Of a stretch of 49,299 bases of DNA, positions 1-49,299 are shown one piece after another. Every line of letters begins with the position of its first letter. Positions within the stretch are counted from its first letter, which is position 1. The stretch covers positions 1 through 49,299 of the forward strand of contig CAZOXS010000022.1 of NCBI GenBank assembly GCA_964583785.1, read 5' to 3'. The position numbers and the translations under genes are program-made. A model generated the notes under the pieces. The model saw only the letters and a list, made by a program, of their open reading frames with translations. It had not been told where the DNA came from and ran no database searches. This stretch comes from an uncultured Victivallales bacterium (GTDB taxonomy: Bacteria; Verrucomicrobiota; Kiritimatiellia; UBA8416).

Positions 1-2982
1 ATGAACAGCCCCTGGGCTGAAGCGTCGATCAACGATAACACCGGATGAATCATATCGGCCGGCCAGGCTGAACGAACCAGAGCCATTCCCCGTCATCACC
101 AGGACCGTATCATCATCCCGTTCCAGCACGATAAGGTCATCATCCCCATCGGCGTCGAGATCGGCAACCAACACCCAGCTCGGGGCCTCACCGACCTCGT
201 AGAGGTTCTGAAGCGCCCATTGCGCGGTGATGGTACCGGCAAGAATAGCCACCTGCCCGGGATCTACCGTCTGGAGCGCCACCGCCAGATCGAGATGGCC
301 CTGCGGATTGAGGTTGACGTCGAAATCGCCAACGCCAAAGTGACGGGGGCCGGATCCTGCATTGAAGCCATAGACGGCCTGCACAATCGGATTAACGAAG
401 GCACCTGCCCCGTTCCCCATGTACGTGCGAATGCTGTCATCACCCATGGTCGAGACCGTGACGTCATTCGTCAAATTCTGATCGAAATCCCCGATAACGA
501 TGCAGCTCGGAGCCGTCCCGGCTCCGATCAGCGTTGTTGTCGTCAGCGTGAAGTTGCCGAGTCCGTCGTTCTGCAGCAGGCTCCACGACCCCGCGCCACC
601 GTTGGCAACAACCAGATCCTCGGGAAGCCGCCGATTCAGCAGGGGGTCCTTCGCCGGCCCATACATCGGGGCCGCGGCAATGGAAGTCGGAGCCGCCCCT
701 GGAGGCAGCGCAATGGTGGCGACGACAATCAGTCCCCCAGCACCGTCGCCGTTAAGGATCGTCACCGAGTGGGTGCCTTCATTCGCAACCGCCACATCGG
801 GAATACCATTCGTGTCAAAATCCCCGGCCACCAGGTACGAGGGATTCGCCCCCGCACCAAGCGCAACGGTGGTAACGACGTTTGAGAACGTCCCGTCGCC
901 ATTGCACAGAATAATCGATAGGTCATTACTGTCACCGTTGGCAACCACGATATCGTTCGCGGTACCGTCACCTTTGAGGTCAACGGTGACAACGCCCCTC
1001 GGTGTTGTGCCCACGGGAATAAAGGTGTCCAACCGGAGTGTGCCGTTACCGGTGTTGCGCAGCGTGTCGACTTCGTGCTGCCCGGAATTAGCCACGACCA
1101 CGTCCAGCAACCCGTCTTCGTCAAAGTCGCCCGTTGCCGCCGAAACGGGATGCGCATTCGTGATGGTTGCCGAGAAGAAGCGATAGGGCACCCGGTGGTT
1201 CAATGGATCCCTGACCGGTGCCCCGCCAAACGAAGCCTGCCACAGGTCCCAGGAGTACTCGAATCCGTCATCGAATCCGTCACCGGAGATCTCGCCGCCA
1301 CCGGAGATCTCGGAATCAGTTGAATTTGGAAAGCTCTGATCACCTGTATCCAGAGGATTGGGAACCAGTCGGTAAACCGCCTTTGAGACCCCCTGGTACG
1401 GTGGTGGAATCATCGGCCACGTCGCGGGAACAATTCCGTCAGGTCCGATGTACTCTTCAATATTCACCAAGCCTACGACTGTCCTGTATCCCGTAAAGGT
1501 GTTCCACTTGAAATCCTGGTCCGGGTTGCCCTCTGGGCCATAAGCCAGAGTTGCCCTGATAACCGCCTCGGCATTCTGCTCACTACCCATTACGCTATTG
1601 GTCCCCCCCGGCATGTAGTTGTACTCATAGCCGTCATCCATCCCGTCGAAATCACTGTCTGCATTCAGCGGATCGGCCAGGACCGGCGAGTTCGTGATCA
1701 CCACATACGAGATCTGGTACTCAAGGAGATTCCCGAGCCCGTCGTTGTCGGGGTCACCAAACCTGCCGTGGATGTCAGGATCCGCCGAACTGTCGACCAG
1801 CAGCCCGTTCTGGTTCTCCCACCAGTCAGGAAGCCCGTCCAGATCCTGATCGGTATCCGGATTACCAAATGAGGCACTGACCGTCTTGGACCCGTCCATC
1901 AGAACGCTGTTCGTGGTGGCCACCAGGGCAGCCGCCGTCTGCCCGTCCACATCCCCCCCCCAGGAGAGGAATGCCAGCGTTTCCGGGACGGCAGTCAGCG
2001 CGACCACCGTGCCTTCGGGGTACCAGAAGCCGGTTTCCTCGTCATTCGCCACCCCGGTAGGCGTCGGGTTTACGGTCCCGCCCTCGCTCTGCTTCACGCG
2101 CAGGAAATACTCGACATCCCAATTCCAGGTGATCGTGGTAGCATTGGTAATCGGAACACTGGACATGATATCGCCGACACCGGTGGTCGGTGCACTGCCG
2201 GTACGGGTGAACCCTCTGGTGATATAGCGTTTTCCGGGGTTGACGAGGTCCCCGAACGGGGATGTCACGCTCGAATTGACCAGCGAGCCATACACCACGT
2301 TCGTCGGGCCGCCGCTGAATGGAACCCCACGCAGCAGGGGATTGCCGACCTGGGCACCCAGCGAATTGTTCGAGAAGAGCCTGACGCCCGGATTGCCCAA
2401 ACTCTGGAAATTGGCCTGCACCGCCTTGTCGCTGTTCATTGTCAAATTCGTCGGCGAAGCCGTGCCGGTCAAAGCGCCGCTCCAGCCGGCGAACGTCGAG
2501 CCGGCGGCGGCGGTCGCCGTCAGCGTGACCACGGCACCATCGGTATACATATTCCCCACCGATGGCGGGGTCACATTGACCGTACCGGAACCGGAGCCGA
2601 GGGTCTGCTCGTCTAGATGATAGCGCTGTTCGGCAAAATGCGCAACGACAAGGTAAGGGTCCGTTGGGGCGTCTTGCAGAAACATGGACGTGCTGGCGGC
2701 GTTCGTATTGACGATGTTCATCGTACCAATAGCGGCTTTCCAACCCACAAACATATAGCCGGCATTCGGAACCGCCGTGATTGTCGAAAACTGAGCCACG
2801 TTTGCAGGCATCAGTCCTGCTGGCGAGCTGATTGAGCCCATGGCAGGGGGATCGGCGATCACGGTGACGTTGTTGTACTGCGCCGATGCGGGCACGGCTG
2901 CCAGCACCACCAGTCCCATCCACGCGGTTAATGCTGAAAACAGTCCGATCCGGTGTCCCGTGTCTTTGCTTATCGTCTTCAT
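1..2982 (-). CDS. secreted FG-GAP/VCBS-repeat protein, C-terminus cut by the window edge (994 codons present)
   Basis: The frame is open from ATG (complement of 2980-2982) to position 1; it is absent from the ORF track because there is no stop in the window. My translation begins MKTISKDTGHRIGLFSALTAWMGLVVLAAVPASAQ (signal peptide). It continues with two beta-repeat modules (NAGYMFVGWKA, AGSTFAGWSG), Asp-rich calcium-type motifs (DTDQDLDGLPDWWE, DPDNDGLGNLLEY, DSDFDGMDDGYEY) and at least 6 FG-GAP/VCBS-like units (GDFDEDGLLDVVVAN, GDFDTNGIPDVAVAN, ADLDADGDDDLIVL). Confidence 0.8.
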   Translation of the reverse strand, partial: MKTISKDTGHRIGLFSALTAWMGLVVLAAVPASAQYNNVTVIADPPAMGSISSPAGLMPANVAQFSTITAVPNAGYMFVGWKAAIGTMNIVNTNAASTSMFLQDAPTDPYLVVAHFAEQRYHLDEQTLGSGSGTVNVTPPSVGNMYTDGAVVTLTATAAAGSTFAGWSGALTGTASPTNLTMNSDKAVQANFQSLGNPGVRLFSNNSLGAQVGNPLLRGVPFSGGPTNVVYGSLVNSSVTSPFGDLVNPGKRYITRGFTRTGSAPTTGVGDIMSSVPITNATTITWNWDVEYFLRVKQSEGGTVNPTPTGVANDEETGFWYPEGTVVALTAVPETLAFLSWGGDVDGQTAAALVATTNSVLMDGSKTVSASFGNPDTDQDLDGLPDWWENQNGLLVDSSADPDIHGRFGDPDNDGLGNLLEYQISYVVITNSPVLADPLNADSDFDGMDDGYEYNYMPGGTNSVMGSEQNAEAVIRATLAYGPEGNPDQDFKWNTFTGYRTVVGLVNIEEYIGPDGIVPATWPMIPPPYQGVSKAVYRLVPNPLDTGDQSFPNSTDSEISGGGEISGDGFDDGFEYSWDLWQASFGGAPVRDPLNHRVPYRFFSATITNAHPVSAATGDFDEDGLLDVVVANSGQHEVDTLRNTGNGTLRLDTFIPVGTTPRGVVTVDLKGDGTANDIVVANGDSNDLSIILCNGDGTFSNVVTTVALGAGANPSYLVAGDFDTNGIPDVAVANEGTHSVTILNGDGAGGLIVVATIALPPGAAPTSIAAAPMYGPAKDPLLNRRLPEDLVVANGGAGSWSLLQNDGLGNFTLTTTTLIGAGTAPSCIVIGDFDQNLTNDVTVSTMGDDSIRTYMGNGAGAFVNPIVQAVYGFNAGSGPRHFGVGDFDVNLNPQGHLDLAVALQTVDPGQVAILAGTITAQWALQNLYEVGEAPSWVLVADLDADGDDDLIVLERDDDTVLVMTGNGSGSFSLAGRYDSSGVIVDRRFSPGAVH

Positions 2983-3040
2983 AATCGGTTCCTTGTATTC
3001 CGTATTGCTCTCTAGATTGGTTTGTTCCCCGCGCATAAGC

Positions 3041-3472
3041 TCACTGCTCCCCGGATTGCTCCGCCTCGTCCCTCGCCGCCTGTTTCAATTCCCTCAGGGC
3101 GGCGGCTGCCGCACCGTGTTCCGCTATCGCTTCCGTCTTCCGTTTCTCAAGGTCGGCCAAGGTCGGGTACTTCTCCGCGAGGGTGGCCCGAATCTGCTCC
3201 TGGAGGTGCGCAATCTGCTGGTTCATGGCTTTGAGATCCTCGTCCTGAGTCATCGCGCGATCGCGTATGGCCCGGCTGCGGCGCGCCAGCTCTGTGATCT
3301 CCGCCATGAGACGCTGCATTTCTGATTTCAGGGTCGCCTCGTCCGTCCCGGCAAAGCGGCTTGGCACCTCCGCCGCGGGCTTGGCATCTTCCCCCGCGGG
3401 CTTGGCAGCCTGCGCCATCATAGGCTCCACGAATATCCCCATCAAAACCAAAACCATCAATAAATGTTTCAT
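3041..3472 (-). CDS. small secreted coiled-coil protein
   Basis: ORF 3041..3547 trimmed to internal MKHLLMVLVLMGIFVEPMMAQA (signal peptide). This removes the overlap with the upstream gene, which ends at 3495. The rest is heptad-like and E/A/R/K-rich (MQRLMAEITELARRSRAIRDRA..LQEQIRATLAEKYPTLADLEKRK). Confidence 0.6.
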   Translation of the reverse strand: MKHLLMVLVLMGIFVEPMMAQAAKPAGEDAKPAAEVPSRFAGTDEATLKSEMQRLMAEITELARRSRAIRDRAMTQDEDLKAMNQQIAHLQEQIRATLAEKYPTLADLEKRKTEAIAEHGAAAAALRELKQAARDEAEQSGEQ

Positions 3473-3494
3473 TTTTCTCTCCCTGATAGTGCTC

Positions 3495-6400
3495 TTAAAG
3501 TTCACGCCTAATCCTGTAGAAATGTATCGTCGCCTCCGGTGGCACACTGTTTGTCCAGCTCACAACCCCGGACTGCGAAGCGGTAACCGTCTCCTGGAGA
3601 ACCCACCGGGTAGCCGGCAGGTCCAGGGACATCTCGACTCTGTAGCGCGTACCGGCCTTCGCCTCCCATGCCAGAACGTCACCGGGAGCAGTCGTTTTGG
3701 CACCGGCAATCGCCACGCTCTCGTGCGGCGGGAACGCTACCATTGGATTGATGGCCGCAAGCAATGAGACCCCGTCGTTCACGCCGTCGCCATTGCTGTC
3801 GGAGGCGCCCGGGTTCGAGCCAATCCGGTATTCACCAAGATTGCTCAAGCCGTCGCCGTCAGGATCATCGTCGGCATCCGAGGGATCGCTGCTGTCCAGG
3901 CCGTTGGCCTCTTCCCAGGGGTCACTCATCCCATCGCCATCTGCATCCAGTGTGATATTCAGAAGCTGAACACGATTATTCCAGGTGTCCGCCACATAGA
4001 CGCCGTAGCCATCCAGGCTAGGCCAAACACCCTGCGGCGAACGCAACTGGCCCGGGCCGGATCCCATCTGACCGGAGGGCGGCTTGTAGGCCGCCAGAAA
4101 GACCAGATTCGAGGAGAATACCTGCACGCGGTGGTTGGCGCTATCCGCCACGTACATCCGGCCACCGATGTCAAAAGCCACATCACCCGGACTGGCAAAC
4201 TCAAAACCATTCGTGTCGTTGCTGCCGTCCAGTACCGAGAGGGGCGCTCCCGCAGGCGAGAAGACCTGCACACGGTGATTTTGGGTATCTGCCACGTAAA
4301 TGTGATCATCAGCGCCTACGCACACACCACGGGGGAATCGCAGGAACCCCTCGCCACTGCCCTCCGAGCCCACGATTCCGAGCAAAACGCCAGTCGCAGA
4401 CAGCCTGACCAAGCGGTGGTTATAGGTGTCCAATACCAGGATCTCACCCGAAGCCGTCACAGCCACATCGTAGGGCTGGTCAAAAAGGCCAGCCGCCGTC
4501 AGGGCACTGTCATAACTCAGCGCGCCCGTGGCCGGATCAATCGTCAAGAGAACCACGCGGTCATGCTTCGTATCGGCCACGACCAGGCGGCCGGATGTCG
4601 CATCGAGGTCAAGGCCCTGCGGCCAATTGAGCGTGCCATTCGCTGTCCCCTCGCCAGTATAGGTTGAGAGCAGCGTGTCCAGATCCGCGCTCCACGTCTG
4701 AATGCGGTGGTTCTCTGTATCCGCCACGAAAACGTAATTGCTGCCCCCTTGCGCGACCCGTCCGGGGCGCAGCATCTGCAGGCTTCCCGACCCCAGCTCA
4801 CCGGCTTCGCCGGCCGACGTCCAGGCGGCATCAATCGGTCCAACGGGCACGCGTGCATCGGCACCACGCAGGATATCGTACCCGTCGGGTACGGTGTCCC
4901 CATTGAGGTCACGCGTCATATCGACCGGAACCCCGACCGTCCACGCCCCGAAGTCTATTGCCTGTGACACGGACGTGGTCACGGCAAAGGTGCCCGATTC
5001 CCCATATGCGATGGAGTCGGAGTAGCCCGCGCCATCCCACGCCCGCACGTAAACAACGTCACCGGCAGATAGCGTGTGATTAAATATCTGCTCGAACTGG
5101 CCCTGGTCCGGAGGGGTTGTCGGCCCCACACCAAAGCGGCCGTAGGGAAGCGAGGTGGCCTTGGTGTAGAGGATCCGGTCATCACCTGTCGGGCCGCCGC
5201 CGGCGCCAGGTAGATTGACGACGCCGTCAGCGCCCGCCGAGATGACCTGGAAGTAGCTCGACAAGTCGCCGCCGTCACCGGGCAGCGGACGCGAGGTCCA
5301 ATCCCTGACGCGCTGCGTCGTCTTGGCTGTCAGCGTTACCGAACTGGCGGGGGCCGTGGGCGAGCTTACCGACAGATTCAGATAGTCCGTGCTGAGGTGC
5401 CCCTCCGCGCAACGGGCCGCATGCACCAGGCGTATCGGATTGGAAAGAATGGACAGCGCGTCCGCCAACGTCACCGTCAGCACGGAGCTGGTCCGGATCT
5501 CGCCGGGCGCCAGGTCTCCGTACGTTACCGTTGTCCCGTTCAAGAAACTGATGCCAAGCTCCGCGCTGCTCACCTCGCCGGTCACGCTGTGGCACGTCCC
5601 CGTGGTACCATTGTACAGATCAAAAAACAGGTCCACGGTGGTGCCAGGCCCAACCGTCGACGGTACCATCGAGAACACCCACAACCCGGCGGCACGCTGG
5701 CTCCTGAGACGGACGTCGTCCACATACATGCCATAATCCTCGGTCGATCCGTTGCTCTCAACCCGGAACCGCACCCGCAGCGCGCGATTCGCAAACAGCG
5801 CGGGGTCCAGCACGATCGTCTCGGTTGACCAATAGTGGCTCCGCGGCCACTGATAGGGGCCGTCCGGCGTGACATCGTGCCATCCCACACCATTGAACAC
5901 CTCCACGTAACCGAAATCGTTGTCCGGGGTGATGTAATCATATGTGGGGAAGCGCTCCCAAACCTTGTATGTCAGAATCGGTTGCGCACCCACCGTGATC
6001 TGGCGGCTCTGCACATAGGCATTCATGGAGCCGTAGTAATAGCCATTCAGCACCGTTCCCCAACAGGTACTACCACCGACCAGCGCAGACGCCCCCCACT
6101 CCCAGCCACGCTGCGTGAACTTGAAGTAATCCCCTTCACTGGTCTCCCAATTCGCCGTGCCGGCTTCCATGTCGTCAACGAAATTATCATCGATAAGGGC
6201 TTTGGCATAACGTCCGGGACCGATCGCCACCGCGTTCGCATTGCCCGCCAGATCCTGGACAGCACCCGCAGTGACGCTCACGTCCAGCGACCCGGTTGCG
6301 CCAAGATTCGTGAAGTGGATCAGGTAACGGGGTCCGCTGCCCTCAACCGTGAGGGTGTGCGTCAGATTGCCGGAAACCGTCAGGTCGGTATTTGTCAATC

Positions 6401-9245
6401 CCTGGACCACCTCGTTAAACGCCACCTCCATGGTTACCGTCGCCTCGCTGCTCGAAAGCACACGGATCTGTCCGGTCGGCGGCGCGGTGTCTTCCGGCAC
6501 ATAGTCCGTGTAGAGTATGGCCTGGCCGTCCGCTACCCACATGCTGCCCGTACTTGAGTATTCGCGCCCGATGATCCCCTCGTGATCCTCCACGCCGACC
6601 GTGGCAAACTGATCATACCCGAGCATGTCATAGGCCGCGTTCACATCCAGATACTGGAATATGATATCGTTGTTCCCGAATATGCCCGGCTTCTCCCTGA
6701 TCAGCATCTGGAACGAATAGCGTGCGACATCGCTATCAGGGGCGGCCATATTAATCCAACTGATCACCGTATAACGGTCGGGCAGAATCCCTTCGGTCCC
6801 AATGTACACCCCCGAGCCCTGAACCGCCCGTAACTGCTCCCAGAACGGGGCTGTAATACCATTACGCACGGCGGGATTCGGAATTGACTGCGGCCCGGAA
6901 TCGACGCCTTCATTCAGGAACCCTACCACCCCCTTGGCCGACACATACAGCTTGGGATAGTTCACCTCAAAGAATCCAAAATCGTAGTAGATCTGATACT
7001 CGGAAAGATCATGGTGATAGACCATTGCATGGGATCGCTTGATCGGATCCACCCAGGAGAACGTGGTCGACCTGACCTGATAGTTCTGCCCGTTCCGTAA
7101 ATAGGCATTACGCACAGCGTCATAATTGTCGTCGCTGCAGTCAAAGATGATGGCCTCCTCGTACACACCATCGGAAGTCGCCAGCGCATTGCTCTGCACC
7201 ACCGAGACAACCACCGAGGTGTAACTCATGGGTTGAAGCGTGAAGCTCACCGGCTCAATGGTCAGCCAGTCCACGCCATTGCTGGAGGCCACATTCCACG
7301 ACTGCGTACGCGAGGTGTAGTTTACCACCATGTACGTTTTGTTGCTCGGCGTCATCGGTCCAATCTGAGGGAAACGACAGCCCGTGACGAACGGTTCGTT
7401 CGGGATCACCGGCGGGGCGTCACCGACGCCGCACGCCGCCCACGCTGCTGTGACCGGGATCCAGGCATTCGTCGTAATCCCGGCGTCATCCGTCTGCCGC
7501 GCTGCCGCCAACCAGGCCTCGCGCGCCTCCGGGTACCCCGTGCTCGGCGTGCAATACGCTGTGAGCGTCCGGTACGCGACTTGCTCGGCACCGGCGAACC
7601 CCAGCGGCAGCATGTCGTAGGCGATCGTCTCATTCGTACCGATTCCCCCCTCGCACAGCAGATAGAAAAAGTGGTTCTGCACCCCGCTGTTGATGTGTAC
7701 GCCACCATTGTCGTACCAGGAGCTGGTATCGATCCAGTTCATACCGTAATAGCGCGATGGATGCCCATACCGACTCGGATCACGCATGTCACGGATGGCC
7801 GTAAACGAATTGGTGCCCTCCTCTAAATCCTCTCCCATCAACCAGTCCGAATGCCCTGAAATCTTGTTGGTGTAGGCGGCACGGCCGTCCGGTTGCGCAT
7901 AGAACTCAACCATGGCACCGAAGATGTCGGAGAAAGACTCGTTCAGGGCGCCCGACTCTCCCTGGTAGATCAGGTTGGCGGAGTGCTCGGTCACCGCATG
8001 TGTGAACTCATGCGCCATAACATCCATTACCCCCATTCCCGATTTACCGCTCAGATTATACATGTAGCCAATGAACATCTGCTGCTCAGCCGGACTCCAA
8101 TAGGCGTTGTAGTACACGGGCGCATGAATGTTGGCCCGCGCCACCACGCCGTTGGCGTCAAAACTGTTGCGAGCGTGCACGCTACGGAAGTAGTCCACTG
8201 TTGAAGATAGGTTGTGGGCCGCTGACATCGACACCACATCCGTATCCGCCCAGTCATTGGTGAAACGATGGCAGTACGTATCGCGGTCAGGCCATAAGGG
8301 CGACTTGCTCAGGTTGTAGAGCCCCCAGGTTTGCTCCTCATTCCAAAGGTATGATGCACCCGTCGCGGTGTCAGCCCAGCCGGTGACGGTCTGGGTGCCG
8401 CCACCTTCGCCCGACATGATCTCACCAGAGATCGGCTGATAATCCCCGACCGCCCCGGGGGCGGCGATCTCGTGCCGGTTATCGTAATCCAGAACCACAG
8501 CGCCATTGTTGGCATCCACAACGTAACGCCACTCACCAGTCCCCCCGTTGGGGTGGTCGTAGAGAACGCACACGTGATAAGCCAATACGCGCAAACCATC
8601 ACGCGCCCAGACCACCAGTGTCGTGCCCGCCATGGGCCTTCCACCGGCGAAGCCCCGACCTGCCGCCGCCGCCAGTGCTGCCGTTTCCGCCGCGGCCACC
8701 GTGATGCCGGGTGTCGTGCCCAAAGCCAGATCGGCCACAAAGCGCCCATTCAGCAGGCGGCATCTCCCGTCAGTATCAAAATGGGCAACCACGGTCCCGC
8801 CAATCACCGGGATCCCGCCGTGGCGCTGATTCAGAACGACATGGTGGTACCCGTCCGCATCCTCGACCGCAGGCCGCGAAACCAGCTCGGTCTGAGCATC
8901 CGAAACCCCGTAGATCCCGGACAGCCCAGCCATCACATTGAGCGCACCGCGCGCGTAATCCGGCACCTGCGTCCCGGCCGCGGTCTGCATCAGCGGAACC
9001 GATGTCCGGGCCACCGTCAGCAAGTTCGTTCCGACAAGCATGCCGGGAGCTCCACTCGCCTGGTCCCAACGGATCTCGTCAATTCCGCTCAACAGCCGCG
9101 ACTGCTGCACACGCTGCAACAGCGCGACATTGACTGTCGTGCCAGCCACCGGAGCCTGTGCATAGCCATCCAACGCCATTAACCCAACCAGCACGCAGAC
9201 GACCCACGCGGTCAAACGCTTCATGTAAGGGTCTTTCCCAATCAT
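3495..9245 (-). CDS. giant secreted M4 (thermolysin-family) zinc metalloprotease with Ig-like/beta-sandwich modules, six NHL repeats and TSP3-like calcium motifs
   Basis: 1916-aa ORF. N-terminal signal (MKRLTAWVVCVLVGLMALDGYAQA; alternative start 9224). Propeptide-like GGIPVIGGTVVAHFDTDGRCRLLNGRF. Catalytic VMAHEFTHAVTEH...GALNESFSDIFG and GGVHINSGVQNHFFYLL. Six NHL-type motifs (ENHRIQTW, KHDRVVLL, YNHRLVRL, QNHRVQVF, ANHRVQVF, WNNRVQLL). DADGDGMSDPWEEANGLDSSDPSDADDDPDGDGLSNLGEY near the C-terminus. Confidence 0.9.
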   Translation of the reverse strand: MIGKDPYMKRLTAWVVCVLVGLMALDGYAQAPVAGTTVNVALLQRVQQSRLLSGIDEIRWDQASGAPGMLVGTNLLTVARTSVPLMQTAAGTQVPDYARGALNVMAGLSGIYGVSDAQTELVSRPAVEDADGYHHVVLNQRHGGIPVIGGTVVAHFDTDGRCRLLNGRFVADLALGTTPGITVAAAETAALAAAAGRGFAGGRPMAGTTLVVWARDGLRVLAYHVCVLYDHPNGGTGEWRYVVDANNGAVVLDYDNRHEIAAPGAVGDYQPISGEIMSGEGGGTQTVTGWADTATGASYLWNEEQTWGLYNLSKSPLWPDRDTYCHRFTNDWADTDVVSMSAAHNLSSTVDYFRSVHARNSFDANGVVARANIHAPVYYNAYWSPAEQQMFIGYMYNLSGKSGMGVMDVMAHEFTHAVTEHSANLIYQGESGALNESFSDIFGAMVEFYAQPDGRAAYTNKISGHSDWLMGEDLEEGTNSFTAIRDMRDPSRYGHPSRYYGMNWIDTSSWYDNGGVHINSGVQNHFFYLLCEGGIGTNETIAYDMLPLGFAGAEQVAYRTLTAYCTPSTGYPEAREAWLAAARQTDDAGITTNAWIPVTAAWAACGVGDAPPVIPNEPFVTGCRFPQIGPMTPSNKTYMVVNYTSRTQSWNVASSNGVDWLTIEPVSFTLQPMSYTSVVVSVVQSNALATSDGVYEEAIIFDCSDDNYDAVRNAYLRNGQNYQVRSTTFSWVDPIKRSHAMVYHHDLSEYQIYYDFGFFEVNYPKLYVSAKGVVGFLNEGVDSGPQSIPNPAVRNGITAPFWEQLRAVQGSGVYIGTEGILPDRYTVISWINMAAPDSDVARYSFQMLIREKPGIFGNNDIIFQYLDVNAAYDMLGYDQFATVGVEDHEGIIGREYSSTGSMWVADGQAILYTDYVPEDTAPPTGQIRVLSSSEATVTMEVAFNEVVQGLTNTDLTVSGNLTHTLTVEGSGPRYLIHFTNLGATGSLDVSVTAGAVQDLAGNANAVAIGPGRYAKALIDDNFVDDMEAGTANWETSEGDYFKFTQRGWEWGASALVGGSTCWGTVLNGYYYGSMNAYVQSRQITVGAQPILTYKVWERFPTYDYITPDNDFGYVEVFNGVGWHDVTPDGPYQWPRSHYWSTETIVLDPALFANRALRVRFRVESNGSTEDYGMYVDDVRLRSQRAAGLWVFSMVPSTVGPGTTVDLFFDLYNGTTGTCHSVTGEVSSAELGISFLNGTTVTYGDLAPGEIRTSSVLTVTLADALSILSNPIRLVHAARCAEGHLSTDYLNLSVSSPTAPASSVTLTAKTTQRVRDWTSRPLPGDGGDLSSYFQVISAGADGVVNLPGAGGGPTGDDRILYTKATSLPYGRFGVGPTTPPDQGQFEQIFNHTLSAGDVVYVRAWDGAGYSDSIAYGESGTFAVTTSVSQAIDFGAWTVGVPVDMTRDLNGDTVPDGYDILRGADARVPVGPIDAAWTSAGEAGELGSGSLQMLRPGRVAQGGSNYVFVADTENHRIQTWSADLDTLLSTYTGEGTANGTLNWPQGLDLDATSGRLVVADTKHDRVVLLTIDPATGALSYDSALTAAGLFDQPYDVAVTASGEILVLDTYNHRLVRLSATGVLLGIVGSEGSGEGFLRFPRGVCVGADDHIYVADTQNHRVQVFSPAGAPLSVLDGSNDTNGFEFASPGDVAFDIGGRMYVADSANHRVQVFSSNLVFLAAYKPPSGQMGSGPGQLRSPQGVWPSLDGYGVYVADTWNNRVQLLNITLDADGDGMSDPWEEANGLDSSDPSDADDDPDGDGLSNLGEYRIGSNPGASDSNGDGVNDGVSLLAAINPMVAFPPHESVAIAGAKTTAPGDVLAWEAKAGTRYRVEMSLDLPATRWVLQETVTASQSGVVSWTNSVPPEATIHFYRIRREL

Positions 9246-9880
9246 TTCGACGCTCCTGTTCCGGGGATCTTTTCAGAAACTGAACGCACCCCGTTGGTCT
9301 CGCCTGAGGAGGTCTCCCCCTCGCCTGCTGCCGCTGCTGCAGCGGCAGCGCGCTCGCGTTTAGCCAGCTCATCTTCCACGACCTTCAATCGGCGCAGCGT
9401 AGCCGTTGCGGCTTTCTCAAAGGCCTCGCGCTCGCTGCGCAACACCTGCATGGCTTCGGAGATCGCCTTGACGCGTTCCTGACGGACTTGCACTTCCGGA
9501 TTATTATGGATTCGGGCTTTAAGAGCCTCGCGGACCTCCTGAAGCTCGACTTCAAGCTGCTGGAGTCGCAGTGTCAACGCAGCGGTCTCCTCATCTTCGG
9601 TCACGACATCCGTCAGCGAGCGGTTGGCCTGGGCCGCTTCCTTCAGTTCAAGCCTCAGCGCATTTTGGCGCTCCCCGAACGACTGCGCCGTCATCGAAAA
9701 CCCGCTGGCTTTCTCGCGCAATGCATCCCGCTCAAGAACGAGCGGGTCCGGCGCGGCATCCGCCGCCATCTCCTCGCCTGCCGGCAATGCCTCCTGCGCT
9801 GCACAGAGCGGGACCACAGCCGTCCACAGAACAACTGCCAACAACAGACCGCCGGCCCGCATCGAAATCCCTGTCATCAT
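9242..9880 (-). CDS. secreted coiled-coil protein (paralogous in style to 3041..3472)
   Basis: ORF 9242..9961 trimmed to MMTGISMRAGGLLLAVVLWTAVVPLCAAQE (signal peptide). Long heptad-like region (LRLELKEAAQANRSL..LQQLEVELQEVREALKARI). Its stop overlaps the protease start by 4 nt (9242-9245). Confidence 0.6.
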   Translation of the reverse strand: MMTGISMRAGGLLLAVVLWTAVVPLCAAQEALPAGEEMAADAAPDPLVLERDALREKASGFSMTAQSFGERQNALRLELKEAAQANRSLTDVVTEDEETAALTLRLQQLEVELQEVREALKARIHNNPEVQVRQERVKAISEAMQVLRSEREAFEKAATATLRRLKVVEDELAKRERAAAAAAAAGEGETSSGETNGVRSVSEKIPGTGASK

Positions 9881-10361
9881 GCTCTCCTCCCTATAAAAGC
9901 CATCATACGGACACCGGAAAGACATTCCTGCCGTCAATATAACTGTAGCCCATACTGCCAAAGAATCATCGCGTCTTCAATCTATTTTCGCAAATTTCTA
10001 TACACCGCTCATAACCATCACCAAGAACAACTCATGCGCACCACACGGACACAACGAGCCCGGAGGTCGCATTCACCCAATAAAGTTTCAACATGCATCA
10101 TCTGGCACACCCCAGGATCGAGACCTGTAACTTCATACACTTGTAGCTGCGTTCGCCAGAACGCGGATGGCCCACCCAGGCCGCTCGCGCATTCCGTCCA
10201 CGCTCTGGCGAGCGTAGCGACAACACGTTTCTCATCGGCAGCATTTGGATCACCCCAGCCTTTACAAGCAGCTATCATGCCAACTTGTTGATTGTTGCCT
10301 TTTGGCTCGCCAATACGGCATTTTTGGCTTTCGGACACGATATCCGATTTTAACAACCCCC

Positions 10362-10390
10362 TTGACAAGGCGCATTACTGCGCTTATCCT
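10362..10390 (+). promoter_or_regulatory. sigma-70-like promoter candidate for the AAA+ activator gene
   Basis: TTGACA (10362-10367), 17-nt spacer, TATCCT (10385-10390), about 30 nt upstream of ATG 10420. Confidence 0.35.
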
Positions 10391-10401
10391 ACGCTCATAT
10401 T

Positions 10402-13074
10402 TTGCGTATAAAGGCTGTCATGCAACCACCACCATTACCCCGTCGCTTTAATCCGGTCGTTGACCGGTTCGCCACTACCGACTTGCCTTTACAGGAGGTT
10501 ATCGCCGCCGTCGGTCCAGCGCCGCTGCCGCCAATCCTGACCGCCTTGTTGCTGCTGTGCGACTGTCTGGACGGGCGGCGGCTGGCGCGCGATGCGATCG
10601 AGGCCGCCGAGGCGGTGGCGATGAAGGGACAGGATCCGGAGCTGACAATCCTGCTGCTGGCCCGCTGGGCGGAACTGGCCTGCCGCATCTCGCGTCCCTC
10701 GGAGGCCGAGGCCCTGCTGCACCACGCCCGCAGCCTGTTCACAGACCAGACGCACCCGGAGATACGCGCCACGATCCATTTCGCCGCGAGCGTGCTGCAC
10801 GAGGTGCGCGGCAACCAGCAGGAACGCGAGCGATTGCTGCGGCAGACCAACGCTGAACTGCCAGAGCACTCCCCGCGGCGCAAATTCTATCTCTGGGAAC
10901 TCGGCCTGCTGCTGGCCCGCCAGGGGCGCGGCATCGAATTCAGGCCCGAAATGAAGCTGCTGACCTGGCAAACCGGCGCACGCTTCCCGCTGGAGCAGCT
11001 CGACCGCCTGCATTTCATCGATGCCGTCGAGACTGGCCGCACCCGCGCCGCCGCTGAACGCATGTCCGCCCTCGCCACCGCCCCCGCCACCAACCGCCGC
11101 CTCTACCGCGAATACCAGCAGCTGCTGGCCCTGATGCACCGGGTGGGGAGGACTGAAGACGATGGAGTAAAGTCGAAAGTCGAAATTGGGAAAGTCGAAA
11201 TCAGCAGCCAACATCCTGCTTTCACCAACGCAGAACCAAGCACCAGGAACCAAGCACGAAGCACAAGGAACCAAGAACCCGGAACCGACTACACGCCTGT
11301 CTGGATCCAGACGCTCAACCACCTGCTTTCCGATGATGCCGCCGGGGCGTTGCGGTTGGCGCGGCTGGAGGCAAAACGACTGATGGCCTCGATTTTCGGC
11401 ACCGGCTTCGGGGCGCTGAACCTGATCCGCGCCGAACTGGCGGCTGGCAATGCCGAAGCCGCCAATCGCCTGCTCGATATGCGCGCCTCGCGCGGCAATG
11501 CCCATTACCTCGACCCGCTGTTCCGCGCCCGCTGCGCCCTGTTGATGGATCGCCCGCAAGAGGCTGCCGAACGCTTCCGCGAGGCCCAGGCGGCCGCGCA
11601 GCGCTACGACGCCGAAGGCCGCCTCGATTTCGAGCTGCGCCTAGCCCTGGAATTGCGTAGGGGCGAGGCCCTTGTCCACCGTAGCTTTAGCGAAGGCGGA
11701 TGCCTCGCCCCGGCCGACCTGGCCAAAGTCTTTTTTGCCGCAGAGCGCAAGCCCCGAACACCCCCCCTCGCCCCAACGCCCCCCGTGACCCAAGCGGCCG
11801 CCACACCGGCGGGCAAGCGCCTCGTCCCGCGCCTGAAGGCCAAACCCGCACCGCCGGCCCCCGCCGATCCGCGCCTGCCGCCGATCAACGGACGCAGCCC
11901 GAACATCCTGAAATTGCGCGAAACGATCCTGCAAATGGCCAGTCTGGATGTACCGGTGCTTATCACCGGCGAAACCGGCACCGGCAAGGAAGTGGTCGCC
12001 AGCGCTCTGCACACGGCCGGCAACCGGGCGAACAAGCCATTTATCGCGGTCAATTGCAGCGCCATCAGCGAAACGCTGCTCGAATCCGAGCTTTTCGGTC
12101 ACGAACGGGGTTCCTTCACCGGGGCTGATCGCACGACCGGAGGCCTGTTCGAGGATGCCGGCAACGGGACGTTGCTGCTGGACGAGATCGGTGACATTTC
12201 CCCCCGCCTACAGGCGGTGCTGCTGCGCGTGCTGGAAAAAGGCGAGATCCGCGCCATCGGCAGCTCGCAGTCACGCCAGATCCATTGCCGTATTCTGGCG
12301 GCAACCAATGCCGAGCTGGAGGCGCGCGTCGCGCAAGGCACCTTCCGCCAGGATCTGCTCTACCGGCTGCAGCGCCTGACCATCCACGTGCCGCCGCTGC
12401 GTGAGCGTCGCGAGGACATCATGCCGCTGGTCCGGCACTTTCTCGATGAGGGACGCCCGGTCGGCACGCACGCCTCGGTCTCAGCGACCTTCGTCGAAAC
12501 CGCGCGCCAATACGACTGGCCGGGGAATGTGCGCGAATTGCGCAACGTGATCGAGCGCATGCGCCTGACCCATTCCGACAAGCTCACCTACACCGAGGCT
12601 GATCTCGAGATCCGGCGCGCGCCGCTGCCGCCCCGCCCGCTGCCCGAGCGGATACCGCTGCCCGCCAGGGCGGGGGAAGGCAGGGCGGGGGAAGAGCAGC
12701 GATCCTGGACTTCCGAACGGCCTTACAACGCGGCGGACGGGGCGGAACCCGTCCCTCCACTTACAACGCCGCGGACGGGGTGGAACCCGTCCCTCCAGAC
12801 GGCGGACGGGGTGGAACCCGTCCATCACGGGGCGCACAACGAGGCGAAAATCGCGCATTTCCTCCAGCACGGGAATTCCGCGTTGCGTCGCCTCGAACGA
12901 CTCAAAACCATGTTCGCGGAACACGGTAAGCTTACCCGCAGCGAAATCGTCCACATTCTCGGCGTCTCCCCCAATACCGCCACCAAATACCTGAAAACCC
13001 TCTGCGACGAAGGCGTCATCCGCCGCGTCGAGCCCAGCGCCTCGCCCCGCTCCCACTATTTCGAGCAAATTTAA
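10402..13074 (+). CDS. sigma-54-dependent (bEBP-type) AAA+ transcriptional activator with helical-repeat N-domain and C-terminal winged-helix-like HTH
   Basis: Walker A VLITGETGTGKEVVASALH, ESELFGHERGSFTGA (GAFTGA-loop variant), Walker B TLLLDEIGD, sensor II NVRELRNVIERM, C-terminal ILGVSPNTATKYLKTLCDEGVIRRVE. The track start 10402 is TTG; ATG at 10420 is more likely. The CDS contains nucleotide-level repeats (see repeat features). Confidence 0.85.
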   Translation: MRIKAVMQPPPLPRRFNPVVDRFATTDLPLQEVIAAVGPAPLPPILTALLLLCDCLDGRRLARDAIEAAEAVAMKGQDPELTILLLARWAELACRISRPSEAEALLHHARSLFTDQTHPEIRATIHFAASVLHEVRGNQQERERLLRQTNAELPEHSPRRKFYLWELGLLLARQGRGIEFRPEMKLLTWQTGARFPLEQLDRLHFIDAVETGRTRAAAERMSALATAPATNRRLYREYQQLLALMHRVGRTEDDGVKSKVEIGKVEISSQHPAFTNAEPSTRNQARSTRNQEPGTDYTPVWIQTLNHLLSDDAAGALRLARLEAKRLMASIFGTGFGALNLIRAELAAGNAEAANRLLDMRASRGNAHYLDPLFRARCALLMDRPQEAAERFREAQAAAQRYDAEGRLDFELRLALELRRGEALVHRSFSEGGCLAPADLAKVFFAAERKPRTPPLAPTPPVTQAAATPAGKRLVPRLKAKPAPPAPADPRLPPINGRSPNILKLRETILQMASLDVPVLITGETGTGKEVVASALHTAGNRANKPFIAVNCSAISETLLESELFGHERGSFTGADRTTGGLFEDAGNGTLLLDEIGDISPRLQAVLLRVLEKGEIRAIGSSQSRQIHCRILAATNAELEARVAQGTFRQDLLYRLQRLTIHVPPLRERREDIMPLVRHFLDEGRPVGTHASVSATFVETARQYDWPGNVRELRNVIERMRLTHSDKLTYTEADLEIRRAPLPPRPLPERIPLPARAGEGRAGEEQRSWTSERPYNAADGAEPVPPLTTPRTGWNPSLQTADGVEPVHHGAHNEAKIAHFLQHGNSALRRLERLKTMFAEHGKLTRSEIVHILGVSPNTATKYLKTLCDEGVIRRVEPSASPRSHYFEQI
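11165..11290. repeat. in-CDS low-complexity block made of short tandem words (AGTCGAA x3, GGAACCAAG x4)
   Basis: AGTCGAA at 11171, 11178 and 11193. GAACCAAGCAC/GGAACCAAG at 11233, 11246, 11267 and 11281. Translated as KSKVEIGKVEISS...EPSTRNQARSTRNQEPGT inside the activator N-domain. Confidence 0.7.
12666..12828. repeat. in-CDS tandem repeats: 2 x 15 nt, then 2.8 x 38/39 nt, each long unit carrying a GGACGGG-N6-CCCGTCC hairpin
   Basis: CAGGGCGGGGGAAGG at 12666 and 12681. Long units start at 12722, 12760 and 12799. Hairpin cores at 12735-12754, 12773-12792 and 12804-12823. Unit 1 is 38 nt, so the same nucleotide repeat is read in two frames (PYNAADGAEPVPP versus LTTPRTGWNPSLQ). Confidence 0.85.
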
Positions 13075-13112
13075 TAGTTGCATTGTTGCGCAACTATGAT
13101 ACTTTAGTCCGC

Positions 13113-13424
13113 ATGAATGAAAACTCATATGCGGCGCGGGCCACGATTCTAAAGGCGCTGGCGAGTCCGGTGCGGCTGCGGATTGTGGATGAATTGAGCC
13201 GGGGTGAGCGCTGCCTGTGCGAGCTGCAGCCGCTGTTCACGATGAACAAGTCGACGCTCTCGCGTCATGTGGCCGAGCTGCGCAACGTGGGCATCATCAG
13301 CGAGCGGCGCGATGGCGTGCGCATTTTCCTGAAACTCGAAACCCCCTGCATCCTGAATGTGTTTGATTGCGCGATGGGGGTGATCCAGTCGAATGCGCAA
13401 CGCCAGGCCGCGATGGTGGAGTGA
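13113..13424 (+). CDS. arsR: ArsR/SmtB-family metalloregulatory repressor
   Basis: ILKALASPVRLRIVDELSRGERCLCELQPLFTMNKSTLSRHVAELRNVGIISERRDG (wHTH with a CxC metal site). ATG at 13113 lies inside track ORF 13083..13424, which starts at TTG. Confidence 0.85.
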   Translation: MNENSYAARATILKALASPVRLRIVDELSRGERCLCELQPLFTMNKSTLSRHVAELRNVGIISERRDGVRIFLKLETPCILNVFDCAMGVIQSNAQRQAAMVE

Positions 13425-13554
13425 AAGAAAATGGTAGCCCGGTTGCGCCGCCACTGAGGCAGCGGGGATATGTGTGCGCGAGTGAGTGTATGTGGGGCTA
13501 AGCGATCACACCGGGATTGCGCCGGTGGTGAAATTAAAAAAACGGGGGCACGAC

Positions 13555-14856
13555 ATGAACTGGAAAGATGAGTGGAAGAAACTGGCGTGGATCGTGGGGA
13601 TATTCCTGGCGTTCTTTTATCTGCCGGTGGGCCGGGAACGCTTCGATAACGCGATCATGGAGTCGCTGCATCTGGCCAAATGGTATGCGCAGGAGCATGT
13701 GCTGCTATGCCTGATCCCGGCCTTCTTCATCGCGGGCGCCATCGCGGTATTCGTCAGCCAGGGCTCGGTGATGAAGTATCTCGGCGCCAAGGCGAACAAG
13801 ATCCTGGCCTACGGCGTGGCTGCCGTGTCGGGCACGATCCTGGCGGTCTGCTCCTGCACGGTGCTGCCGCTTTTTGCGGGGATCTACCGCATGGGCGCGG
13901 GCCTGGGGCCGGCGTCGGCGTTCCTTTATTCCGGCCCGGCGATCAACATCCTGGCGATTGTGATGACCGCGCGCGTCCTCGGGATCGAGCTGGGAGTCGC
14001 CCGTGCGCTCGGGGCGGTGATCTTCAGCGTGGTGATCGGGGTCCTGATGCATCTGATCTTCATCAAGGAAGAGAAGCAGAAAGCGGCCGCCCAGATGCTG
14101 CTGCCGGAGGAAGAGGTCACGCGGCCGCTCTGGCAGAATGCGCTCTATTTCGCCTCGATGGTCGGCATCCTGGTATTTGCCAACTGGGGCAAGCCGCAGG
14201 TGCCAACGGGCCTCTGGGCGTCCATCTACGCCTCCAAATGGATCGTGTCCGCGCTTTTCGCCGCGGCCCTGGGCGTGATGCTGGTCATCTGGTTCGAGGT
14301 CAAATGGTGGAAGGTCGGACTGACCGCCCTGCCGACGGTGGCGCTGGGCATCGTCTTTCCCGAACAGCCGATGGTGGCGTTTGCCGCCGCCGTGGTCGGG
14401 CTTTCCTGGTTCACCAGCCTCGACAAGGGCGAGGCAGGCGAATGGTTCTCATCGTCGTGGGGCTTCGCCAAGCAGATCATGCCGCTGCTGCTGATCGGCG
14501 TCCTGGTGGCCGGCGCCCTGCTCGGGCGCGTCGGCTATGAAGGACTGATCCCGTCGGAATGGGTTTCCAGGGCGGTGGGTGGCAATTCCCTGGCATCTAA
14601 CTTCTTCGCCTCCTTCGCCGGCGCCTTCATGTATTTCGCCACGCTGACGGAAGTGCCGATCCTGCAGGGGTTGATCGGCAACGGCATGGGCAAGGGCCCC
14701 GCCCTGGCGCTGCTGCTGGCCGGTCCGGCCTTGAGCCTGCCGAACATGCTGGTCATCCGCAGCGTGCTCGGCACCAAGAAGACGGTCGTTTTCGTCTCGC
14801 TGGTGATCATCATGGCTACGTTCAGCGGGATGCTTTTCGGAGCGTTTGTGAAATGA
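13555..14856 (+). CDS. COG0701-type permease (ArsP-like putative organoarsenical/metalloid permease)
   Basis: Polytopic membrane protein with the family-typical CSCTVLPLFAGIYRMGAGLGPASAFLYSGPAINILAI segment. ATG 13555 (MNWKDEWKK) lies within ORF 13486..14856. It directly follows arsR. Confidence 0.8.
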   Translation: MNWKDEWKKLAWIVGIFLAFFYLPVGRERFDNAIMESLHLAKWYAQEHVLLCLIPAFFIAGAIAVFVSQGSVMKYLGAKANKILAYGVAAVSGTILAVCSCTVLPLFAGIYRMGAGLGPASAFLYSGPAINILAIVMTARVLGIELGVARALGAVIFSVVIGVLMHLIFIKEEKQKAAAQMLLPEEEVTRPLWQNALYFASMVGILVFANWGKPQVPTGLWASIYASKWIVSALFAAALGVMLVIWFEVKWWKVGLTALPTVALGIVFPEQPMVAFAAAVVGLSWFTSLDKGEAGEWFSSSWGFAKQIMPLLLIGVLVAGALLGRVGYEGLIPSEWVSRAVGGNSLASNFFASFAGAFMYFATLTEVPILQGLIGNGMGKGPALALLLAGPALSLPNMLVIRSVLGTKKTVVFVSLVIIMATFSGMLFGAFVK

Positions 14857-16187
14857 AGACCTGTTTTAACCTTTGCTTAGCGCTCAGCAGCCTATTGCCG
14901 CTCCCGCTACAGGCGCTGGAATCCAATGCACCATTGCTGACGCTGGAGCAGGCGGTTCAGGTCGCCCTCGAACACAATCCGGATATTGCATCTGCCCGCT
15001 GGAATGCCGATGCGGCCGCGGCAGCAGGCGATACGGTCCGTGCCCGTCGGCTGCCGTCCCTTAAGTTGCACGGATCGTATGATGTCGCGTCGGAGGATCA
15101 GCGCCTGTTTCCGGCAACGGCCAACGGCGAGGCGGGGGTATTCGGCAGCGATCTGATGGCGGCGGATGCCGTCCTGAGCCTGCCGCTCTTTACCGGCGGC
15201 AGGCTCCGTAGCACCGTCAGCGCCGCTGAATTATTGCGACAGGCGGCGGAAGGCGGACTGGCATACACGCGCGAAACGGTGGTGTTCAACGTCACCAGTC
15301 TTTTCTACAACATGCTGGCACAGCGCGAGGTGATCCGGTCATTCGAGTCGGCGGTCAGCGCCACAGCGGAACACCGGCACAGCATCGAGGCGCAGGTGGA
15401 GGCGCAGAAGGCCGCCCGTGTGGATCTGCTGCGGGCGGAAGTCCGGCTGGCGGAGTTGAAGGAGAAGTTGACCCGCGAACGCAATACGCTCACCATCCAG
15501 CGCTGGGCGCTGGCGGCGCTGCTGGGGACGGAGACCGGCGGGACGGCTCCCGATGTGGGCGGGGATCTGCTTCCGGTCACGATGTCCTCATGCCCGGCGG
15601 CAGCGGATTGCCTGCGTATGGCGCTGGCGCAGCGCCGCGACTACCAGGCCGCCCTGCAGCAAACTCAGGCGCAGGACGAGAGCATCAAGGCCTCCCGCGC
15701 CGGTTATTTTCCGACCCTTTCGCTCCAGGCTTCCTATGGCGGCCGGTGGATCGGGAATATCAGCGATCAACCAGCCGGGAGCGACGACTCGCAGGATATC
15801 GGCCGCATCGGGCTGGTTGCCGAGATCCCCCTGTTTGAAGGCGGTGCGATCCGCGCGCAAGTCCGCGAGCAGACCGCCCGCTACCATGCCCGGCAGGAAC
15901 AGGTTCGTAAACTCGAACTTCTGATCCGTACAGAAGTGGAAATCGCCCGGGCCGAGATGGCATCGGCTCGCGAACGGACAGAAGCCACGGCCAAGGCGGT
16001 TGAGCAAGCTCGGGAAAGCTTCCGGATTATCCGTGAGAAATATGATCTTGGCAAAGGCGTGATCGTTGATGTGCTCGATGCACAGGCGGCGCTTGTGCTG
16101 GCGGAAACAACCTATGCGCGGGCACTGGCCGATCTGGCCGTATCCGATGCCCGCCGCAAACTGGCGACAGGAGAGTTAACCCCATGA
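14853..16187 (+). CDS. TolC-family outer-membrane efflux protein
   Basis: 444 aa with a signal peptide and two TolC-like repeats (LTLEQAVQVALEHNPDI..; ..ARESFRIIREKYDLGKGVIVDVLDAQAAL). 4-nt ATGA overlap with the permease stop. Confidence 0.85.
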   Translation: MKTCFNLCLALSSLLPLPLQALESNAPLLTLEQAVQVALEHNPDIASARWNADAAAAAGDTVRARRLPSLKLHGSYDVASEDQRLFPATANGEAGVFGSDLMAADAVLSLPLFTGGRLRSTVSAAELLRQAAEGGLAYTRETVVFNVTSLFYNMLAQREVIRSFESAVSATAEHRHSIEAQVEAQKAARVDLLRAEVRLAELKEKLTRERNTLTIQRWALAALLGTETGGTAPDVGGDLLPVTMSSCPAAADCLRMALAQRRDYQAALQQTQAQDESIKASRAGYFPTLSLQASYGGRWIGNISDQPAGSDDSQDIGRIGLVAEIPLFEGGAIRAQVREQTARYHARQEQVRKLELLIRTEVEIARAEMASARERTEATAKAVEQARESFRIIREKYDLGKGVIVDVLDAQAALVLAETTYARALADLAVSDARRKLATGELTP

Positions 16188-17239
16188 GACCGATGACGCG
16201 AATACTGGCGGCGGGATTATCCGCCGCCTTGCTGGGTGGCTGTGGCAAGAACGGCGGGGACGATGCACCGCCCAAACCGGTTCCCATGGTCCAGGCCGTC
16301 CCTGTCAAGTCCGGCGACCTGACGCGCTTCATCACCTACACCGGTTCCGTCGAACCCGTCAAGACCGCCCGGATGGCCTCGCCGGCCGAAGGGCCGATCG
16401 TGGAATGCCCGGTGCGCGAAGGCGATCGCGTCGAGGCCGGACAGCGGCTGGCCCGCGTCGGGCGCAGCCGGATTGCGAAAACAGGGCTCACCGCGGCCCG
16501 CGAGGAACTGCGGCGGCAGGAAGCGGAATTCCAGCGGGTGGAGCAACTGGTCAAAAGCGGTTCGCTGCCCGGCGACCAGCTCGACACGGCGCGCTCGAAT
16601 CTGCGTCGCGCCGAGGCACAGGTGGCCGCGATGGAGACCGGTGCCGACGACTACGAGATCAACGCCCCTTGGGGCGGCCTGGTTTCCAAGGTCTGGATTT
16701 CTGAAGGCAATTATGTCGCCCCGCGCACGCCGCTGGTCGAACTCTACGACCCGCAAAGCCTGGTCGTGCGCCTCGCGGTTCCCGAACAACATGCGCTTTC
16801 TGTGCGGACAGGAACCGCGGTGCAGATTCTGCTCGATGCCCATCCCGGCAAATCCTTTCCGGCCGAGATCACTCGCATCTACCCCGAACTGGACCGTACA
16901 ACCCGCACCGTCACCGTGGAAGCGGTATTGAAGGAACCGGTGGAGCTGATAAGCGGTATGTTTGCCCGTGTTGATTTGCCGGTACAGACCGCTAACGACG
17001 TCATGATTTTTCCCGAAAGTGCCCTGATTGTGCGTCCGAACGGAGAGACTGTGATTTTCCTGCTTGAGGACGGGACGGCTCGGCAGGTGGTGGTGGAGCC
17101 CGTGCTTGAGGCGGGCGGAAAGGTGGCGGTGCGTGGTATGAAACCGGGAAGCACCGTCATCGTGCGCGGCAACGAGTCGCTCAAGGATGGGGCGATGGTC
17201 AAGGGAATGGGATCAAAACCGGAAAAAGCAGCCAAATGA
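16184..17239 (+). CDS. RND efflux periplasmic adaptor (MFP/HlyD family)
   Basis: Lipoprotein-like N-terminus (LLGGCGK), a barrel-sandwich/hairpin pattern (GPIVECPVREGDRVEAGQRLARV...INAPWGGLVSKVWISEGNYV), and 4-nt overlaps at both ends. Confidence 0.85.
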   Translation: MRPMTRILAAGLSAALLGGCGKNGGDDAPPKPVPMVQAVPVKSGDLTRFITYTGSVEPVKTARMASPAEGPIVECPVREGDRVEAGQRLARVGRSRIAKTGLTAAREELRRQEAEFQRVEQLVKSGSLPGDQLDTARSNLRRAEAQVAAMETGADDYEINAPWGGLVSKVWISEGNYVAPRTPLVELYDPQSLVVRLAVPEQHALSVRTGTAVQILLDAHPGKSFPAEITRIYPELDRTTRTVTVEAVLKEPVELISGMFARVDLPVQTANDVMIFPESALIVRPNGETVIFLLEDGTARQVVVEPVLEAGGKVAVRGMKPGSTVIVRGNESLKDGAMVKGMGSKPEKAAK

Positions 17240-20200
17240 GAATTACCGACATCAGTTTAAGACGCCGGGTGGCAGTCACGATGCTGTCCGTTGCCGCGGC
17301 GGTCGCGGGCTTTTTCAGCCTGACGCGACTGGATGTGGATTACCTGCCTGAGATCACCTATCCGATGGTCAAGATCCATATCTACTGGAGCGGGGCGACG
17401 CCCGAGGAGATGGAGACGAATGTGGCCGAACCGGTCGAGCGGGCGATGGCGACGGTGGATAATCTCGACTATCTCGATGGCTCCTGTATCGAAGGCATGT
17501 ACACGCTGCTGGTGAATTTCAACTACGGCGTGGACGTGGACTCCGCCTACCAGGATGTGCTGGCCGTGATGGGGCGCGTCAATCGCCTGCTGCCGGATGA
17601 CATGGATCCGCCGGTGATCATCAAGGCTGATCCCTCGCAACTGCCGGTGATGGAGGTAACTATCGCCTCGGACCAGCGCAGCCTGGTCTGGCTGCGGGAG
17701 TGGGTCGACAACTGGCTGGTAGATCGGCTGAGCGCCGTGCCTGGCACGGCGGGCGCAGAGGTGGTCGGCGGACTGGAACGCGAAATCCGGGTCCATCTCG
17801 ATCCCGCCAGGCTGACTGCCTTCGGTCTCTCGCCGGCGCAGGTTGCGACCGCCTTGCGCCAGGAGAACCGCCAGATTTTTGCCGGGCGGATCACGGTTGA
17901 AACGCGCGAGATCATTGCCCGGACCATGGGCGAATTCGAGTCGCTCGACGAGATTCGCGATACCGCCATCGCGAAAGGCGCAGGCGGCAATCTGGTTTAT
18001 GTGCGCGATGTGGCGCGTGTGGAGGACTCGCACAAGGAATTGCGCGTCAGCACCCGCTTCAACGGTCGCCCCTGCGTGAAGGTCAATGTGCTTAAGCAGG
18101 CCGAGGCCAACACGGTGAAGGTGGCGCAGGCGGTCGAGCGGCAACTGGAGCGGCTGCGCGACCAGATGCCTCCGGATATCGAGTTCGGCGTGTTCGAGAA
18201 CCAGGGCGATTATGTCAACGGCGCGATCCTCAGCGTGCGCGACTCGGCCGTACTGGCGGCTATTCTGGTGATCCTGGTCACGTATCTGTTCCTGGGGCAC
18301 TGGCGGCAGGTCATGGTTATGGCGCTGGCGTTGCCGGTCACCTTGCTGGCGAATTTCATGCTGATGCGGCTGGCTGGCTTTTCGTTGAACCTATTCTCTC
18401 TTGGCGGACTGGTGGTGGCGCTGGGGGTGATTCTCGACAACTCGATCATCGTGCTGGAGAACATCACGCGCCTGAAGCACGAGGAAGACCTTGCCGGACG
18501 GCCGCACAGCCCGCAGACCCTGGTGCGGGCCGTCGCCGAAGTCGGACCGGCGATGATCGCCTCGACCGTGGCGTTCCTGGCGATTTTCCTGCCTTTCCTG
18601 TTCATTCCCGGGCTCGCCTCGTTGCTATTCAAGGAACTAGTCCTCGTGGTCGCGGGCGTGGTCCTGCTGTCGCTGCTGGTGGCTATTACCCTGACCCCGT
18701 TCCTCTCCGACCTGCTGCTCGAGCGGATCCATGGCGGGCAGAAGAGCGGACGGCTGGCCATCTGGTTCGACCGGGGCGTGGAGCGCATCACGTCGGCCTA
18801 CGGCAACGGTCTTTCCCGTGTTTTGCGGTTCCGCTGGGTCGCCCTGATCCTGTTTATTGCCGTCGGTGCCGTCGCGCTGTGGATGAGCGGGACGATCGGC
18901 ACAGAATTCCTGCCGCAAGTGGATGACGGGCGTGCCATGGTGAAACTCAAGATGCCCGCGGGAACCGCCGTCGGCGAGACCGATCGGATTCTGGCCGCGG
19001 TCGAGGCGCAACTGGTCGGTCTGCCGGAGATCGACCGAGTCTTCACTATGGCGGGCGGCCGTGTCTGGGGGCTGGCCACCTATGAGATTGCCGAGGAAGG
19101 TGAAGTCGATATCCAGCTCAAGCCCAAGGCGCAGCGTGACATCAGCACGGAAGCCTTTGTCGAGAAAATCAGGCCGCTGGTCAGGAAGGCGATGGCACCC
19201 GGCGCGAAGATGCCGATCATGCAGATGAAGATCAAGGGCATCCGACAGATCGGCACACAGGATGTTGAGCTGAAAGTACAGGGCGACGACACCGTTGACA
19301 TCTACAACTTCGCCCGCCAGGCCGCCGCCGCGCTGGGCCAGACCCCCGGTCTTTCCGGCGTGAACATCTCGATGGATATGACCAAGCCGGAGTACCGGAT
19401 CTACATTGACCGGGCGCGCGCCGCCGCGCTGGGCATTCCGGTCGCCAGCATTGCCGATGTGTTGCGCGGACTGATCGGCGGAAGCGTCGCCACCGAATAC
19501 CGTGAAGGCAGCGAATACTACGACATCCGCGTCATGGTCCCGGAACCGCAGATCCGGGGCAAGGAAGAGCTGGAAAACCTGATCCTTGACTCGCGCAACG
19601 GTAGCCCCCTTTATGTGCGCGATGTGGCCGAGGTGCGGCGCGCGGTCGGACCGGTGGAGATCAACCGCGAAAACCAGATCAAGCAGGTGCTGGTGCGGGC
19701 CGATGCGGCAGGCATCAGCGTGGGCGAAGCGACCCGACGCGCGATGGAAGCCGTCCGCAAGCTCCCTTCGCCGCCGGGGGTGCAGACCGTTCCCGGCGGC
19801 CAGGCGCAGATGATGGCGGAAAACAGTCGCACGATGGGGCTGATCTTCGGCTTCGCGCTCTTTTTCGCGTTCGTAACGCTGGCGGTCCAGTTCGAGAGCT
19901 ACCGCCTGCCGCTAATTATCCTTCTTTCCGTCCCCTTCTGCCTGGCTGGGCTGGTCTATGCCCTGCTGCTGACCGGTCTGTCGATCGGCGCGACTGTCGC
20001 CATCGGTGTATTTGTAGTTATCGCGGCAGCCGTCAACGATGGCGTGCTGCTGCTGAGCTATGCGGAAGAGCTGCACACGAAGGAGAACCGTTCGCCCGTT
20101 GAAGCGGTCTTGACCGCCGCCAAAATCCGGCTGCGCCCGCGTGTGATGACCACGCTCAGCACCATCGCGGGGCTCATACCACTGGCGCTGAACCTGGGCG

Positions 20201-20343
20201 AAGGCGGCGACCTGCTCAAACCCATGGCCATCGCCGGCATCGGCGGCCTCGTCATGGAAATCGCCGTCGCCTTGTTTCTCATGCCGGTATTGTATATACT
20301 GTTCACAACAACGCCGCACCAAACAAAGGAGGACGCAAAATGA
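17236..20343 (+). CDS. RND efflux transporter inner-membrane permease (AcrB/CzcA superfamily)
   Basis: 1035 aa, 12-TM/two-loop architecture, TM4 motif GGLVVALGVILDNSIIVLENI, C-terminal half VNDGVLLLSYAEEL. Confidence 0.95.
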   Translation: MRITDISLRRRVAVTMLSVAAAVAGFFSLTRLDVDYLPEITYPMVKIHIYWSGATPEEMETNVAEPVERAMATVDNLDYLDGSCIEGMYTLLVNFNYGVDVDSAYQDVLAVMGRVNRLLPDDMDPPVIIKADPSQLPVMEVTIASDQRSLVWLREWVDNWLVDRLSAVPGTAGAEVVGGLEREIRVHLDPARLTAFGLSPAQVATALRQENRQIFAGRITVETREIIARTMGEFESLDEIRDTAIAKGAGGNLVYVRDVARVEDSHKELRVSTRFNGRPCVKVNVLKQAEANTVKVAQAVERQLERLRDQMPPDIEFGVFENQGDYVNGAILSVRDSAVLAAILVILVTYLFLGHWRQVMVMALALPVTLLANFMLMRLAGFSLNLFSLGGLVVALGVILDNSIIVLENITRLKHEEDLAGRPHSPQTLVRAVAEVGPAMIASTVAFLAIFLPFLFIPGLASLLFKELVLVVAGVVLLSLLVAITLTPFLSDLLLERIHGGQKSGRLAIWFDRGVERITSAYGNGLSRVLRFRWVALILFIAVGAVALWMSGTIGTEFLPQVDDGRAMVKLKMPAGTAVGETDRILAAVEAQLVGLPEIDRVFTMAGGRVWGLATYEIAEEGEVDIQLKPKAQRDISTEAFVEKIRPLVRKAMAPGAKMPIMQMKIKGIRQIGTQDVELKVQGDDTVDIYNFARQAAAALGQTPGLSGVNISMDMTKPEYRIYIDRARAAALGIPVASIADVLRGLIGGSVATEYREGSEYYDIRVMVPEPQIRGKEELENLILDSRNGSPLYVRDVAEVRRAVGPVEINRENQIKQVLVRADAAGISVGEATRRAMEAVRKLPSPPGVQTVPGGQAQMMAENSRTMGLIFGFALFFAFVTLAVQFESYRLPLIILLSVPFCLAGLVYALLLTGLSIGATVAIGVFVVIAAAVNDGVLLLSYAEELHTKENRSPVEAVLTAAKIRLRPRVMTTLSTIAGLIPLALNLGEGGDLLKPMAIAGIGGLVMEIAVALFLMPVLYILFTTTPHQTKEDAK

Positions 20344-20570
20344 AGATCCAGATCCTGGGCACGGGGTGCCCGAAATGCAAGAAACTGACCGAAGCCGCTG
20401 AGATTGCCGCCAAGGAACTCGGGCTCGCCTATGAGCTGGAAAAGGTCTCGGACATCAACGACATCATGGCCATGGGTGTGATGATGACCCCCGCCCTCGC
20501 GGTCGATGGCGTGGTCAAGAGCACAGGCAAGATATTGAGCCCTGAAGAGATCAAGAAGTTCCTCAAATAA
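20340..20570 (+). CDS. small thioredoxin-fold protein (redox-active disulfide protein 2 / MTH895-like)
   Basis: MKIQILGTGCPKCKKL (CxxC), 76 aa, typical partner of COG0701 permeases. 4-nt overlap with the RND gene. Confidence 0.8.
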   Translation: MKIQILGTGCPKCKKLTEAAEIAAKELGLAYELEKVSDINDIMAMGVMMTPALAVDGVVKSTGKILSPEEIKKFLK

Positions 20571-20587
20571 GGAAAGGAGAAGACATC

Positions 20588-20962
20588 ATGGGTACGAATT
20601 GTGCATGCAGTGCCGCGCCGAAACTGATTTTCGCCTGCTCAGGGGCTGCCGACGTCGGCGCAGTGGCCGATCAGGCTGCCCGCAAGCTGACCCGCGACGG
20701 CGTGGGCAAGATGTTCTGTACGGTAGGGATCGGCGGACGCATCAGCGGGATCCTGAAGACGACCGAGGCGGCCGAGGCCATCCTAGCCATCGACGGCTGC
20801 CCGCTCAACTGCGTCAAGAGCAGTTTGACCGAGGCCGGATTCGGCAACTTCAAGCACCTGCAGTTGGCCGATCTCGGCATGACCAAGGGCGCAACCGATG
20901 TGAACGAAACCAATATTGCAAAAGCGGCGGCACAGGGTGCAGCCGTTCTTCAGGAGGTATGA
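20588..20962 (+). CDS. DGC-domain putative zinc-binding protein
   Basis: KLIFACSGAADVG...AIDGCPLNCVKSSL (DGC motif). RBS GGAAAGGAG upstream. Confidence 0.75.
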   Translation: MGTNCACSAAPKLIFACSGAADVGAVADQAARKLTRDGVGKMFCTVGIGGRISGILKTTEAAEAILAIDGCPLNCVKSSLTEAGFGNFKHLQLADLGMTKGATDVNETNIAKAAAQGAAVLQEV

Positions 20963-21390
20963 TGATGACGATGCTGAAAAACAGTTTGTGCGTATTGATG
21001 GGGATTGGACTGCTCGCGATGACTGCGTGCGCCAAGGATGCCGAGACGCCGGCACCGGCGGCCGAGGCGAAGGTCGCCTTGCCGAAGCTGGTCGATCTGG
21101 GTGCCAAGGCTTGCATCCCCTGCAAGAAGATGGCCCCGATCCTGGAGGAACTGACCACGGAATACAAAGGCGTCTTCGATGTCGAGTTCATCGATGTCTG
21201 GCAACCCGAGAACCAGGAAAAAGCCAAGACTTACGGGATCAAGTCGATCCCGACGCAGATTTTCCTGGACTCCAAAGGTAAGGAACTGGGGCGTCATGAG
21301 GGTTTCATCGCCAAAGAGGATATCCTGAAGAAGTGGCAAGCACTTGGCGTGAGTATTAAGACGAAAGCGGATATGGAACACAACGAATGA
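20959..21390 (+). CDS. thioredoxin-fold lipoprotein (CxxC)
   Basis: Internal ATG 20959 of track ORF 20599..21390, preceded by AGGAGG. MMMTMLKNSLCVLMGIGLLAMTAC (lipobox), KACIPCKKMAPILEEL, IPTQIFLDSKGKEL. The last codons (MEHNE-stop) lie inside the first 16-nt repeat unit. Confidence 0.8.
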   Translation: MMMTMLKNSLCVLMGIGLLAMTACAKDAETPAPAAEAKVALPKLVDLGAKACIPCKKMAPILEELTTEYKGVFDVEFIDVWQPENQEKAKTYGIKSIPTQIFLDSKGKELGRHEGFIAKEDILKKWQALGVSIKTKADMEHNE

Positions 21391-21523
21391 TCGACACAAC
21401 GAATATGGGACACAACGAATTTTTTGCACAACGAATATGGAACACAGCAAATGGGGAATCATATAATATGGTAACGATGTTCACCCTTATTCCCATTCGT
21501 TGTGCAGCCCATTCGTTGTGCAA
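21379..21523. repeat. 16-nt tandem-unit palindrome: 5 forward units (CACAACGAATATGGRA) followed by 2 inverted units
   Basis: CACAACGAAT at 21379, 21395, 21411 and 21427, plus degenerate CACAGCAAAT at 21443 (exact 16-nt phase). Inverted ATTCGTTGTG at 21495 and 21511. GGGAAT/ATTCCC extends the stem around a loop of about 30 nt. Confidence 0.9.
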
Positions 21524-21570
21524 ATACATTCCTTTTTTACCGCAACTTCTCTTCCCCTATTCATTACGTA

Positions 21571-22395
21571 ATGCAATCACAAGGTGACAATGTGACTAAT
21601 GCTTTGAACGATAATCTTATCTATCCTGAGTTGTCCTACAAGATCATGGGCGCGGCGATGCACGTCCATAATCAACTGGGGCCTGGGTGGGATGAAGATG
21701 CCTATCATTCTGCATTACTACACGCGTTGCGAAAAGCCAGCCTTAAAACAGAAAGCAAGCTGCGAGGTGTGCTTAAACAGCGCGAGCTGTATGCTGACAC
21801 ATTTGAGCTGGACATCCTTGTCGAAGATTCGATCATTCTGGAATTAAAACACCTTGTGGGCAAGTTTCACCCCGCTCACATGATTCAATTGATCAATTAT
21901 CAGAAATTCTGGAAGAAACAATTAGGAATTCTGCTCAACTTTGGTCTTGATCGCCTTCAATTTGAACGGATCCCCTTTACTCCGCGTACCGGCCCATTAA
22001 CCAGTAACGATGCCTACAAACACTTTCAGGAAACCAACCCCGCAAAAGCGAACCACGTTGAATCCATTCTTCAAGCAATTGTGGACGCCCACGGGCTTGG
22101 ATATGGCACCTATGTCTACCGCAATCTTGTACGTACCGAATGTCATTTCAAAAACTGCTCCTGCGAAATGCCGGTCATCCCTCTTTATTACGACTCTTTA
22201 ATGCTCGGGGAAAAACAGGCAGACGTTCTCTGCCTTGATTCCGATCTGCTGCTATTAGTGAATGCTCAGCGCGAAAAAACCTCCGATATTCTTTTAGCGC
22301 GCATGTTGAGCTACCTTCGCAAAACCAATTTATCTGATGGCATTATCGCCACCTTTGGATCTAACGAACTATACCTCAAATATGTTTCCCCATAA
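21571..22395 (+). CDS. tandem GxxExxY-type (PD-(D/E)XK-like) protein; the second copy is degenerate
   Basis: ATG 21571 lies within ORF 21502..22395. The N-half has the family pattern (YPELSYKIMGAAMHVHNQLGPGWDEDAYHSALLHALRKASL...FELDILVEDSIILELKHL...LINYQKFWKKQLGILLNFG). The C-half repeats the pattern weakly (GLGYGTYVYRNLV...ADVLCLDSDLLLLVNAQRE...LSYLRKTNLSDGIIATFG). Visibly more AT-rich than its neighbours. Confidence 0.65.
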   Translation: MQSQGDNVTNALNDNLIYPELSYKIMGAAMHVHNQLGPGWDEDAYHSALLHALRKASLKTESKLRGVLKQRELYADTFELDILVEDSIILELKHLVGKFHPAHMIQLINYQKFWKKQLGILLNFGLDRLQFERIPFTPRTGPLTSNDAYKHFQETNPAKANHVESILQAIVDAHGLGYGTYVYRNLVRTECHFKNCSCEMPVIPLYYDSLMLGEKQADVLCLDSDLLLLVNAQREKTSDILLARMLSYLRKTNLSDGIIATFGSNELYLKYVSP

Positions 22396-22401
22396 CCTCA
22401 A

Positions 22402-22465
22402 ACATTCGCTGTGCAAAAACATTCGCTGTGCAACTCATTCGCTGTGCAAAAACATTCGTTGTGAA
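22402..22465. repeat. 4 inverted copies of the same 16/17-nt unit (CATTCGYTGTGCAAAAA)
   Basis: CATTCG at 22402, 22419, 22435 and 22452. This is the reverse complement of the upstream CACARCGAATG units. Confidence 0.9.
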
Positions 22466-22483
22466 CATCAATAGGAGTCGCAA

Positions 22484-22957
22484 ATGCAAAAAGCAAAACA
22501 CATTCTGACCAAGGGACTGGTGGCCTTTGCGCTGATCAGTATCGGCTTTGCACTGGGCAAGCACGCCGCGCAGCCGTCGTCCAACCCCGTGGCCCCACAG
22601 CCCGCCGCCAACGGACGGCAGATCGCCGTCTACTATCTGCATTCCACCTTCCGCTGCATCACCTGTAACACCATCGAGTCGATGACCCGCGAGCTGCTGG
22701 ACAGCGTCTACAGCAAGGAGCTGACGGATGGGACCATCCAATGGATCGAAGCCGACTTCATGCAGGAGGCGGCACTGGCCCGGCAGTTCGAGGTGGCGGC
22801 CAGCTGCGTCGTCGTGGCAGACATGCGCGATGGCGCCGTACGCGGCTACAAGCGGCTGGATGACGTCTGGACCCGCATGCAGGATCCGGCGGCTTTCAAT
22901 GCATATATTAGCGAGGCTATTGACGGTTACCTGAAGCAGGCGGGCGGCGAATCATGA
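22484..22957 (+). CDS. arsF: ArsF-family protein (nitrophenyl-arsenical nitroreductase subunit family), membrane-anchored thioredoxin-like
   Basis: N-terminal TM helix, then IAVYYLHSTFRCITCNTIESMTRELL...YSKELTDGTIQWIEADF. Matches my recollection of the ArsF family pattern (family-level call only). Confidence 0.6.
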   Translation: MQKAKHILTKGLVAFALISIGFALGKHAAQPSSNPVAPQPAANGRQIAVYYLHSTFRCITCNTIESMTRELLDSVYSKELTDGTIQWIEADFMQEAALARQFEVAASCVVVADMRDGAVRGYKRLDDVWTRMQDPAAFNAYISEAIDGYLKQAGGES

Positions 22958-23631
22958 TCTGGACCGGTATCGTATCGGCTTTCTGGCTCGGCATTTTGAC
23001 TGCGATCAGCCCCTGCCCGCTGGCGACCAACATTGCCGCGATCTCCTTTATCGGCCGCAAGGCCGGGCACAAGCCGCACGTCATCGGTTCGGGACTGCTT
23101 TATTCGGCGGGCCGCACCCTGGCCTACGTGCTTCTCGGAGCGGTGATCACGGCCGGCCTGCTGGGCAGCGCTGAGATTTCGCGTTTCCTTCAAAAGTACA
23201 TGAACGAGGCCCTCGGGCCGATCCTGATCCTCCTGGGGCTGGTGCTGTTGGGCTGGATCGGTTCCGGCATCTCGCTGCACGTGGGCGGCGAGAAACTGCA
23301 GGAAAAGGCCAAACAGGGTGGCATCATCTGGGCCGTACCGATCGGCTTCATCTTTGCCCTCTCCTTCTGCCCGGTCTCGGCCGGTCTCTTCTTCGGCGGA
23401 TTGCTGCCGCTGGCGTTGAAGCAGCAGTCGACGGCCCTGCTGCCGGTCGTCTACGGCATCGGCACCTCGCTGCCGGTGGTGGTCTTCGCCTTCATCCTGG
23501 CCTTCGGTTCCGCCAGCCTCGGCAAGGCCTTCAATAAACTCACCCACATTGAGATCTGGATCCGCCGCCTCGCCGGCACCGCCTTCATCCTGGCGGGCAT
23601 CTATTATTGCCTGAACCACATCTATCAATGA
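22954..23631 (+). CDS. arsG: ArsG-family / CcdA-DsbD-like membrane transporter
   Basis: LGILTAISPCPLATNIAAISFIGRK, six TM segments, 4-nt overlap with the arsF-like gene. Family-level call from motif recollection. Confidence 0.65.
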   Translation: MIWTGIVSAFWLGILTAISPCPLATNIAAISFIGRKAGHKPHVIGSGLLYSAGRTLAYVLLGAVITAGLLGSAEISRFLQKYMNEALGPILILLGLVLLGWIGSGISLHVGGEKLQEKAKQGGIIWAVPIGFIFALSFCPVSAGLFFGGLLPLALKQQSTALLPVVYGIGTSLPVVVFAFILAFGSASLGKAFNKLTHIEIWIRRLAGTAFILAGIYYCLNHIYQ

Positions 23632-23632
23632 T

Positions 23633-23657
23633 CAAAGGCCTCTGCCTTTGCTATTTT
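23633..23657 (+). terminator. rho-independent terminator after the arsG-like gene
   Basis: CAAAGGC-CTCT-GCCTTTG followed by CTATTTT, 2 nt after the stop. Confidence 0.6.
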
Positions 23658-23660
23658 GCC

Positions 23661-23711
23661 TTGACGAACCCGCAGTTAGAGATATATCTTTATTGATAGA
23701 TATCTAAGGAG
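23661..23711 (+). promoter_or_regulatory. vapBC promoter/operator candidate
   Basis: TTGACG at 23661. Two related perfect palindromes, AGATATATCT (23680-23689) and TAGATATCTA (23697-23706). AAGGAG RBS before ATG 23719. Confidence 0.4.
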
Positions 23712-23718
23712 ACTTGTC

Positions 23719-23946
23719 ATGGTAACGGCAAAAGTATTCAAGTCGGGGCGGAGTCAGGCGGTACGGGTGCCAATGCGTTATCGCTTTCACTCCTCCGAGG
23801 TTAATGTACTGGCGACGGCAGACGGTCTACTACTGACGGAAAAAGGACCGTGGGAACTGTTCCGGGAAGGCGTTGACGAGCTGTCTGGTGACTTTATGCC
23901 TGACCGTGTCCAGCCGCCACTCGAGGATCGGGTTTCCCTGGCATGA
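23719..23946 (+). CDS. vapB: VapB-type antitoxin (AbrB/SpoVT fold)
   Basis: MVTAKVFKSGRSQAVRVPMRYRF, 75 aa, 4-nt overlap with the PIN gene. Confidence 0.8.
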   Translation: MVTAKVFKSGRSQAVRVPMRYRFHSSEVNVLATADGLLLTEKGPWELFREGVDELSGDFMPDRVQPPLEDRVSLA

Positions 23947-24416
23947 GTGGCGGTGCCTATATGCTCGACACGAATATCCTCGTTTATATGCTGCGGGGCT
24001 TCAAGGCGGCGAATGCGGGACGGGATATCCACCAGCGGGCGGAACGGATCCGCAACCGGATCGAGCGTGAATTACGGCATGGCGCGGCGATCTATATTTC
24101 CATGGTCACAATCTGCGAACTGGAGTATGGCGCTGGCAAAGCGGTTGATCCGGCAAAAGAGCGCCGGGCGCTTTCCAAGATCCTGGCTCCCTTCGAGCGG
24201 GCGGAGGGCGATTCCGTGAACCTGCCGCGACATTATGGCGAGATCCGCTGCGAACTGGAACAGGCCGGACAGCCAATCGGGGCTATGGATCTCATGATCG
24301 CTGCGCATGCCCGCTCACTGGGTGTAACCTTGGTAACAAACAACGTCAGCGAATTTAATAGGGTTAAGGGGCTGAAGGTAGCCAACTGGGCGGAAACGGG
24401 CACGTCCAAGGAATAA
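23943..24416 (+). CDS. vapC: VapC PIN-domain ribonuclease toxin
   Basis: YMLDTNILVYML...ICELEYG...GAMDLMIAAHARSLGVTLVTNNVSEF (the acidic PIN residues are present). Confidence 0.85.
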   Translation: MSGGAYMLDTNILVYMLRGFKAANAGRDIHQRAERIRNRIERELRHGAAIYISMVTICELEYGAGKAVDPAKERRALSKILAPFERAEGDSVNLPRHYGEIRCELEQAGQPIGAMDLMIAAHARSLGVTLVTNNVSEFNRVKGLKVANWAETGTSKE

Positions 24417-24421
24417 GCATC

Positions 24422-25053
24422 ATGATTGATATCCCACAGCAAATGGCCGATGCGTTTATCCAGGCCTGCCACCAGGCCGCCGCCCAGCAACTGCTGCGTT
24501 GCAGCAGCGGCAACCTGTCGTTGCGGCTGGATGCTGACCGCCTCATCGCCACGGCCTCGGGAAGCTGACTGGGTGAGCTCACCGCCGAGCAGATTGCCCT
24601 TTGCCGGATCTCGGACGGCTCCCGTCTGGAAGGGCCCCGGCCAACAGTGGAAATCAACTTTCATGCCGGCATCATGCGCAACCGGCCCGACATCGGGGTG
24701 GTCCTGCATTTTCAATCCAATGCCGCCACAACCATCGCCTGTATGCAGCCGGAGAAAATCAACTTCAACGCCATCCCTGAGATTCCGTTCCGGATCGGAT
24801 CGATCGGTCATGTTCCTACCTGACGCCGGGCTCGCAGGAACTGGCGACCGCCGTATCGGACGCCATGAGGCAACACAATCTGGTCATGCTCCAGAATCAC
24901 GGGCAGGTCTTGGTGGCCAAGAATTACGCCGACTCCATCCCGAATGCGGTCTTCTTCGTGCTGGCCTGCGAGATCATCCTGCGCGCCGGCCAGGATCTAT
25001 GCCCGCTGACACCGGAGGCGGTTGCAAGCCTGCGCGCCAGTGGGCGTTGCTAG
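24422..25053 (+). pseudogene. class II aldolase/adducin-family gene disrupted by an in-frame TGA and a 1-nt deletion
   Basis: My translation: MIDIPQQMADAFIQACHQAAAQQLLRCSSGNLSLRLDADRLIATASGS-TGA(24566-24568)-LGELTAEQIALCRISDG...EINFHAGIMRNRPDIGVVLHFQSNAATTIAC...IGSIGHVP. The frame is then lost near 24817 (CCTAC where CCTTAC is expected) and resumes as LTPGSQELATAVSDAMRQHNLVMLQNHGQVLVAKNYADSIPNAVFFVLACE. Confidence 0.7.
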
Positions 25054-25081
25054 GCTGATGTCGACCACGCATAAATTCTAT

Positions 25082-25111
25082 TTGACAGTTAGCTAACCAT
25101 GCATGTATCGT
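25082..25111 (+). promoter_or_regulatory. arsR promoter with embedded palindromic operator candidate
   Basis: TTGACA (25082-25087), 18-nt spacer containing the perfect 10-bp palindrome GTTAGCTAAC (25088-25097), TATCGT (25106-25111). ATG at 25119. Confidence 0.45.
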
Positions 25112-25118
25112 AGGCGGC

Positions 25119-25442
25119 ATGAAAACACAACTGGAGCAATTGAAAGCCTTGTCGGACCGTAACCGTCTGCGGGTCGTCGCCGCCTTGATGAATACCAGCG
25201 AGCTCTGCGCCTGCCAGATCAGCGAGCTGCTCGGAGTCAGTGGGGCCACGGCCTCACGCCACATGGATTTGCTGATCCGGGCCGGATTGATCGATAGCCG
25301 CAAATCCGGTCGCTGGGTCTACTACAAGCTTAGCCCATCATTTCCGCCTCAGCTTCGCGAATGGCTCAAAAAACCGCTCTCGAAAGATCCGGAGATGAAG
25401 GCGGATCTTGGCAATGTGAAGAAAATTACGGGATGTAAATAG
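25119..25442 (+). CDS. arsR: ArsR-family arsenic-responsive repressor
   Basis: LSDRNRLRVVAALMNTSELCACQISELLGVSGATASRHMDLLIRAGLIDSRKSGRWVYYKL. Confidence 0.85.
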   Translation: MKTQLEQLKALSDRNRLRVVAALMNTSELCACQISELLGVSGATASRHMDLLIRAGLIDSRKSGRWVYYKLSPSFPPQLREWLKKPLSKDPEMKADLGNVKKITGCK

Positions 25443-25462
25443 GCTGTGAGATATTTAATGAA

Positions 25463-25564
25463 TCGGCTGACGATTACGGGCGACGATTACGGATTACGAT
25501 TCAATGTTGTCGGGCAAGGAGAGCTAATCGTCCATCGTAATCGTCGCCCGTTATCGTCAACCGA
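25463..25564. repeat. 13-nt tandem-unit palindrome (3 forward + 3 inverted units, 39-nt arms, 24-nt loop)
   Basis: Left arm TCGGCTGACGATTACGGGCGACGATTACGGATTACGATT (25463-25501). Reverse complement of the right arm (25526-25564) is TCGGTTGACGATAACGGGCGACGATTACGATGGACGATT. Followed by CATGTTTTTG. Confidence 0.9.
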
Positions 25565-25605
25565 CATGTTTTTGTAATTTAGAAGAACAAAAGAAGGACA
25601 CAAAT

Positions 25606-26055
<450 letters not shown>

Positions 26056-26154
26056 GGCGCAAAGATCGCAAAGAATAGACAATGATAACTTAGCGGCTTT
26101 GCGAGAAAGACCACCTCTTTCAGACCCTCAGGCGCAAACAAAGGAGAGCAAAAG

Positions 26155-26364
26155 ATGAACGAACAGACGAAGGAACTGATTGCAATCGGAACATCCGTGG
26201 GCGCGCATTGCCAGCCGTGTCTGGCATACCATGTCAACAAGGCGAAGGAGATGGGCATCGCGGAGGACGACATCCGCGAGGCTATCACGATCGGCCACAT
26301 GGTGGAGAAAGGTGCGATGTCAGCCATGCGCGAATTCTCGCAAGGAGTACTGGAAAATGAGTAA
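26155..26364 (+). CDS. small AhpD/carboxymuconolactone-decarboxylase-like protein (CxxC)
   Basis: ELIAIGTSVGAHCQPCLAYHVNKAKEMGIAEDDIREAI, 69 aa. Confidence 0.7.
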   Translation: MNEQTKELIAIGTSVGAHCQPCLAYHVNKAKEMGIAEDDIREAITIGHMVEKGAMSAMREFSQGVLENE

Positions 26365-26671
26365 GCAAATGGAAGTATTTGATCCGCCGATGTGCTGTTC
26401 GAGCGGAGTTTGTGGGGCCAGCGTAAATACCAAACTGGTGCAGTTTGCCGGCGACCTGGAAGCTGTCAGGCAGAAGGGGGTCGCCGTAAATCGCTACAAC
26501 CTGTCGTCCGAACCCGCCGCTTTCGTGCAGAATGCGGTCGTCAAGCAGGCCCTTAACGATGATGGGAACGATTGCCTTCCGCTGGTCCTGATCGACGGCA
26601 AGGTTGTCAGCAAAGGCCGCTACCCCGCCCGCAACGAATTACTGGAAGCCGCCGGACTGGATGCAGAGTGA
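26357..26671 (+). CDS. arsD: ArsD arsenic metallochaperone/repressor
   Basis: Internal ATG 26357 of ORF 26180..26671. MSKQMEVFDPPMCCSSGVCG...LPLVLIDGKVVSKGRYP. Confidence 0.85.
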   Translation: MSKQMEVFDPPMCCSSGVCGASVNTKLVQFAGDLEAVRQKGVAVNRYNLSSEPAAFVQNAVVKQALNDDGNDCLPLVLIDGKVVSKGRYPARNELLEAAGLDAE

Positions 26672-28437
26672 TGCAGGATTTCATCAAAGAGGCCCCGAAA
26701 TTCACATTCTTCACCGGCAAGGGCGGTGTGGGCAAAACCTCCATGGCCTGCACGACGGCGGTCGGACTGGCCGGGCTTGGGCGCAAGGTCCTGCTCATCA
26801 GCACCGATCCAGCGTCGAACCTCGACGAGGTGCTCGGCTGCCCGCTGGGTTCCAAGCCGGTACCGGTTGCCGGATCTGTTGGTCTGGAGGCCATGAACAT
26901 CAATCCGATGCAGGCGGCGGCCGAATACCGCGAGCGCATGGTCGGCCCCTATCGCGGTGTGCTGCCCGAAGCCTCGATCCAGCAGATGGAGGAACAACTC
27001 TCGGGGGCCTGCACGGTCGAAATTGCCGGCTTCAACGAATTCTCGAAATTCATCGGCGACGAACAGGCCATCACGGCGTACGACCACATCGTGCTCGACA
27101 CCGCCCCCACCGGCCACACCCTGCGCCTGCTCAATCTGCCGGCGGCCTGGACGGAGTTCATGGCCGATAACAAAACCGGTAGCTCATGCCTAGGCCCGCT
27201 TGCAGGCTTGGACGAGCAGCAAAAACTTTTCGCAAAGGTGATTGCCGCCCTGAAGAACCCGCACAAAACACGTCTGGCAATGGTTGCCCGTGCGGATGCG
27301 ATGAGCCTCAAGGAGGCCGCCCGCGCTGCCGCCGAGCTGCGCGAACAGGGCATGACCAACCAATGCCTGATCGTCAACGGCCTGTTTCTCAAGGATTCGG
27401 ACGATCCAACCGCCAAGGCCTTTGCCAACCAATCGCGCACGATGCTGCAAAACATTCCGGCATCACTCCAGAAGTTACCGCTCTATAGGGTGCCATTCCG
27501 GGCTGCGGGCATCATGGGCATGGAAGCATTGCAATGCGTCAGCCGTGACGAACCGGATATTGCGCAGAACGCGATATCCGATCAGAAGATCGAACTTCCG
27601 CCCCTCAACGACTGGGAAAGCTTCTTCGATGAACTGGCCGCCCCAGGCAAGGGTGTCATCCTGACGATGGGCAAGGGCGGCGTCGGCAAGACCACCATGG
27701 CCGCGCTGATCGCCTCCGAGCTGGCACAGCGGGGACATTCCGTCCTGCTCTCCACGACCGATCCCGCCGCGCATATCGCGGAAACACTGGGGGCGGCACA
27801 CGACAACATCGAGGTGGCCCGTATTGATCCCAAGGCCGAGACGGCCAACTATGTTGAAAGTGTGCTGGCAAAGAATCGAGGCATCCTATCCCAGCAGGAT
27901 ATGGAACTTTTAGAGGAGGAGATGCGATCGCCCTGCATCGAGGAGATTGCCGTGTTCCAGGCCTTCGCCAACACCGTCGCCTGCGGCACCGGACAATTCA
28001 TCGTGCTCGACACGGCCCCGACCGGCCACACACTACTGCTGCTCGATTCGACGCAGGCCTACCACCGCGAGATCTCACGTTCCGCTGAGGATCTGCCCGA
28101 GGCGGTCAAGAAACTGCTGCCGCGCATCCGCGACCCGAAGTTCACGCGCATGCTGATTGTCACGCTTCCGGAGGCGACCCCCGTACACGAGGCCGCCGCC
28201 TTGCAAGCCGATTTGAAGCGCGCGGGCATTACCCCCCACGGCTGGATTATCAACCGCAGCTTTGCCGCTACCGGCACCAGCGACCCCGTGCTGGTAGCCA
28301 AGGGGCACCACGAGCTGGCGTATATCGAGGAGGTCTGCCGCGACTACTCGGCGCACACGGTTCTGGCCCCATGGATCGGCGAGGAACTGGCAGGCGAGGC
28401 TAACCTGGATATGTTGAAGCAGGTGCGCGAAGGATAG
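26671..28437 (+). CDS. arsA: ArsA arsenite-stimulated ATPase (two-domain)
   Basis: ATG 26671 overlaps the arsD TGA (TGATG). Two P-loops (FFTGKGGVGKTS, LTMGKGGVGKTT) and two DTAPTGHTL signatures. Confidence 0.95.
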   Translation: MQDFIKEAPKFTFFTGKGGVGKTSMACTTAVGLAGLGRKVLLISTDPASNLDEVLGCPLGSKPVPVAGSVGLEAMNINPMQAAAEYRERMVGPYRGVLPEASIQQMEEQLSGACTVEIAGFNEFSKFIGDEQAITAYDHIVLDTAPTGHTLRLLNLPAAWTEFMADNKTGSSCLGPLAGLDEQQKLFAKVIAALKNPHKTRLAMVARADAMSLKEAARAAAELREQGMTNQCLIVNGLFLKDSDDPTAKAFANQSRTMLQNIPASLQKLPLYRVPFRAAGIMGMEALQCVSRDEPDIAQNAISDQKIELPPLNDWESFFDELAAPGKGVILTMGKGGVGKTTMAALIASELAQRGHSVLLSTTDPAAHIAETLGAAHDNIEVARIDPKAETANYVESVLAKNRGILSQQDMELLEEEMRSPCIEEIAVFQAFANTVACGTGQFIVLDTAPTGHTLLLLDSTQAYHREISRSAEDLPEAVKKLLPRIRDPKFTRMLIVTLPEATPVHEAAALQADLKRAGITPHGWIINRSFAATGTSDPVLVAKGHHELAYIEEVCRDYSAHTVLAPWIGEELAGEANLDMLKQVREG

Positions 28438-28463
28438 CAAGATGGGCAACGTAAAGGCGGGAG

Positions 28464-28547
28464 AGATTAAGGCGAAAGATTAGGTGAAAAGATTAAGGTT
28501 GGTCCTTGGCGCCACTAATCTTTCGCCTTAATCGTTCGCCCTAATCT
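28464..28547. repeat. 13-nt tandem-unit palindrome (3 forward + 3 inverted units), same family as 25463..25564
   Basis: Forward units AGATTAAGGCGAA, AGATTAGGTGAAA and AGATTAAGGTTGG (28464, 28477, 28490). Inverted units ..CCACTAATCT, TTCGCCTTAATCG and TTCGCCCTAATCT (ending 28521, 28534, 28547). TAATCGTTCGCCC here resembles TAATCGTCGCCC in the arsR-arsC element. Confidence 0.9.
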
Positions 28548-28627
28548 GTATTGAAAATAGGTTGCAATTATAGGCCTGAATACGAGTTTTCAGATATAGC
28601 AGTACGCAACAACAAGGAGAATGAGAG

Positions 28628-29680
28628 ATGGAAAAGCAGAAATTGGATATAAGTTTTTTTGACCGGTACTTAACCGTCTGGGTGGCGTTGTGCATGGTGG
28701 CAGGTGTTTTGATCGGAAAATTCCTGCCGGGCATCCCCGCCTTCCTCGGCAAATTCGAGTATGCGAACGTCTCGATCCCGATTGCGGTGCTGATCTGGCT
28801 GATGATCTGGCCGATGATGATGAAAGTGAATTTCACCAGCATCACGGATGTCGGCAAGAACCCGAAGGGCCTGTATGTGACCTGGGTGGTCAACTGGCTG
28901 ATCAAGCCGTTCACGATGTTCGGGATTGCCTCGTTCTTTTTCCATGTGGTGTTCAAGTCGCTGATCCCACCCGATCTGGCCATGGACTATCTCGCCGGTG
29001 CCATCCTGCTGGGGGCCGCCCCCTGCACGGCGATGGTCTTTGTGTGGAGTCACCTGACCAGGGGGAACCCTGCCTACACTGTTGTTCAGGTCGCAACCAA
29101 CGACTTGATCATACTTGTTGCCTTTGTCCCGATCGTGGCCCTGCTGCTCGGGGTTGGCGGCATCCAGGTCCCCTGGATGACTCTGTTTCTATCCGTCGTC
29201 CTTTTCGTGGTCATCCCGCTGGCGGGCGGCATGCTCACCCGCGGCCATGTCATCAAGATCAAGGGCGAGGACTACTTCAACCAATCGTTCCTGCCGAAAT
29301 TCAGTAACTTCACCATTAGCGGGCTGCTGCTGACCCTCGTGCTGATCTTTTCCTTCCAGGGCGAAATCATCCTGAACAATCCCCTGCATATCGCCCTGAT
29401 CGCCGTACCGCTCATCATCCAGACCTACCTGATTTTCTTCATCGCCTATTTCGCGGCAAAACGCCTGAAACTGACACATTGCGTGGCGGCTCCAGGTGGC
29501 ATGATCGGTGCCTCCAACTTCTTCGAACTGGCGGTAGCCGTGGCCATCTCGATGTTTGGCGCTCGTTCACCCGTCGTGCTGGCAACCATAGTCGGCGTCC
29601 TGGTCGAAGTGCCCGTCATGCTGAGCCTGGTCAAGTTCGCCAACCGCACCTCACACTGGTTTCCGGTGAAGCAAAAGTGA
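28628..29680 (+). CDS. acr3: ACR3-family arsenite efflux transporter
   Basis: ISFFDRYLTVWVALCMVAGVLIGKFLPG...LLGAAPCTAMVFVW, 350 aa, 10-TM pattern. Confidence 0.9.
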   Translation: MEKQKLDISFFDRYLTVWVALCMVAGVLIGKFLPGIPAFLGKFEYANVSIPIAVLIWLMIWPMMMKVNFTSITDVGKNPKGLYVTWVVNWLIKPFTMFGIASFFFHVVFKSLIPPDLAMDYLAGAILLGAAPCTAMVFVWSHLTRGNPAYTVVQVATNDLIILVAFVPIVALLLGVGGIQVPWMTLFLSVVLFVVIPLAGGMLTRGHVIKIKGEDYFNQSFLPKFSNFTISGLLLTLVLIFSFQGEIILNNPLHIALIAVPLIIQTYLIFFIAYFAAKRLKLTHCVAAPGGMIGASNFFELAVAVAISMFGARSPVVLATIVGVLVEVPVMLSLVKFANRTSHWFPVKQK

Positions 29681-29795
29681 CGGTACTACCGTTGATTTCA
29701 TTCCGATCTAGTGGTCCGACGAATCTCATCGGCAGGCTTGCATCGGGTCGCGATCTCGGCTAGAAATGAAGCACTATGAATGGTGACTACAGGGG

Positions 29796-30017
29796 GTGGC
29801 GATGCTAGCGGCAAAGGTACGCATGGGGGCGGTTGGGGACCAGGACCGTTTCCGGCGTGAGGATATGCTGGCGATGACTCCCGCAGAACGCATTATGACC
29901 CTGATCCGGCTCCGCAATACCCAATTCGGCGCAATCTCCCGTCCCATTCGTGATGGCGGAATCGTCAGCTACCGGACCTTTGATCGGCATGTTGTCCCCC
30001 GGAGACCCGCAACATGA
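29796..30017 (+). CDS. small hypothetical protein (possible antitoxin-like partner)
   Basis: 73-aa ORF with a 4-nt overlap (30014-30017) with the downstream nucleotidyltransferase-fold gene. No recognisable motif. Confidence 0.4.
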   Translation: MAMLAAKVRMGAVGDQDRFRREDMLAMTPAERIMTLIRLRNTQFGAISRPIRDGGIVSYRTFDRHVVPRRPAT

Positions 30018-30496
30018 CCTCGGACGCCAAAATGCCGGATATTTCACCGGATATGCACGATTTTCTTGGGCTGCTGATCAAGCACGGTGCTCAATTCGCG
30101 CTTTGCGGCGGGTTTGCTGTGACGTATTACGGATTTATCCGCACCACCATGGATATTGACATTCTGGTTTTTCCATCAGCAGCCAATGCAGCCCGCATCA
30201 TGCAGGCGCTTGCGGAATTCGGGTTCGCTAATGCAGGGATCGTGCAGTCTGTATTCGAAAGTCCAGGGGCGGTGATCACGCTAGGGGCGCAGCCGAACCA
30301 GATCGACCTGCTGACCTCGATGTCGACAGAAGCTGCCGATGCGGTATTTGCCGACCTGCATATCACGGAGATCTGGGGTATGCGGATTCCGGTCGTCAGT
30401 CGCCGCTCGCTCTTGCAGGCAAAGAAAGAGGCGAACCGTCCCAAGGACCGGATCGACTACGAGGAGCTGACGGCCCTTTCAGAACGATCCGTTTAA
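30014..30496 (+). CDS. nucleotidyltransferase-fold protein (MNT/AbiEii/DUF6036-like)
   Basis: FALCGGFAVTYYGFIRTTMDIDILV (G-G..R.T.DIDI pattern of the pol-beta NTase fold) and C-terminal RSLLQAKKEANRPKDRIDYEEL. Confidence 0.55.
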   Translation: MTSDAKMPDISPDMHDFLGLLIKHGAQFALCGGFAVTYYGFIRTTMDIDILVFPSAANAARIMQALAEFGFANAGIVQSVFESPGAVITLGAQPNQIDLLTSMSTEAADAVFADLHITEIWGMRIPVVSRRSLLQAKKEANRPKDRIDYEELTALSERSV

Positions 30497-30534
30497 AGAT
30501 CCTGATCTCGTCAGATAATAACCAGTTACCCTAC

Positions 30535-31720
30535 ATGGCAATGAATAAAAGGTTTCTTCGCCGCCTTCCTCAAGGATGTGTTGATCTGTTCTCTAGGTGC
30601 CTATGGTGGCCCCGAGGCGCATCTGGGCGTGTTTATGGATCAGATGGTCGCCAAACGCCGCTATCTGGACGAAGAGGAACTGATCGAGTTGATGGCCCTG
30701 TGCAGCATCCTGCCCGGCCCGACCAGTTCGCAGACGATTGTCTCCATCGGCTACAAGATGGGCGGACCTTTGCTGGCGTTGCTAACCATGCTGGTATGGT
30801 CGCTGCCTGTGCTGATGGTGATGACCGCCGTCTCCTTTCTCTACCGCGTATTGGCTGCGGCCGATCTATCCACTGCCTTCCTGCGCTTCATTGATCCGAT
30901 GGCCGTCGGTTTCATCATCCTGGCCGCCTTCCGGATCGGACGCAAGGTGTTGACCGACCGACTGACCATAGCCCTGGTGCTGACCAGTACCGTGGTCACC
31001 TACTTTATTCGTTCGCCCTGGATATTCCCGTTGGTTTTGCTGGTCGGCGGAGCCGTCACGATCTGCGCTTCCGCCGAAAAGGACATCTGGAACCGCGTGC
31101 GAATTCAACCACCCTGGCGTTACCTGATCCTGTTTGCCGGGTTCGCTGTAGGTTCGCTTGCTCTTGCATTGTTAACCGACATCCGGTTCTTTTCGCTTTT
31201 TGAGCGATTCTACCGTTACGGCTATCTGGTCTTCGGCGGCGGGCAAGTGATTGTCCCGGTCATGCACGGTGAACTGGTCACCATCAATGGTTACATGACC
31301 AACGCCGAATTCCTTACCGGCTACGGCCTGGTGCAGGGCCTGCCCGGCCCCATGTTCAGCTTTGCCGCCTACGCGGGTGGTATGGCCGCACGCGGCGCAT
31401 CCACCTGGCACCAGCTCGCGGGGGCCCTGGCAGGCGGCATCGGCATCTTCTTGCCCGGCTTGCTGCTGATCTATTTCGTCTATCCCGTCTGGTCGTAGAT
31501 CCGCCAGATCCGCGCCATCAAGGTTGCCTTGAGGGGAATCAACGCGGTCGCTGGCGGCATGATCACCGCCGCCGGGATTGTCCTGTTGCAGGCCAACGGC
31601 TTTGCGACAGTCAATCTGCTGGTGACCGGGGCCACGATCGCGCTGCTGGCGACACGCAGGATTCCCGCCCCGCTGCTGGTCGGCCTGGCGCTGCTGGCAG
31701 GTGTATTCCTGCGGCCTTGA
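30535..31720 (+). pseudogene. chrA: chromate transporter ChrA with an in-frame TAG and a probable 5' frameshift (or a split gene)
   Basis: CHR-family motifs GAYGGPEAHLGVFMDQMVAKRRYLDEEEL..CSILPGPTSSQ and a second half YGYLVFGGGQVIVPVM..GLVQGLPGPMFSFAAY. TAG at 31496-31498 interrupts ..VYPVWS*IRQIRAIKVALRGINAVAGGMITAAG, with the same frame continuing to 31720. Upstream, *IKGFFAAFLKDV is in frame with the body, but the ATGs at 30535/30541 are out of frame across the A4 run at 30547-30550. Confidence 0.6.
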
Positions 31721-31780
31721 TATCAAACACTGACGATCTTGTCCTAGACCTTTTCGCCCTCGTGATATAGGCTTCGATTC

Positions 31781-32389
31781 ATGCATCCCGATCTGATCAC
31801 ACATATCCTGTTTGACCTGGGCAATGTCCTTGTGGGACTGAACCCCCTCTCAAATGCCTCGATGCTGTGTCCAGCCTTGCGCGCGGCGCACCAGCCTGAA
31901 TTTGCAATTGTTAACGACTACGAATGCGGCCGGGTGGCCACCGATGTGTTTTTGGCTGAGGCGCCTCGCGCGCTCGGCGTCGATATACAGCCCGATGTCT
32001 TGCGGCTGGAGTTTCAACGTATTGTCGGCGAATGGTATCCGCAAACGCCGGAACTACTGCAGACGCTGCGTAGATCGTATCGCCTGGGTTGCCTTTCCAA
32101 CACCAACCGGCTCCATATCGCGGCCCTCCGCCAGCGCGGTCCACACCTGGAACTATTGCACGACCACTTCTTTTCACATGAGATCGGCCATATGAAACCC
32201 GGCCCGGCTGCCTACGAATGCGTCATCGCCGCCTGGCAGGTCCGCCCCGAACACATTCTCTTCATCGATGACCGCCCCGAGAACGTTACGGGAGCAGTAC
32301 AAGCCGGCATGCAAGCCCTGCAGGCTCACGGTCCCGATGCCGTCGCCGCCGCCTTGCGCCCTTTGCTCAAGGCAAAAAAACCCATGTAG
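31781..32389 (+). CDS. HAD-superfamily hydrolase (subfamily IA-like)
   Basis: ILFDLGNVLV (motif I), LSNTN (motif II), KPGPAAY...FIDDRPENV (motifs III/IV). Confidence 0.8.
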   Translation: MHPDLITHILFDLGNVLVGLNPLSNASMLCPALRAAHQPEFAIVNDYECGRVATDVFLAEAPRALGVDIQPDVLRLEFQRIVGEWYPQTPELLQTLRRSYRLGCLSNTNRLHIAALRQRGPHLELLHDHFFSHEIGHMKPGPAAYECVIAAWQVRPEHILFIDDRPENVTGAVQAGMQALQAHGPDAVAAALRPLLKAKKPM

Positions 32390-32523
32390 CGCCTCTCTGA
32401 TCCGCGCAGCCAGGAACCTCGCTTTCGGTTGTCGCTTTCGGTTTGCTATTGTTGGCCCCGGCATTACACTGTGGAGCACGTCATTTATTCACCGGAAATG
32501 GTGTTAACCGTGGAGGATTAGAT

Positions 32524-33546
32524 ATGAAACACATCAACTGGGGCATCTATGGTCCGGGCGGTATTGCCAATCGATTTGCAGACGCCATGCAAGTCGTGCC
32601 CGACGCATCCATCACACGCGTGGCAGGCAGAACGCCCGCCAAAGCACGTGATTTCGCGCAGCGGCACGGGGTGGAGAAGGCCCTGCCGGACCTCGAGACG
32701 CTCGTTGCCGACCCGGATATTCACGCTGTTTATATCGCCACCACACACAATGCCCACTGCCAGGCGGCTTGCGCTTGCCTTGCCGCCGGCAAGGCGGTCT
32801 TGTGCGAGAAACCACTGGCCATGAACACCAGGGAAGTCCAGCAGATCATCGCCACGGCCGAACAGAACCAATGCTTTATGATGGAAGCCTTGTGGACACG
32901 CTTCCTGCCCGCCTGGCAACGGGTGCGTGCATTGCTTGCCGAGCATGCCATCGGCACCCCGAAAATGGTGCATGCCAATTTCGGTGTGGTGGGGTCATTT
33001 GACCCAGAGGGACGTATGCTGAACAAGGCTCTGGCAGGGGGCGCCTTGCTCGATCTGGGTGTGTATCCGGTCGCGATGGCGCAAATGATTCTGCCGGGGC
33101 CCGTCATGTCCATACAGGCGGCCGGCGAACTCGGTCCAACGGGGGTCGATGTCAGGACGGCCATGACATTGGAATTCGCCAACGGGGCGCTGGCGCAACT
33201 AAGTGCAGCGCTCGGGACGCGGACCGATAACAGCCTTACGATTGCCGGCGACAAGGGACAGATTCGCGTATTGGAGCCGTTCTGGGGCGCACAGACGATC
33301 GAATGGACACCGGACGGGAAAGCCCGGCACCGCGAGGAATACCCCCACCGCAAAAATGGTTTCGAAGAAGAAATCGAAGAAGTCAACAACGCGATCCGTG
33401 AAGGTCGCATCGAGAGCCCCGTCATGCCGCACCACGATTCCCTAGCCATTGTCGGAATCATGGATGCGGTGCGTGCCCGGATCGGCCTGTCGTATCCGCA
33501 GGATCAAGGCGCGGATGGTGCCTGGGATCAACCTTCTGGCTTATAA
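32524..33546 (+). CDS. Gfo/Idh/MocA-family NAD(P)-dependent oxidoreductase
   Basis: ATG 32524 lies within ORF 32443..33546. INWGIYGPGGIANRFA (Rossmann), AVLCEKPLAMN (EKP motif). Confidence 0.85.
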   Translation: MKHINWGIYGPGGIANRFADAMQVVPDASITRVAGRTPAKARDFAQRHGVEKALPDLETLVADPDIHAVYIATTHNAHCQAACACLAAGKAVLCEKPLAMNTREVQQIIATAEQNQCFMMEALWTRFLPAWQRVRALLAEHAIGTPKMVHANFGVVGSFDPEGRMLNKALAGGALLDLGVYPVAMAQMILPGPVMSIQAAGELGPTGVDVRTAMTLEFANGALAQLSAALGTRTDNSLTIAGDKGQIRVLEPFWGAQTIEWTPDGKARHREEYPHRKNGFEEEIEEVNNAIREGRIESPVMPHHDSLAIVGIMDAVRARIGLSYPQDQGADGAWDQPSGL

Positions 33547-34205
33547 TCAGCCGGCGGCTCCGCGGCAAGGCGGTACGGCGTGTTTGTCTCGGATATCGGG
33601 TATTCAAGGATCGCCGGTGCGGTTTCCTCCTCCCCCGTGCAGAGATCGTCCAGAAGCATGCGCTCTTCCTGCAGATAGACATGCCTGGGGTCGAACGCAT
33701 GCAGCAGCGGAGGACCGAATCGACGCGCGGCGTAAGTCCGGAGGTCGTGAGACACCTGAAGCGCTCGCGTCACGTCCGCCTGCTGCTTCGCCGTAATGGT
33801 CCTGACAAACCAGCTGGCGGGGAGGCAGGCACGGTCGCAGACGTGTTGATTCCATAGACTCAGAACGCGCAAGGGCTGTTGGTCAAATCCCGTTCGCCAT
33901 TCCTGCGGCGTGGCCGGAAGGGGATAGCGACTGAACGGGATCAGCCTGATCGCCTCGGCCGATTCGGCAGGCATCAGCAGGACATAGACCGGTCGCTCCA
34001 CCGCCGGCAGCGATACGGCCGTTGGCACCAGCAGACGAATCTGCCCCGCCGCCGACGAAGGACCATCCGGAGATTGCACCTTGCATCCCGTACGTTCCGG
34101 CGTCTCCGGCTCCGGCCCACGCAACTGCCGGTCCAACTGGTAGGCCGCCACCCATGCAGCCAATTGCTGGCGGTGGAACGCAAGATTAAACGGTTTAGTC
34201 ACCAT
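33528..34205 (-). CDS. hypothetical protein, translationally coupled to the sigma-like gene
   Basis: 225-aa ORF with plausible composition, overlapping the upstream gene end by 11 nt. No motif recognised. Confidence 0.45.
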   Translation of the reverse strand: MVTKPFNLAFHRQQLAAWVAAYQLDRQLRGPEPETPERTGCKVQSPDGPSSAAGQIRLLVPTAVSLPAVERPVYVLLMPAESAEAIRLIPFSRYPLPATPQEWRTGFDQQPLRVLSLWNQHVCDRACLPASWFVRTITAKQQADVTRALQVSHDLRTYAARRFGPPLLHAFDPRHVYLQEERMLLDDLCTGEEETAPAILEYPISETNTPYRLAAEPPADYKPEG

Positions 34206-34998
34206 CGACTGACTCCTCCTTTATATACCTGAAGAGATCAGGATGTACGATTTCCAATTCGTTTTCGGTTTCGGCGGCGATTTTTTCAATCAGCGCCTGG
34301 GCCACTTGCATACGCGTGTTGGCGGATTCCTGCGGAAGCGCCATCTGCAGCAAGTCAGCCATTTTCTGAATGCCCTCGTACAGGGCATTGCACAAGGAAC
34401 TCTTGCCGCACTGCGCCGCCGCCATCACGGCACGATGCGAGAGCGTTTTGCCGGCATGATGTACCGTCAAGGCGATCTTCTCGCGGGCCGACAACTGCTC
34501 GCCCACCCCTGCCAGAAGTTGATCAACCAGCGCCTGCAGATCATGCGCGTCAACCGCCGCCAGCGGATCTGCCGCCGCCGGCAACAGATCCTCCAGCGCG
34601 ATCGCGCGACCTTGACAATCCCCGGCCGGATCGAGGGGCGCATCCAGCGAAACCATCCACCCGGGGTGGTGTTCATGACGCAAATAGTGCCGGACCACAT
34701 CACGCATGATCAGCGTCGCACCACCCTGAATGCAGCTTAAGGTTGGCTGCGCCCCTCCGCGCGCGAAGAGCCACGCCTTCCAGGCTTTGAGCGCGCGCGT
34801 CCGCCCCAGCGCAAAATGGGTTTCGAAGGCGTGCCACGCATCAGAAGCCGTCGGGGGCGCGAACGACGGGCGCACTTTCCGCAGGTAGCGCCGGAAACGA
34901 TCGAAAGCGAATCCGGCTAAATCGCGCTGCGCCGCCGGCGTGCAGCGCGCGGCCGCACACCGTGCCTGCCACATCTGCCAGTGTTCCAATTCAGCCAT
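34195..34998 (-). CDS. hypothetical protein with a sigma-70 region-4-like C-terminal HTH (possible divergent sigma/regulator)
   Basis: LSAREKIALTVHHAGKTLSHRAVMAAAQCGKSSLCNALYEGIQKM resembles a region 4.2 HTH. An aromatic-rich N-half (WHAFETHF..KAWKAWLF) weakly resembles region 2. Weak call. Confidence 0.4.
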   Translation of the reverse strand: MAELEHWQMWQARCAAARCTPAAQRDLAGFAFDRFRRYLRKVRPSFAPPTASDAWHAFETHFALGRTRALKAWKAWLFARGGAQPTLSCIQGGATLIMRDVVRHYLRHEHHPGWMVSLDAPLDPAGDCQGRAIALEDLLPAAADPLAAVDAHDLQALVDQLLAGVGEQLSAREKIALTVHHAGKTLSHRAVMAAAQCGKSSLCNALYEGIQKMADLLQMALPQESANTRMQVAQALIEKIAAETENELEIVHPDLFRYIKEESVDGD

Positions 34999-35024
34999 CT
35001 TCCCACCGCTTTCTGAACAATCTC

Positions 35025-35096
35025 CATCATCCTGCTATCCAAAAACCCGGACACCATCCCACCCCAACATCATCCTGTCACACAAAACCCAGGCAC
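35025..35096. repeat. two copies of a ~30-nt direct repeat, 43-nt period, in the divergent promoter region
   Basis: CATCATCCTGCTATCCAAAAACCCGGACAC (35025-35054) versus CATCATCCTGTCACACAAAACCCAGGCAC (35068-35096). Confidence 0.7.
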
Positions 35097-35265
35097 AATC
35101 CGGGCAGGATTCAACCGACACGCCCCTTCCTATACCTCAATTTGCCGACTTTTAAAAATATTTTTGGAAATGACTGGCGCTTGTTTCTTCCTGTAAATAG
35201 GGGCTGCCGGGTGGCACGCATCCTGACACATAAGAAAGCGTGTACAAAAAAGAGAGGAGTACAGG

Positions 35266-35673
35266 ATGAGCAATGTCAATCGTGTGTTCTTGCTGGGGAA
35301 CCTGACACGGGATCCGGAATTGCGGCAGACAGCCGGCGGGTTGTCGGTCAGCGATCTGGGGGTGGCGGTATCGGAAACCTACCAGAACAAAGCGGGGGAA
35401 AAGGTCGAGACGAAGTGTTTCACGGACGTGGTGGTCTGGGGCAGGCAGGCGGAGGTTTGCAGCCAATACCTGGCCAAAGGGGCGCCGGTGATGGTCGAGG
35501 GGCGCCTGCAACTGGATCAGTGGGAGACCGAGGCGGGCGAAAAGCGCAGCCGCCTGCGCGTCAAGGCCGATCGCGTGCAGTTTCTCGGCCGCCTGCGTGG
35601 TTCCGGCGATCCGGAGGACCCACTCGAATCTGAAGGCGTCCCGCTGGACACGGCGGACGGGATTCCGTATTAA
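35266..35673 (+). CDS. ssb: single-stranded DNA-binding protein
   Basis: MSNVNRVFLLGNLTRDPELRQTAGG...VVVWGRQAEVCSQYLAKGAPVMVEGRLQLDQWE (OB fold) and an acidic C-terminal tip DTADGIPY. RBS GAGAGGAG. Confidence 0.9.
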   Translation: MSNVNRVFLLGNLTRDPELRQTAGGLSVSDLGVAVSETYQNKAGEKVETKCFTDVVVWGRQAEVCSQYLAKGAPVMVEGRLQLDQWETEAGEKRSRLRVKADRVQFLGRLRGSGDPEDPLESEGVPLDTADGIPY

Positions 35674-35733
35674 TGTCGAGAAGCGTAATCAATCAACAGT
35701 TTGTAAACCCGGTTTCAAAAGGAGAAAACCATC

Positions 35734-36282
35734 ATGGATAACCAACACGAAACAGCGGCCAACACCTACCCGCAGCCTTTGCGATTCTATCACCCGAGCC
35801 CATCGGGACACGGCGCGGCCATGCAACTTGAACCCCGTTTCAGTCATGACCCGGATGCGCGCTACAATTGCTTCTTCCTGGAGCTGGCGGAGCAACTGAC
35901 GCCGCCGCGTCAAGCCGACGGGCAGCGGGTAAACGCGACCTTCAACTGGCAGGAGAAGCTGGCGGTGAAGCTCGACTTCATGGACATTTGCGAGCTGCTC
36001 ACCGTGCTGGAGGGCCGCGCTGAACAGGTCGGCGGATCGCGGGGTGGTCTTTTTCACCAAAGCAGCACGGCCAACACGATCATCAAGTTCCAGCGCGCCG
36101 ACCAAGGCGGGTACATGCTGGGGCTTTCGCGCAAGGAGGGCACCTCGGGGCAAGCCACACGGGTGAGTATCGTGCTCAGCGAGGCCGAAGCACTCGGGCT
36201 GCGGCACATCCTGCAAAGCAGCTTGTTCTTCCTGGCCTTCCACCAGCATCTGTTCCGCTGCTGGCAGGAGCAAACCCGGTAG
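35734..36282 (+). CDS. Whirly-like (PUR/Whirly-fold) putative ssDNA-binding protein
   Basis: By eye, segment order matches plant Whirly: GAAMQLEPRF ~ KAALTVEPRAPEF; FNWQEKLAVKLDFMDICELL ~ YDWSRKQVFSLSVTEIGSII; GLFHQSS ~ EFFHDPN; IIKFQRADQGGYMLGLS ~ VLKVEPLPDGSGHFFNLS; VSIVLSEAEALGL ~ IYIPVTKAEFAVL. Not verified by an HMM. Confidence 0.5.
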   Translation: MDNQHETAANTYPQPLRFYHPSPSGHGAAMQLEPRFSHDPDARYNCFFLELAEQLTPPRQADGQRVNATFNWQEKLAVKLDFMDICELLTVLEGRAEQVGGSRGGLFHQSSTANTIIKFQRADQGGYMLGLSRKEGTSGQATRVSIVLSEAEALGLRHILQSSLFFLAFHQHLFRCWQEQTR

Positions 36283-36314
36283 GCATCTGACGGCAAGCCC
36301 GGCCCCTGGTCCTG

Positions 36315-36489
36315 CCCACAGCAATTCTCATTATGGGCACCAACCCGCTGAGATTCCGGCTTCCGCCTTCGCGCTGCGCGCTACGGCGGACCGTGGGAAA
36401 GCCGGTACTACAAACACGTTTTTGCCTGGTTTTGCGGTGTTTGTAGTTCCGCCTTCAGGCGGCAGCACCCATAATGAGGATTGCTGGGG
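36315..36489. repeat. ~175-bp nested palindromic element (MITE-like or structured RNA)
   Basis: Terminal inverted repeats: CCCACAGCAATTCTCATTATGGGCAC (36315-36340) versus the reverse complement of 36465-36489, CCCCAGCAATCCTCATTATGGGTGC. Inner hairpin ACTACAAACAC (36407-36417) / GTGTTTGTAGT (36437-36447), plus further GC hairpins (CCGGCTTCC...GGAAAGCCGG, CCGCCTTCAGGCGG). Confidence 0.8.
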
Positions 36490-36530
36490 CGGGCTTGCAC
36501 TGCTCGCCGGTTTGGTATTATGATGCCTGA

Positions 36531-37937
36531 ATGAAAAACCGCCCCAACATTCTGATTCTTGAATGCGACCAGATGCAAGCCAAACGCATGGGCTTTGTCG
36601 ATGGCATCGCCCACACCCCGAACCTTGACGCCCTCGCGGCCGAAGGCATCTATTTTCCGAATGCGATCACGGTGCAGGGACAATGCGTACCCTCGCGCTG
36701 CGCGTTCATGACCGGGATGTCCCCGCACGAGTGCAACGTAATGGTCAACTACCCCTTCCACGACCATTGCGGGCACCTGACCACCCGCAACCGGACCTTT
36801 ATCCAGAAATTCCAGTCAAACGGCTATACCTCCGCACACTTTGGCAAAAGCCACCTCGGGTTTCCCCTGCGGCTGCTGGGGTTCGACGTCGGCGAGTGCA
36901 TTGACGGTCGCTTCCCCGAAGGCAAGGAGCCCATCGAGCGCATCCGCGCCCGCGAGGAGGGGCTGAAGAATGGTGGTGATGGTCACGCGGACAGCAGCGG
37001 CAACAGATCGATTCACTACAAGGCGTTGGATGAGGGCATCCCCTGGCTGGAAAACCATGATCCCGACGATGGACCGCTGCTATACATGTTCGACACCAAC
37101 CTGCCGCATCCCCCGTTCTATTACGAGAAGGCATGGGAGGACATGTTCCGGCCCGAGGACATGATATTGCCGACAAGCTATTACGAGGAAACCTGGGAAG
37201 GCAAGCCGCCGTTTCTAAAGGCACATTGCGCCTCCGGCCCGCACGCCCTGGCGAACGAGCAGCAGTTGCGCGAGGAGATGGCCCAGTACTACACCATGAT
37301 CGCCGAGACCGACCGGGCGTGTGGCCAGATCATCGATATCTTCAAGAAGAAAGGGATGTGGGACAACACCATTGTCCTCTTCTTTACCGATCATGGCGAC
37401 ATGATGGGCGGGCACCGTCTGCGCCGCAAAGGCACCCTGCCCTACGAGGAGCTTTACAACATTCCCTGCATCATGAAACTGCCGAAGGGCATGGACGCAA
37501 AGCGCCAAATCGTGGACGATCTGATTATCTCGACCGACCTGGGCGGTGCACTGCTGGAGCTGGCCGGTCTTGAAGCACCCGGCGCCTTTGCCGGTAACGA
37601 CGTGGTCCGGGCCTTGCAGCGCGAGTCGGCCCCCGAAGATGAACACGTCTTCTTTGAGCATTACGCAGCCTGGTACGGCATTCACCCCTTTTACGGGGTT
37701 CGAACCAAAACCATGAAGTACGTCCGCTGGTACGGCAAGGAACAATTCGAGGAACTGTATGATCTGGCAACCGATCCGCACGAACTCCACAACGTGGTGA
37801 AGGCCCCGGCCTACCGCGACGCCTACATAAAACTCTCCGGCATGGCGGATACCTGGTGGCAGGAGACCGGCGGGCGCGATTTGAACTACTACGAATCGGA
37901 AACCTTCAAGAACAACTTGAATGCATTGCAAGGCTAA
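36531..37937 (+). CDS. sulfatase (formylglycine-dependent), no obvious signal peptide
   Basis: NILILECDQMQ, signature CVPSRCAFMTGM (C-x-P-x-R), FGKSHLG, VLFFTDHGDMMGGH. Confidence 0.9.
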   Translation: MKNRPNILILECDQMQAKRMGFVDGIAHTPNLDALAAEGIYFPNAITVQGQCVPSRCAFMTGMSPHECNVMVNYPFHDHCGHLTTRNRTFIQKFQSNGYTSAHFGKSHLGFPLRLLGFDVGECIDGRFPEGKEPIERIRAREEGLKNGGDGHADSSGNRSIHYKALDEGIPWLENHDPDDGPLLYMFDTNLPHPPFYYEKAWEDMFRPEDMILPTSYYEETWEGKPPFLKAHCASGPHALANEQQLREEMAQYYTMIAETDRACGQIIDIFKKKGMWDNTIVLFFTDHGDMMGGHRLRRKGTLPYEELYNIPCIMKLPKGMDAKRQIVDDLIISTDLGGALLELAGLEAPGAFAGNDVVRALQRESAPEDEHVFFEHYAAWYGIHPFYGVRTKTMKYVRWYGKEQFEELYDLATDPHELHNVVKAPAYRDAYIKLSGMADTWWQETGGRDLNYYESETFKNNLNALQG

Positions 37938-37998
37938 AGCCGACGCAGGGCCTGCATGAGGAAGGCAAAGCGGGATGGTTCAGTCGCAACAGACCCAG

Positions 37999-38026
37999 CT
38001 TGTTGTCAATAAATCATCTTGGTCAT
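37999..38026. repeat. partial copy (R1) of the 9-nt-unit TTGAC/GTCA repeat
   Basis: CTTGTTGTCAATAAATCATCTTGGTCAT matches 39296-39323 (CTTGTTGTCAATAAGGTCATCTTGGTCAA) at all but 3 positions. It overlaps the methyltransferase stop codon. Confidence 0.8.
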
Positions 38027-39186
38027 TTCGACGGTTTCACAAATCGGATCACGCTGTAGCCGCGCCGGGGAATAATCATGGTTTCAGAAAACCGGGTCTG
38101 GATACAGCGCTCAAGGCCGGGCGCGGACTTGGCCACGAGCATGCCGGCCCCGCCCGGCTTTAAGACATGAAACGCGGTCAACACAAACAGCTCGGCGATC
38201 CGGAAATCGGAATAGTAGGGCGGATTGCCCACCACCAGATCAAAAGCACCTTTGTCCAACCCCGAATCGGACAACACCAGTGGATGCGGCTTCATTCCCA
38301 GCGCATCCAGATTCTGCCGGGTGGCTTCGATCGCCCGGCTGTGGGAGTCCACGAACGTCACCGTGGCATCCGGGTTCGCCCTCGCCAACAGGATACCGAC
38401 CAGTCCGCATCCACAGCCCATATCGAGCATCTGCAACGTCGGATTTGACCAGGTTGAGAGTTCCTTGACGGCCACCTCTGCCAGCGCCAGCCCGCCGGCG
38501 TCGGGACGCCGATGACTGAAGACGCCGGGCAACGACATCAGCGGGATGGCGTCCAGGCCGGGAACGGAAGCCGTGAACGCCGCGCGAAACACGCGCCGCT
38601 TTTCCAGCGGACGTGTCTTCTTCGCCATGACACAGAAAAATCCACGCTGGTCAGTCACTATCGTGATGTTACCGAAAAGCTGGCGGATCTGCCTGAGCCA
38701 GGTCCCGGTGTTGCCTTCATAAGCCAGCCAGCAAACGCCGCCGGGAGCGAGCTGCTCGTGCAAATCCTCCAACTGATCGAGCATTAATTCGGCCGTCGTT
38801 GTTGTCTCCGTCCCGGAAAAGAAGGCCAGATCATGGGGGCCCTGCGGAATAAAGGGCGTGCAGTCAACCGCCACGCCTCGAACCTGATTACCGGCGAGAT
38901 TCCGCTCCATCGCCTTGGCATGATGAATATCGAGCGCATGGCCGCGCACGCGTGCCTCCGGCCACTGCCTCGCCAGAACCATGGCGAGCACGCCGGTCCG
39001 GCTTCCTGTCACCAGCACATGCGCGGGGGACGTCGCCACCGTGACGGCCCGCTCGATCAGCGATGCCTCCGTCCGGTGCAACCCGGAGCGCGACACGACC
39101 CGTAGGCGCTTGTCCAGGAAAAACTGGCACGTCGCTTCCGCAAGCGGCAGATCTGTAATTTTGAATGTGACCATCCGATTGCTCAT
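38023..39186 (-). CDS. two-domain class I SAM-dependent methyltransferase (RsmC/RlmG-like, MTS domain)
   Basis: Trimmed to MSNRMVTFKITDL (ATG 39186); the longer track ORF to 39333 reads through the 9-nt repeats. C-domain LDMGCGCGLVGILLA (motif I) and DLVVGNPPYY (motif IV). The N-domain is also MT-like (VLVTGSRTGVLAMVLA). Confidence 0.8.
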   Translation of the reverse strand: MSNRMVTFKITDLPLAEATCQFFLDKRLRVVSRSGLHRTEASLIERAVTVATSPAHVLVTGSRTGVLAMVLARQWPEARVRGHALDIHHAKAMERNLAGNQVRGVAVDCTPFIPQGPHDLAFFSGTETTTTAELMLDQLEDLHEQLAPGGVCWLAYEGNTGTWLRQIRQLFGNITIVTDQRGFFCVMAKKTRPLEKRRVFRAAFTASVPGLDAIPLMSLPGVFSHRRPDAGGLALAEVAVKELSTWSNPTLQMLDMGCGCGLVGILLARANPDATVTFVDSHSRAIEATRQNLDALGMKPHPLVLSDSGLDKGAFDLVVGNPPYYSDFRIAELFVLTAFHVLKPGGAGMLVAKSAPGLERCIQTRFSETMIIPRRGYSVIRFVKPSK

Positions 39187-39260
39187 TCCATTCTCGATTC
39201 TGGAGTCCTTCGCACCAGCAACGGCGGCGCGCACGTCAGCCGCCAGAGACGCGGGGAAGG

Positions 39261-39337
39261 TTGTTGACAAGGTTGACCTTATTGACCCTGTTGACCTTGT
39301 TGTCAATAAGGTCATCTTGGTCAACCCGGTCAAAAAA
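39261..39337. repeat. 9-nt tandem-unit palindrome R2 (5 x TTGAC-type units then 3 x GTCA-type units)
   Basis: TTGAC/TTGTC at 39264, 39273, 39282, 39291 and 39300. GTCA at 39311, 39320 and 39329. Exact 9-nt phase, ending GGTCAAAAAAA. Confidence 0.9.
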
Positions 39338-39351
39338 ATTGCAGTCTGCCC

Positions 39352-40101
39352 TCATGCCGGTCTCGTCCCCTTGCAATCCGGGTAGGCGGTGCATCCCCAG
39401 AAATCGCCCTTGGCCGACCGGCGCCCGCGCATGGGCTTGCCGCATTGGGGGCATTCCGGTGTGTCAGCCGCTTGCTGCTGGTCGCGCACTTCGACCCGCC
39501 GGGCGGTCAGGCGCTCGCGGAATCCGCCGCCCTCCTCGAAGGCCTTGCCTTGCGACTCCTTCAGGCGCTTGAGCATCTTCAGGACGCGGCCGAGCAGGAT
39601 GAGCATGACGTTGGCGACCACTACACCATCGTCGGAATCGAGCCAGCGGGCGTATTTCCGGCGCTGCGCCAGCGCGTGGCGGGCCGACTCATGCACCATG
39701 TCGTCAGTAAAAGGTGCATCATCGAGCGCGATGGCATTGACGGCCTTGACTTCGGGATCATGTACCGACCACGGCAGTTCGCCGCGGTCGAGGATGAAGA
39801 TCTCGTAATCGCCGCGCAGCTCGCTCAAACTCGCGCGGGCGACATCGGTCAGGCGCATCTCGGTGTCCTTCGAGGTCGAGGCGCGCTCCGAACCCTCGAT
39901 AATGTTCTGGCGTCCGCTGCGGGCGGCCTGGGTCATCTGGTCGTACTGCCGCCCCTTGGGGTCGTAGAATTTGTCGGTCTCGCGATGGTCGAAGGTCAGG
40001 AACTGGCGGCAGAACCGCAAGGTATCGAGCTGCACGATCGTGGCAAGCGTAAAGGCGTGCAGCCGACGAAAACCGCCGTGCTTGTCAAAAAGCTCAGGCA
40101 T
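39352..40101 (-). CDS. four-helix-bundle protein (23S rRNA IVS-protein family, with suffix domain) fused to a topoisomerase-type C4 zinc finger
   Basis: Trimmed to MPELFDKHGGFRRLHAF (ATG 40101, AAGGAG RBS); the track ORF to 40428 runs through the repeats and into the tmRNA gene. QAARSGRQNIIEGSERASTSKDTEMRLTDVARASLSELRGDYE matches the family pattern. C-terminal CPQCGKPMRGRRSAKGDFWGCTAYPDCKGT. Confidence 0.75.
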   Translation of the reverse strand: MPELFDKHGGFRRLHAFTLATIVQLDTLRFCRQFLTFDHRETDKFYDPKGRQYDQMTQAARSGRQNIIEGSERASTSKDTEMRLTDVARASLSELRGDYEIFILDRGELPWSVHDPEVKAVNAIALDDAPFTDDMVHESARHALAQRRKYARWLDSDDGVVVANVMLILLGRVLKMLKRLKESQGKAFEEGGGFRERLTARRVEVRDQQQAADTPECPQCGKPMRGRRSAKGDFWGCTAYPDCKGTRPA

Positions 40102-40123
40102 GGGGTGCTCCTTGCGGGGTGGG

Positions 40124-40277
40124 GTGACCTGGTTGACCTTATTGACCTTGTTGCCAATCGGGCCAATAAGGCCAACAGGTTTAACACCGGCATCATACAA
40201 ACCACTATCACCCGCGTCAACAAGGTCATTTGACAAAAACCCGTCAGCAAGCTCAATCCGGTCAATAGGGTCATCAG
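40124..40277. repeat. 9-nt tandem-unit palindrome R3 (about 17 phased units), same orientation as R2
   Basis: GGTTGACCTTATTGACC (40131-40147) is identical to 39272-39288. TGACC at 40125, 40134 and 40143, then TGCCA/GGCCA units. Inverted GTCAAC/GGTCAT/GTCAAT units from 40216 to 40275. Confidence 0.9.
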
Positions 40278-40309
40278 CATGGTGTTGGCCATTGCCGGAA
40301 TGGCGGACA

Positions 40310-40355
40310 GCCTTCGCCAAGGCCCCGGCTTGCCTACCGAAGCCTTGGCGAAGGC
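40310..40355 (-). terminator. 13-bp perfect hairpin abutting the tmRNA 3' CCA
   Basis: GCCTTCGCCAAGG (40310-40322) and CCTTGGCGAAGGC (40343-40355) with a 20-nt loop. No U-tract follows on the minus strand, so the terminator function is uncertain. Confidence 0.45.
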
Positions 40356-40712
40356 TGGTGGAGGCGGCGGGAGTCGAACCCGCGTCCGCAGTGGAGTCAC
40401 TCAAGTATCTACGTGTGTATTCTGCCATTAGGTCTCGCCACGGTAACTACGGACAGACACGCTGTCACCGCCGCCAGTCTCAGCATTGTTTCGCAGGTCG
40501 CGCCTGAGACGCACACGCCCGACTATCCTGCTGTCGTCGCCCCGGTCCGTTTAGCAGGTGTCAACGGCGGAACGCGTGGCCCGTTATTTAGGCCGCGAGA
40601 GCTAATTCAGTATCAGCACTTAATGTTTTGCCCGGATTTTTTACGAGGCCAACCAGACATCCTCGACACGCAACCTCAGCTTCAACCATCACGTCGAAAC
40701 CAAATCGCCCCC
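40356..40712 (-). ncRNA. ssrA: tmRNA (transfer-messenger RNA)
   Basis: Minus-strand 5' GGGGGCGATTTGGTTTCGACG... and 3' ...GGACGCGGGTTCGACTCCCGCCGCCTCCACCA (T-arm plus acceptor with a G3:U pair). Tag frame GGC AAA ACA TTA AGT GCT GAT ACT GAA TTA GCT CTC GCG GCC TAA gives (A)GKTLSADTELALAA, with the stop at 40588-40590. Confidence 0.92.
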
Positions 40713-40741
40713 TTTGATCCAATCGATCTGAAGGTGGAGCC

Positions 40742-40770
40742 ATTATGACAGTGGCTGGCGGGGAATGCAA
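40742..40770 (-). promoter_or_regulatory. sigma-70-like promoter candidate for ssrA
   Basis: On the minus strand: TTGCAT (40770-40765), 17-nt spacer, CATAAT (40747-40742), about 30 nt upstream of the mature 5' end. Confidence 0.4.
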
Positions 40771-40787
40771 ATGAAATCGGAAATCAA

Positions 40788-43541
40788 CTACTCGCATGCG
40801 GCGGCGCGAATCCGATGCAGTTTCCTGACGGATGCTATCATTTGATGCAGTTGTTCCAAAACCCCGAATTGCTCAAGAACCGCGCCTTCAAACGCAAGCC
40901 TGTCCGCCCGTTCAATCTCTGCATCAAACGCCTGGATATCACGTCTCCTTATACGCGCAAATGCAGCCAAGATGCGTTTTCGGCCATCTGGCGAGATTCG
41001 GGCGGGATCAAGCATTCGCATTTGCCGGGCAAGCTTGGTGGCATTCAAATCCAAGGCTCCAAGCCCCCGACCGAACCCCAGTGCTTCCAGATAAAAAGCC
41101 CCTGTCAACGAGCACAGAAGGGCATGGCACAGGAGTACATCGGCAGACGGTTTTGCTGTGAACCGAATCAGGCGTTGATTGACAAATGAACGCGGCTGAA
41201 GGCGTGCAAAGAAGAGTCGATTTCCCGGATTCATGGATACAGCCAGATCAGCCGTTGTATCCGGCCGCATTTCGTACCAATGGTATCCTCTTTTTGCCAG
41301 AACCTCGGGGAGCGGTTTTCCTTTTTCGTTTTTCGCGTGCTCAAACCGGCGAATCCAGGCCAGCGCACCGGCATGCCCCAGCCGTTCAAGCTCTTCAATC
41401 GAGCGTGAACAGCAAAAGGCGATTCCATCGGCTTTTGCATCAAGCTGCCGGATATCGGCGGCGCTTTTAACAACGGGAAGCAGGTACTCATCCTCAATTC
41501 CGGACTGCGCCTCAGGGAAAAAGAGCTTATCCCAGCCCCGCCGCTCACCGCGATGGATGTCGAACAAGTCAGCCACCGGTATCAGCAAGGAACGGATCTC
41601 ATCCAGCCACTGGCAATTCGAGAAACACGCCGTCCAGCAAAGGCCATCGCGCTCAAATTGATCAAGAGAATGCTCACTCACCTGGTTCAGCCATACAGCG
41701 GATTCTTCGCCGGGGCGTCCTTGGCCAATCGAATCCGCCATGATGGTGACATGATCCTCGCTCCAGGACGAAAGGGGGTGTTGCGTGACAGCAAAGATGA
41801 CACGGTGGTCAAGTGGCTGTGCGCTAGGTTGTGGTTGCTTCTTCAGTACCAGAATATTAGTCACGACATCCGCATCACGAAACCACCTTCCCGCTCCAGA
41901 CGTCACCACGCATTCGATGGTGTAGAACTGGCGCAGTTGCCGCCGGAATGCCAGCCCCCATTCTGCGCCCATCCATGAGTTCGGGACAATTACCCCTATG
42001 CGCCCGTTATCGCCAAGCAATCGCCATAGATGGAGCAATATCGACACAAAATAATCCGAGCGGCCATCAATTTCCTCCCCCGTGTGCCCCGTCACAAAAC
42101 GGCGGATATCAGCAATCGCCGAGTCCTCGCACATCCAGTCTTCAAACCGGATAAAAGGCGGATTCAGGATGATGCAAGGAAAGGCGGGGAGCGCTTCAGA
42201 AAAAACGGCTCCAGTGCCCGCATCGACAAACGAGACACGAAGGCCCGTGTGCAGGGTCATCACGTCCTGTTGAAAAACACGCAGCGTTTCGAAAGGTGCA
42301 TCACCTTGGGTTAGCGATAAGGTCGCAAACTGCAAGGGCATCGCGTAACGGTCCGATGCCCATGTTGTCTTCACCGCTTCAGAAGTCGTGAGCCCATGAT
42401 GTACCTTTTGCGCGAGAACTTCACGGGCTATCGTTCCCGTCCCGCAGCAGGGATCAAGGATCGGGGCATTCAAATCATCTGCCGCAAGCCTGACCAGCAG
42501 CGCGGCCAGAAGCACCGGTGTGCAATATTGCCCGGCAATTTTGCGCTGGCTTTCGCGGCGGACCGCATGAAGCGTCTCCTGGAGTAGCCGCTGCTCAATA
42601 TCGGGAAGGTTTATGTCCTGCAGGTACCGGTTGAACGCCAGCACCGCCTGCCAGTTCTCGTGCAACAGCCAATCCGACCCCAGCCGGGATCTGAAAATCT
42701 GCGCAAAGTCATGTTTTCCGGACAGTTGACGAAAACCGGACTCCGCTTCGGTAATGGAGCCTGATGGCGTGAGCTCCGTTACCAAGCGCGCCTCCGCCAC
42801 GAATCGCTGAAGATAGTGCGCGAAAAGAAAACGCTGTATCCAGTGCAGCAGGATTTCCGTGGCCAGAATCGTGTACTTTGTATTTTCGGGCGGATTGCCA
42901 TGCTCGGATTTAACCCCTCGCCACCACTGTGATATTTCCGTGCGATGAATACGCGACCCGCGCTCGGCCGTCCTTGCCGCCACCGCAAGCGAACCAGCCT
43001 GATCCTGAAGGATGGCTTCGATCACGGTATTCAAGTGTGCGGGCAACGGCTTTGAGCAGGACAGAATACCCTGTTCAAATAAATCGTTGAGATCGTCAAT
43101 GACCGTGCTCAGCGTTTCCACCCATGCGGATTTGTTCGCGATCACATCTGCCCGCGTCCGCACCCTTGCACAATGCCAGGTTCGTACCACTTCCCGACGG
43201 GCATTCTCGACGCGATAAAGCACGGCGTCACGAGCATTCCAAACGAGAAACGAGGAAAGCCCCAATCGCCTGCATTTTTCCTGTGCATTATCAAGCAAGT
43301 CCGAGTTGGTAACCGGCGTGTCCGGCATTTTCAGTTCCCAGCCTTGCAGTACGGCGCTACGGGAAGGGTCGCCAAACAAGAGCACATCGGGGAAAAGCAT
43401 GTTCCCGCTACCTGTTGCGGAAACACCCCATTCCCCGCCTGCGCTTTGAATGCGTCGGCAACGCTGGCCTGCCAGTCGATTGATCTCGCTGATCAGATCA
43501 ACAGACCAGGCCCGTTCGTTGATGGTCGGTACCGTGCTCAT
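40788..43541 (-). CDS. Type IIG-like restriction-modification fusion (N-terminal PD-ExK nuclease + gamma-class N6-adenine methyltransferase + C-terminal specificity region)
   Basis: 917 aa. FPDVLLFGD...LQGWELKMP (PD..ExK). QYCTPVLLAALLV...ILDPCCGTGTIA (motifs X/I). CIILNPPFIRF (motif IV NPPF). Long C-terminal region. Confidence 0.75.
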   Translation of the reverse strand: MSTVPTINERAWSVDLISEINRLAGQRCRRIQSAGGEWGVSATGSGNMLFPDVLLFGDPSRSAVLQGWELKMPDTPVTNSDLLDNAQEKCRRLGLSSFLVWNARDAVLYRVENARREVVRTWHCARVRTRADVIANKSAWVETLSTVIDDLNDLFEQGILSCSKPLPAHLNTVIEAILQDQAGSLAVAARTAERGSRIHRTEISQWWRGVKSEHGNPPENTKYTILATEILLHWIQRFLFAHYLQRFVAEARLVTELTPSGSITEAESGFRQLSGKHDFAQIFRSRLGSDWLLHENWQAVLAFNRYLQDINLPDIEQRLLQETLHAVRRESQRKIAGQYCTPVLLAALLVRLAADDLNAPILDPCCGTGTIAREVLAQKVHHGLTTSEAVKTTWASDRYAMPLQFATLSLTQGDAPFETLRVFQQDVMTLHTGLRVSFVDAGTGAVFSEALPAFPCIILNPPFIRFEDWMCEDSAIADIRRFVTGHTGEEIDGRSDYFVSILLHLWRLLGDNGRIGVIVPNSWMGAEWGLAFRRQLRQFYTIECVVTSGAGRWFRDADVVTNILVLKKQPQPSAQPLDHRVIFAVTQHPLSSWSEDHVTIMADSIGQGRPGEESAVWLNQVSEHSLDQFERDGLCWTACFSNCQWLDEIRSLLIPVADLFDIHRGERRGWDKLFFPEAQSGIEDEYLLPVVKSAADIRQLDAKADGIAFCCSRSIEELERLGHAGALAWIRRFEHAKNEKGKPLPEVLAKRGYHWYEMRPDTTADLAVSMNPGNRLFFARLQPRSFVNQRLIRFTAKPSADVLLCHALLCSLTGAFYLEALGFGRGLGALDLNATKLARQMRMLDPARISPDGRKRILAAFARIRRRDIQAFDAEIERADRLAFEGAVLEQFGVLEQLHQMIASVRKLHRIRAAACE

Positions 43542-44656
43542 GCCACCGCCGTTCTCCTGTCGAGTTCCCGCAGCCGCTGCCGGGCTATGCCGACGTAATC
43601 GATCTGCACGCTTTTAAAGAGATGCACATCCTTGTTCTGCTCGATCCCGACAAACCGCCGCCCCTCCATGGCCGCCGCCACCAGGAAACTACCACTACCG
43701 AAGGCATTATCCAGAACCAACGCACCCGGGTCAGTATATGTGCTTACCAGGTAACGGCCCAGTTCAACCGGTTTTTGTGTCGGATGCCAGACCGAGCCCT
43801 CGCTCTCGGCCGTCTTGAAATACACAACATCGGTGGGATAACGCTGCCCTTCGCTCTGTACGCGGGCAGGCAGGAAATCGCCATAGCTGCCGGAAAGCTG
43901 GTTCTTGCGAACCCCTTTGTCATAAGGTGCGCCGCTTCCCATGACCGGGTGATAGACAGGCTGACTTTCATAGAAGACGCAAATGTCCTCATGCTTTCGT
44001 AAAGGTTGCTTTTTTGCATTCAGGAAGTTCGTCGGCTTGGATTTCTCCCACACAAGCTTGTACTTGAACCAGCGTTCATTGCTTAACATGAGCTTGGCGG
44101 TGAAAATGCCATGCGACGTCAGGACAATTGCACCGCCGGGTTTTATGATCCGTCGGTATTGCCGCCATAGTGCATCCAGCGGGATGATGCTGTCCCACTT
44201 GTTCTGTGTGGTGCCATACGGAAGATCACATAGAATCAGGTCTATACAGCGATCCGGGAAAAAAGGAAGAATCTCGAGGCAATCCCCTTCAAAAAGCCCA
44301 CCATCAAGCTCGGATCCGTGCAGCATTCGATCGGGAGTAAACCGCCTGCCGTCCCTGGGGTCGTAGGCAGGCGCGAGTTGACTGTGCTTTTTCGCTTCCG
44401 GCATCGGTTCCGCATCCGGCCACAAGATCATCTGTTCCGCACCCAGAAGCTCAGGACACTCACGGTGCGAAAGCAGGTGGTAGCCCGATTTCCGAAACAA
44501 GCCGTGAGCATCCGTCAGGTTAGGGCCAGCCACCTCACGCACAATTGACGAATCAAATATCCTTCTCGCATAGGACTTTACGAACGCATCCATATCGACA
44601 GGCTGGTATGTCTGTCGTTTCCGTGTGCAGGGGTAGATGGTTTGTACTTTTTTCAT
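43538..44656 (-). CDS. beta-class DNA methyltransferase (N4-C/N6-A, PF01555-like) with N-terminal extension
   Basis: Trimmed to MKKVQTIYPC (ATG 44656) to avoid overlapping the upstream gene. DLILCDLPYG (motif IV) precedes DNAFGSGSFLVAA (motif I). 4-nt overlap with the R-M fusion gene. Confidence 0.8.
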   Translation of the reverse strand: MKKVQTIYPCTRKRQTYQPVDMDAFVKSYARRIFDSSIVREVAGPNLTDAHGLFRKSGYHLLSHRECPELLGAEQMILWPDAEPMPEAKKHSQLAPAYDPRDGRRFTPDRMLHGSELDGGLFEGDCLEILPFFPDRCIDLILCDLPYGTTQNKWDSIIPLDALWRQYRRIIKPGGAIVLTSHGIFTAKLMLSNERWFKYKLVWEKSKPTNFLNAKKQPLRKHEDICVFYESQPVYHPVMGSGAPYDKGVRKNQLSGSYGDFLPARVQSEGQRYPTDVVYFKTAESEGSVWHPTQKPVELGRYLVSTYTDPGALVLDNAFGSGSFLVAAAMEGRRFVGIEQNKDVHLFKSVQIDYVGIARQRLRELDRRTAVA

Positions 44657-44705
44657 GCCTTGTGTCAATATGATTAACATAGCGGCATCACAAGTGCAAC
44701 GGCAT

Positions 44706-45407
44706 TCAGCGTCGGCTAACACAACGTGCATACCCCTCGCGGGCGTTTGCCACCAGCCACTGCCAGACAACCCGGCCCGCGTCCGTACCCAAGGCGGCGG
44801 CCTCGGCGGCTGTGGCGTCGGAGACCATCACCACCCAGAGGCAGATGCCCAGCACGTTGGCGAGGTAGATCACAGCATAGGAAAACAGGCGGCCCTGGTC
44901 GCGGATGTCCGACTGGCACTGGAGCAGGGCGCTGATCGTGAAGGTCACGTGGAATCCCCAGGTCAGGCCGACGAGCCCCAGCCAGAACAGATGAAAGCGC
45001 TCGACCGGATAAAAGAGCATCAGGAGGTAATAGAGGCCGATCAGCAGGACGGTATAGAGCGGGAAGAAGTAGGGCGCCAGGGTGATCAGGAAGTTGGTTT
45101 TCGAGAGCATTACCGAGCCGCGGTCCTCCTTGACGCTGATTTTCGCGATCGATGCCCCCATCAGCAGTCCCCAAAGCGCGTGGGTCAACTCATGCGCCAG
45201 GATATAACTGCGCACCGGGCGGGGAAACAGCATGAACATCACCAGCCAGAGCACAAACCCGGCAAACAGCGCCAGCGCGGGCAGCGGCAGGAAGACTGCC
45301 GTCTCCGTCCGGGCGGCGGCCTGCAGCAGCCCCCAGAGTACCTGCGAGACCACGGCACAAACCGGCAGCAGCAGCAGGCCGATCATGAATTTGAGCAGTT
45401 TTAGCAT
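44706..45407 (-). CDS. polytopic membrane protein with HExxH (DUF3267/M50B-like putative metallopeptidase)
   Basis: YILAHELTHALWGLL lies within a multi-TM protein. Start set at MLKLLKFMIGLLLLP (45407); the longest ORF reaches 45452 and would overlap the ZIP gene. Confidence 0.55.
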   Translation of the reverse strand: MLKLLKFMIGLLLLPVCAVVSQVLWGLLQAAARTETAVFLPLPALALFAGFVLWLVMFMLFPRPVRSYILAHELTHALWGLLMGASIAKISVKEDRGSVMLSKTNFLITLAPYFFPLYTVLLIGLYYLLMLFYPVERFHLFWLGLVGLTWGFHVTFTISALLQCQSDIRDQGRLFSYAVIYLANVLGICLWVVMVSDATAAEAAALGTDAGRVVWQWLVANAREGYARCVSRR

Positions 45408-45432
45408 ACGCCAGCAGGTGTCAGCTTCTATG

Positions 45433-46278
45433 TCAGCCCAGTGCAACATCAAGCAGCATCATCACGGAAAACCCGCTCATGGTTGCCATCGTCACCAGGT
45501 CGATATTCGCCTCGTTGCGCTGCGATTCGGGAATCAGTTCCTCGACAACGACATAAATCATGGCCCCCGCCGCGAAGCAAAGCGCATACGGCAGGATGCT
45601 TTGCATGTTCAGCACAAAGGCCGCCCCGATCATTCCCGCCACAGGTTCGACGGCACCCGACGCCTGCCCCATGAAAAAGCTCTTGCGGCGGGTCATGCCC
45701 TCCCGCCGTAACGGCAGCGCGACCGCCGCGCCTTCCGGAAAGTTCTGGAGCCCGATCCCGATCGCCAGCGCGATGGCGCCGCCAATGGTGGCAGATGAAA
45801 GATTGGCCGCCACCGCGCCAAAGGCGACCCCGACCGCGAGGCCTTCGGGGATGTTGTGCAAGGTGATCGCGAGCACCAGCAGGGTACTGCGCTGCCAGGA
45901 TGTCTTGATGCCCTCGCTCTTTTCCACCGCCAGTCCCGGATGGAGATGCGGCAGGAGGCGGTCGATCACCTTCATGAAGCCGCCACCGGCCATGAATCCG
46001 ATGACGGCGGTCAGCCAAGGGATCTGCCCCATCTGTTCTGCCATCTCGATGCCGGGCGCCAGCAGCGACCAGAAGCTGGCGGCAATCATGACTCCCGCCG
46101 CGAACCCCAGCATCGAATCCATTAACCTGGGTTTGACCTCTCGCGAGAAAAGGACGAGTGCGGCACCGACCGCGGTCACCCCCCATGTGAAGAGCGTTGC
46201 CAACAGTGCCTGTGTTACCGGACTGAATTGCTGAATGAAGTCGCCCACGAATATTACCTGCTTCCCTGGTTGCGTCAA
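45433..46278 (-). CDS. ZIP-family divalent metal transporter (ZupT-like)
   Basis: LAITLHNIPEGLAVGVAFG and GIGLQNFPEGAAVALPL, 8-TM pattern. Confidence 0.9.
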   Translation of the reverse strand: MTQPGKQVIFVGDFIQQFSPVTQALLATLFTWGVTAVGAALVLFSREVKPRLMDSMLGFAAGVMIAASFWSLLAPGIEMAEQMGQIPWLTAVIGFMAGGGFMKVIDRLLPHLHPGLAVEKSEGIKTSWQRSTLLVLAITLHNIPEGLAVGVAFGAVAANLSSATIGGAIALAIGIGLQNFPEGAAVALPLRREGMTRRKSFFMGQASGAVEPVAGMIGAAFVLNMQSILPYALCFAAGAMIYVVVEELIPESQRNEANIDLVTMATMSGFSVMMLLDVALG

Positions 46279-46482
46279 TACGTTGAATGGCAGGGCCGAT
46301 GCCCACGGCCATGAACACGTTGGCGATCAAGAGTACCGCCTACCCCGTCTCATCTCCAGCAGAAAAGTGAGTAGATCGGCCCGGATTTTTCACATTTAAC
46401 GATGAATTTTTTATCCTTGATCTCTCTACCCGTTCCCGATGATAATGCCAAACCTCGATAACCAAAGAGCAAAGGAGCATTC

Positions 46483-47322
46483 ATGGGCTGGTTTAATAAA
46501 TCCTCCAGGAAGCAGGAGACGGAGATTCCGGATGGTCTTTTCGTTGTCTGCGGCAAATGCAAGGCGCATGTCTACAAGGAAGAATTCGAACGGGCGTTCA
46601 AGGTTTGCCCGTCCTGTGGCTTCCACGAGCGCCTCACCGCACAGGAGCGGATCGACCTGATTGTCGATGCGGGCACATTCCGCGAATTCAACGAGAAGAT
46701 CACCTTCAACGATCCGTTGAAATTCTCCGATGCCAAGGGCAGCTATGCCGACAAGGCCAGGGAGGCGATCGAGAAAACCGGCTTGAAGGAGGCCGTCGTC
46801 ACGGGCAGCGGTAACATCGGCGGCATCCGCACGGTGCTGGCGGTGATGGACTTCCGCTTCCTGGGCGGCAGCCTGGCCAGCGGCACGGGCGAGAAGATCC
46901 TGCTGGCGACCGAGCACGCGCAACGGATGAAGCGCGCGCTGATCATCTTTTCGGCCTCGGGCGGTGCCCGTATGCATGAGGGGATAATCGCGCTGATGCA
47001 GATGGCCAAGACCTGCGCCGGTATCTCGCGCATGGACAAGGCTCGCCTGCCCTACATCTCGGTCCTGACCGATCCAACCTTCGGCGGTGTTTCCGCCAGC
47101 TACGCCAACGTGGGCGACATCAACGTCGCCGAACCGGGCGCCCTGATCGGCTTTGCCGGGCGCCGCGTGATCGAGCAGACCATCAAGCAGAAATTGCCGG
47201 AGGATTTCCAGACGGCCGAATACCTGCTGGACCACGGCTTTATCGACAGCATCGTCAAGCGCGCGGAACTCAAGAACTACCTGCACAGTGTCCTGCAATA
47301 CAGCAGCCGTAAACACGCGTAA
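46483..47322 (+). CDS. accD: acetyl-CoA carboxylase carboxyltransferase beta subunit
   Basis: Zinc ribbon CGKCKAHVYKEEFERAFKVCPSCGFH. VVTGSGNIGGIRTVLAVMDFRFLGGSLASGTGEKI. Confidence 0.95.
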   Translation: MGWFNKSSRKQETEIPDGLFVVCGKCKAHVYKEEFERAFKVCPSCGFHERLTAQERIDLIVDAGTFREFNEKITFNDPLKFSDAKGSYADKAREAIEKTGLKEAVVTGSGNIGGIRTVLAVMDFRFLGGSLASGTGEKILLATEHAQRMKRALIIFSASGGARMHEGIIALMQMAKTCAGISRMDKARLPYISVLTDPTFGGVSASYANVGDINVAEPGALIGFAGRRVIEQTIKQKLPEDFQTAEYLLDHGFIDSIVKRAELKNYLHSVLQYSSRKHA

Positions 47323-47336
47323 CCGGGAGAAACCTC

Positions 47337-48293
47337 ATGAATCTGGATTTTGAACAGGAACTGACGGATGTCGAAGAGCGGATTGCCGAGCTCAGCAAGA
47401 TCGACAGCAAGGACAGCCCGCAGCTCGGTGGCGAGGTGGCGGCCCTGAAGCGCAAGCTCAAGTCGCTGACCAAGAAGATCTACGCCAACCTGACCCCGTG
47501 GGACACCGTCAAGATCGCCCGCCACCAGGACCGACCGCTGCTCAAGGATTTCATTGCCGGCATGTGCAGCGAATTCCTGGAACTGCACGGCGACCGGCGC
47601 GAGGGCGACGACAAGGCGATGATCGGCGGGTTCGCCACAATCGAGGGCGAGCGCTGCATGCTGATCGGCATGGTCAAGGGCCGCACGATCGAGGAAAAGG
47701 TTCTGCACAACTTCGGGATGCCCAATCCCGAAGGCTACCGCAAGGCGCTGCGCCTGATGAAGCTGGCCGAGAAGTACAACCTGCCGATTGTGTGCGTCGT
47801 GGACACGCCGGCGGCTTATCCCGGACGCGAAGCCGAGGAGCGCGGCCAGGCCGAGGCGATCGCCCGCAACCTGACCGAGATGTCGTCTCTGGAAGTGCCG
47901 ATTATTGTCGTCATCACCGGCGAGGGCGGCAGCGGCGGGGCGCTGGGCATCGCGGTCGGCGACGCGATCCTGATGCTGCGCTACGCGGTCTATTCCGTAA
48001 TCCCGCCCGAGGGTTGCGCCGCGATCCTGTGGCGCGATGCGGAAAAAGCCCCGGAAGCGGCCGGTGCCCTCAAGATCACGGCCGATTCGCTACTCGAGCT
48101 GGGTGTGATCGACAAGATCATCGAGGAACCGGCGGGCGGGGCACACCGCGATCCGGAAACCACGATTGCCGCCACCAAGGAGGCGGTCCTGGCCGAGATC
48201 AAGCGCCTCAAGCGCATCTCGGGACCGCGCCTGGCAGACTCCCGCTACAAGAAGTTCGCCAACATGGGCCGCTACAAGACATCACGCAAATAA
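47337..48293 (+). CDS. accA: acetyl-CoA carboxylase carboxyltransferase alpha subunit
   Basis: TPWDTVKIARHQDRP, GFATIEGERCMLIG, DTPAAYPGREAEERGQAEAIARNL, GEGGSGGALGI. Confidence 0.95.
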   Translation: MNLDFEQELTDVEERIAELSKIDSKDSPQLGGEVAALKRKLKSLTKKIYANLTPWDTVKIARHQDRPLLKDFIAGMCSEFLELHGDRREGDDKAMIGGFATIEGERCMLIGMVKGRTIEEKVLHNFGMPNPEGYRKALRLMKLAEKYNLPIVCVVDTPAAYPGREAEERGQAEAIARNLTEMSSLEVPIIVVITGEGGSGGALGIAVGDAILMLRYAVYSVIPPEGCAAILWRDAEKAPEAAGALKITADSLLELGVIDKIIEEPAGGAHRDPETTIAATKEAVLAEIKRLKRISGPRLADSRYKKFANMGRYKTSRK

Positions 48294-48354
48294 ACCGCCG
48301 CCGGGCATCGGATGCCTGCCGGGGAATGATCAAATCAAAGAGAAAGGTTATAAC

Positions 48355-49299
48355 ATGACCGTCAGCAAGAAGAAAACAACCAAAGCCACGACCGTCGCCA
48401 CGCCGGCGGCAACCGTTAAACGCGAACGCATCCCGTTGCTAATCACCGACACCACGCTGCGCGACGCGCACCAGTCGCTCTGGGCGACACGCATGCGCAC
48501 GAAGGACATCATGGGCATCATCGACGCCGTCGACAATGCCGGCTACTACTCGCTCGAGGTCTGGGGCGGTGCCACGTTCGACGTCAGCCTGCGCTTCCTG
48601 CGCGAAAACCCCTGGGAACGCCTGCGCCAGATCAAGGCCGCCGCGAAAAAGACCCCGTTGCAGATGCTGCTGCGCGGGCAGAACGTGGTCGGCTACAAGC
48701 ACTATCCCGACGATGTGCTCGACCGCTTCGCGCAGCTTGCCTGCAAGAACGGCGTGGATATCTTCCGGATCTTCGACGCCCTCAACGACGTCCGCAACAT
48801 GGAGCAGTCCATCAAGAGCGTGAAGCGCTATGGCGGTCATGCGCAGGGAACCATTTGCTACACGACCAGCCCCTTCCACACCGTGGAGGAGTTCGTCCGC
48901 CTGGCGCGCGACATGGAGGCCTTGGAGGTCGATTCGATCGTGATCAAGGACATGGCCGGCATTCTCTCGCCGATCCGTGGCGAGGCGCTGGTCTCGGCAC
49001 TGGTCAAGGCCGTGAAGGTCCCGATCCAGGTGCATACGCACGCCACCAGCGGCATGGGCACGGCGACCTACGTCGAATGCGTGCGGGCCGGGGCCGGCGC
49101 GATCGATTGCTCCATCTCGGTGATGTCGAGCCGTTCCTCGCAGCCACCGGTCGAGACGATGCTGGCAATCTTCAACGAGACCGAGTACCACGCTAATCTG
49201 GATGTGGAGTGCCTCCGCAAAATCTGCCGCTACTTCGAGGAGCTGGCCCCGAAACGCGAGCAGGCGAACATGCCGATCAACCCGATCGATCCGGAAATC
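48355..49299 (+). CDS. carboxyltransferase (5S) domain protein: oxaloacetate decarboxylase alpha / pyruvate carboxylase subunit B family, 3'-truncated by the window edge
   Basis: Open from ATG 48355 to the window end (not in the ORF track). My translation: ..LLITDTTLRDAHQSLWATRMRT..LEVWGGATFDV..LQMLLRGQNVVGY..IFRIFDALND..IKDMAGIL..VHTHATSGMG. Confidence 0.85.
   Translation, partial: MTVSKKKTTKATTVATPAATVKRERIPLLITDTTLRDAHQSLWATRMRTKDIMGIIDAVDNAGYYSLEVWGGATFDVSLRFLRENPWERLRQIKAAAKKTPLQMLLRGQNVVGYKHYPDDVLDRFAQLACKNGVDIFRIFDALNDVRNMEQSIKSVKRYGGHAQGTICYTTSPFHTVEEFVRLARDMEALEVDSIVIKDMAGILSPIRGEALVSALVKAVKVPIQVHTHATSGMGTATYVECVRAGAGAIDCSISVMSSRSSQPPVETMLAIFNETEYHANLDVECLRKICRYFEELAPKREQANMPINPIDPEI

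Follow-up and report, generated by a model that had tools for sequence, protein, structure and literature searches.

A tandem GxxExxY gene between inverted short-core repeat arrays in an ars operon, and related palindromes in several bacterial phyla

REP/REPIN-RAYT systems consist of short intergenic palindromes, present in places in many near-identical copies, and a low-copy partner gene that is flanked by inverted copies of these repeats and is found in the same position from one related species to the next. Their repeat sequence follows the protein lineage, and target-site duplications are not evident. The same description applies to the repeats and partner genes reported here, with the multi-copy palindromes seen in other genomes than that of the starting locus. 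This locus is a tandem two-domain GxxExxY (PDDEXK_3) gene in an arsenic (ars) operon of an uncultured Victivallales bacterium, found in a stretch of 49,299 nucleotides that was analysed as a whole and is called the window below. The partner, however, is a PD-(D/E)XK protein, where RAYTs are IS200/IS605-type HUH Y1 transposases, and the 87 genes found adjoining hairpins of this family include no Y1_Tnp gene. A REP has a tetranucleotide tag, GTAG or CGTC, on one of its ends (PMC3733652), whereas the arms here start N-CAACGAAT without either tag. In place of a single REP, each arm consists of two copies of an 8-nt core; this core is conserved from phylum to phylum, and the Kiritimatiellota versions have the gene in the loop itself.

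Two further groups of elements are comparable. The 23S rRNA intervening sequences (IVSs) of Leptospira and Coxiella resemble the cassette in carrying an ORF of about 0.4-0.8 kb within terminal inverted repeats of ~28 bp and in leaving the host unit functional; in Coxiella the 28-bp terminal stem around the ORF is cut by RNase III, and a mobile element has been proposed as the origin of the IVS (PMC4990558). Unlike these, the cassette sits in a protein-coding operon and not in helix 25 or 45 of 23S rRNA, its ORF belongs to PDDEXK_3 and not to the four-helix-bundle S23p family, and its arms are made from a conserved short core that can be amplified into arrays. MITEs and foldback elements (compare the ends of Mu or Tn7) share with it direct repeats within each end that are inverted between the ends, as well as gene-less multi-copy derivatives, with internal deletion seen in one relative of our locus (L136). 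In contrast to such elements, the cassette has no transposase of a recognised family and leaves no target-site duplication that is evident, and its gene-bearing form appears to be single-copy and position-stable.

The cassette and its repeat arrays

The features of the locus are collected in Table 1. The 0.8-kb gene is surrounded by eleven units with the core CACA(A/G)CGAAT: seven precede it, five of them direct and two inverted, and four inverted ones follow it. The upstream direct array keeps an exact 16-nt period with a 32-nt super-period, and both arrays were recovered by Tandem Repeats Finder, with periods of 16/32 and 17 nt. The first unit supplies the end of the thioredoxin gene, its last four codons with the stop (CAC AAC GAA TGA, 21379-21390), and in a relative (L012) the stop codon likewise overlaps the first core. 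On the other side, 20 nt separate the end of the downstream array from the ArsF start codon. The cassette has the orientation of the operon, and no promoter or terminator of its own was found above shuffle expectation; given this co-orientation and the lack of a recognisable promoter, it is probably transcribed by read-through.

Table 1. Coordinates of the cassette and its neighbours in the window
Feature	Position	Strand	Details
Thioredoxin gene	20959..21390	+	N-terminal signal peptide; Pfam Thioredoxin, E 3.3e-13
Upstream direct array	21379..21452	+	Four exact units and one degenerate; core CACAACGAAT, exact starts 21379, 21395, 21411, 21427; degenerate unit CACAGCAAAT at 21443
Inverted unit pair upstream of ORF	21495..21520	-	Unit starts 21495, 21511
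Tandem two-domain GxxExxY / PDDEXK_3 gene	21571..22395	+	TIGR04256, PF13366; start ATG 21571, alternative start GTG 21592
Downstream inverted array	22403..22463	-	Four units CATTCG(C/T)TGTG, 16-17-nt period; inverted copies start 22404, 22421, 22437, 22454 (as CATTCGYTGTG: 22403, 22420, 22436, 22453)
ArsF	22484..22957	+	NCBIfam NF040494, E 6e-24
ArsG	22954..23631	+	NCBIfam NF040495, E 1.8e-81

These data largely agree with a preliminary description of the locus. All upstream units, direct and inverted, lie where it had placed them, and its naming of the neighbours as thioredoxin and arsF/arsG-like genes matches their profile assignments. The AT-richness that it had judged by eye was confirmed, GC content being 0.42-0.46 over 21300-22500 vs about 0.59-0.63 on either side. 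The downstream CATTCGYTGTG units are present as claimed, but each had been given one base too low. Of its long-range complementary flanks, the two arrays in the window have a complementarity of just ~79%, with many A.C mismatches.

Taken as arms of 16-33 nt, the flanks of the window cassette are 79-94% complementary, and in the minimum-free-energy fold of 21365-22480 the two arrays pair with each other. The upstream array can also fold locally: 21495-21520 and 21411-21436 make a complete two-core palindrome, with 26-nt arms that are 85% complementary and a 58-nt loop, and the RNA fold of 21365-21535 has z = -3.7 vs shuffles. Beyond the arrays there is no exact match to the unit in the 49.3-kb window, nor was a gene-less copy of the repeat found there. 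Allowing up to one mismatch, the window holds 18 matches vs 6.25 +/- 2.4 in shuffles, and 18 or more were reached in 0 of 100 shuffles; these shuffles, together with the recurrence of the arrays in relatives, rule out an origin by chance or slippage. A weak direct pair at 19491/19509 (one mismatch), inside an efflux gene, was judged to be chance. Two near-identical contigs (L135 and L144) have the same arrays, so there is no array-length polymorphism between them.

The cassette protein matches TIGR04256 (E 1.4e-35, 122.1 bits, cut-off 35) and PF13366 (E 1.2e-32, 113.1 bits, cut-off 22), each over two stretches, and is therefore a tandem two-domain protein. Across 39 homologs the N-terminal residues G39-x-x-E42-x-x-Y45, D81, E91 and K93 are invariant or nearly so. 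The C-terminal domain, a duplicate of the fold, no longer has the catalytic residues; it reads GxxTxxY and lacks ExK, and these residues are absent from Kiritimatiellota and Chloroflexota versions alike. With one intact PD-(D/E)XK active site and one degenerate domain, the protein is predicted from its sequence to be a built-in pseudo-dimer. An AlphaFold2 model (mean pLDDT 92.8) gave Cas4 as its best Foldseek match (4ic1, E 3.5e-4), the others being generic PD-(D/E)XK enzymes (lambda exonuclease, Hjc and EndA), and neither phmmer nor a profile search of PDB sequences returned a solved homolog. Tandem catalytic/structural endonucleases such as the archaeal tRNA-splicing enzyme similarly combine one active and one degenerate repeat of a duplicated nuclease fold. 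That enzyme acts on a symmetric nucleic-acid structure and an analogous action is predicted here, but the Foldseek match to it is weak (E 0.05-0.5) and there is no sequence relationship. A defence-system protein (no PADLOC match) and a phage protein (no PHROGs match, and no match in the viral contigs of IMG/VR to the hairpin pattern given below) were ruled out. GxxExxY proteins overall form about 16,700 clusters at 50% identity; PDDEXK_3 is labelled 'Unknown' in a Pfam survey (PMC3424549), and full-text literature searches found no functional work on GxxExxY or PDDEXK_3.

Insertion sites and the pairing of gene and repeat

In six related loci (L138, L139, L140, L142, L145 and L151) the thioredoxin gene (Trx) is joined directly to ArsF over 34-59 nt without cores, and the Trx-ArsF-ArsG operon of L136 contains a decayed, internally deleted copy of the cassette. 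Since related operons occur without it and one holds a decayed copy, the gene and its flanks are an inserted cassette, as the preliminary description had supposed. The empty Trx|ArsF sites have no hairpin that could have been its target. Elsewhere the Trx|ArsF or Trx|DsbD slot is filled in several ars clusters, with cassette proteins 48-79% identical, and related species share filled slots, three different ones in Kiritimatiellota and two in Chloroflexota. This conservation of the slot among relatives points to an old insertion rather than a recent one.

The preliminary description had asked whether such arrays co-occur with further GxxExxY genes, and they do accompany GxxExxY relatives elsewhere. 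Among 12 distinct two-domain homologs (32-100% identity, from unrelated operons, the window included), 11 are bordered at either end by inverted short-core repeats. The CARCGAAT core occurs in eight of the 12, the window among them, and is invariant despite protein identity of roughly 25-40%; in more distant proteins it drifts, to CAGCGGAT in L009, TACGGAT in L155 and CAACGGAG in L157. Direct arrays reach up to 8 units (window, L155 and L157). The genes around these homologs belong to unrelated loci (Trx|ArsF or DsbD, sulfite reductase|GltD, UbiA|UbiX, sugar or methyltransferase genes). In Kiritimatiellota relatives, 27-33-nt arms with 89-100% complementarity abut the ORF, stopping 2-12 nt before the start codon and resuming 4-7 nt after the stop codon, and the gene occupies the exact loop position of a gene-less hairpin. 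In Chloroflexota and Pirellulaceae, complete hairpins flank the gene and no single stem encloses it. Single-domain GxxExxY genes are bordered by two-core inverted repeats of other sequences, for example a perfect 29-nt pair TTAACGCAGAGGCGCGGAGGCGCAGAGGG; the repeat sequence therefore tracks the protein lineage. Nearly all cassettes are co-oriented with their host operon, which would also fit an RNA-level role.

The repeatedly filled Trx slots and the regular array spacing could suggest that the protein regulates the ars/thioredoxin operon by way of arrays that serve as operators or iterons. Against this, the gene-plus-repeat unit also occurs in menaquinone, sulfite-reductase, sugar and methyltransferase loci, functional-looking operons exist without the cassette, and the protein keeps nuclease catalytic residues that are invariant or nearly so. 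We regard such operon-specific regulation as very improbable and take the ars operon to be no more than the cassette's host.

Gene-less palindromes

The repeat was also sought independently of the gene, in the form CAACGAAT-spacer-CARCGAAT, a loop and the inverse of that arm (pattern CAACGAATN{7,11}CARCGAATN{0,30}ATTCGYTG). At least 120 stretches in 596 Gb match the pattern, vs about 3 expected by arithmetic for equal base frequencies, and the matches listed span at least six phyla-level groups (Chloroflexota, Planctomycetota, Kiritimatiellota, Verrucomicrobiota, Lentisphaerae and giant sulfur bacteria). When the loci were examined as 8-kb pieces, a GxxExxY ORF was found within 8 kb in 11 of 120 loci among the matches listed and was absent from the other 109. 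Eight of these 11 ORFs have two domains and are found next to hairpins or between them, again among the matches listed; they include those of Caldilineales, Anaerolineaceae, Ca. Leptofilum, Pirellulaceae and the isolate Pontiella sulfatireligans F21. The only nuclease or mobility families that recur among the 87 hairpin-adjacent genes are PDDEXK_3 (4) and Uma2 (2), and no transposase of any other kind than Y1 was present either.

Near-identical dispersed copies number at least 11 in one Pirellulaceae genome and 6 in one Anaerolineae genome; they are alike over 110-130 nt, with loop and outer flanks included, and are found in either orientation. Among the matches listed, the hairpin loci per genome amount to 13 in Pirellulaceae binchicken_co16_356, 7 in Caldilinea aerophila and 6 in Parabeggiatoa. 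The link to foldback-type mobile elements drawn in the preliminary description fits these gene-less, multi-copy palindromes in other genomes. No target-site duplications are evident in the flanks of the 120 hairpins listed, which show extended palindromy instead. Of 63 evaluable hairpins, 15 overlap crude gene calls, so that most, though perhaps not all, of the gene-less hairpins are intergenic; some copies sit between divergent or convergent genes. For 10 hairpin loci Rfam had no match at gathering score, and at E <= 1 its sole match in 20000-24000 of the window was an irrelevant one to mgtE (E 0.87), with no rRNA. In the searchable literature we found no description of the repeat family or of the gene-repeat pairing.

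Pairing within the hairpins extends beyond the cores. In 50 of 50 hairpins the base next to the outer core, on its outer side, is paired, with all four bases used, and Watson-Crick pairing in the spacers reaches 81% vs 65% in a cross-locus control. A gene-less hairpin that follows mqnA at an orthologous site in four Pontiellaceae genomes has 94% of cells paired and compensatory double changes in 4 of 27 pairs. Stem symmetry thus appears to be under selection. The slots filled in several related species and this hairpin, shared by four genomes, show that the cassettes and some gene-less copies are old and stable rather than visibly mobile.

Such stems could also serve at the RNA level, as in an IVS-like element. 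Here the flanks would pair in the operon transcript and RNase III would free the cassette RNA and separate the host cistrons; the repeats would make the insertion harmless, and the protein would take no part in recognising them. The architecture agrees with that of ORF-bearing 23S IVSs, and this model is further favoured by the Kiritimatiellota arms that abut the ORF, the co-orientation with the host operon without promoter or terminator matches, the pairing of both arrays in the minimum-free-energy fold and the compensatory changes in stems. A second cassette in the window, also flanked by palindromic short-unit arrays, encodes an unrelated four-helix-bundle protein of the IVS-protein family, which likewise speaks for it; because this protein is unrelated, the cassette architecture may be independent of the encoded protein. 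RNase III, however, recognises structure and not sequence, and the model therefore leaves unexplained why the 8-nt core stays invariant between Kiritimatiellota and Chloroflexota. Mismatches in the cassette arms show no G.U bias in the transcribed sense (G.U 12 vs A.C 9), nor do those of the gene-less hairpins (16 vs 21), a weak test whose orientation comes from a crude longest-ORF heuristic. Furthermore, the Chloroflexota and Pirellulaceae genes are bordered by complete hairpins and not by one stem, direct arrays of up to 8 units are superfluous for a stem, gene-less copies also occur between divergent and convergent genes, and the long-range arms of the window show just about 79% complementarity. 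We therefore consider an IVS-like element unlikely as an account of the cassette.

Alternatively, the palindromes could be an independent family, either host-derived or mobilised by another enzyme, and the GxxExxY gene a homing-type cassette whose nuclease would cut them, with insertion into or beside their loops. The loop position of the Kiritimatiellota gene, the location of the Chloroflexota gene between two complete hairpins and the 109 of 120 loci (among the matches listed) without a GxxExxY gene within 8 kb would all follow. However, no other candidate enzyme family emerged from the 87 genes beside hairpins, the L136 cassette is decaying towards the gene-less form, which is the opposite direction, and the empty Trx|ArsF sites offer no hairpin as a target. 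This target-site model also requires the same protein-repeat recognition as our main model, and we think it quite unlikely.

A candidate repeat-and-nuclease system

The anatomy of the cassette, its insertion states, the cross-phylum association, the conservation of the core, the multi-copy hairpins and the compensatory stem changes are directly documented. The gene-plus-motif pairing, together with the gene-less hairpins in several phyla, suggests an undescribed repeat-and-nuclease system. Our main reading, to which we give a probability of about one half, is that the cassette is a resident copy of a multi-phylum cognate nuclease-plus-palindrome system with REP/RAYT-like architecture and a PD-(D/E)XK partner. 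Points against it are the stable positions of the cassettes and of some gene-less copies, the absence of a gene-less copy from the 49 kb of the window, the lack of evident target-site duplications and the second array-flanked cassette with its unrelated protein.

In this system two short cores, CA[A/G]CGAAT, placed 16-19 nt apart would make up the basic repeat, a half-palindrome, which in the window has presumably been amplified into arrays by tandem duplication, with the gene placed between the direct and inverted sets of units. We infer that the protein is specific for the two-core repeat, that it nicks or cuts the palindrome or its close vicinity, and that it drives copying of the palindrome, acting on DNA or RNA. 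The gene-less palindromes (left arm, short loop, right arm) would be non-autonomous copies in the manner of REPINs or MITEs and could derive from gene-bearing cassettes via internal deletion.

A broader and more tentative idea is that all GxxExxY proteins are sequence-specific nucleases, each with its own short-core palindrome, forming a second repeat-propagating class, and that the logic may extend to the 'IVS protein' family. If true, the class would be independent of RAYTs and span many bacterial phyla, and if the logic covers the four-helix-bundle family, the origin of ORF-bearing 23S intervening sequences would be explained. In a bolder variant of the same idea, RNA self-excision, the nuclease would cut the stem in RNA and so excise its own message, making the cassette a protein-dependent, intron-like element.

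Cultivated hosts exist (Pontiella sulfatireligans F21 and Pontiellaceae B1224), making experiments feasible, and the putative pseudo-dimeric nuclease, with its single active site and a predicted 2 x 8-nt recognition element, might find use as a reagent. The palindromes form a dispersed family, not in Rfam, whose core is common to Chloroflexota, Planctomycetota, Kiritimatiellota/Verrucomicrobiota/Lentisphaerae and giant sulfur bacteria. With it, the very large GxxExxY (PDDEXK_3) family gains a concrete candidate partner, an 8-nt core in two-core palindromes. If the nuclease acts on these repeats, the system would be a second, mechanistically different counterpart of REP/RAYT, and it might explain the source of ORF-bearing rRNA intervening sequences.

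The array-flanked gene as an insertion in the arsenic operon

The initial observation of an array-flanked GxxExxY gene within the arsenic-resistance operon was confirmed. Eleven units of the core CACA(A/G)CGAAT were located, with no further exact copies elsewhere in the window, and when one mismatch was allowed 18 unit matches were counted vs 6.25 +/- 2.4 in shuffles. The preliminary description had placed the upstream units correctly, whereas the downstream CATTCGYTGTG starts lie one base later than it gave. The end of the thioredoxin (Trx) ORF (…CAC AAC GAA TGA) falls within the first unit. The neighbour order described earlier, with the Trx gene on one side and arsF/arsG on the other, was borne out, and the AT-richness previously judged by eye was measured as a fall in GC from ~0.61 to 0.42-0.46 across 21300-22500. 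A VapBC-like toxin-antitoxin pair (23719-24416; weak MazE-type antitoxin match, PIN-domain partner) lies between arsG and the remaining ars cluster.

Repeat-bracketed genes and gene-less palindromes in the window and in contigs fetched for comparison (L handles)
Feature	Position	Strand or orientation	Remarks
GxxExxY / PDDEXK_3 ORF	ATG 21571 or GTG 21592 to 22395		tandem, two-domain
Direct units, 4 exact + 1 degenerate	21379, 21395, 21411, 21427, 21443	+	exact 16-nt period
Inverted units (n=2)	21495, 21511	opposite	
Inverted units (n=4)	22404, 22421, 22437, 22454	opposite	
Gene-less palindrome	25463-25564		arsR-arsC intergenic gap, GC dip to 0.44
Gene-less tandem-core palindrome	28464-28547		just past arsA stop codon
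Second cassette	39261-40290, ORF ~39355-40104	minus	array-flanked
Second-cassette palindromic arrays	39261-39336 and ~40125-40290		9-nt unit, core TTGACC/GGTCAA
Single-domain GxxExxY genes	L011 6631-7011, 8313-8675; L101 4836-5285; L109 2-496		inverted repeats of two short tandem cores

Metagenome contigs were scanned with ArsF as query and the matches analysed. Six orthologous operons (L138, L139, L140, L142, L145, L151; ArsF 46-71% identical to that of the window) are empty, with a Trx-ArsF gap of 34-59 nt from which the core motif is absent, in agreement with the insertion proposed in the preliminary description. The slot is filled in close relatives, among them L135 and L144, which hardly differ from the window, L001 (ArsF 87% identity) and L002/L137 (71%); a comparable Trx|DsbD slot is filled in L005 and L119, whose homologs have 48-50% protein identity. 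L136 (ArsF 74%) retains the arrays on the flanks and has lost the gene middle, showing a route for cassette decay towards a gene-less palindrome. Since related species have slots in common (three in Kiritimatiellota, two in Chloroflexota), cassettes are long-term residents. These operon comparisons show that the gene with its flanks was inserted, and that the event was not recent. The slot of two more distant Trx-ArsF operons (L148 674-1558, L150 1896-2791) holds a Cys-rich coding stretch of ~880 nt, apparently a Trx-gene extension standing in the cassette's place.

Association of the two-domain protein with the repeats

The N-terminal domain of the encoded protein retains E42, D81, E91 and K93 (39 homologs compared); the C-terminal domain duplicates the fold but lacks those four residues, likewise in the Chloroflexota versions. 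AlphaFold2 modelled the protein with high confidence (pLDDT 92.8), and sequence and structure searches of the PDB found only generic PD-(D/E)XK folds. A pseudo-dimer with one active site would be an attractive match to a two-core repeat.

Protein searching gave ~70 two-domain relatives, and profile searching among 1.84 billion representative proteins gave 138 at E <= 1e-30, roughly 90 of them full-length. Among the contigs of 12 distinct homologs, window included, 11 have the gene bracketed by short-core repeats in inverted orientation, so the co-occurrence of arrays with GxxExxY paralogs, which the preliminary description had asked about, does hold. The CA(A/G)CGAAT core is found at 8 of the 12 loci; the loci of more distant proteins have the drifted forms CAGCGGAT, TACGGAT or CAACGGAG. 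Cassette GC is below that of the surroundings at all loci measured. The host operons are unrelated: L010 has its cassette in a menaquinone synthesis operon, L012 in a sulfite reductase operon, and L009, L011 and L155-L158 in sugar or methyltransferase loci. The simplest cassettes have just one arm on each side of the ORF, 27-33 nt long and lying close against it, with two cores per arm at a spacing of 16-19 nt (L010, L012, and L040 and L087, which were found via the repeat scan); the arms are expanded into arrays in the window, L001, L002, L005, L009, L155 and L157.

Gene-less palindromes across genomes

An ORF-less hairpin of the cassette's repeat lies 1.5 kb from the cassette of L010 (Pontiellaceae B1224), and we therefore scanned 596 Gb of genomes for the pattern CAACGAATN{7,11}CARCGAATN{0,30}ATTCGYTG. 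At least 120 matches were obtained vs ~3 expected by chance, by our own arithmetic for 596 Gb. The matches listed, nearly all clean palindromes, come from Chloroflexota (Anaerolineae, Caldilineales, Thermoflexales, Ardenticatenaceae), Planctomycetota, Kiritimatiellota, Verrucomicrobiota, Lentisphaerae, Cloacimonadales, Ignavibacteriales, Acidimicrobiales and the giant sulfur bacteria Ca. Parabeggiatoa and Thiomargarita; their cores are invariant and their 7-11-nt spacers vary by lineage. The pattern was absent from viral contigs, and no Rfam family matched the hairpins.

Pairing is conserved beyond the cores. Watson-Crick pairing in the spacers is 81%, compared with 65% when spacers were paired across loci as a control. 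The base adjoining the outer core on its outward side is paired in 50/50 hairpins with all four bases used, and at the orthologous site downstream of mqnA in four Pontiellaceae genomes 4/27 stem pairs show compensatory double changes. Copies within a genome match almost completely over 110-130 nt, a stretch that takes in the loop and the outer flanks, and they occur in both orientations (at least 11 in one Pirellulaceae genome, 6 in one Anaerolineae genome), which indicates copying and supports the mobile-element flavour suggested earlier. In Anaerolineae W31_78 (L016, L072, L074, L102, L110, L133) the two-core palindrome sits within a longer, near-identical ~130-nt element that has a further inverted repeat on the outside, TCTCGGAAAGT ... 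ACTTTCCGAGA, which suggests a composite MITE.

An HMM built from the homologs located GxxExxY ORFs at 11/120 of the hairpin loci listed, and in 8 of these 11 a two-domain ORF lies directly beside or between hairpins. In Chloroflexota a complete hairpin stands on either side of the gene, at the Pirellulaceae locus the upstream side carries a complete hairpin and the downstream side a two-core half-arm, and in Kiritimatiellota the gene occupies the position equivalent to the loop of the gene-less hairpin. The only recurring nuclease families in 87 hairpin-adjacent genes of the loci listed were PDDEXK_3 (4) and Uma2 (2); no transposase or REP-associated tyrosine transposase (RAYT) recurred among them.

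An ORF inside a ~28-bp stem is also the geometry of the Coxiella 23S rRNA intervening sequence (PMC4990558), and the cassettes could by analogy be RNA elements excised when RNase III cuts the stem formed by the flanking repeats. The predicted fold does pair the upstream and downstream arrays, the cassettes follow the orientation of their host operons, and a search for a promoter or terminator found none evident. However, excision leaves unexplained a core invariant across phyla, the direct arrays, and the complete hairpins that stand on either side of the gene, and in a weak test G.U was not in excess over A.C among stem mismatches in the transcribed sense. As a full explanation we consider this account unlikely, and RNase III excision received no positive support. 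The best explanation, to which we give a probability of about 0.5, is a cognate nuclease-plus-palindrome system. It resembles REP/RAYT in its architecture of gene and palindromes, but its partner is a PD-(D/E)XK protein. We found no earlier description of such a system in the literature searched. Insertion, array-paralog co-occurrence and mobile-element flavour are the parts of the earlier interpretation that stand.

Other array-flanked elements

Among the loci fetched, single-domain GxxExxY genes also have two-core inverted repeats on their flanks, with sequences other than that of the two-domain cassettes, including a perfect 29-nt inverted pair, TTAACGCAGAGGCGCGGAGGCGCAGAGGG, in L101. Directly upstream of another single-domain gene, in a Chloroflexota MAG (L085 2400-2750), are hairpins of CAACGAAT, four in tandem and with cores recurring every 11 nt, and comparable variants of short period are present at Thermoflexales and Anaerolineae loci (L026, L053, L066, L088, L106, L115-L117).

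The product of the second cassette in the window is a 'suffix domain' protein of the four-helix-bundle type (TIGR04258, E 3.6e-13; weak matches to PF05635 / TIGR02436), which ends in a Zn_ribbon_Top1 domain (topoisomerase-type zinc ribbon). On one side the cassette has a gene annotated by eye as methyltransferase-like, and on the other an immediately adjoining tmRNA gene (40356-40712, minus strand, tag peptide ADTELALAA). Of the gene-less palindromes, that between arsR and arsC has 39-nt arms of about three GACGATTACGG units each, 85% complementary around a 24-nt loop, and shares the tandem-core style of the GxxExxY cassette with a different core. The one beyond arsA has 32-nt arms of AGATTA(A)GG(C/T)GAA units containing a 19-nt perfect core pair. 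The second cassette and these palindromes mean that the phenomenon is broader than the GxxExxY cassette, and the cassette architecture may be independent of any one protein fold.

Follow-up and report, generated by a model that had tools for sequence, protein, structure and literature searches.

A modular palindrome in an arsenic resistance operon as a probable passenger copy of a dispersed repeat family

What is a palindrome with 39-nt arms doing between the repressor gene and the structural genes of an ars operon? The window, which is the whole stretch of 49,299 nucleotides that was analysed, holds an operon with the order arsR, arsC, a CMD-family gene, arsD, arsA and acr3. The palindrome, here called P1, lies exactly between the first two genes. 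A preliminary description implied that it is a device regulating the ars genes, and offered an attenuator, a processing site, an mRNA stabiliser and a protein-binding array as the forms such a device could take. The analysis presented here leads elsewhere. P1 is very probably a passenger copy of a family of modular palindromes that is widespread between unrelated genes in putative Kiritimatiellia-type bacteria and is not specific to ars operons.

Two palindromes in one operon

The relevant features of the operon are as follows.

25082-25111, plus strand: sigma-70-like promoter (TTGACA-18-TATCGT), just upstream of arsR
25119-25442: arsR, with P1 between it and arsC
25463-25501, no strand: left arm of P1, 39 nt, TCGGCTGACGATTACGGGCGACGATTACGGATTACGATT, made of three 13-nt modules, CGGCTGACGATTA, CGGGCGACGATTA and CGGATTACGATT(C)
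25502-25525, no strand: loop of P1, 24 nt, CAATGTTGTCGGGCAAGGAGAGCT
25526-25564, no strand: right arm of P1, 39 nt, AATCGTCCATCGTAATCGTCGCCCGTTATCGTCAACCGA, with modules (T)AATCGTCCATCG, TAATCGTCGCCCG and TTATCGTCAACCG, the inner one of the TGG type
25565-25605, plus strand: spacer from P1 to the start of arsC, with a T5 run and the arsC ribosome-binding region AAGAAGGA
25606-26055: arsC, LMW-PTP type
28464-28547, no strand: P2, a family-B modular palindrome between arsA and acr3, with 32-nt arms (28464-28495 and 28516-28547) that are 81% complementary and a 20-nt loop

The sequence of P1 is exactly as first described, with arms of 3 x 13 nt and a 24-nt loop, and the gene coordinates bear out its location between arsR and arsC. 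The arms are 85% complementary (6 mismatches) and the 13-nt units are 77-100% identical to the reference unit. The palindrome score of 23 exceeds the maximum of 14 found in 25 dinucleotide shuffles of the window. The folding calculation that had been suggested as a check gives -56.8 kcal/mol for the 102-nt plus-strand RNA, against -29.2 +/- 3.1 for shuffles (z = -8.8, with 0/200 as good). The minus-strand RNA reaches -55.7 kcal/mol, so that z is about -9 on both strands, and as DNA the value is -34.3 kcal/mol (z = -7.7). An Rfam 15 scan of 24000-27000 returned only sub-threshold matches to microRNA precursors (33 bits, with 114 needed), the noise that long hairpins generally produce. Comparison of P1 with 72,556 plasmid and 50,697 phage records gave no match.

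P2 is built in the same manner. Its 13-nt modules are AGATTAAGGCGAA / TAATCTTTCGCCY, and shifting one arm by 13 nt gives an alternative pairing with 19 perfect pairs. Its units, TAATCKTTCGCCY, are similar to the P1 unit TAATCGTCGCCCG, and the similarity between the two palindromes has a p value of about 0.003-0.007 in three controls. The motif TAATC-N8-TAATC occurs 9 times in the window where 0.87 are expected, and 8/9 occurrences are inside P1 or P2.

Does either palindrome end transcription? A terminator and promoter scan of 24900-29800 called neither P1 nor P2 as a terminator, and the site upstream of arsR was its sole promoter-like match. An intrinsic terminator is a short G+C-rich stem-loop with a U-run directly after it, and P1 was rejected as one: its stem is 39 bp, its loop 24 nt, and its T5 run is displaced. 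That run had been described as following the palindrome. It is present (25569-25573), but it begins 4 nt past the stem and not at its foot. There is no T-run in P2 or in the family consensus. The claim that P1 is no ordinary terminator therefore stands. The ars genes beyond P1 resemble their counterparts in relatives. As they are intact and no other promoter-like site was found, transcription must largely read through P1. By inference, arsC through acr3 depend on read-through of both P1 and P2.

An operon transcript that reads through P1 and P2 would carry P1 as an imperfect stem of 39 bp, a plausible substrate for RNase III. Cleavage by RNase III, or protection of a 3' end, would be the likely result and might uncouple arsR from arsC-arsD-arsA in transcript stability. 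Such a role is plausible by analogy with the Correia elements discussed below. Any effect on ars expression would be a side effect, and annotations should not label P1 a regulatory attenuator.

Comparison within the population is uninformative. Ten contigs from aquifer metagenomes encode an identical ArsR, and the spacer and P1 are identical in 10/10, so there is no comparative signal. More can be learned from relatives. The nearest genomes by ArsA are two Kiritimatiellae MAGs, L011 (87%) and L012 (80%), and a closer relative, L146, was found via ArsC (89% identical). P1 and P2 are both absent from the ars operons of all three. The arsR-arsC spacers of these relatives are short (44 nt in L146) or have unrelated hairpins, and the arsA-acr3 spacer is about 25-37 nt in L011 and L012 versus 190 nt in the window. 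Hence P1 and P2 are additions in this lineage, although the relatives' spacers have diverged so far that insertion junctions cannot be placed. Read depth is consistent with high copy number. Three runs from the same communities cover the P1 arms at 58, 110 and 32x and the flanks at 4-5x, so that the arms have 6-20 times the depth of the flanks. Contigs break within P1, and their loose ends run into other flanks. The repeats thus break metagenome assemblies, and they could serve as lineage markers.

Several other observations concern the neighbourhood of the operon. An inverted repeat without periodicity (26037-26116) has 28-nt arms that are 79% complementary and separated by 24 nt; it covers the arsC stop codon and the spacer that leads to the CMD-family gene. 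Directly upstream of arsR is a broken class-II aldolase gene (24426-25058 in the window, also in L001-L010). The Aldolase_II ORF is called as 58, 126 or 161 aa in different samples of one population, which indicates that frame-shift variants are segregating. The operon is part of a block of metal and stress genes (10402-31498) that also includes a sigma-54 activator, an ArsP-type permease, an AcrB-type RND efflux system (1035 aa), thioredoxin and DsbD genes, a VapBC-like pair (23719-24416), an AbiEii fragment and a chromate transporter.

Dispersal of the palindromes and what it implies

Metagenomes were scanned with the pattern GATTA-N8-GATTA, a gap of 15-45 nt and TAATC-N8-TAATC. This uncovered at least 119 loci, and the window's own locus is not among the matches listed. 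At least 63 non-redundant elements with unrelated flanks are present among the matches listed, 24 of family A (P1-like) and 39 of family B (P2-like). A search for 13-nt-periodic palindromes with the core TAATCGTCGCCC had been proposed at the outset, and it proved to be the decisive check. With P2 in the window and at least 119 loci elsewhere, the possibility of a one-off element is gone. The family-A profile matches P1 at E = 4.9e-22 (nhmmer) and the family-B profile matches P2 at E = 7.2e-21.

Family A consists of 75-100-bp elements with two or three 13-nt modules per arm, C-G-G-n-n-G-A-C-G-A-T-T-A, and its oriented consensus is tCGGtnGACGATTA CGGGCGACGATTA CGGTGGACGAt - loop - cTCGTAATCCG TAATCGTCGCCCG TAATCGTCAACCGa. 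The inner modules of its two arms differ by a conserved TGG versus ATT, which gives the element polarity. The left arm of P1 is the ATT arm in the consensus orientation, and P1 is therefore a reverse-oriented family-A copy. The family-B module is r-G-G-c-G-A-A-A-G-A-T-T-A, again two or three per arm, and the consensus is gAGATTArGGCGAAAGATTArGGCGAAAGATTAGGG - loop - mirror image. The number of modules, 2 or 3, is sometimes unequal between the arms of one element. Near-invariant cores, ACGATTACGG in family A and AGATTA in family B, span contigs of 46-69% GC and many environments, but the scan pattern forced GATTA/TAATC at four places and left the flanking CG, ACG and CGG positions free, so the apparent conservation of those five bases is inflated, partly by construction. 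Element termini are TCGG...CCGA and AGATTA...TAATCT. Loops are the variable part: they are 7-44 nt long and unrelated in sequence, and sub-families share loops or flanks.

The two families are themselves related. Their profile HMMs detect each other, there are A/B hybrids and intermediates (L031, L036, L041), and A and B occur together on three contigs (L094, L105, L131), as they do in the window. One of the hybrids (L041, 908-985) has a left arm of family-A type (GACGATTACGCACGACGATTACGG) and a right arm of family-B type (CCTTAATCCTTCGCCTTAATCTTTTGCC), which suggests recombination between the families. Separately, one family-A sub-family (L054, L117, L144, L105, L157) has conserved flanks outside the palindrome, with a left flank TTCTATGAAAGAATGAAAA and a right module of about 100 nt, GAAAACGGGGGAGAAGGC...CTGTCAnCnTTGACAGAAC. 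The L150 element has similar flanks around different arms, and this suggests a larger composite element. There is also a third palindrome family, TGATTACACAGATTA...GATTACACCGATT mirrored, in contigs of low GC (37-48%; L029, L044, L067, L078, L079, L107, L119, L128, L130 and others). In L078 and L119 it is located 40-90 nt downstream of short-form GxxExxY genes (131-133 aa).

Where do the elements lie? Nearly all are intergenic, and among the matches listed the flanking genes are in tandem in 27 cases, convergent in 5 and divergent in at least 7. Gene ends are often very close, at 4-50 nt, and family A is found in both polarities relative to transcription. Neither a terminator nor a strand-specific RNA is easily reconciled with the occurrence of all gene arrangements and both polarities. 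The 95 flanking ORFs, among the matches listed, belong to diverse and unrelated housekeeping genes, and no gene family is enriched in them among the 25 top Pfam families listed. The stems tell a similar story. Family-A stems have 0 compensatory pairs. No paired column varies in them, and all variation falls in a slot of 2-3 nt per module, where the arms are often unpaired. Family-B stems have only weak R/Y co-variation. Taken together, dispersal, the absence of covariation and the free loops point to a copied DNA element that is recognised by its sequence, not to an RNA structure selected locally. One further scan, of viral contigs with a three-module pattern, gave 12 matches, mostly direct 13-nt tandem arrays and 0 palindromic, and these are an artefact of the periodic search pattern.

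This bears on the four forms that had been offered for P1. A protein-binding array fits best, because the module sequence is conserved without covariation. A processing site and an mRNA stabiliser are plausible as side effects. The attenuator finds no support. Nor is the implied role in regulating ars supported: the same family stands beside dozens of unrelated genes in any arrangement and polarity, orthologous ars operons do without P1, and the consensus has no T-run.

The proposed explanation is that P1 is a solo, reverse-polarity copy of family A and P2 a sister copy of family B, both of which would have been added to ars spacers in a Kiritimatiellia-like lineage, where they would ride as passengers outside ars regulation. 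With their defined ends and conserved arms, their free loops and their unrelated flanks, the elements behave like non-autonomous selfish DNA, and they may well be of the REPIN, MITE or rRNA-IVS kind. Their modules are most likely recognition sites for a trans-acting protein, for which the best candidate would be a subfamily of four-helix-bundle proteins of S23p type, encoded by genes that family-A palindromes bracket (see below). The explanation as a whole, with protein recognition and the RNA consequences included, is probable, if less secure than the assignment of P1 to the family. Mobility is inferred from distribution only, since no transposase, excision product or presence/absence polymorphism within the population was seen; the ten contigs carry an identical P1.

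What if the elements serve their hosts instead? They could be domesticated REP/BIME-like sites that are kept genome-wide by selection and not by selfish copying, either as arrays for a nucleoid, gyrase-like or RNA-binding protein or as hairpins that stabilise upstream mRNA. Near-invariant cores in hosts of 46-69% GC, next to a free loop and a free slot of 2-3 nt, could reflect a host-level function instead of selfish spread. The closeness to gene ends (often 4-50 nt) and the equal folding of both strands fit as well. Against this, the elements are absent from the orthologous sites of relatives and so are not needed for those operons. There are tandem clusters that include flanking DNA, and sub-families with related loops and flanks, as copying predicts. 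In addition, the elements are linked to a small gene family of selfish type. On balance a host-serving role is unlikely.

The idea that P1 evolved in place as an RNA device, one that fixes how much ArsR is made relative to the structural ars proteins, draws on its position exactly between repressor and structural genes, its very stable hairpin, the T5 run 4 nt downstream and the second palindrome before acr3. The dispersed distribution has already largely refuted it. Members of the family stand beside dozens of unrelated genes, even divergent ones, where no transcript ends, and they do so in both polarities. Moreover, the ars operons of relatives have no P1, P2 and the consensus have no T-run, the terminator scan was negative and the stems have no covariation. 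An operon-specific RNA device is accordingly very improbable.

Could the elements be classical cut-and-paste MITEs, internally deleted from a DDE transposon with multi-site ends in the style of Tn7, Mu, IS21 or Tn402? Direct repeats of a site within inverted ends do resemble such transposon ends, and the termini are defined. However, there is no target-site duplication of 2-9 bp at any boundary offset from -6 to +6 (22 copies of A and 39 of B), there are no TG...CA termini, the plasmid and phage records hold no match to P1, and about 830 kb of loci contain no transposase gene bracketed by the repeats. This origin can hardly be credited. Finally, a purely local origin, in which slippage duplicates a 13-mer and hairpin-templated correction mirrors the change to the other arm, would suit the two or three modules per arm, the sometimes unequal arms, the shifted pairing that periodic arms allow and the other unit lengths (9, 16 and 17 nt) in the same window, but the same 13-mer, ends and TGG/ATT inner asymmetry at more than 20 unrelated loci refute independent local origin, and slippage may account for variation in module number after insertion, not for the origin.

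A candidate partner gene and related short-unit arrays

If the passenger reading of P1 is right, which protein might recognise the modules? One clue is locus L054, where a pair of four-helix-bundle ORFs is located between two complete family-A palindromes. Solo copies in L117, L144 and L105 have outer flanks in common with this unit. As an independent test, homologues of the L054 protein were sought by protein sequence alone and three were fetched. Family-A or family-A-like palindromes adjoin the gene in 3/3 of these loci, or 4/4 including L054: on both sides in L157, as two copies upstream in L158 and as one copy, starting at the contig end, in L156. With one family-A copy per 49 kb in the window, chance adjacency to a gene is roughly estimated to be of the order of 1% per gene.

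The proteins of L054 type give weak PF05635 matches, and the ORF that follows is a canonical 23S_rRNA_IVP. The first ORF of L157 belongs to the LPHERLDVY...DHLDRAMESIGVN subfamily. A model of moderate confidence (pLDDT 68.5) has as its best structural matches 2GSC and 2RLD, two solved proteins of the S23p family. The proteins adjacent to family A are S23p-like. About 90% of family-A copies are solo, P1 among them. Family B has no cognate gene, and its paired copies (L049, L065, L085) enclose ordinary or unassignable ORFs only. No transposase gene, RAYT included, is bracketed by repeats in the roughly 830 kb of loci. We know of no catalytic activity for the four-helix-bundle protein, so it cannot by itself explain mobility.

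Arrays of short units are not limited to P1 and P2. A survey of the window for tandem and inverted repeats found 7 palindromes with arms of at least 20 nt, versus a mean of 0.12 (maximum 1) in 25 dinucleotide shuffles. The following arrays stand beside genes of two families, GxxExxY and four-helix bundle.

21371-21524, no strand: palindrome of 16-nt units, five of CACAACGAAT type and then two of CCCATTCGTTGTGCA
22400-22463, no strand: array of 3.8 17-nt units (AAACATTCGCTGTGCAA), immediately downstream of the GxxExxY gene
39261-39336, no strand: palindrome of 9-nt TTGACC units, about four per arm, immediately downstream of the four-helix-bundle gene
40120-40275, no strand: arrays of 9-nt units, TTGACC x 3, GGCCAA x 3 and further copies of GGTCAA

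The first of these is immediately upstream of the GxxExxY gene (21589-22395) and is a different unit family with the same construction principle. The units of the second are the reverse complement of those upstream of the gene. The fourth is immediately upstream of the four-helix-bundle gene (39352-40101, minus strand). That gene encodes 249 aa, with a four-helix bundle (TIGR02436), a 'four helix bundle suffix' (TIGR04258) and a zinc ribbon of topoisomerase-I type. Together with its TTGACC arrays it lies directly downstream of a tmRNA gene (40356-40712, minus strand, tag ADTELALAA), which is followed by a hairpin with 21-bp arms (40308-40357). A second tmRNA 3' end was sought in the window and none was found, so no island boundary was found there.

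Every four-helix-bundle or GxxExxY gene examined has an inverted short-unit array bracketing it or beside it. The sequence of the unit differs between protein lineages.

S23p-type genes: ACGATTACGG; TTGACC in the window; ATATCCAA in L150, inside the ars operon
Long-form GxxExxY genes: CACAACGAAT / CATTCGYTGTGCA in the window, L151, L152 and L153
Long-form GxxExxY genes: CAGCGGATG / CATCCGCTG in L155; CCGCGGATGG / CCATCCGCGG in L145 and L146

The long-form GxxExxY proteins are PDDEXK_3 proteins of about 265 aa, with unit cores CGAATG, CGGATG or CCGCGGATGG by protein lineage. Wherever both flanks are readable (L151, L152, L153, L155, L145 and the window), a unit array is upstream of the gene and its reverse complement downstream. 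The order thioredoxin, GxxExxY, 157-aa gene, DsbD is syntenic between the window, L151 and L152, and this means that not all array-flanked genes are recent insertions.

Other ars operons have arrays of their own. In a Kiritimatiellia MAG (L150, 3380-4005) the ars operon contains a 23S_rRNA_IVP gene just upstream of arsC. Inverted units of ATATCCAA type bracket this gene, and so does, on both outer sides, a 12-nt direct repeat, CTGACCCCAGAA, which is possibly a target duplication or a recombination footprint. In four relatives, arrays of CCACGGATGG / CCGCGGATGG units with a period of about 20-22 nt begin right behind the stop codon of arsC, a position at which the window has none.

L145, 637-711: array after arsC
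L146, 865-1030 and 1821-1976: arrays after arsC
L147, 3368-3410: array after arsC
L150, 4440-4680: array after arsC

A joint reading of these observations can be offered tentatively, although it is more doubtful than not. The modules might bind S23p proteins, which form pentameric rings in a solved structure, and each lineage of S23p or GxxExxY (PD-(D/E)XK) proteins might travel with its own inverted arrays. The result would be an IVS-like selfish class in intergenic spacers, with most copies lacking an ORF. The function of the S23p (IVS) protein and the origin of rRNA intervening sequences are questions that have stood since the early 1990s, and the joint reading, if true, would offer a first way into the function of two large families of uncharacterised proteins and into how IVSs arose. 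The pairs of protein lineage and unit sequence provide a direct hypothesis that is amenable to binding assays.

Comparison with known systems

A modular family of palindromic repeats has thus been brought to light in an uncultured PVC lineage. The open-access literature that was searched yielded no account of palindromes with 13-nt modules, nor of S23p genes between such palindromes. How do these elements relate to systems that are known?

The cyanobacterial STRR heptamer sequences, reportedly described by Mazel and colleagues in 1990, are likewise short tandem units (7 nt there, 9-17 nt here) in intergenic positions at many loci. STRRs are described as direct arrays, and to our knowledge without a mirrored arrangement, a central loop, a 13-nt period or a link to S23p or GxxExxY genes. 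Identity with the MITE of a DDE transposon was also considered and rejected: inverted arms are present, but there is no 2-9 bp target duplication. No full-length parent transposon with these ends was found in the roughly 830 kb of loci.

Correia repeat-enclosed elements, or NEMIS, of Neisseria form a hairpin to which RNase III binds, and its cleavage or protection alters how adjacent genes are expressed (PMC2649163). P1 is like them in being an inverted-repeat element of MITE size that lies between operon genes and is probably co-transcribed. They are the best functional analogue for a possible effect of P1 on the ars mRNA. Terminal repeats of 26 bp, a TA duplication and a conserved core that contains an IHF site characterise the Correia elements. 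P1 differs in its modular arms, its free loop and the lack of a duplication.

The 23S rRNA IVS of Coxiella burnetii carries an S23p ORF and has a stem of 28-bp terminal repeats that is cut by RNase III; within the stem region the heptamer GACAGAT is repeated two or three times in tandem, depending on the strain (PMC4990558). The palindromes resemble such an IVS in their long inverted-repeat stem and in having an S23p (PF05635) ORF as optional cargo. ORF-less IVS forms of about 100 nt exist, as in the Salmonella IVS. In family A the S23p ORF is found at L054, L156, L157 and L158, and not in P1 itself. There are also clear differences. An IVS is located in helix 25 or 45 of 23S rRNA, whereas P1 and P2 are in spacers of a protein-coding operon and the family is high-copy. 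In L054 and L157 the ORFs are between two complete palindromes and not within one loop. With P1 and P2 in mRNA spacers, and with no conserved rRNA motif in any locus examined, identity with an IVS was rejected.

A classical REP is a 20-40-bp unit with an 8-9-bp stem, a 4-5-nt loop and an unpaired GTAG/CGTC tag at one end (PMC3733652). The 13-mer module is unlike this. It is not self-complementary, pairing occurs only between arms and there is no unpaired tag; CGTC does occur within family-A modules (ATCGTC), but paired and internal. Since the module forms no stem-loop and has no GTAG/CGTC tag, P1 is not a classical REP. It does share the high copy number (at least 63 non-redundant copies, arm depth 6-20 times that of the flanks) and the extragenic location.

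The likeness is greater to REPINs and REP-BIMEs, with their RAYT transposases (Bertels & Rainey 2011, PMC3116915; Di Nocera et al. 2013, PMC3733652). Both kinds of element are high-copy, intergenic and about 100 bp in size, with two inverted arms around a variable spacer that form a long hairpin. Neither has target-site duplications; in both, copies cluster in tandem, a genome holds several families, and the repeats bracket the single gene that is their partner. As in a REPIN, the palindromes have inverted arms around a short spacer, fold into one long hairpin and have arms that are more conserved than the spacer. What sets them apart is that the arms are built from 13-nt modules and that the bracketed gene encodes an S23p-type four-helix bundle and not a tyrosine (Y1, HUH) transposase. 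A P1-type element, a dispersed hairpin repeat whose single-gene partner is bracketed, works most like a REPIN, and the long stem and the S23p cargo are features that recall an IVS.

Follow-up and report, generated by a model that had tools for sequence, protein, structure and literature searches.

The window, the whole stretch of 49,299 nucleotides that was analysed, contains an ars operon whose elements all lie on the forward strand, in the order arsR, hairpin A, arsC, a CMD-like ORF, arsD, arsA, hairpin B and acr3 (Table 1). The gene names given by the first-pass annotation (ArsR, LMW-phosphatase ArsC, ArsD, ArsA and Acr3) are right. The nearest relatives of ArsA are found in Kiritimatiellae MAGs. 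In a scan of positions 24800-30200, the sole promoter-like site of the operon is located 5' of arsR. Toxin-antitoxin-like pairs (MazE-like and PIN; a small ORF and AbiEii) are interleaved with the metal-resistance genes at 23719-24416 and 29796-30496.

Table 1. Features of the window and arsA-acr3 spacers of the window and related loci (percentages give ArsA identity)
Feature	Position or spacer length	Strand	Evidence, location or remark
Array E, five forward 16-nt units, core CACAACGAAT	21371-21453	+	5' of GxxExxY gene
Array E, two inverted units	21492-21522	+	whole array E 21371-21522
GxxExxY / PDDEXK_3 gene (TIGR04256, PF13366)	21571-22395	+	between arrays E and F
Array F, four inverted 17-nt units CATTCGCTGTGCAA	22400-22463	+	
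Promoter-like site TTGACA-18-TATCGT	25082-25111	+	upstream of arsR
arsR (HTH_5)	25119-25442	+	
Hairpin A, whole element	25463-25564	+	arsR-arsC spacer
Hairpin A left arm, 13-nt units CGGCTGACGATTA / CGGGCGACGATTA / CGGATTACGATTC	25464-25502	+	third unit degenerate
Hairpin A central region, contains ribosome-binding-site-like AAGGAGAG	25503-25524	+	sequence reading, fold
Hairpin A right arm TAATCGTCCATCG / TAATCGTCGCCCG / TTATCGTCAACCG	25525-25563	+	
T-rich tract CATGTTTTTGTAATTT	25565-25580	+	3' of hairpin A
arsC (LMW phosphatase type)	25606-26055	+	
arsA	26671-28437	+	588 aa in gene calls on metagenome contigs
Hairpin B left arm, three 13-nt units	28464-28502	+	sequence, repeat search, TRF
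Hairpin B left unit 1, AGATTAAGGCGAA	28464-28476	+	
Hairpin B left unit 2, AGATTAGGTGAAA	28477-28489	+	
Hairpin B left unit 3, AGATTAAGGTTGG	28490-28502	+	
Hairpin B centre, 9 nt, TCCTTGGCG	28503-28511	+	sequence, fold
Hairpin B right arm, inverted units	28512-28547	+	sequence, repeat search, fold, TRF
Hairpin B right unit 1, CCACTAATCT	28512-28521	+	shortened to 10 nt
Hairpin B right unit 2, TTCGCCTTAATCG	28522-28534	+	
Hairpin B right unit 3, TTCGCCCTAATCT	28535-28547	+	
acr3 (SBF family)	28628-29680	+	
Hairpin C, 9-nt units GTTGACCTT	39261-39330	-	directly downstream of four-helix-bundle gene
Four-helix-bundle-suffix protein gene with Topo zinc ribbon	39352-40101	-	bracketed by hairpins C and D
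Hairpin D, 9-nt GTTGACCTT units	40125-40180	-	directly upstream of four-helix-bundle gene
Spacer, window	190 bp		3+3 hairpin, 13-nt units
Spacer, L016 (89%)	125 bp		3+3 hairpin, 9-nt units, CACGAAG core, unrelated to B
Spacer, L032 (88%)	128 bp		3+3 hairpin, 9-nt units, CACGAAG core, unrelated to B
Spacer, L019 (87%)	116 bp		3+3 hairpin, 9-nt units, CACGAAG core, unrelated to B
Spacer, L033 (87%)	214 bp		hairpin, 12-nt GGTTAAGTGTG units
Spacer, L017/L018 (87%; near-identical loci)	230 bp		large non-tandem hairpin
Spacers, L011, L020, L012, L034, L035 (87-77%)	38, 28, 13, 12, 2 bp		no hairpin

Hairpin B is located in the spacer between the co-oriented arsA and acr3 genes. It had been described as a palindrome of three plus three 13-nt units at 28464-28547, and it reads exactly so; repeat, period and fold tests agree. 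The repeat search pairs arms of 32 nt with 81% complementarity and also finds 19 nt that pair perfectly when the register is moved by one unit, and TRF gives a period of 13 in each arm. The RNA folds at -50 kcal/mol as compared to -29.9 +/- 3.4 kcal/mol for 200 dinucleotide shuffles (z -5.9), none of which was as stable. The spacer is identical, base for base, in 10 independent metagenome assemblies of the same population and is therefore not an assembly artefact. The same-population contigs (L001-L010, 99.2-100% identity) carry no covariation information. Hairpin B is a real, non-random element. The terminator scan of 24800-30200 gave nothing at hairpin B; a U-tract is absent, and GTATTGAAAA comes next.

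Hairpin A has a period of 13; its fold energy is -57.8 kcal/mol (z -6.8), and GTTTTTGT comes only after the extended stem. In the fold, CAT is paired into the stem, so that GUUUUUGU comes directly after it. The T-rich tract 3' of hairpin A is a possible partial terminator after arsR; the terminator scan (24800-30200) found no site at this tract. The first-pass annotation noticed a core common to both elements of the ars operon, and this is borne out (TAATCGTTCGCC at 28529-28540 in B, TAATCGTCGCCC at 25538-25549 in A). The similarity of A and B is above chance, with a local alignment score of 27 versus 14.6 +/- 2.3 in the shuffled control. This score was reached by one of 300 shuffles and by one of 500 synthetic 3+3 palindromes made from random 13-mers, and the scores of A or B with the other hairpins in the data set are only 9-15. 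The shared 13-nt period and the above-chance similarity support A and B being related to each other.

The suggestion of a repeat family defined by architecture plus a short core holds for the architecture, which recurs in the window and in relatives, but not for the core (TAATCG..CGCC), which is not defining; other members of the class have unrelated units of 8, 9, 12 and 16-17 nt. The two weaker relatives proposed at the same time did not hold up. The one at 26057-26105 is merely a marginal hairpin (z -1.8 for 26040-26125, with 10 of 200 shuffles as stable), and the one at 32419-32444 is a twofold direct repeat without fold signal (z +0.7 for 32395-32480). A pattern scan for further members matched only A and B in the window and all fetched loci when the derived GATTA pattern was used; the 13-nt GATTA unit type has two copies in 49 kb. 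The two-arm GATTA pattern gave no match in viral contigs, and the single plasmid match of hairpin B by blastn was insignificant (E 0.8). With Rfam at gathering thresholds, only tmRNA and no rRNA was found in the window; in E-value mode, hairpins A and B gave only miRNA-precursor look-alikes far under the cutoffs.

For comparison, 12 other related arsA-acr3 loci (11 independent; ArsA identity 89%-77%) were located and then fetched. The ArsA scan of genome contigs gave three loci, and that of metagenome contigs gave two distant loci only (52-60% identity). Hairpin B is not conserved ars machinery; it is absent or replaced in the orthologous ars operons (Table 1). The similarity between hairpin B and the hairpin in the same spacer of L033 is not significant (12 of 200 shuffles reach the score). 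At the arsR-arsC junction, the genes overlap or abut in L016, L032, L033 and L034, and L017 has an unrelated hairpin with 8-nt GT-rich units. Since the spacers differ among related ars loci, the same spacers have been filled repeatedly, with hairpins alike in architecture and not in sequence. Between L016 and L019, the orthologous hairpins show changes at 5 of 23 unpaired versus 2 of 48 paired positions (hand count), and one of the two paired changes (A to G) keeps a G.U pair, which lends small support to a constraint on the stem. In a strand comparison meant to reveal selection at the RNA level, the sense transcript had the more stable fold in only 7 of 11 hairpins (mean -2.1 kcal/mol). Another palindrome of the window, in the spacer before a sulfatase gene (36316-36489; 22-nt inverted arms CCACAGCAATTCTCATTATGGG and CCCATAATGAGGATTGCTGGGG, 130-nt loop), is non-tandem and recalls the large hairpin of the L017 arsA-acr3 spacer. 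In a Kiritimatiellales MAG (L012, 8826-8892), a hairpin with 30-nt arms and an 8-nt rhythm lies directly 3' of acr3; its CGCAAAGA-like units resemble CGCAAAGA of the weak 26057 element of the window.

Hairpins of this kind are more frequent in the window than in shuffled sequence. A simple hairpin finder gave seven hairpins scoring at least 14 versus 0-2 per shuffle (ten dinucleotide shuffles), and four with the same tandem period in both arms versus none in the 10 shuffles. Two further pairs of arrays bracket genes. Arrays E and F enclose a GxxExxY gene, and the left part of E is complementary to F (score 48 versus 13.2 +/- 2.2). Hairpins C and D bracket the gene of a four-helix-bundle-suffix protein, which matches TIGR04258 above cutoff, PF05635 ('23S rRNA-intervening sequence protein') and TIGR02436 under their cutoffs and, weakly, the S23p structure 2gsc. 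A perfect 16-bp hairpin abuts the 3' end of a minus-strand tmRNA (40308-40357 and 40356-40712), and hairpin D is located about 175 nt beyond. Elsewhere in the window, a palindrome with 30-nt arms (80% complementary, 23-nt loop) is located at 10141-10223, upstream of a sigma-54 activator ORF (10402-13074). This ORF contains heptamer arrays (AAAGTCG x4 and GAACCAR x7, 11169-11286) and a twofold direct repeat of 38 nt (12722-12797). As these repeats have no inverted partner, they probably encode low-complexity linkers.

GxxExxY genes are also located inside tandem-unit arms in other genomes, and this gene-in-hairpin arrangement occurs in several phyla. The generality of the link was assessed on about 15 GxxExxY loci; those outside the phylum came from tblastn in PLSDB and from an IMG/VR contig. 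In L019, the GxxExxY ORF sits exactly between three forward 9-nt units (CACCACGAA AAGCACGAAG GACACGAAG) and three inverted ones (CTTCGTGTT CTTCGCGAA CTTCGTGGT), and two gene-less hairpins with units as in these arms come next, flanking arsA. L017 and L032 have the same arm plan with other units, the gene of L032 having CCCACGGATGG arrays on either side. The flank test for GxxExxY genes gave z 10 (L019) and z 27 (L017) in Kiritimatiellae, z 18 in Bacteroides (L021), z 8 in Bernardetia (L023) and z 10.7 in the IMG/VR contig (L025). Inverted 3+3 arms of 9-nt units enclose the GxxExxY genes of Bacteroides, Bernardetia, the IMG/VR contig and Sphingomonas (L024), the last by reading. Outside the phylum, the insertions (X) are co-oriented between housekeeping genes (radA-X-FAD, ade-X-manC and, in Sphingomonas, fabD-X-fabG). 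As exceptions, the arrays are direct and not inverted at the genes of L027, L029 and L030, and there are hardly any arrays at those of L028 and L036. The GxxExxY profile search of viral contigs gave only 2 loci.

The GxxExxY genes of Kiritimatiellae thioredoxin/ars operons occupy three spacers (Trx-157-aa gene, arsC-CMD and arsD-arsA). They lie at 21571-22395 in the window, 5124-5819 in L017, 2508-2999 in L036, 1856-2761 in L032 and 9451-9822 in L019. The insertion at the Trx site is kept in more distant relatives, where the arrays have partly decayed. The marginal hairpin of the window at 26040-26125 lies in the arsC-CMD spacer, which in L032 holds a GxxExxY gene, and could be a decayed remnant. 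In Sphingomonas (L024, 1495-1923, between fabD and fabG), the annotated GxxExxY protein runs on for 19 aa at its C terminus, and this extension is translated from the right inverted arm.

One consensus, TTCACCACGAAGAGCACnAAGGACACGAAGGAA, is common to the left arms of gene-less Kiritimatiellae hairpins and of copies that carry the gene (alignment A3); the latter come from four sources, namely a Kiritimatiellae locus, Bacteroides, Sphingomonas and the IMG/VR contig. The arms thus travel with the GxxExxY gene, and the gene-less hairpins in the arsA-acr3 spacers of relatives derive from GxxExxY-carrying elements; the homology holds for L016, L019 and L032. The units of A and B show no significant similarity to any of the GxxExxY or four-helix-bundle arms (scores 9-15), and none of the gene-carrying copies found in the 49-kb window and the fetched loci has the 13-nt GATTA unit. 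The link between hairpin B and the gene-carrying elements thus rests on architecture, position and neighbourhood and not on sequence.

The AlphaFold model of the GxxExxY domain encoded in the window (pLDDT 91) matches Cas4 SSO0001 best (TM 0.67), with the Holliday-junction resolvase Hjc next, and the residues D, E and K do not vary across the alignment. The model is consistent with GxxExxY being an active minimal nuclease. GxxExxY proteins are barely mentioned in the literature searched; one survey of PD-(D/E)XK proteins names PF13366 and gives its function as 'Unknown'.

We consider it probable that hairpins A and B belong, as copies without a gene, to a class of inserted stem-loops with tandem-unit arms that occupies Kiritimatiellae spacers and whose gene-carrying versions hold GxxExxY. 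The class would be a habit of this Kiritimatiellae lineage, filling spacers between co-oriented genes, and its gene-carrying versions hold in the loop a small gene for a putative nuclease with a predicted PD-(D/E)XK, Cas4/Hjc-like fold. B is a lineage-specific insertion of a recurrent hairpin type in the arsA-acr3 spacer, and A is a related insertion 3 kb upstream, between arsR and arsC. As a gene-less copy of a spacer-filling class, B would not be part of arsenic regulation. There is no GxxExxY ORF in the loops of B (9 nt) and A (about 22 nt), and both may be derivatives that lack the gene, comparable to a MITE or to an IVS without ORF, and may have arisen through local copying. A cognate gene-carrying copy would be present, now or formerly, elsewhere in the genome, and the GxxExxY nuclease may take part in the spread. 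In the ars mRNA, B is predicted to form an imperfect duplex of about 35-40 bp. By analogy to the intervening sequences of 23S rRNA, RNase III probably cuts this duplex. Such a cut would part the arsRCDA and acr3 messages, or leave stem halves capping the fragments, and the host would then bear the insertion at little cost.

The closest documented anatomy is that of the 23S IVS of Coxiella burnetii, a selfish element with a 28-bp terminal stem and an S23p four-helix-bundle ORF in its loop (PMC4990558). Its 5' arm contains tandem heptamers in variable number, and it is excised by RNase III (PMC4990558). Like the IVS, A and B have the form of an inserted element whose long terminal inverted repeats pair into an extended stem. 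In both cases the small ORF in the loop is optional, with ORF-less and ORF-bearing forms coexisting, and the four-helix-bundle-suffix gene of the window is itself bracketed by hairpins of the B class. The differences are in location, arms and cargo. B lies in the mRNA spacer of a protein-coding operon and not in helix 25 or 45 of 23S rRNA, its arms consist entirely of three or more tandem units, and the commonest cargo of the class is the GxxExxY nuclease rather than S23p. Excision by RNase III is established in Coxiella, whereas here it is a presumed step.

An origin in situ, with no mobile element involved, is rather unlikely. Slippage would duplicate the units, intrastrand template switching (quasipalindrome correction) would mirror the arm, and genes such as GxxExxY would merely land in, or be tolerated in, the loops. 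The unit sequences do vary by site, and neighbouring arrays are the most alike (A and B 27, C and D 45, E and F 48). The perfect 19-nt pairing of B in a shifted register is what is expected of slippage-prone arrays, and no target-site duplication was seen. This origin is opposed by the CACGAAG-type arms, which are homologous across Kiritimatiellae, Bacteroides, Sphingomonas and the IMG/VR contig and travel with the gene; such homology across phyla points to arm-gene-arm units that were inherited or transferred, not to arms that grew locally and independently. The short spacers of five relatives also contain no incipient repeats.

Selection by the host for an RNA element inside the operon seems improbable as the primary explanation. 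Like REP or BIME sequences, such an element would shield the arsRCDA message upstream of it against 3' exonucleases or act as a partial terminator and set the ArsA:Acr3 ratio. The location between cistrons of one operon, the very stable folds, the position of GUUUUUGU directly after hairpin A and the better conservation of stems than loops between L016 and L019 would all suit this role. However, B lacks a U-tract, the terminator scan is empty at both A and B, five related operons make do with spacers of 2-38 bp and no hairpin, and unrelated genes are flanked by the same architecture. A role as stabiliser or attenuator is possible as a secondary effect and is compatible with A and B being gene-less copies of an inserted stem-loop.

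In Proteobacteria, REP, BIME and REPIN sequences are extragenic palindromes in and between operons (PMC3116915, PMC3733652). REPINs are doublets that form long hairpins, the linked gene RAYT is itself flanked by repeats, and functions proposed for such palindromes include mRNA stabilisation and termination (PMC3116915, PMC3733652). It is highly improbable that A and B are a MITE or REPIN in the classical sense, mobilised by a transposase or RAYT gene at another locus, even though the inverted arms, the intergenic location and several related copies close by would fit. There is no target-site duplication at B (flanks GGGAG and GTATT) or at A (AATGAA and CATGTT), and no transposase or RAYT was found by Pfam in the ORFs scanned (about 30). 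The ends of the two elements read AGATT.../...AATCT and TCGGC.../...ACCGA and carry no GTAG/CGTC tag. A conserved REP sequence is absent. The unit here varies by locus and the arms are internally tandem arrays, whereas REP is one high-copy family built on a conserved palindrome of 20-40 bp. The Correia/NEMIS elements of Neisseria and the enterobacterial ERIC sequences are gene-less inverted-repeat insertions that are co-transcribed with their neighbours. Their RNA hairpins are cut by RNase III, in the case of Correia, or change mRNA stability. They differ from the present class in having defined terminal inverted repeats, target-site duplications and one sequence family, none of which is found here. 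The cyanobacterial STRR sequences are intergenic arrays of 7-nt tandem units with a proposed post-transcriptional action. The TAACTGA repeats of Beggiatoaceae are likewise intergenic heptamer arrays (PMC4679880). In STRR and TAACTGA repeats, one unit recurs genome-wide, mainly in direct arrays, in contrast to the paired inverted arrays with locus-specific units seen here. Hairpin B is best regarded as a variant of the IVS and REPIN/MITE kinds of element, not as a new ars regulator.

An arsenic-specific cis site, whether an ArsR operator array or an arsenite-responsive attenuator, is scarcely credible: two related elements do occur within one ars operon, but they are absent or replaced by unrelated sequence in the 12 other ars operons (11 independent), the promoter-like site is upstream of arsR, and no Rfam family matches at threshold. 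The comparative and scan evidence led to rejection of the ArsR-operator and terminator readings. An integron attC site was dropped on inspection, there being no GTTRRRY-type core and no integrase in the ORFs scanned.

A wider proposal, which we offer only tentatively, is that the tandem-unit hairpins are the ends, miniature forms and perhaps targets of undescribed 'gene-in-hairpin' selfish elements that have spread through operon spacers across bacterial phyla. The GxxExxY nuclease would recognise the hairpin or cruciform of its own arms and drive copying to new spacers. Excision by RNase III would make the insertion nearly silent, an intervening sequence for mRNAs, and the 23S rRNA IVSs would be a special case that was noticed first. 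If true, this would join three subjects now dealt with apart, namely the large GxxExxY (PF13366) family, the IVS-type four-helix-bundle proteins and the long operon-spacer palindromes of PVC-group genomes, and would give a testable model of RNase III-processed, nuclease-linked hairpins inside operons. It would also account for gene callers extending ORFs through the arms, as in the extension of the Sphingomonas GxxExxY protein.

On the best reading, hairpin B is filed as a gene-less member of an IVS-like class of tandem-unit hairpins linked to GxxExxY and four-helix-bundle genes. The consequence for the ars operon is modest: the hairpin may uncouple the fates of the arsA and acr3 mRNAs, and relatives do without it. 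Annotators should not take such palindromes for pathway-specific regulators.

What the first reader, a model, noticed from the sequence alone, without database searches (positions are those of the whole stretch)
37999..40277. Same-orientation 9-nt-periodic TTGAC/GTCA arrays delimit two single-gene units next to the tmRNA gene
Three related blocks lie in the same orientation: R1 37999-38026, R2 39261-39337 and R3 40124-40277. R2 and R3 share an identical 17-mer (GGTTGACCTTATTGACC). R1 and R2 share 25 of 28 positions (CTTGTTGTCAATAA..TCATCTTGGTCA). All keep a strict 9-nt phase, and R2 and R3 switch from TTGAC-type to GTCA-type units, so each is self-complementary. They bracket exactly one gene each: the RsmC-like methyltransferase and the four-helix-bundle/zinc-finger gene. 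The whole set sits on the 3' side of ssrA, a classic integration hotspot. The layout resembles a cassette array with structured recombination or processing sites, but no integrase is present in the window. The arrays also generate misleading ORF extensions (38023..39333 and 39352..40428).
Basis: partly seen in the sequence, partly recalled or inferred. Interest (0 to 1): 0.75.

Follow-up and report, generated by a model that had tools for sequence, protein, structure and literature searches.

The report
Repeat arrays flanking a four-helix-bundle gene
The 9-base-periodic TTGAC/GTCAA arrays are real, but they are not integron-like cassette borders: they are the two flanks of one small, very conserved gene (a four-helix-bundle plus zinc-ribbon protein) that carries such arrays in more than a dozen bacterial phyla, most likely as that protein's own binding sites.

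Summary
R2 (39261-39337) and R3 (40124-40277) are strictly 9-nt-phased TTGAC-type then GTCAA-type arrays, and R1 (37999-38026) is a 28-nt copy of part of R2.

The cassette-array reading is not supported. In 80 loci from about 12 phyla, homologues of the gene between R3 and R2 (four-helix bundle + TIGR04258 suffix + Topo-I zinc ribbon) carry the same nnRTTGACv arrays directly upstream and downstream. Core spacings were 9/18/27/36 nt and essentially nothing else, and no such array appeared in shuffles.

The RsmC-like methyltransferase is a vertically inherited host gene. R1 is missing in the closest relative and sits at the edge of a ~25-kb indel.

The protein is about 82% identical across phyla although synonymous sites are nearly saturated. 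Diverged clades keep the architecture but change motif and period: AGACG at 7 nt; ATAACG, CCGGAATA and others at 8 nt; CATGG and others at 9 nt. Plain S23p-type genes and a GxxExxY gene in this window (21371-22463) are built the same way.

Best reading: an IVS-like single-gene module whose arrays are cis sites read by its own protein, giving autoregulation and/or RNA processing, with mobility possible. Binding is inferred, not shown.

The parts
40356..40712 (-). tmRNA (ssrA) gene. The module lies on its 3' side. This is context, not part of the module.
   Evidence: ARAGORN; Rfam RF00023, 175 bits. No tmRNA in 60 other loci that carry the module.
40213..40277 (-). R3 distal block. Forward RTTGAC-type units on the gene strand (ATGACC, TTGACC, TTGAGC, CTGACG, ..., ATGACC, TTGACG), all in one 9-nt phase.
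   Evidence: Conserved with small changes in L083.
40192..40220 (-). Sigma-70-like promoter inside R3. The -35 TTGACG is itself an array unit, followed by a 17-nt spacer and -10 TATGAT.
   Evidence: Consensus scan, 10 of 12 matches. Both hexamers are identical in L083; the spacer differs at 2 of 17 positions. Function is inferred.
40124..40178 (-). R3 proximal array. Three variant forward units (TTGGCC, TTGGCC, TTGGCA) followed by three inverted AGGTCA units, ending 22 nt before the ATG.
   Evidence: L083 has four TTGACC/TTGACA units here. Folds as RNA at -35.6 kcal/mol, z -4.4, with G.U pairs at the variant position.
39352..40101 (-). Gene for a 249-aa protein: extended four-helix bundle (S23p/IVS/Avd superfamily, weak match), TIGR04258 'four helix bundle suffix' domain and a C-terminal Topo-I-type C4 zinc ribbon.
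   Evidence: Pfam and NCBIfam. 2419 homologues. AF2 pLDDT 85.7. Foldseek finds only the zinc ribbon (9gda_F) and the S23 family (2rld) as relatives.
39261..39337 (.). R2, the downstream array of the module: four TTGAC-type then four GTCAA-type units, with the same reading on either strand. It also lies 75 nt upstream of the methyltransferase start.
   Evidence: Identical to L083 apart from one substitution across the units. RNA fold -36.5 kcal/mol, z -5.9.
38023..39186 (-). RsmC-like two-domain SAM methyltransferase. This is a host gene and not part of the module.
   Evidence: PF05175, E 3.6e-32. Homologues show graded identity and those that carry a name are mostly Kiritimatiellia/Kiritimatiellota. 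Homologues in L085 and L086 lack arrays.
37999..38026 (-). R1, a 28-nt ectopic copy of R2's units TTGACC-AAG-ATGACC-TTA-TTGACA-ACAAG (25 of 28 identical). It overlaps the methyltransferase stop codon and sits at a synteny breakpoint.
   Evidence: Absent in L083, where the methyltransferase has a different C-terminus. It marks one junction of a ~25-kb segment that L083 lacks.

Best explanation
R3 and R2 are the upstream and downstream cis-element arrays of one self-contained, single-gene module. The module encodes the four-helix-bundle/suffix/zinc-ribbon protein and resembles the ORF-bearing intervening sequences (IVS) of 23S rRNA, except that it sits between ordinary genes.

Each array is a row of RTTGAC sites on a strict 9-nt register, about 4 forward then about 3 inverted units. 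I propose that the module's own protein reads these sites sequence-specifically and cooperatively. The protein is probably oligomeric, because S23p and Avd relatives are pentamers.

In this window the upstream array contains the promoter, and its -35 hexamer is one array unit. Binding there would therefore autoregulate the gene. The forward/inverted layout also lets each array fold as a hairpin in the transcript. That could insulate or process the module's mRNA from neighbouring genes, as RNase III does for IVSs.

R1 is not a third site. It is a stray copy of part of R2 at a rearrangement junction.

Shown: the anatomy, the exclusive linkage to the gene, the conservation, and the clade-specific motif and period. 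Inferred: that the protein binds the arrays, which nucleic-acid form it reads (dsDNA, ssDNA or RNA), and the regulatory outcome.
For: 1. Linkage. In 752 kb around 81 homologues, 171 chains of at least 3 exactly phased units lie within 300 nt of the gene, 14 more overlap its stop codon and 8 lie elsewhere; shuffles gave none. By a stricter count, 66 of 81 upstream and 49 of 81 downstream flanks have arrays, against 0 of 810 shuffled flanks.
2. Register. TGAC-to-TGAC spacings are 9/18/27/36 nt (257/160/82/33 cases) with only a handful of counts at any other distance. The order is forward-then-inverted in 51 of 51 upstream arrays.
3. Selection on the motif, not on the stem. The unit consensus is nnRTTGACv with free spacers. 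The motif is constant across about 12 phyla, while four-fold-degenerate sites of the gene are 0.44 identical against 0.36 expected by chance, at 82% amino-acid identity. Upstream and downstream arrays of one locus share no spacers beyond chance.
4. Covariation with the protein. Clade 2 (40-47% identical) has AGACG/CGTCT at 7 nt. Clade 3 has 8-nt arrays (ATAACGnn, CCGGAATA, TCGAAAnn) in one subclade and 9-nt arrays (CATGG.., TAACGTTCY) in another. Plain S23p-type genes have their own units: GGAAGTTT, GGGAAAA, GGGCAGGA and CAGGTGA.
5. Literature. The Coxiella IVS carries 2-3 GACAGAT heptamers just upstream of its S23p ORF (PMC4990558).
6. The protein ends in a Topo-I-type nucleic-acid-binding zinc ribbon.
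7. A promoter-like site uses an array unit as its -35; both hexamers are identical in L083.
Against: - There is no binding experiment.
- Co-divergence of a gene and its flanks is expected for any element by descent alone.
- An unrelated family (GxxExxY, PD-(D/E)XK) has the same flanking architecture. The arrays might therefore serve an element-level role, such as an RNA stem or recombination, rather than protein-specific recognition.
- The zinc ribbon is conserved across clades with different motifs, so it cannot be the specificity determinant.
- By the strict count, 15 of 81 upstream and 32 of 81 downstream flanks lack an array. Downstream arrays that start on the stop codon are partly missed by that count.
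- The 8-nt clade has strongly sense-biased direct repeats (TAACG 103 against CGTTA 12). That fits RNA or ssDNA better than symmetric dsDNA operators.
- Arrays fold somewhat better than chimeric controls (z -0.8, p about 0.01), so some selection for pairing cannot be excluded.
Confidence: 0.55

Rival explanations
1. The arrays act purely at the RNA level, as in rRNA intervening sequences. The forward and inverted units pair in the transcript, either within each array or between the two flanks. This gives RNase III substrates that cut the inserted gene's RNA out of host operon transcripts. No module-specific protein recognition would be involved.
For: - R2 and proximal R3 fold at -36.5 and -35.6 kcal/mol, z -5.9 and -4.4.
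- Permuting the spacers worsens folding in 66 arrays (mean z -1.8, p 1e-13).
- The window's TTGGCC variant units still pair with GGTCAA through G.U pairs.
- Plain 4HB and GxxExxY genes have forward units upstream and inverted units downstream, like IVS stems.
- The Coxiella IVS is excised by RNase III (PMC4990558).
- Modules often sit inside operons: hsdS-hsdR, fliR-flhB, cas6-cas4.
Against: - A stem alone does not explain why RTTGAC itself stays invariant across phyla while the spacers drift.
- Chimeras of forward and inverted blocks from different loci fold almost as well as native arrays (-25.4 against -28.7 kcal/mol).
- The forward-to-inverted gap is out of register in about half of the arrays.
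- Spacer positions do not covary in the symmetric register.
- The 8-nt clade has direct repeats only, which cannot pair.
Confidence: 0.2
2. The arrays are the ends, or att-like sites, of a mobile mini-element, and the encoded protein is the end-binding or recombination factor. This would resemble transposons with subterminal repeat arrays, or cassettes that integrate by recombination between an array on a circle and an array in the chromosome.
For: - Neighbourhoods are very diverse; only about 26 of 80 loci are next to Type I RM genes.
- Modules are inserted inside conserved operons.
- In clade 2, the upstream and downstream arrays are near-identical direct repeats of about 120 nt.
- Solo in-frame arrays occur in an HsdR surface loop in two loci and in hsdM in one.
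- R1 lies at a rearrangement junction.
- A tRNA lies within about 250 nt in 4 of 60 loci, plus ssrA in this window.
- Mobility has long been proposed for IVSs (PMC4990558).
Against: - No recombinase, transposase or nuclease domain was detected in the protein.
- No target-site duplications or empty sites were found.
- Relatives of the window's (main-clade) protein are essentially absent from IMG/VR and PLSDB.
- Saturated synonymous sites, together with family-level shared positions, argue for long vertical residence.
- In the main clade the two arrays of a locus share no spacers, yet their cores are maintained. That points to an in-situ function.
Confidence: 0.15
3. One reading: an integron-like array of two gene cassettes (the methyltransferase and the four-helix-bundle gene), separated by structured recombination sites and integrated at the ssrA hotspot.
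For: Three related blocks lie in one orientation next to ssrA. Each block is self-complementary.
Against: - The methyltransferase is vertically inherited and has no arrays in relatives.
- R1 is a 28-nt fragment, absent from the closest relative, at an indel edge.
- The arrays follow the four-helix-bundle gene in 80 other loci, and none of the 60 scanned has an ssrA.
- No integrase was found.
Confidence: 0.03
4. The arrays are clusters of host-factor sites, for example sigma-70 -35 hexamers (TTGACA) that give a broad-host promoter or a sigma sponge. They would be unrelated to the encoded protein.
For: RTTGAC equals the -35 consensus. One unit serves as the -35 of a promoter-like site in R3.
Against: - Sister clades have unrelated motifs and 7- or 8-nt registers.
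- Arrays also lie downstream of the gene and in inverted orientation.
- The window scan found only one match, and the 9-nt register places a -10-like hexamer 10, 19 or 28 nt from a -35-like unit rather than the usual 16-18 nt (my reading of the unit geometry; no cross-locus scan was run).
Confidence: 0.05

Closest known systems
ORF-bearing intervening sequences (IVS) of 23S rRNA encoding S23p-family four-helix-bundle proteins (Leptospira, Coxiella, Xanthomonas-type S23p; PF05635 / TIGR02436)
   Same: - A small gene of the same superfamily, flanked by inverted repeats that form a stem.
- Coxiella has 2-3 tandem GACAGAT heptamers just upstream of the ORF, with copy number varying between strains.
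- It is regarded as a selfish element of unknown mobility and unknown protein function (PMC4990558).
- Plain 4HB genes fetched here show the same tandem-unit flanks.
   Different: - The module is not in an rRNA gene; Rfam finds only the tmRNA in the window.
- The protein is twice as long, with a TIGR04258 suffix domain and a Topo-I zinc ribbon.
- Both flanks carry forward-plus-inverted arrays on a strict 9-nt lattice.
- The protein is under extreme purifying selection rather than decaying as in Coxiella.
Operator/centromere arrays of small cooperative DNA binders (omega repressor 7-bp heptads, MetJ 8-bp metboxes, ParG/ParR repeats) and iteron sets flanking repA in plasmid P1 (from my own knowledge)
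   Same: - Rows of short sites at 7-10-bp spacing, in direct and inverted orientation.
- The sites overlap the promoter of the binder's own gene.
- Specificity co-varies with the protein.
- In P1, repeats lie on both sides of the gene.
   Different: The protein here is not a ribbon-helix-helix or Rep fold. The loci are chromosomal single-gene modules with no partition or replication partner genes. Binding has not been tested.
Type III toxin-antitoxin loci (ToxIN) and the TRAP-trp leader (from my own knowledge)
   Same: A tandem repeat array lies next to the gene of an oligomeric protein that binds one repeat per subunit. Repeat and protein are cognate.
   Different: The repeats here are 7-9 nt rather than about 36 nt, and they lie on both flanks. 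There is no ToxN/AbiQ fold or TRAP fold, and no evidence of toxicity.
Integron gene cassettes with attC sites
   Same: An imperfect palindromic element lies at the boundary of a single gene, in one orientation.
   Different: There is no IntI, and the sites are periodic multi-unit arrays rather than attC-type sites. Only one gene family is bracketed, and the neighbouring 'cassette' is a host gene.

Membership tests
TIGR04258 four-helix-bundle suffix domain proteins | Match to the TIGR04258 model above its curated cut-off | tested here: met
   49.2 bits against a cut-off of 40, residues 161-206. JGI and NCBI name the homologues the same way.
S23p / 23S rRNA IVS protein / Avd superfamily (PF05635, TIGR02436) | Match to PF05635 or TIGR02436 above the cut-off; four-helix-bundle fold | tested here: inconclusive
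   PF05635 scores 22.5 bits (cut-off 33.8) and TIGR02436 scores 23.2 (cut-off 24). Clade-2 relatives carry precomputed PF05635 hits. The AF2 model is helical and 2rld (S23 family) appears with TM 0.45-0.53, but E is about 0.6-1.
23S rRNA intervening sequence (IVS) element | Located inside a 23S rRNA gene (helix 25 or 45) | tested here: not met
   Rfam finds no rRNA in the window. The 80 other loci lie between protein-coding genes.
23S rRNA intervening sequence (IVS) element | Flanking inverted repeats able to form a stem around or next to the ORF | tested here: met
   Each array folds with z -4.4 to -5.9. R2 and R3 arms are 70-73% complementary over 56-61 nt.
23S rRNA intervening sequence (IVS) element | Excision from the transcript by RNase III | not testable with these tools
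   Needs RNA-seq or RACE in wild type and an rnc mutant.
Integron cassette array | IntI tyrosine recombinase with attI and Pc adjacent | tested here: not met
   No integrase family among the window proteins scanned.
Integron cassette array | Cassette content varies between close relatives while attC sites bound each gene | tested here: not met
   L083 has the same two genes. R1 is absent there. More distant methyltransferase homologues have no arrays.
Transposon with subterminal repeat arrays | Encoded transposase or recombinase catalytic domain | tested here: not met
   Pfam, NCBIfam, PADLOC and Foldseek give only the 4HB and the zinc ribbon.
Transposon with subterminal repeat arrays | Target-site duplications, empty sites, multiple copies per genome | not tested
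   No matched empty site was available. Two loci (L025, L031) come from one assembly.
Type III toxin-antitoxin | ToxN/AbiQ-type endoribonuclease and repeats of about 36 nt upstream only | tested here: not met
   No such domain. Units are 9 nt and lie on both flanks.
Type I restriction-modification accessory gene | Constant location within hsdM/S/R operons | tested here: not met
   Only about 26 of 80 loci have hsd genes next to the module. In this window the neighbour across ssrA is a Type IIG enzyme.

The most novel reading that the evidence does not exclude
The four-helix-bundle/suffix/zinc-ribbon proteins, and by extension S23p/IVS proteins and GxxExxY nucleases, define a widespread and undescribed class of array-flanked mini-elements. 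In this class an oligomeric, possibly pentameric ring protein reads one short repeat per subunit on a clade-specific 7-, 8- or 9-nt register. That would be a simple and evolvable protein-nucleic-acid recognition code. It could serve either as the end-recognition machinery of a new kind of mobile element or as a TRAP / Type III-TA-like RNA-repeat switch linked to restriction-modification and defence islands.
Probability: 0.25. Interest if true: 0.85.

Novelty: new variant of a known kind. Interest (0 to 1): 0.62.

Why it matters
The function of S23p/IVS-type four-helix-bundle proteins has been open since the 1990s. Their only studied relative is Avd of diversity-generating retroelements.

This finding gives a concrete, testable handle. 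A very abundant subfamily (2419 homologues in one search) is about 82% identical across phyla and is flanked on one or both sides, in nearly every locus examined, by a strict 9-nt lattice of RTTGAC sites. Sister clades use other motifs on 7-, 8- or 9-nt lattices.

If the protein reads these arrays, this is a new family of sequence-specific nucleic-acid binders with a simple, swappable specificity. It would also explain how IVS-like elements regulate, process or move themselves.

There is a practical consequence as well. The arrays create false N-terminal ORF extensions (322-, 306- and 281-aa database entries for a ~250-aa protein), and in-frame array insertions occur in neighbouring genes.

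Tried and rejected
- Register-based covariation test of spacer triplets. It showed only weak enrichment (0.41/0.34 against 0.32/0.28). This led me to reject a strictly conserved hairpin. A more sensitive folding test then showed some extra pairing, so I softened that conclusion.
- Recent horizontal transfer as the reason for 80% identity. Rejected because four-fold-degenerate sites are near saturation.
- Phage or plasmid carriage. IMG/VR gave only a zinc-finger fragment, and PLSDB gave one distant Prevotella homologue plus topoisomerase zinc fingers.
- Obligate Type I RM component. Rejected: about 26 of 80 loci.
- First AF2 run on 31 near-identical sequences. Uninformative (pLDDT 47). The second run, with clade 2 added, gave pLDDT 85.7, but Foldseek found no functional analogue.
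- Duplication of one array at integration. Upstream and downstream arrays of main-clade loci share no spacers beyond chance.
- Search for more plain 4HB genes within the fetched loci. It found only the L088/L090 copy.
- Literature searches for 'four helix bundle suffix', TIGR02436, PF05635, and TTGACC with 9-bp tandem repeats. None described such arrays.
- Terminator reading of R2. The T-run precedes the hairpin on the gene strand rather than following it.
Full report
**1. Observation**

The three blocks exist as described.
- R2 (39261-39337) reads TTGACA/TTGACC x4, then TTGTCA/GGTCA x4, on one 9-nt lattice.
- R3 (40124-40277) keeps a single phase for about 150 nt. On the gene strand there is a distal run of RTTGAC-type units, then a degenerate middle, then three TTGGCC/TTGGCA units and three AGGTCA units.
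- R1 (37999-38026) repeats 25 of 28 bases of R2, including R2's spacers.
- TTGACCN3TTGACC with up to 2 mismatches occurs 24 times against 3.6 expected. About 15 of these hits lie within R2 and R3, the only clusters. TRF finds the period-9 arrays.

All relevant genes lie on the minus strand:
- tmRNA at 40356-40712.
- A 249-aa protein at 39352-40101. It has a weak S23p/IVS four-helix-bundle match, a clear TIGR04258 'suffix' domain and a Topo-I C4 zinc ribbon.
- An RsmC-like methyltransferase at 38023-39186.

**2. Which gene owns the arrays**

The four-helix-bundle protein has 2419 database homologues. The best 120 are 78-99% identical and come from many phyla. The methyltransferase's homologues, by contrast, show graded identity, and those that carry a name are mostly Kiritimatiellia. 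The window therefore most likely comes from a Kiritimatiellota bacterium, and the methyltransferase is a host gene.

I fetched 80 genomic loci with the four-helix-bundle gene. They come from Verrucomicrobiota, Planctomycetota, Lentisphaerota, Kiritimatiellota, Armatimonadota, Acidobacteriota, Nitrospirota, Rhodothermales, Synergistota, Desulfuromonadales, Sumerlaeota and Hydrogenedentota. Nearly every locus shows the same arrays directly upstream and downstream of the gene.

The numbers:
- TGAC-to-TGAC distances in 162 flanks are 9, 18, 27 and 36 nt (257, 160, 82 and 33 cases), with only a handful of counts at any other distance.
- The unit consensus is nnRTTGACv.
- Upstream arrays have about 4 forward then about 3 inverted units. 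The order is forward-then-inverted in 51 of 51 cases, and the array usually ends about 20-35 nt before the ATG. Downstream arrays start at or on the stop codon (TGA-C).
- In 752 kb, 171 chains of at least 3 exact units lie within 300 nt of the gene, 14 more overlap its stop codon, 8 lie elsewhere, and none appear in shuffles.
- By a stricter count, 66 of 81 upstream and 49 of 81 downstream flanks qualify, against 0 of 810 shuffled flanks.

**3. The methyltransferase and R1**

The closest relative, L083/L084, has a methyltransferase 87% identical at the protein level and is 94% identical in DNA over this stretch. It begins within the ssrA-side hairpin and has the same R3-gene-R2-methyltransferase order. 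Its R2 is identical apart from one substitution across the units. It has no R1: homology stops exactly where R1 begins, and its methyltransferase has a different C-terminus.

The gene that follows the methyltransferase in L083 lies at 11602-13064 in the window. The window therefore carries an extra ~25 kb (13075-38000) between the two. This segment encodes ArsP, an RND efflux system, ArsA, ACR3 and a chromate transporter. R1 sits at one junction only.

More distant methyltransferase homologues (77% and 69%) have no arrays and no four-helix-bundle gene nearby. None of 60 other loci has a tmRNA, although 4 have a tRNA within about 250 nt. The two-cassette, ssrA-integron reading is therefore not supported.

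**4. Evolutionary behaviour**

Across 77 genes the median amino-acid identity is 82%. Identity at four-fold-degenerate sites is only 0.44, against 0.36 expected from composition alone. The similarity is therefore due to very strong purifying selection over long divergence, not to recent transfer.

Pairs with high synonymous identity come from closely related assemblies, such as the Prosthecobacter/Verrucomicrobiaceae and Terrimicrobiaceae loci, and share neighbours. This indicates vertical inheritance within families.

Neighbourhoods are otherwise diverse. About 26 of 80 loci are in Type I RM operons, typically hsdS-module-hsdR. The rest lie next to assorted housekeeping genes. In the window, a Type IIG RM enzyme (PADLOC E 4e-235) and a Type II methyltransferase lie just across ssrA. 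Relatives of the window's protein are essentially absent from IMG/VR and PLSDB.

**5. Hairpin or binding sites?**

Each array is an imperfect palindrome and folds well as RNA. R2 gives -36.5 kcal/mol (z -5.9) and proximal R3 gives -35.6 kcal/mol (z -4.4). Several results argue that pairing is not the main constraint:
- The gap between the forward and inverted blocks is in register (10, 19 or 28 nt) in only about half of the arrays.
- Spacer triplets are barely more complementary than between-locus controls.
- Chimeras that join a forward block to inverted blocks from other loci fold almost as well as native arrays (-25.4 against -28.7 kcal/mol; z -0.8, p about 0.01).

Most of the pairing therefore comes from the cores themselves. 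What is conserved is the RTTGAC word and its 9-nt register, while the spacers drift, and the two arrays of a locus share no spacers. That is the signature of a sequence-specific trans factor.

**6. Covariation with the protein**

An exhaustive representative search showed full-length relatives at 35-53% identity (alignment).
- Clade 2 (P0264-like, 40-47% identical to the window protein) has the same layout but uses (G)AGACG then CGTCT(C) units on a 7-nt register. These modules sit between fliR and flhB, in a glycosyltransferase operon, and in a Type I RM operon.
- Clade 3 (80 metagenomic loci) splits by N-terminal sequence. One subclade has 8-nt arrays (ATAACGnn, CCGGAATA, TCGAAAnn). These are strongly biased to the sense strand (TAACG 103 against CGTTA 12). 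The other subclade has 9-nt arrays (CATGG.., TAACGTTCY).
- Plain 4HB genes behave alike: GGAAGTTT/AAACTTCC in L088; GGGAAAA/TTTTCCC in Nostoc; GGGCAGGA then CTCCTGC in Gemmatirosa; CAGGTGA x8 / TCACCTG x4 between cas6 and cas4 in Anabaena sp. 90.

The literature offers one precedent. The Coxiella 23S rRNA IVS is described as a selfish element excised by RNase III. It has 2-3 tandem GACAGAT heptamers just upstream of its S23p ORF. S23p of Xanthomonas is a pentamer of four-helix bundles, and PF05635 is homologous to Avd of DGRs (PMC4990558; PMC10053308). No paper in the searchable library describes the arrays reported here.

**7. The protein**

With clade 2 added to the alignment, AF2 gives pLDDT 85.7: a long helical bundle followed by a three-stranded zinc ribbon. 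Foldseek finds nothing significant. The only recognisable hits are the Topo-I zinc ribbon (9gda_F, rmsd 1.9 over 38 residues) and the S23-family structure 2rld.

The zinc ribbon and the QM..AARS..NI.EGS helix are conserved in all clades. The N-terminal region and the stretch between the conserved helices vary. If the protein reads the arrays, specificity should lie in those variable regions.

**8. Local details in the window**

A sigma-70-like promoter lies inside R3. Its -35 TTGACG (40215-40220) is an array unit, and its -10 TATGAT is at 40192-40197. Both hexamers are identical in L083, where the 17-nt spacer differs at two positions. This puts the proximal array between the promoter and the ATG, the position of an operator or 5' UTR element.

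Compared with L083, the window has lost one unit, and all three remaining forward units carry the same A-to-G change (TTGACC to TTGGCC), in a background of about 6% divergence. This points to concerted turnover of units by slippage or conversion. The change keeps RNA pairing through G.U pairs.

**9. Arrays outside the module**

Solo in-frame arrays occur in neighbouring genes. Two independent GTCA 9-nt arrays replace the usual MSGPPKDGEPSPYFGEY loop of HsdR in L015 and L047, and one lies in hsdM in L032. Together with R1, this shows that array fragments are occasionally copied 0.8-1.4 kb away.

The window also holds a second array-flanked mini-gene. It is a GxxExxY/PD-(D/E)XK_3 gene (ORF 21502-22395), with CACAACGAAT x5 and two inverted copies upstream, and four inverted copies downstream. 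GxxExxY genes on plasmids show the same design.

**10. Conclusion**

R3 and R2 are the flanking cis arrays of an IVS-like single-gene module. The most economical mechanism is cooperative, register-dependent recognition of the RTTGAC units by the module's own, probably oligomeric, protein. This would autoregulate the gene at the promoter embedded in the array. Hairpin formation in the transcript is a likely second function, and element mobility is an open possibility.

Binding, the nucleic-acid form that is read, and the biological pay-off are all inferences. The same architecture around an unrelated nuclease family is the main reason for caution.

Noticed in passing
window 21371-22463: A second array-flanked mini-gene. 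A GxxExxY / PD-(D/E)XK_3 gene (ORF 21502-22395, TIGR04256 at 121.7 bits) has CACAACGAAT units x5 (16-nt period, 21371-21453) plus two inverted copies (21492-21522) upstream, and four inverted ATTCG(C/T)TGTG units (17-nt period, 22400-22463) downstream. GxxExxY genes on Gemmatirosa and Bernardetia plasmids have analogous arrays (L183, L184).
   Followed up: partly
window 13075-38000: About 25 kb present here but absent between the methyltransferase and the next gene in the closest relative L083. It encodes ArsP permease, an RND efflux system (OEP/HlyD/AcrB), ArsA, an ACR3-like SBF transporter, a chromate transporter, SSB and a sulfatase, so part of it looks like a metal-resistance island. R1 lies at one junction and nothing array-like lies at the other (about 13070).
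   Followed up: partly
window 40788-44770: A Type IIG restriction-modification enzyme (917 aa, PADLOC REase_MTase_IIG, E 4e-235) and an adjacent Type II N6/N4 DNA methyltransferase (410 aa) lie immediately upstream of ssrA. Here too the module sits beside an RM system, as in about a third of other loci.
   Followed up: partly
L015 3769-3843; L047 6351-6437; L032 3703-3747: In-frame solo 9-nt GTCA/TGAC arrays lie inside neighbouring genes. Two independent arrays replace the usual 13-17-aa loop (such as MSGPPKDGEPSPYFGEY) of HsdR, and one lies in hsdM, 0.8-1.4 kb from the module.
   Followed up: partly
window 40152-40178 compared with L083 176-212: All three proximal forward units carry the same A-to-G change (TTGACC to TTGGCC/TTGGCA), and one unit is missing relative to L083, in a background of 94% identity. 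This suggests concerted evolution of units. It is unexplained whether the variant weakens the sites.
   Followed up: partly
L011, L021, L023, L043 (and ssrA in the window and L083): A tRNA gene lies within about 250 nt of the module in 4 of 60 loci. That is roughly ten times what tRNA density would predict (my rough estimate). No tmRNA occurs in any of the 60.
   Followed up: no
L088 / L090 2039-6271: In a Kiritimatiellae-type contig, the flagellar export genes fliR and flhB are separated by a clade-2 four-helix-bundle/zinc-ribbon module plus a barnase-barstar pair. A plain 127-aa 4HB module follows flhB. L089 lacks the latter.
   Followed up: partly
L054 5754 onward; L056 4242 onward; L024 4576-4687; L109: Some loci have greatly expanded arrays: CCCCGTCAA repeated at least 9 times, CACCATCAA repeated 5 times and followed by CACCGTCAA units, a 13-unit forward chain, and TAACGTTCY repeated about 15-20 times on each flank.
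   Followed up: no
window 11169-11286 and 12666-12797: Other tandem repeats that I did not examine: 7-nt AGAACCA about 7 times and AAAGTCG about 4 times, plus a 38-nt unit repeated twice, all inside or near the large ORF 10402-13074.
   Followed up: no
window 35266-36282: An SSB gene is followed by a 182-aa ORF with a weak Whirly-like hit (E 0.008). The two genes lie about 2 kb inside the R1-side edge of the 25-kb segment.
   Followed up: no
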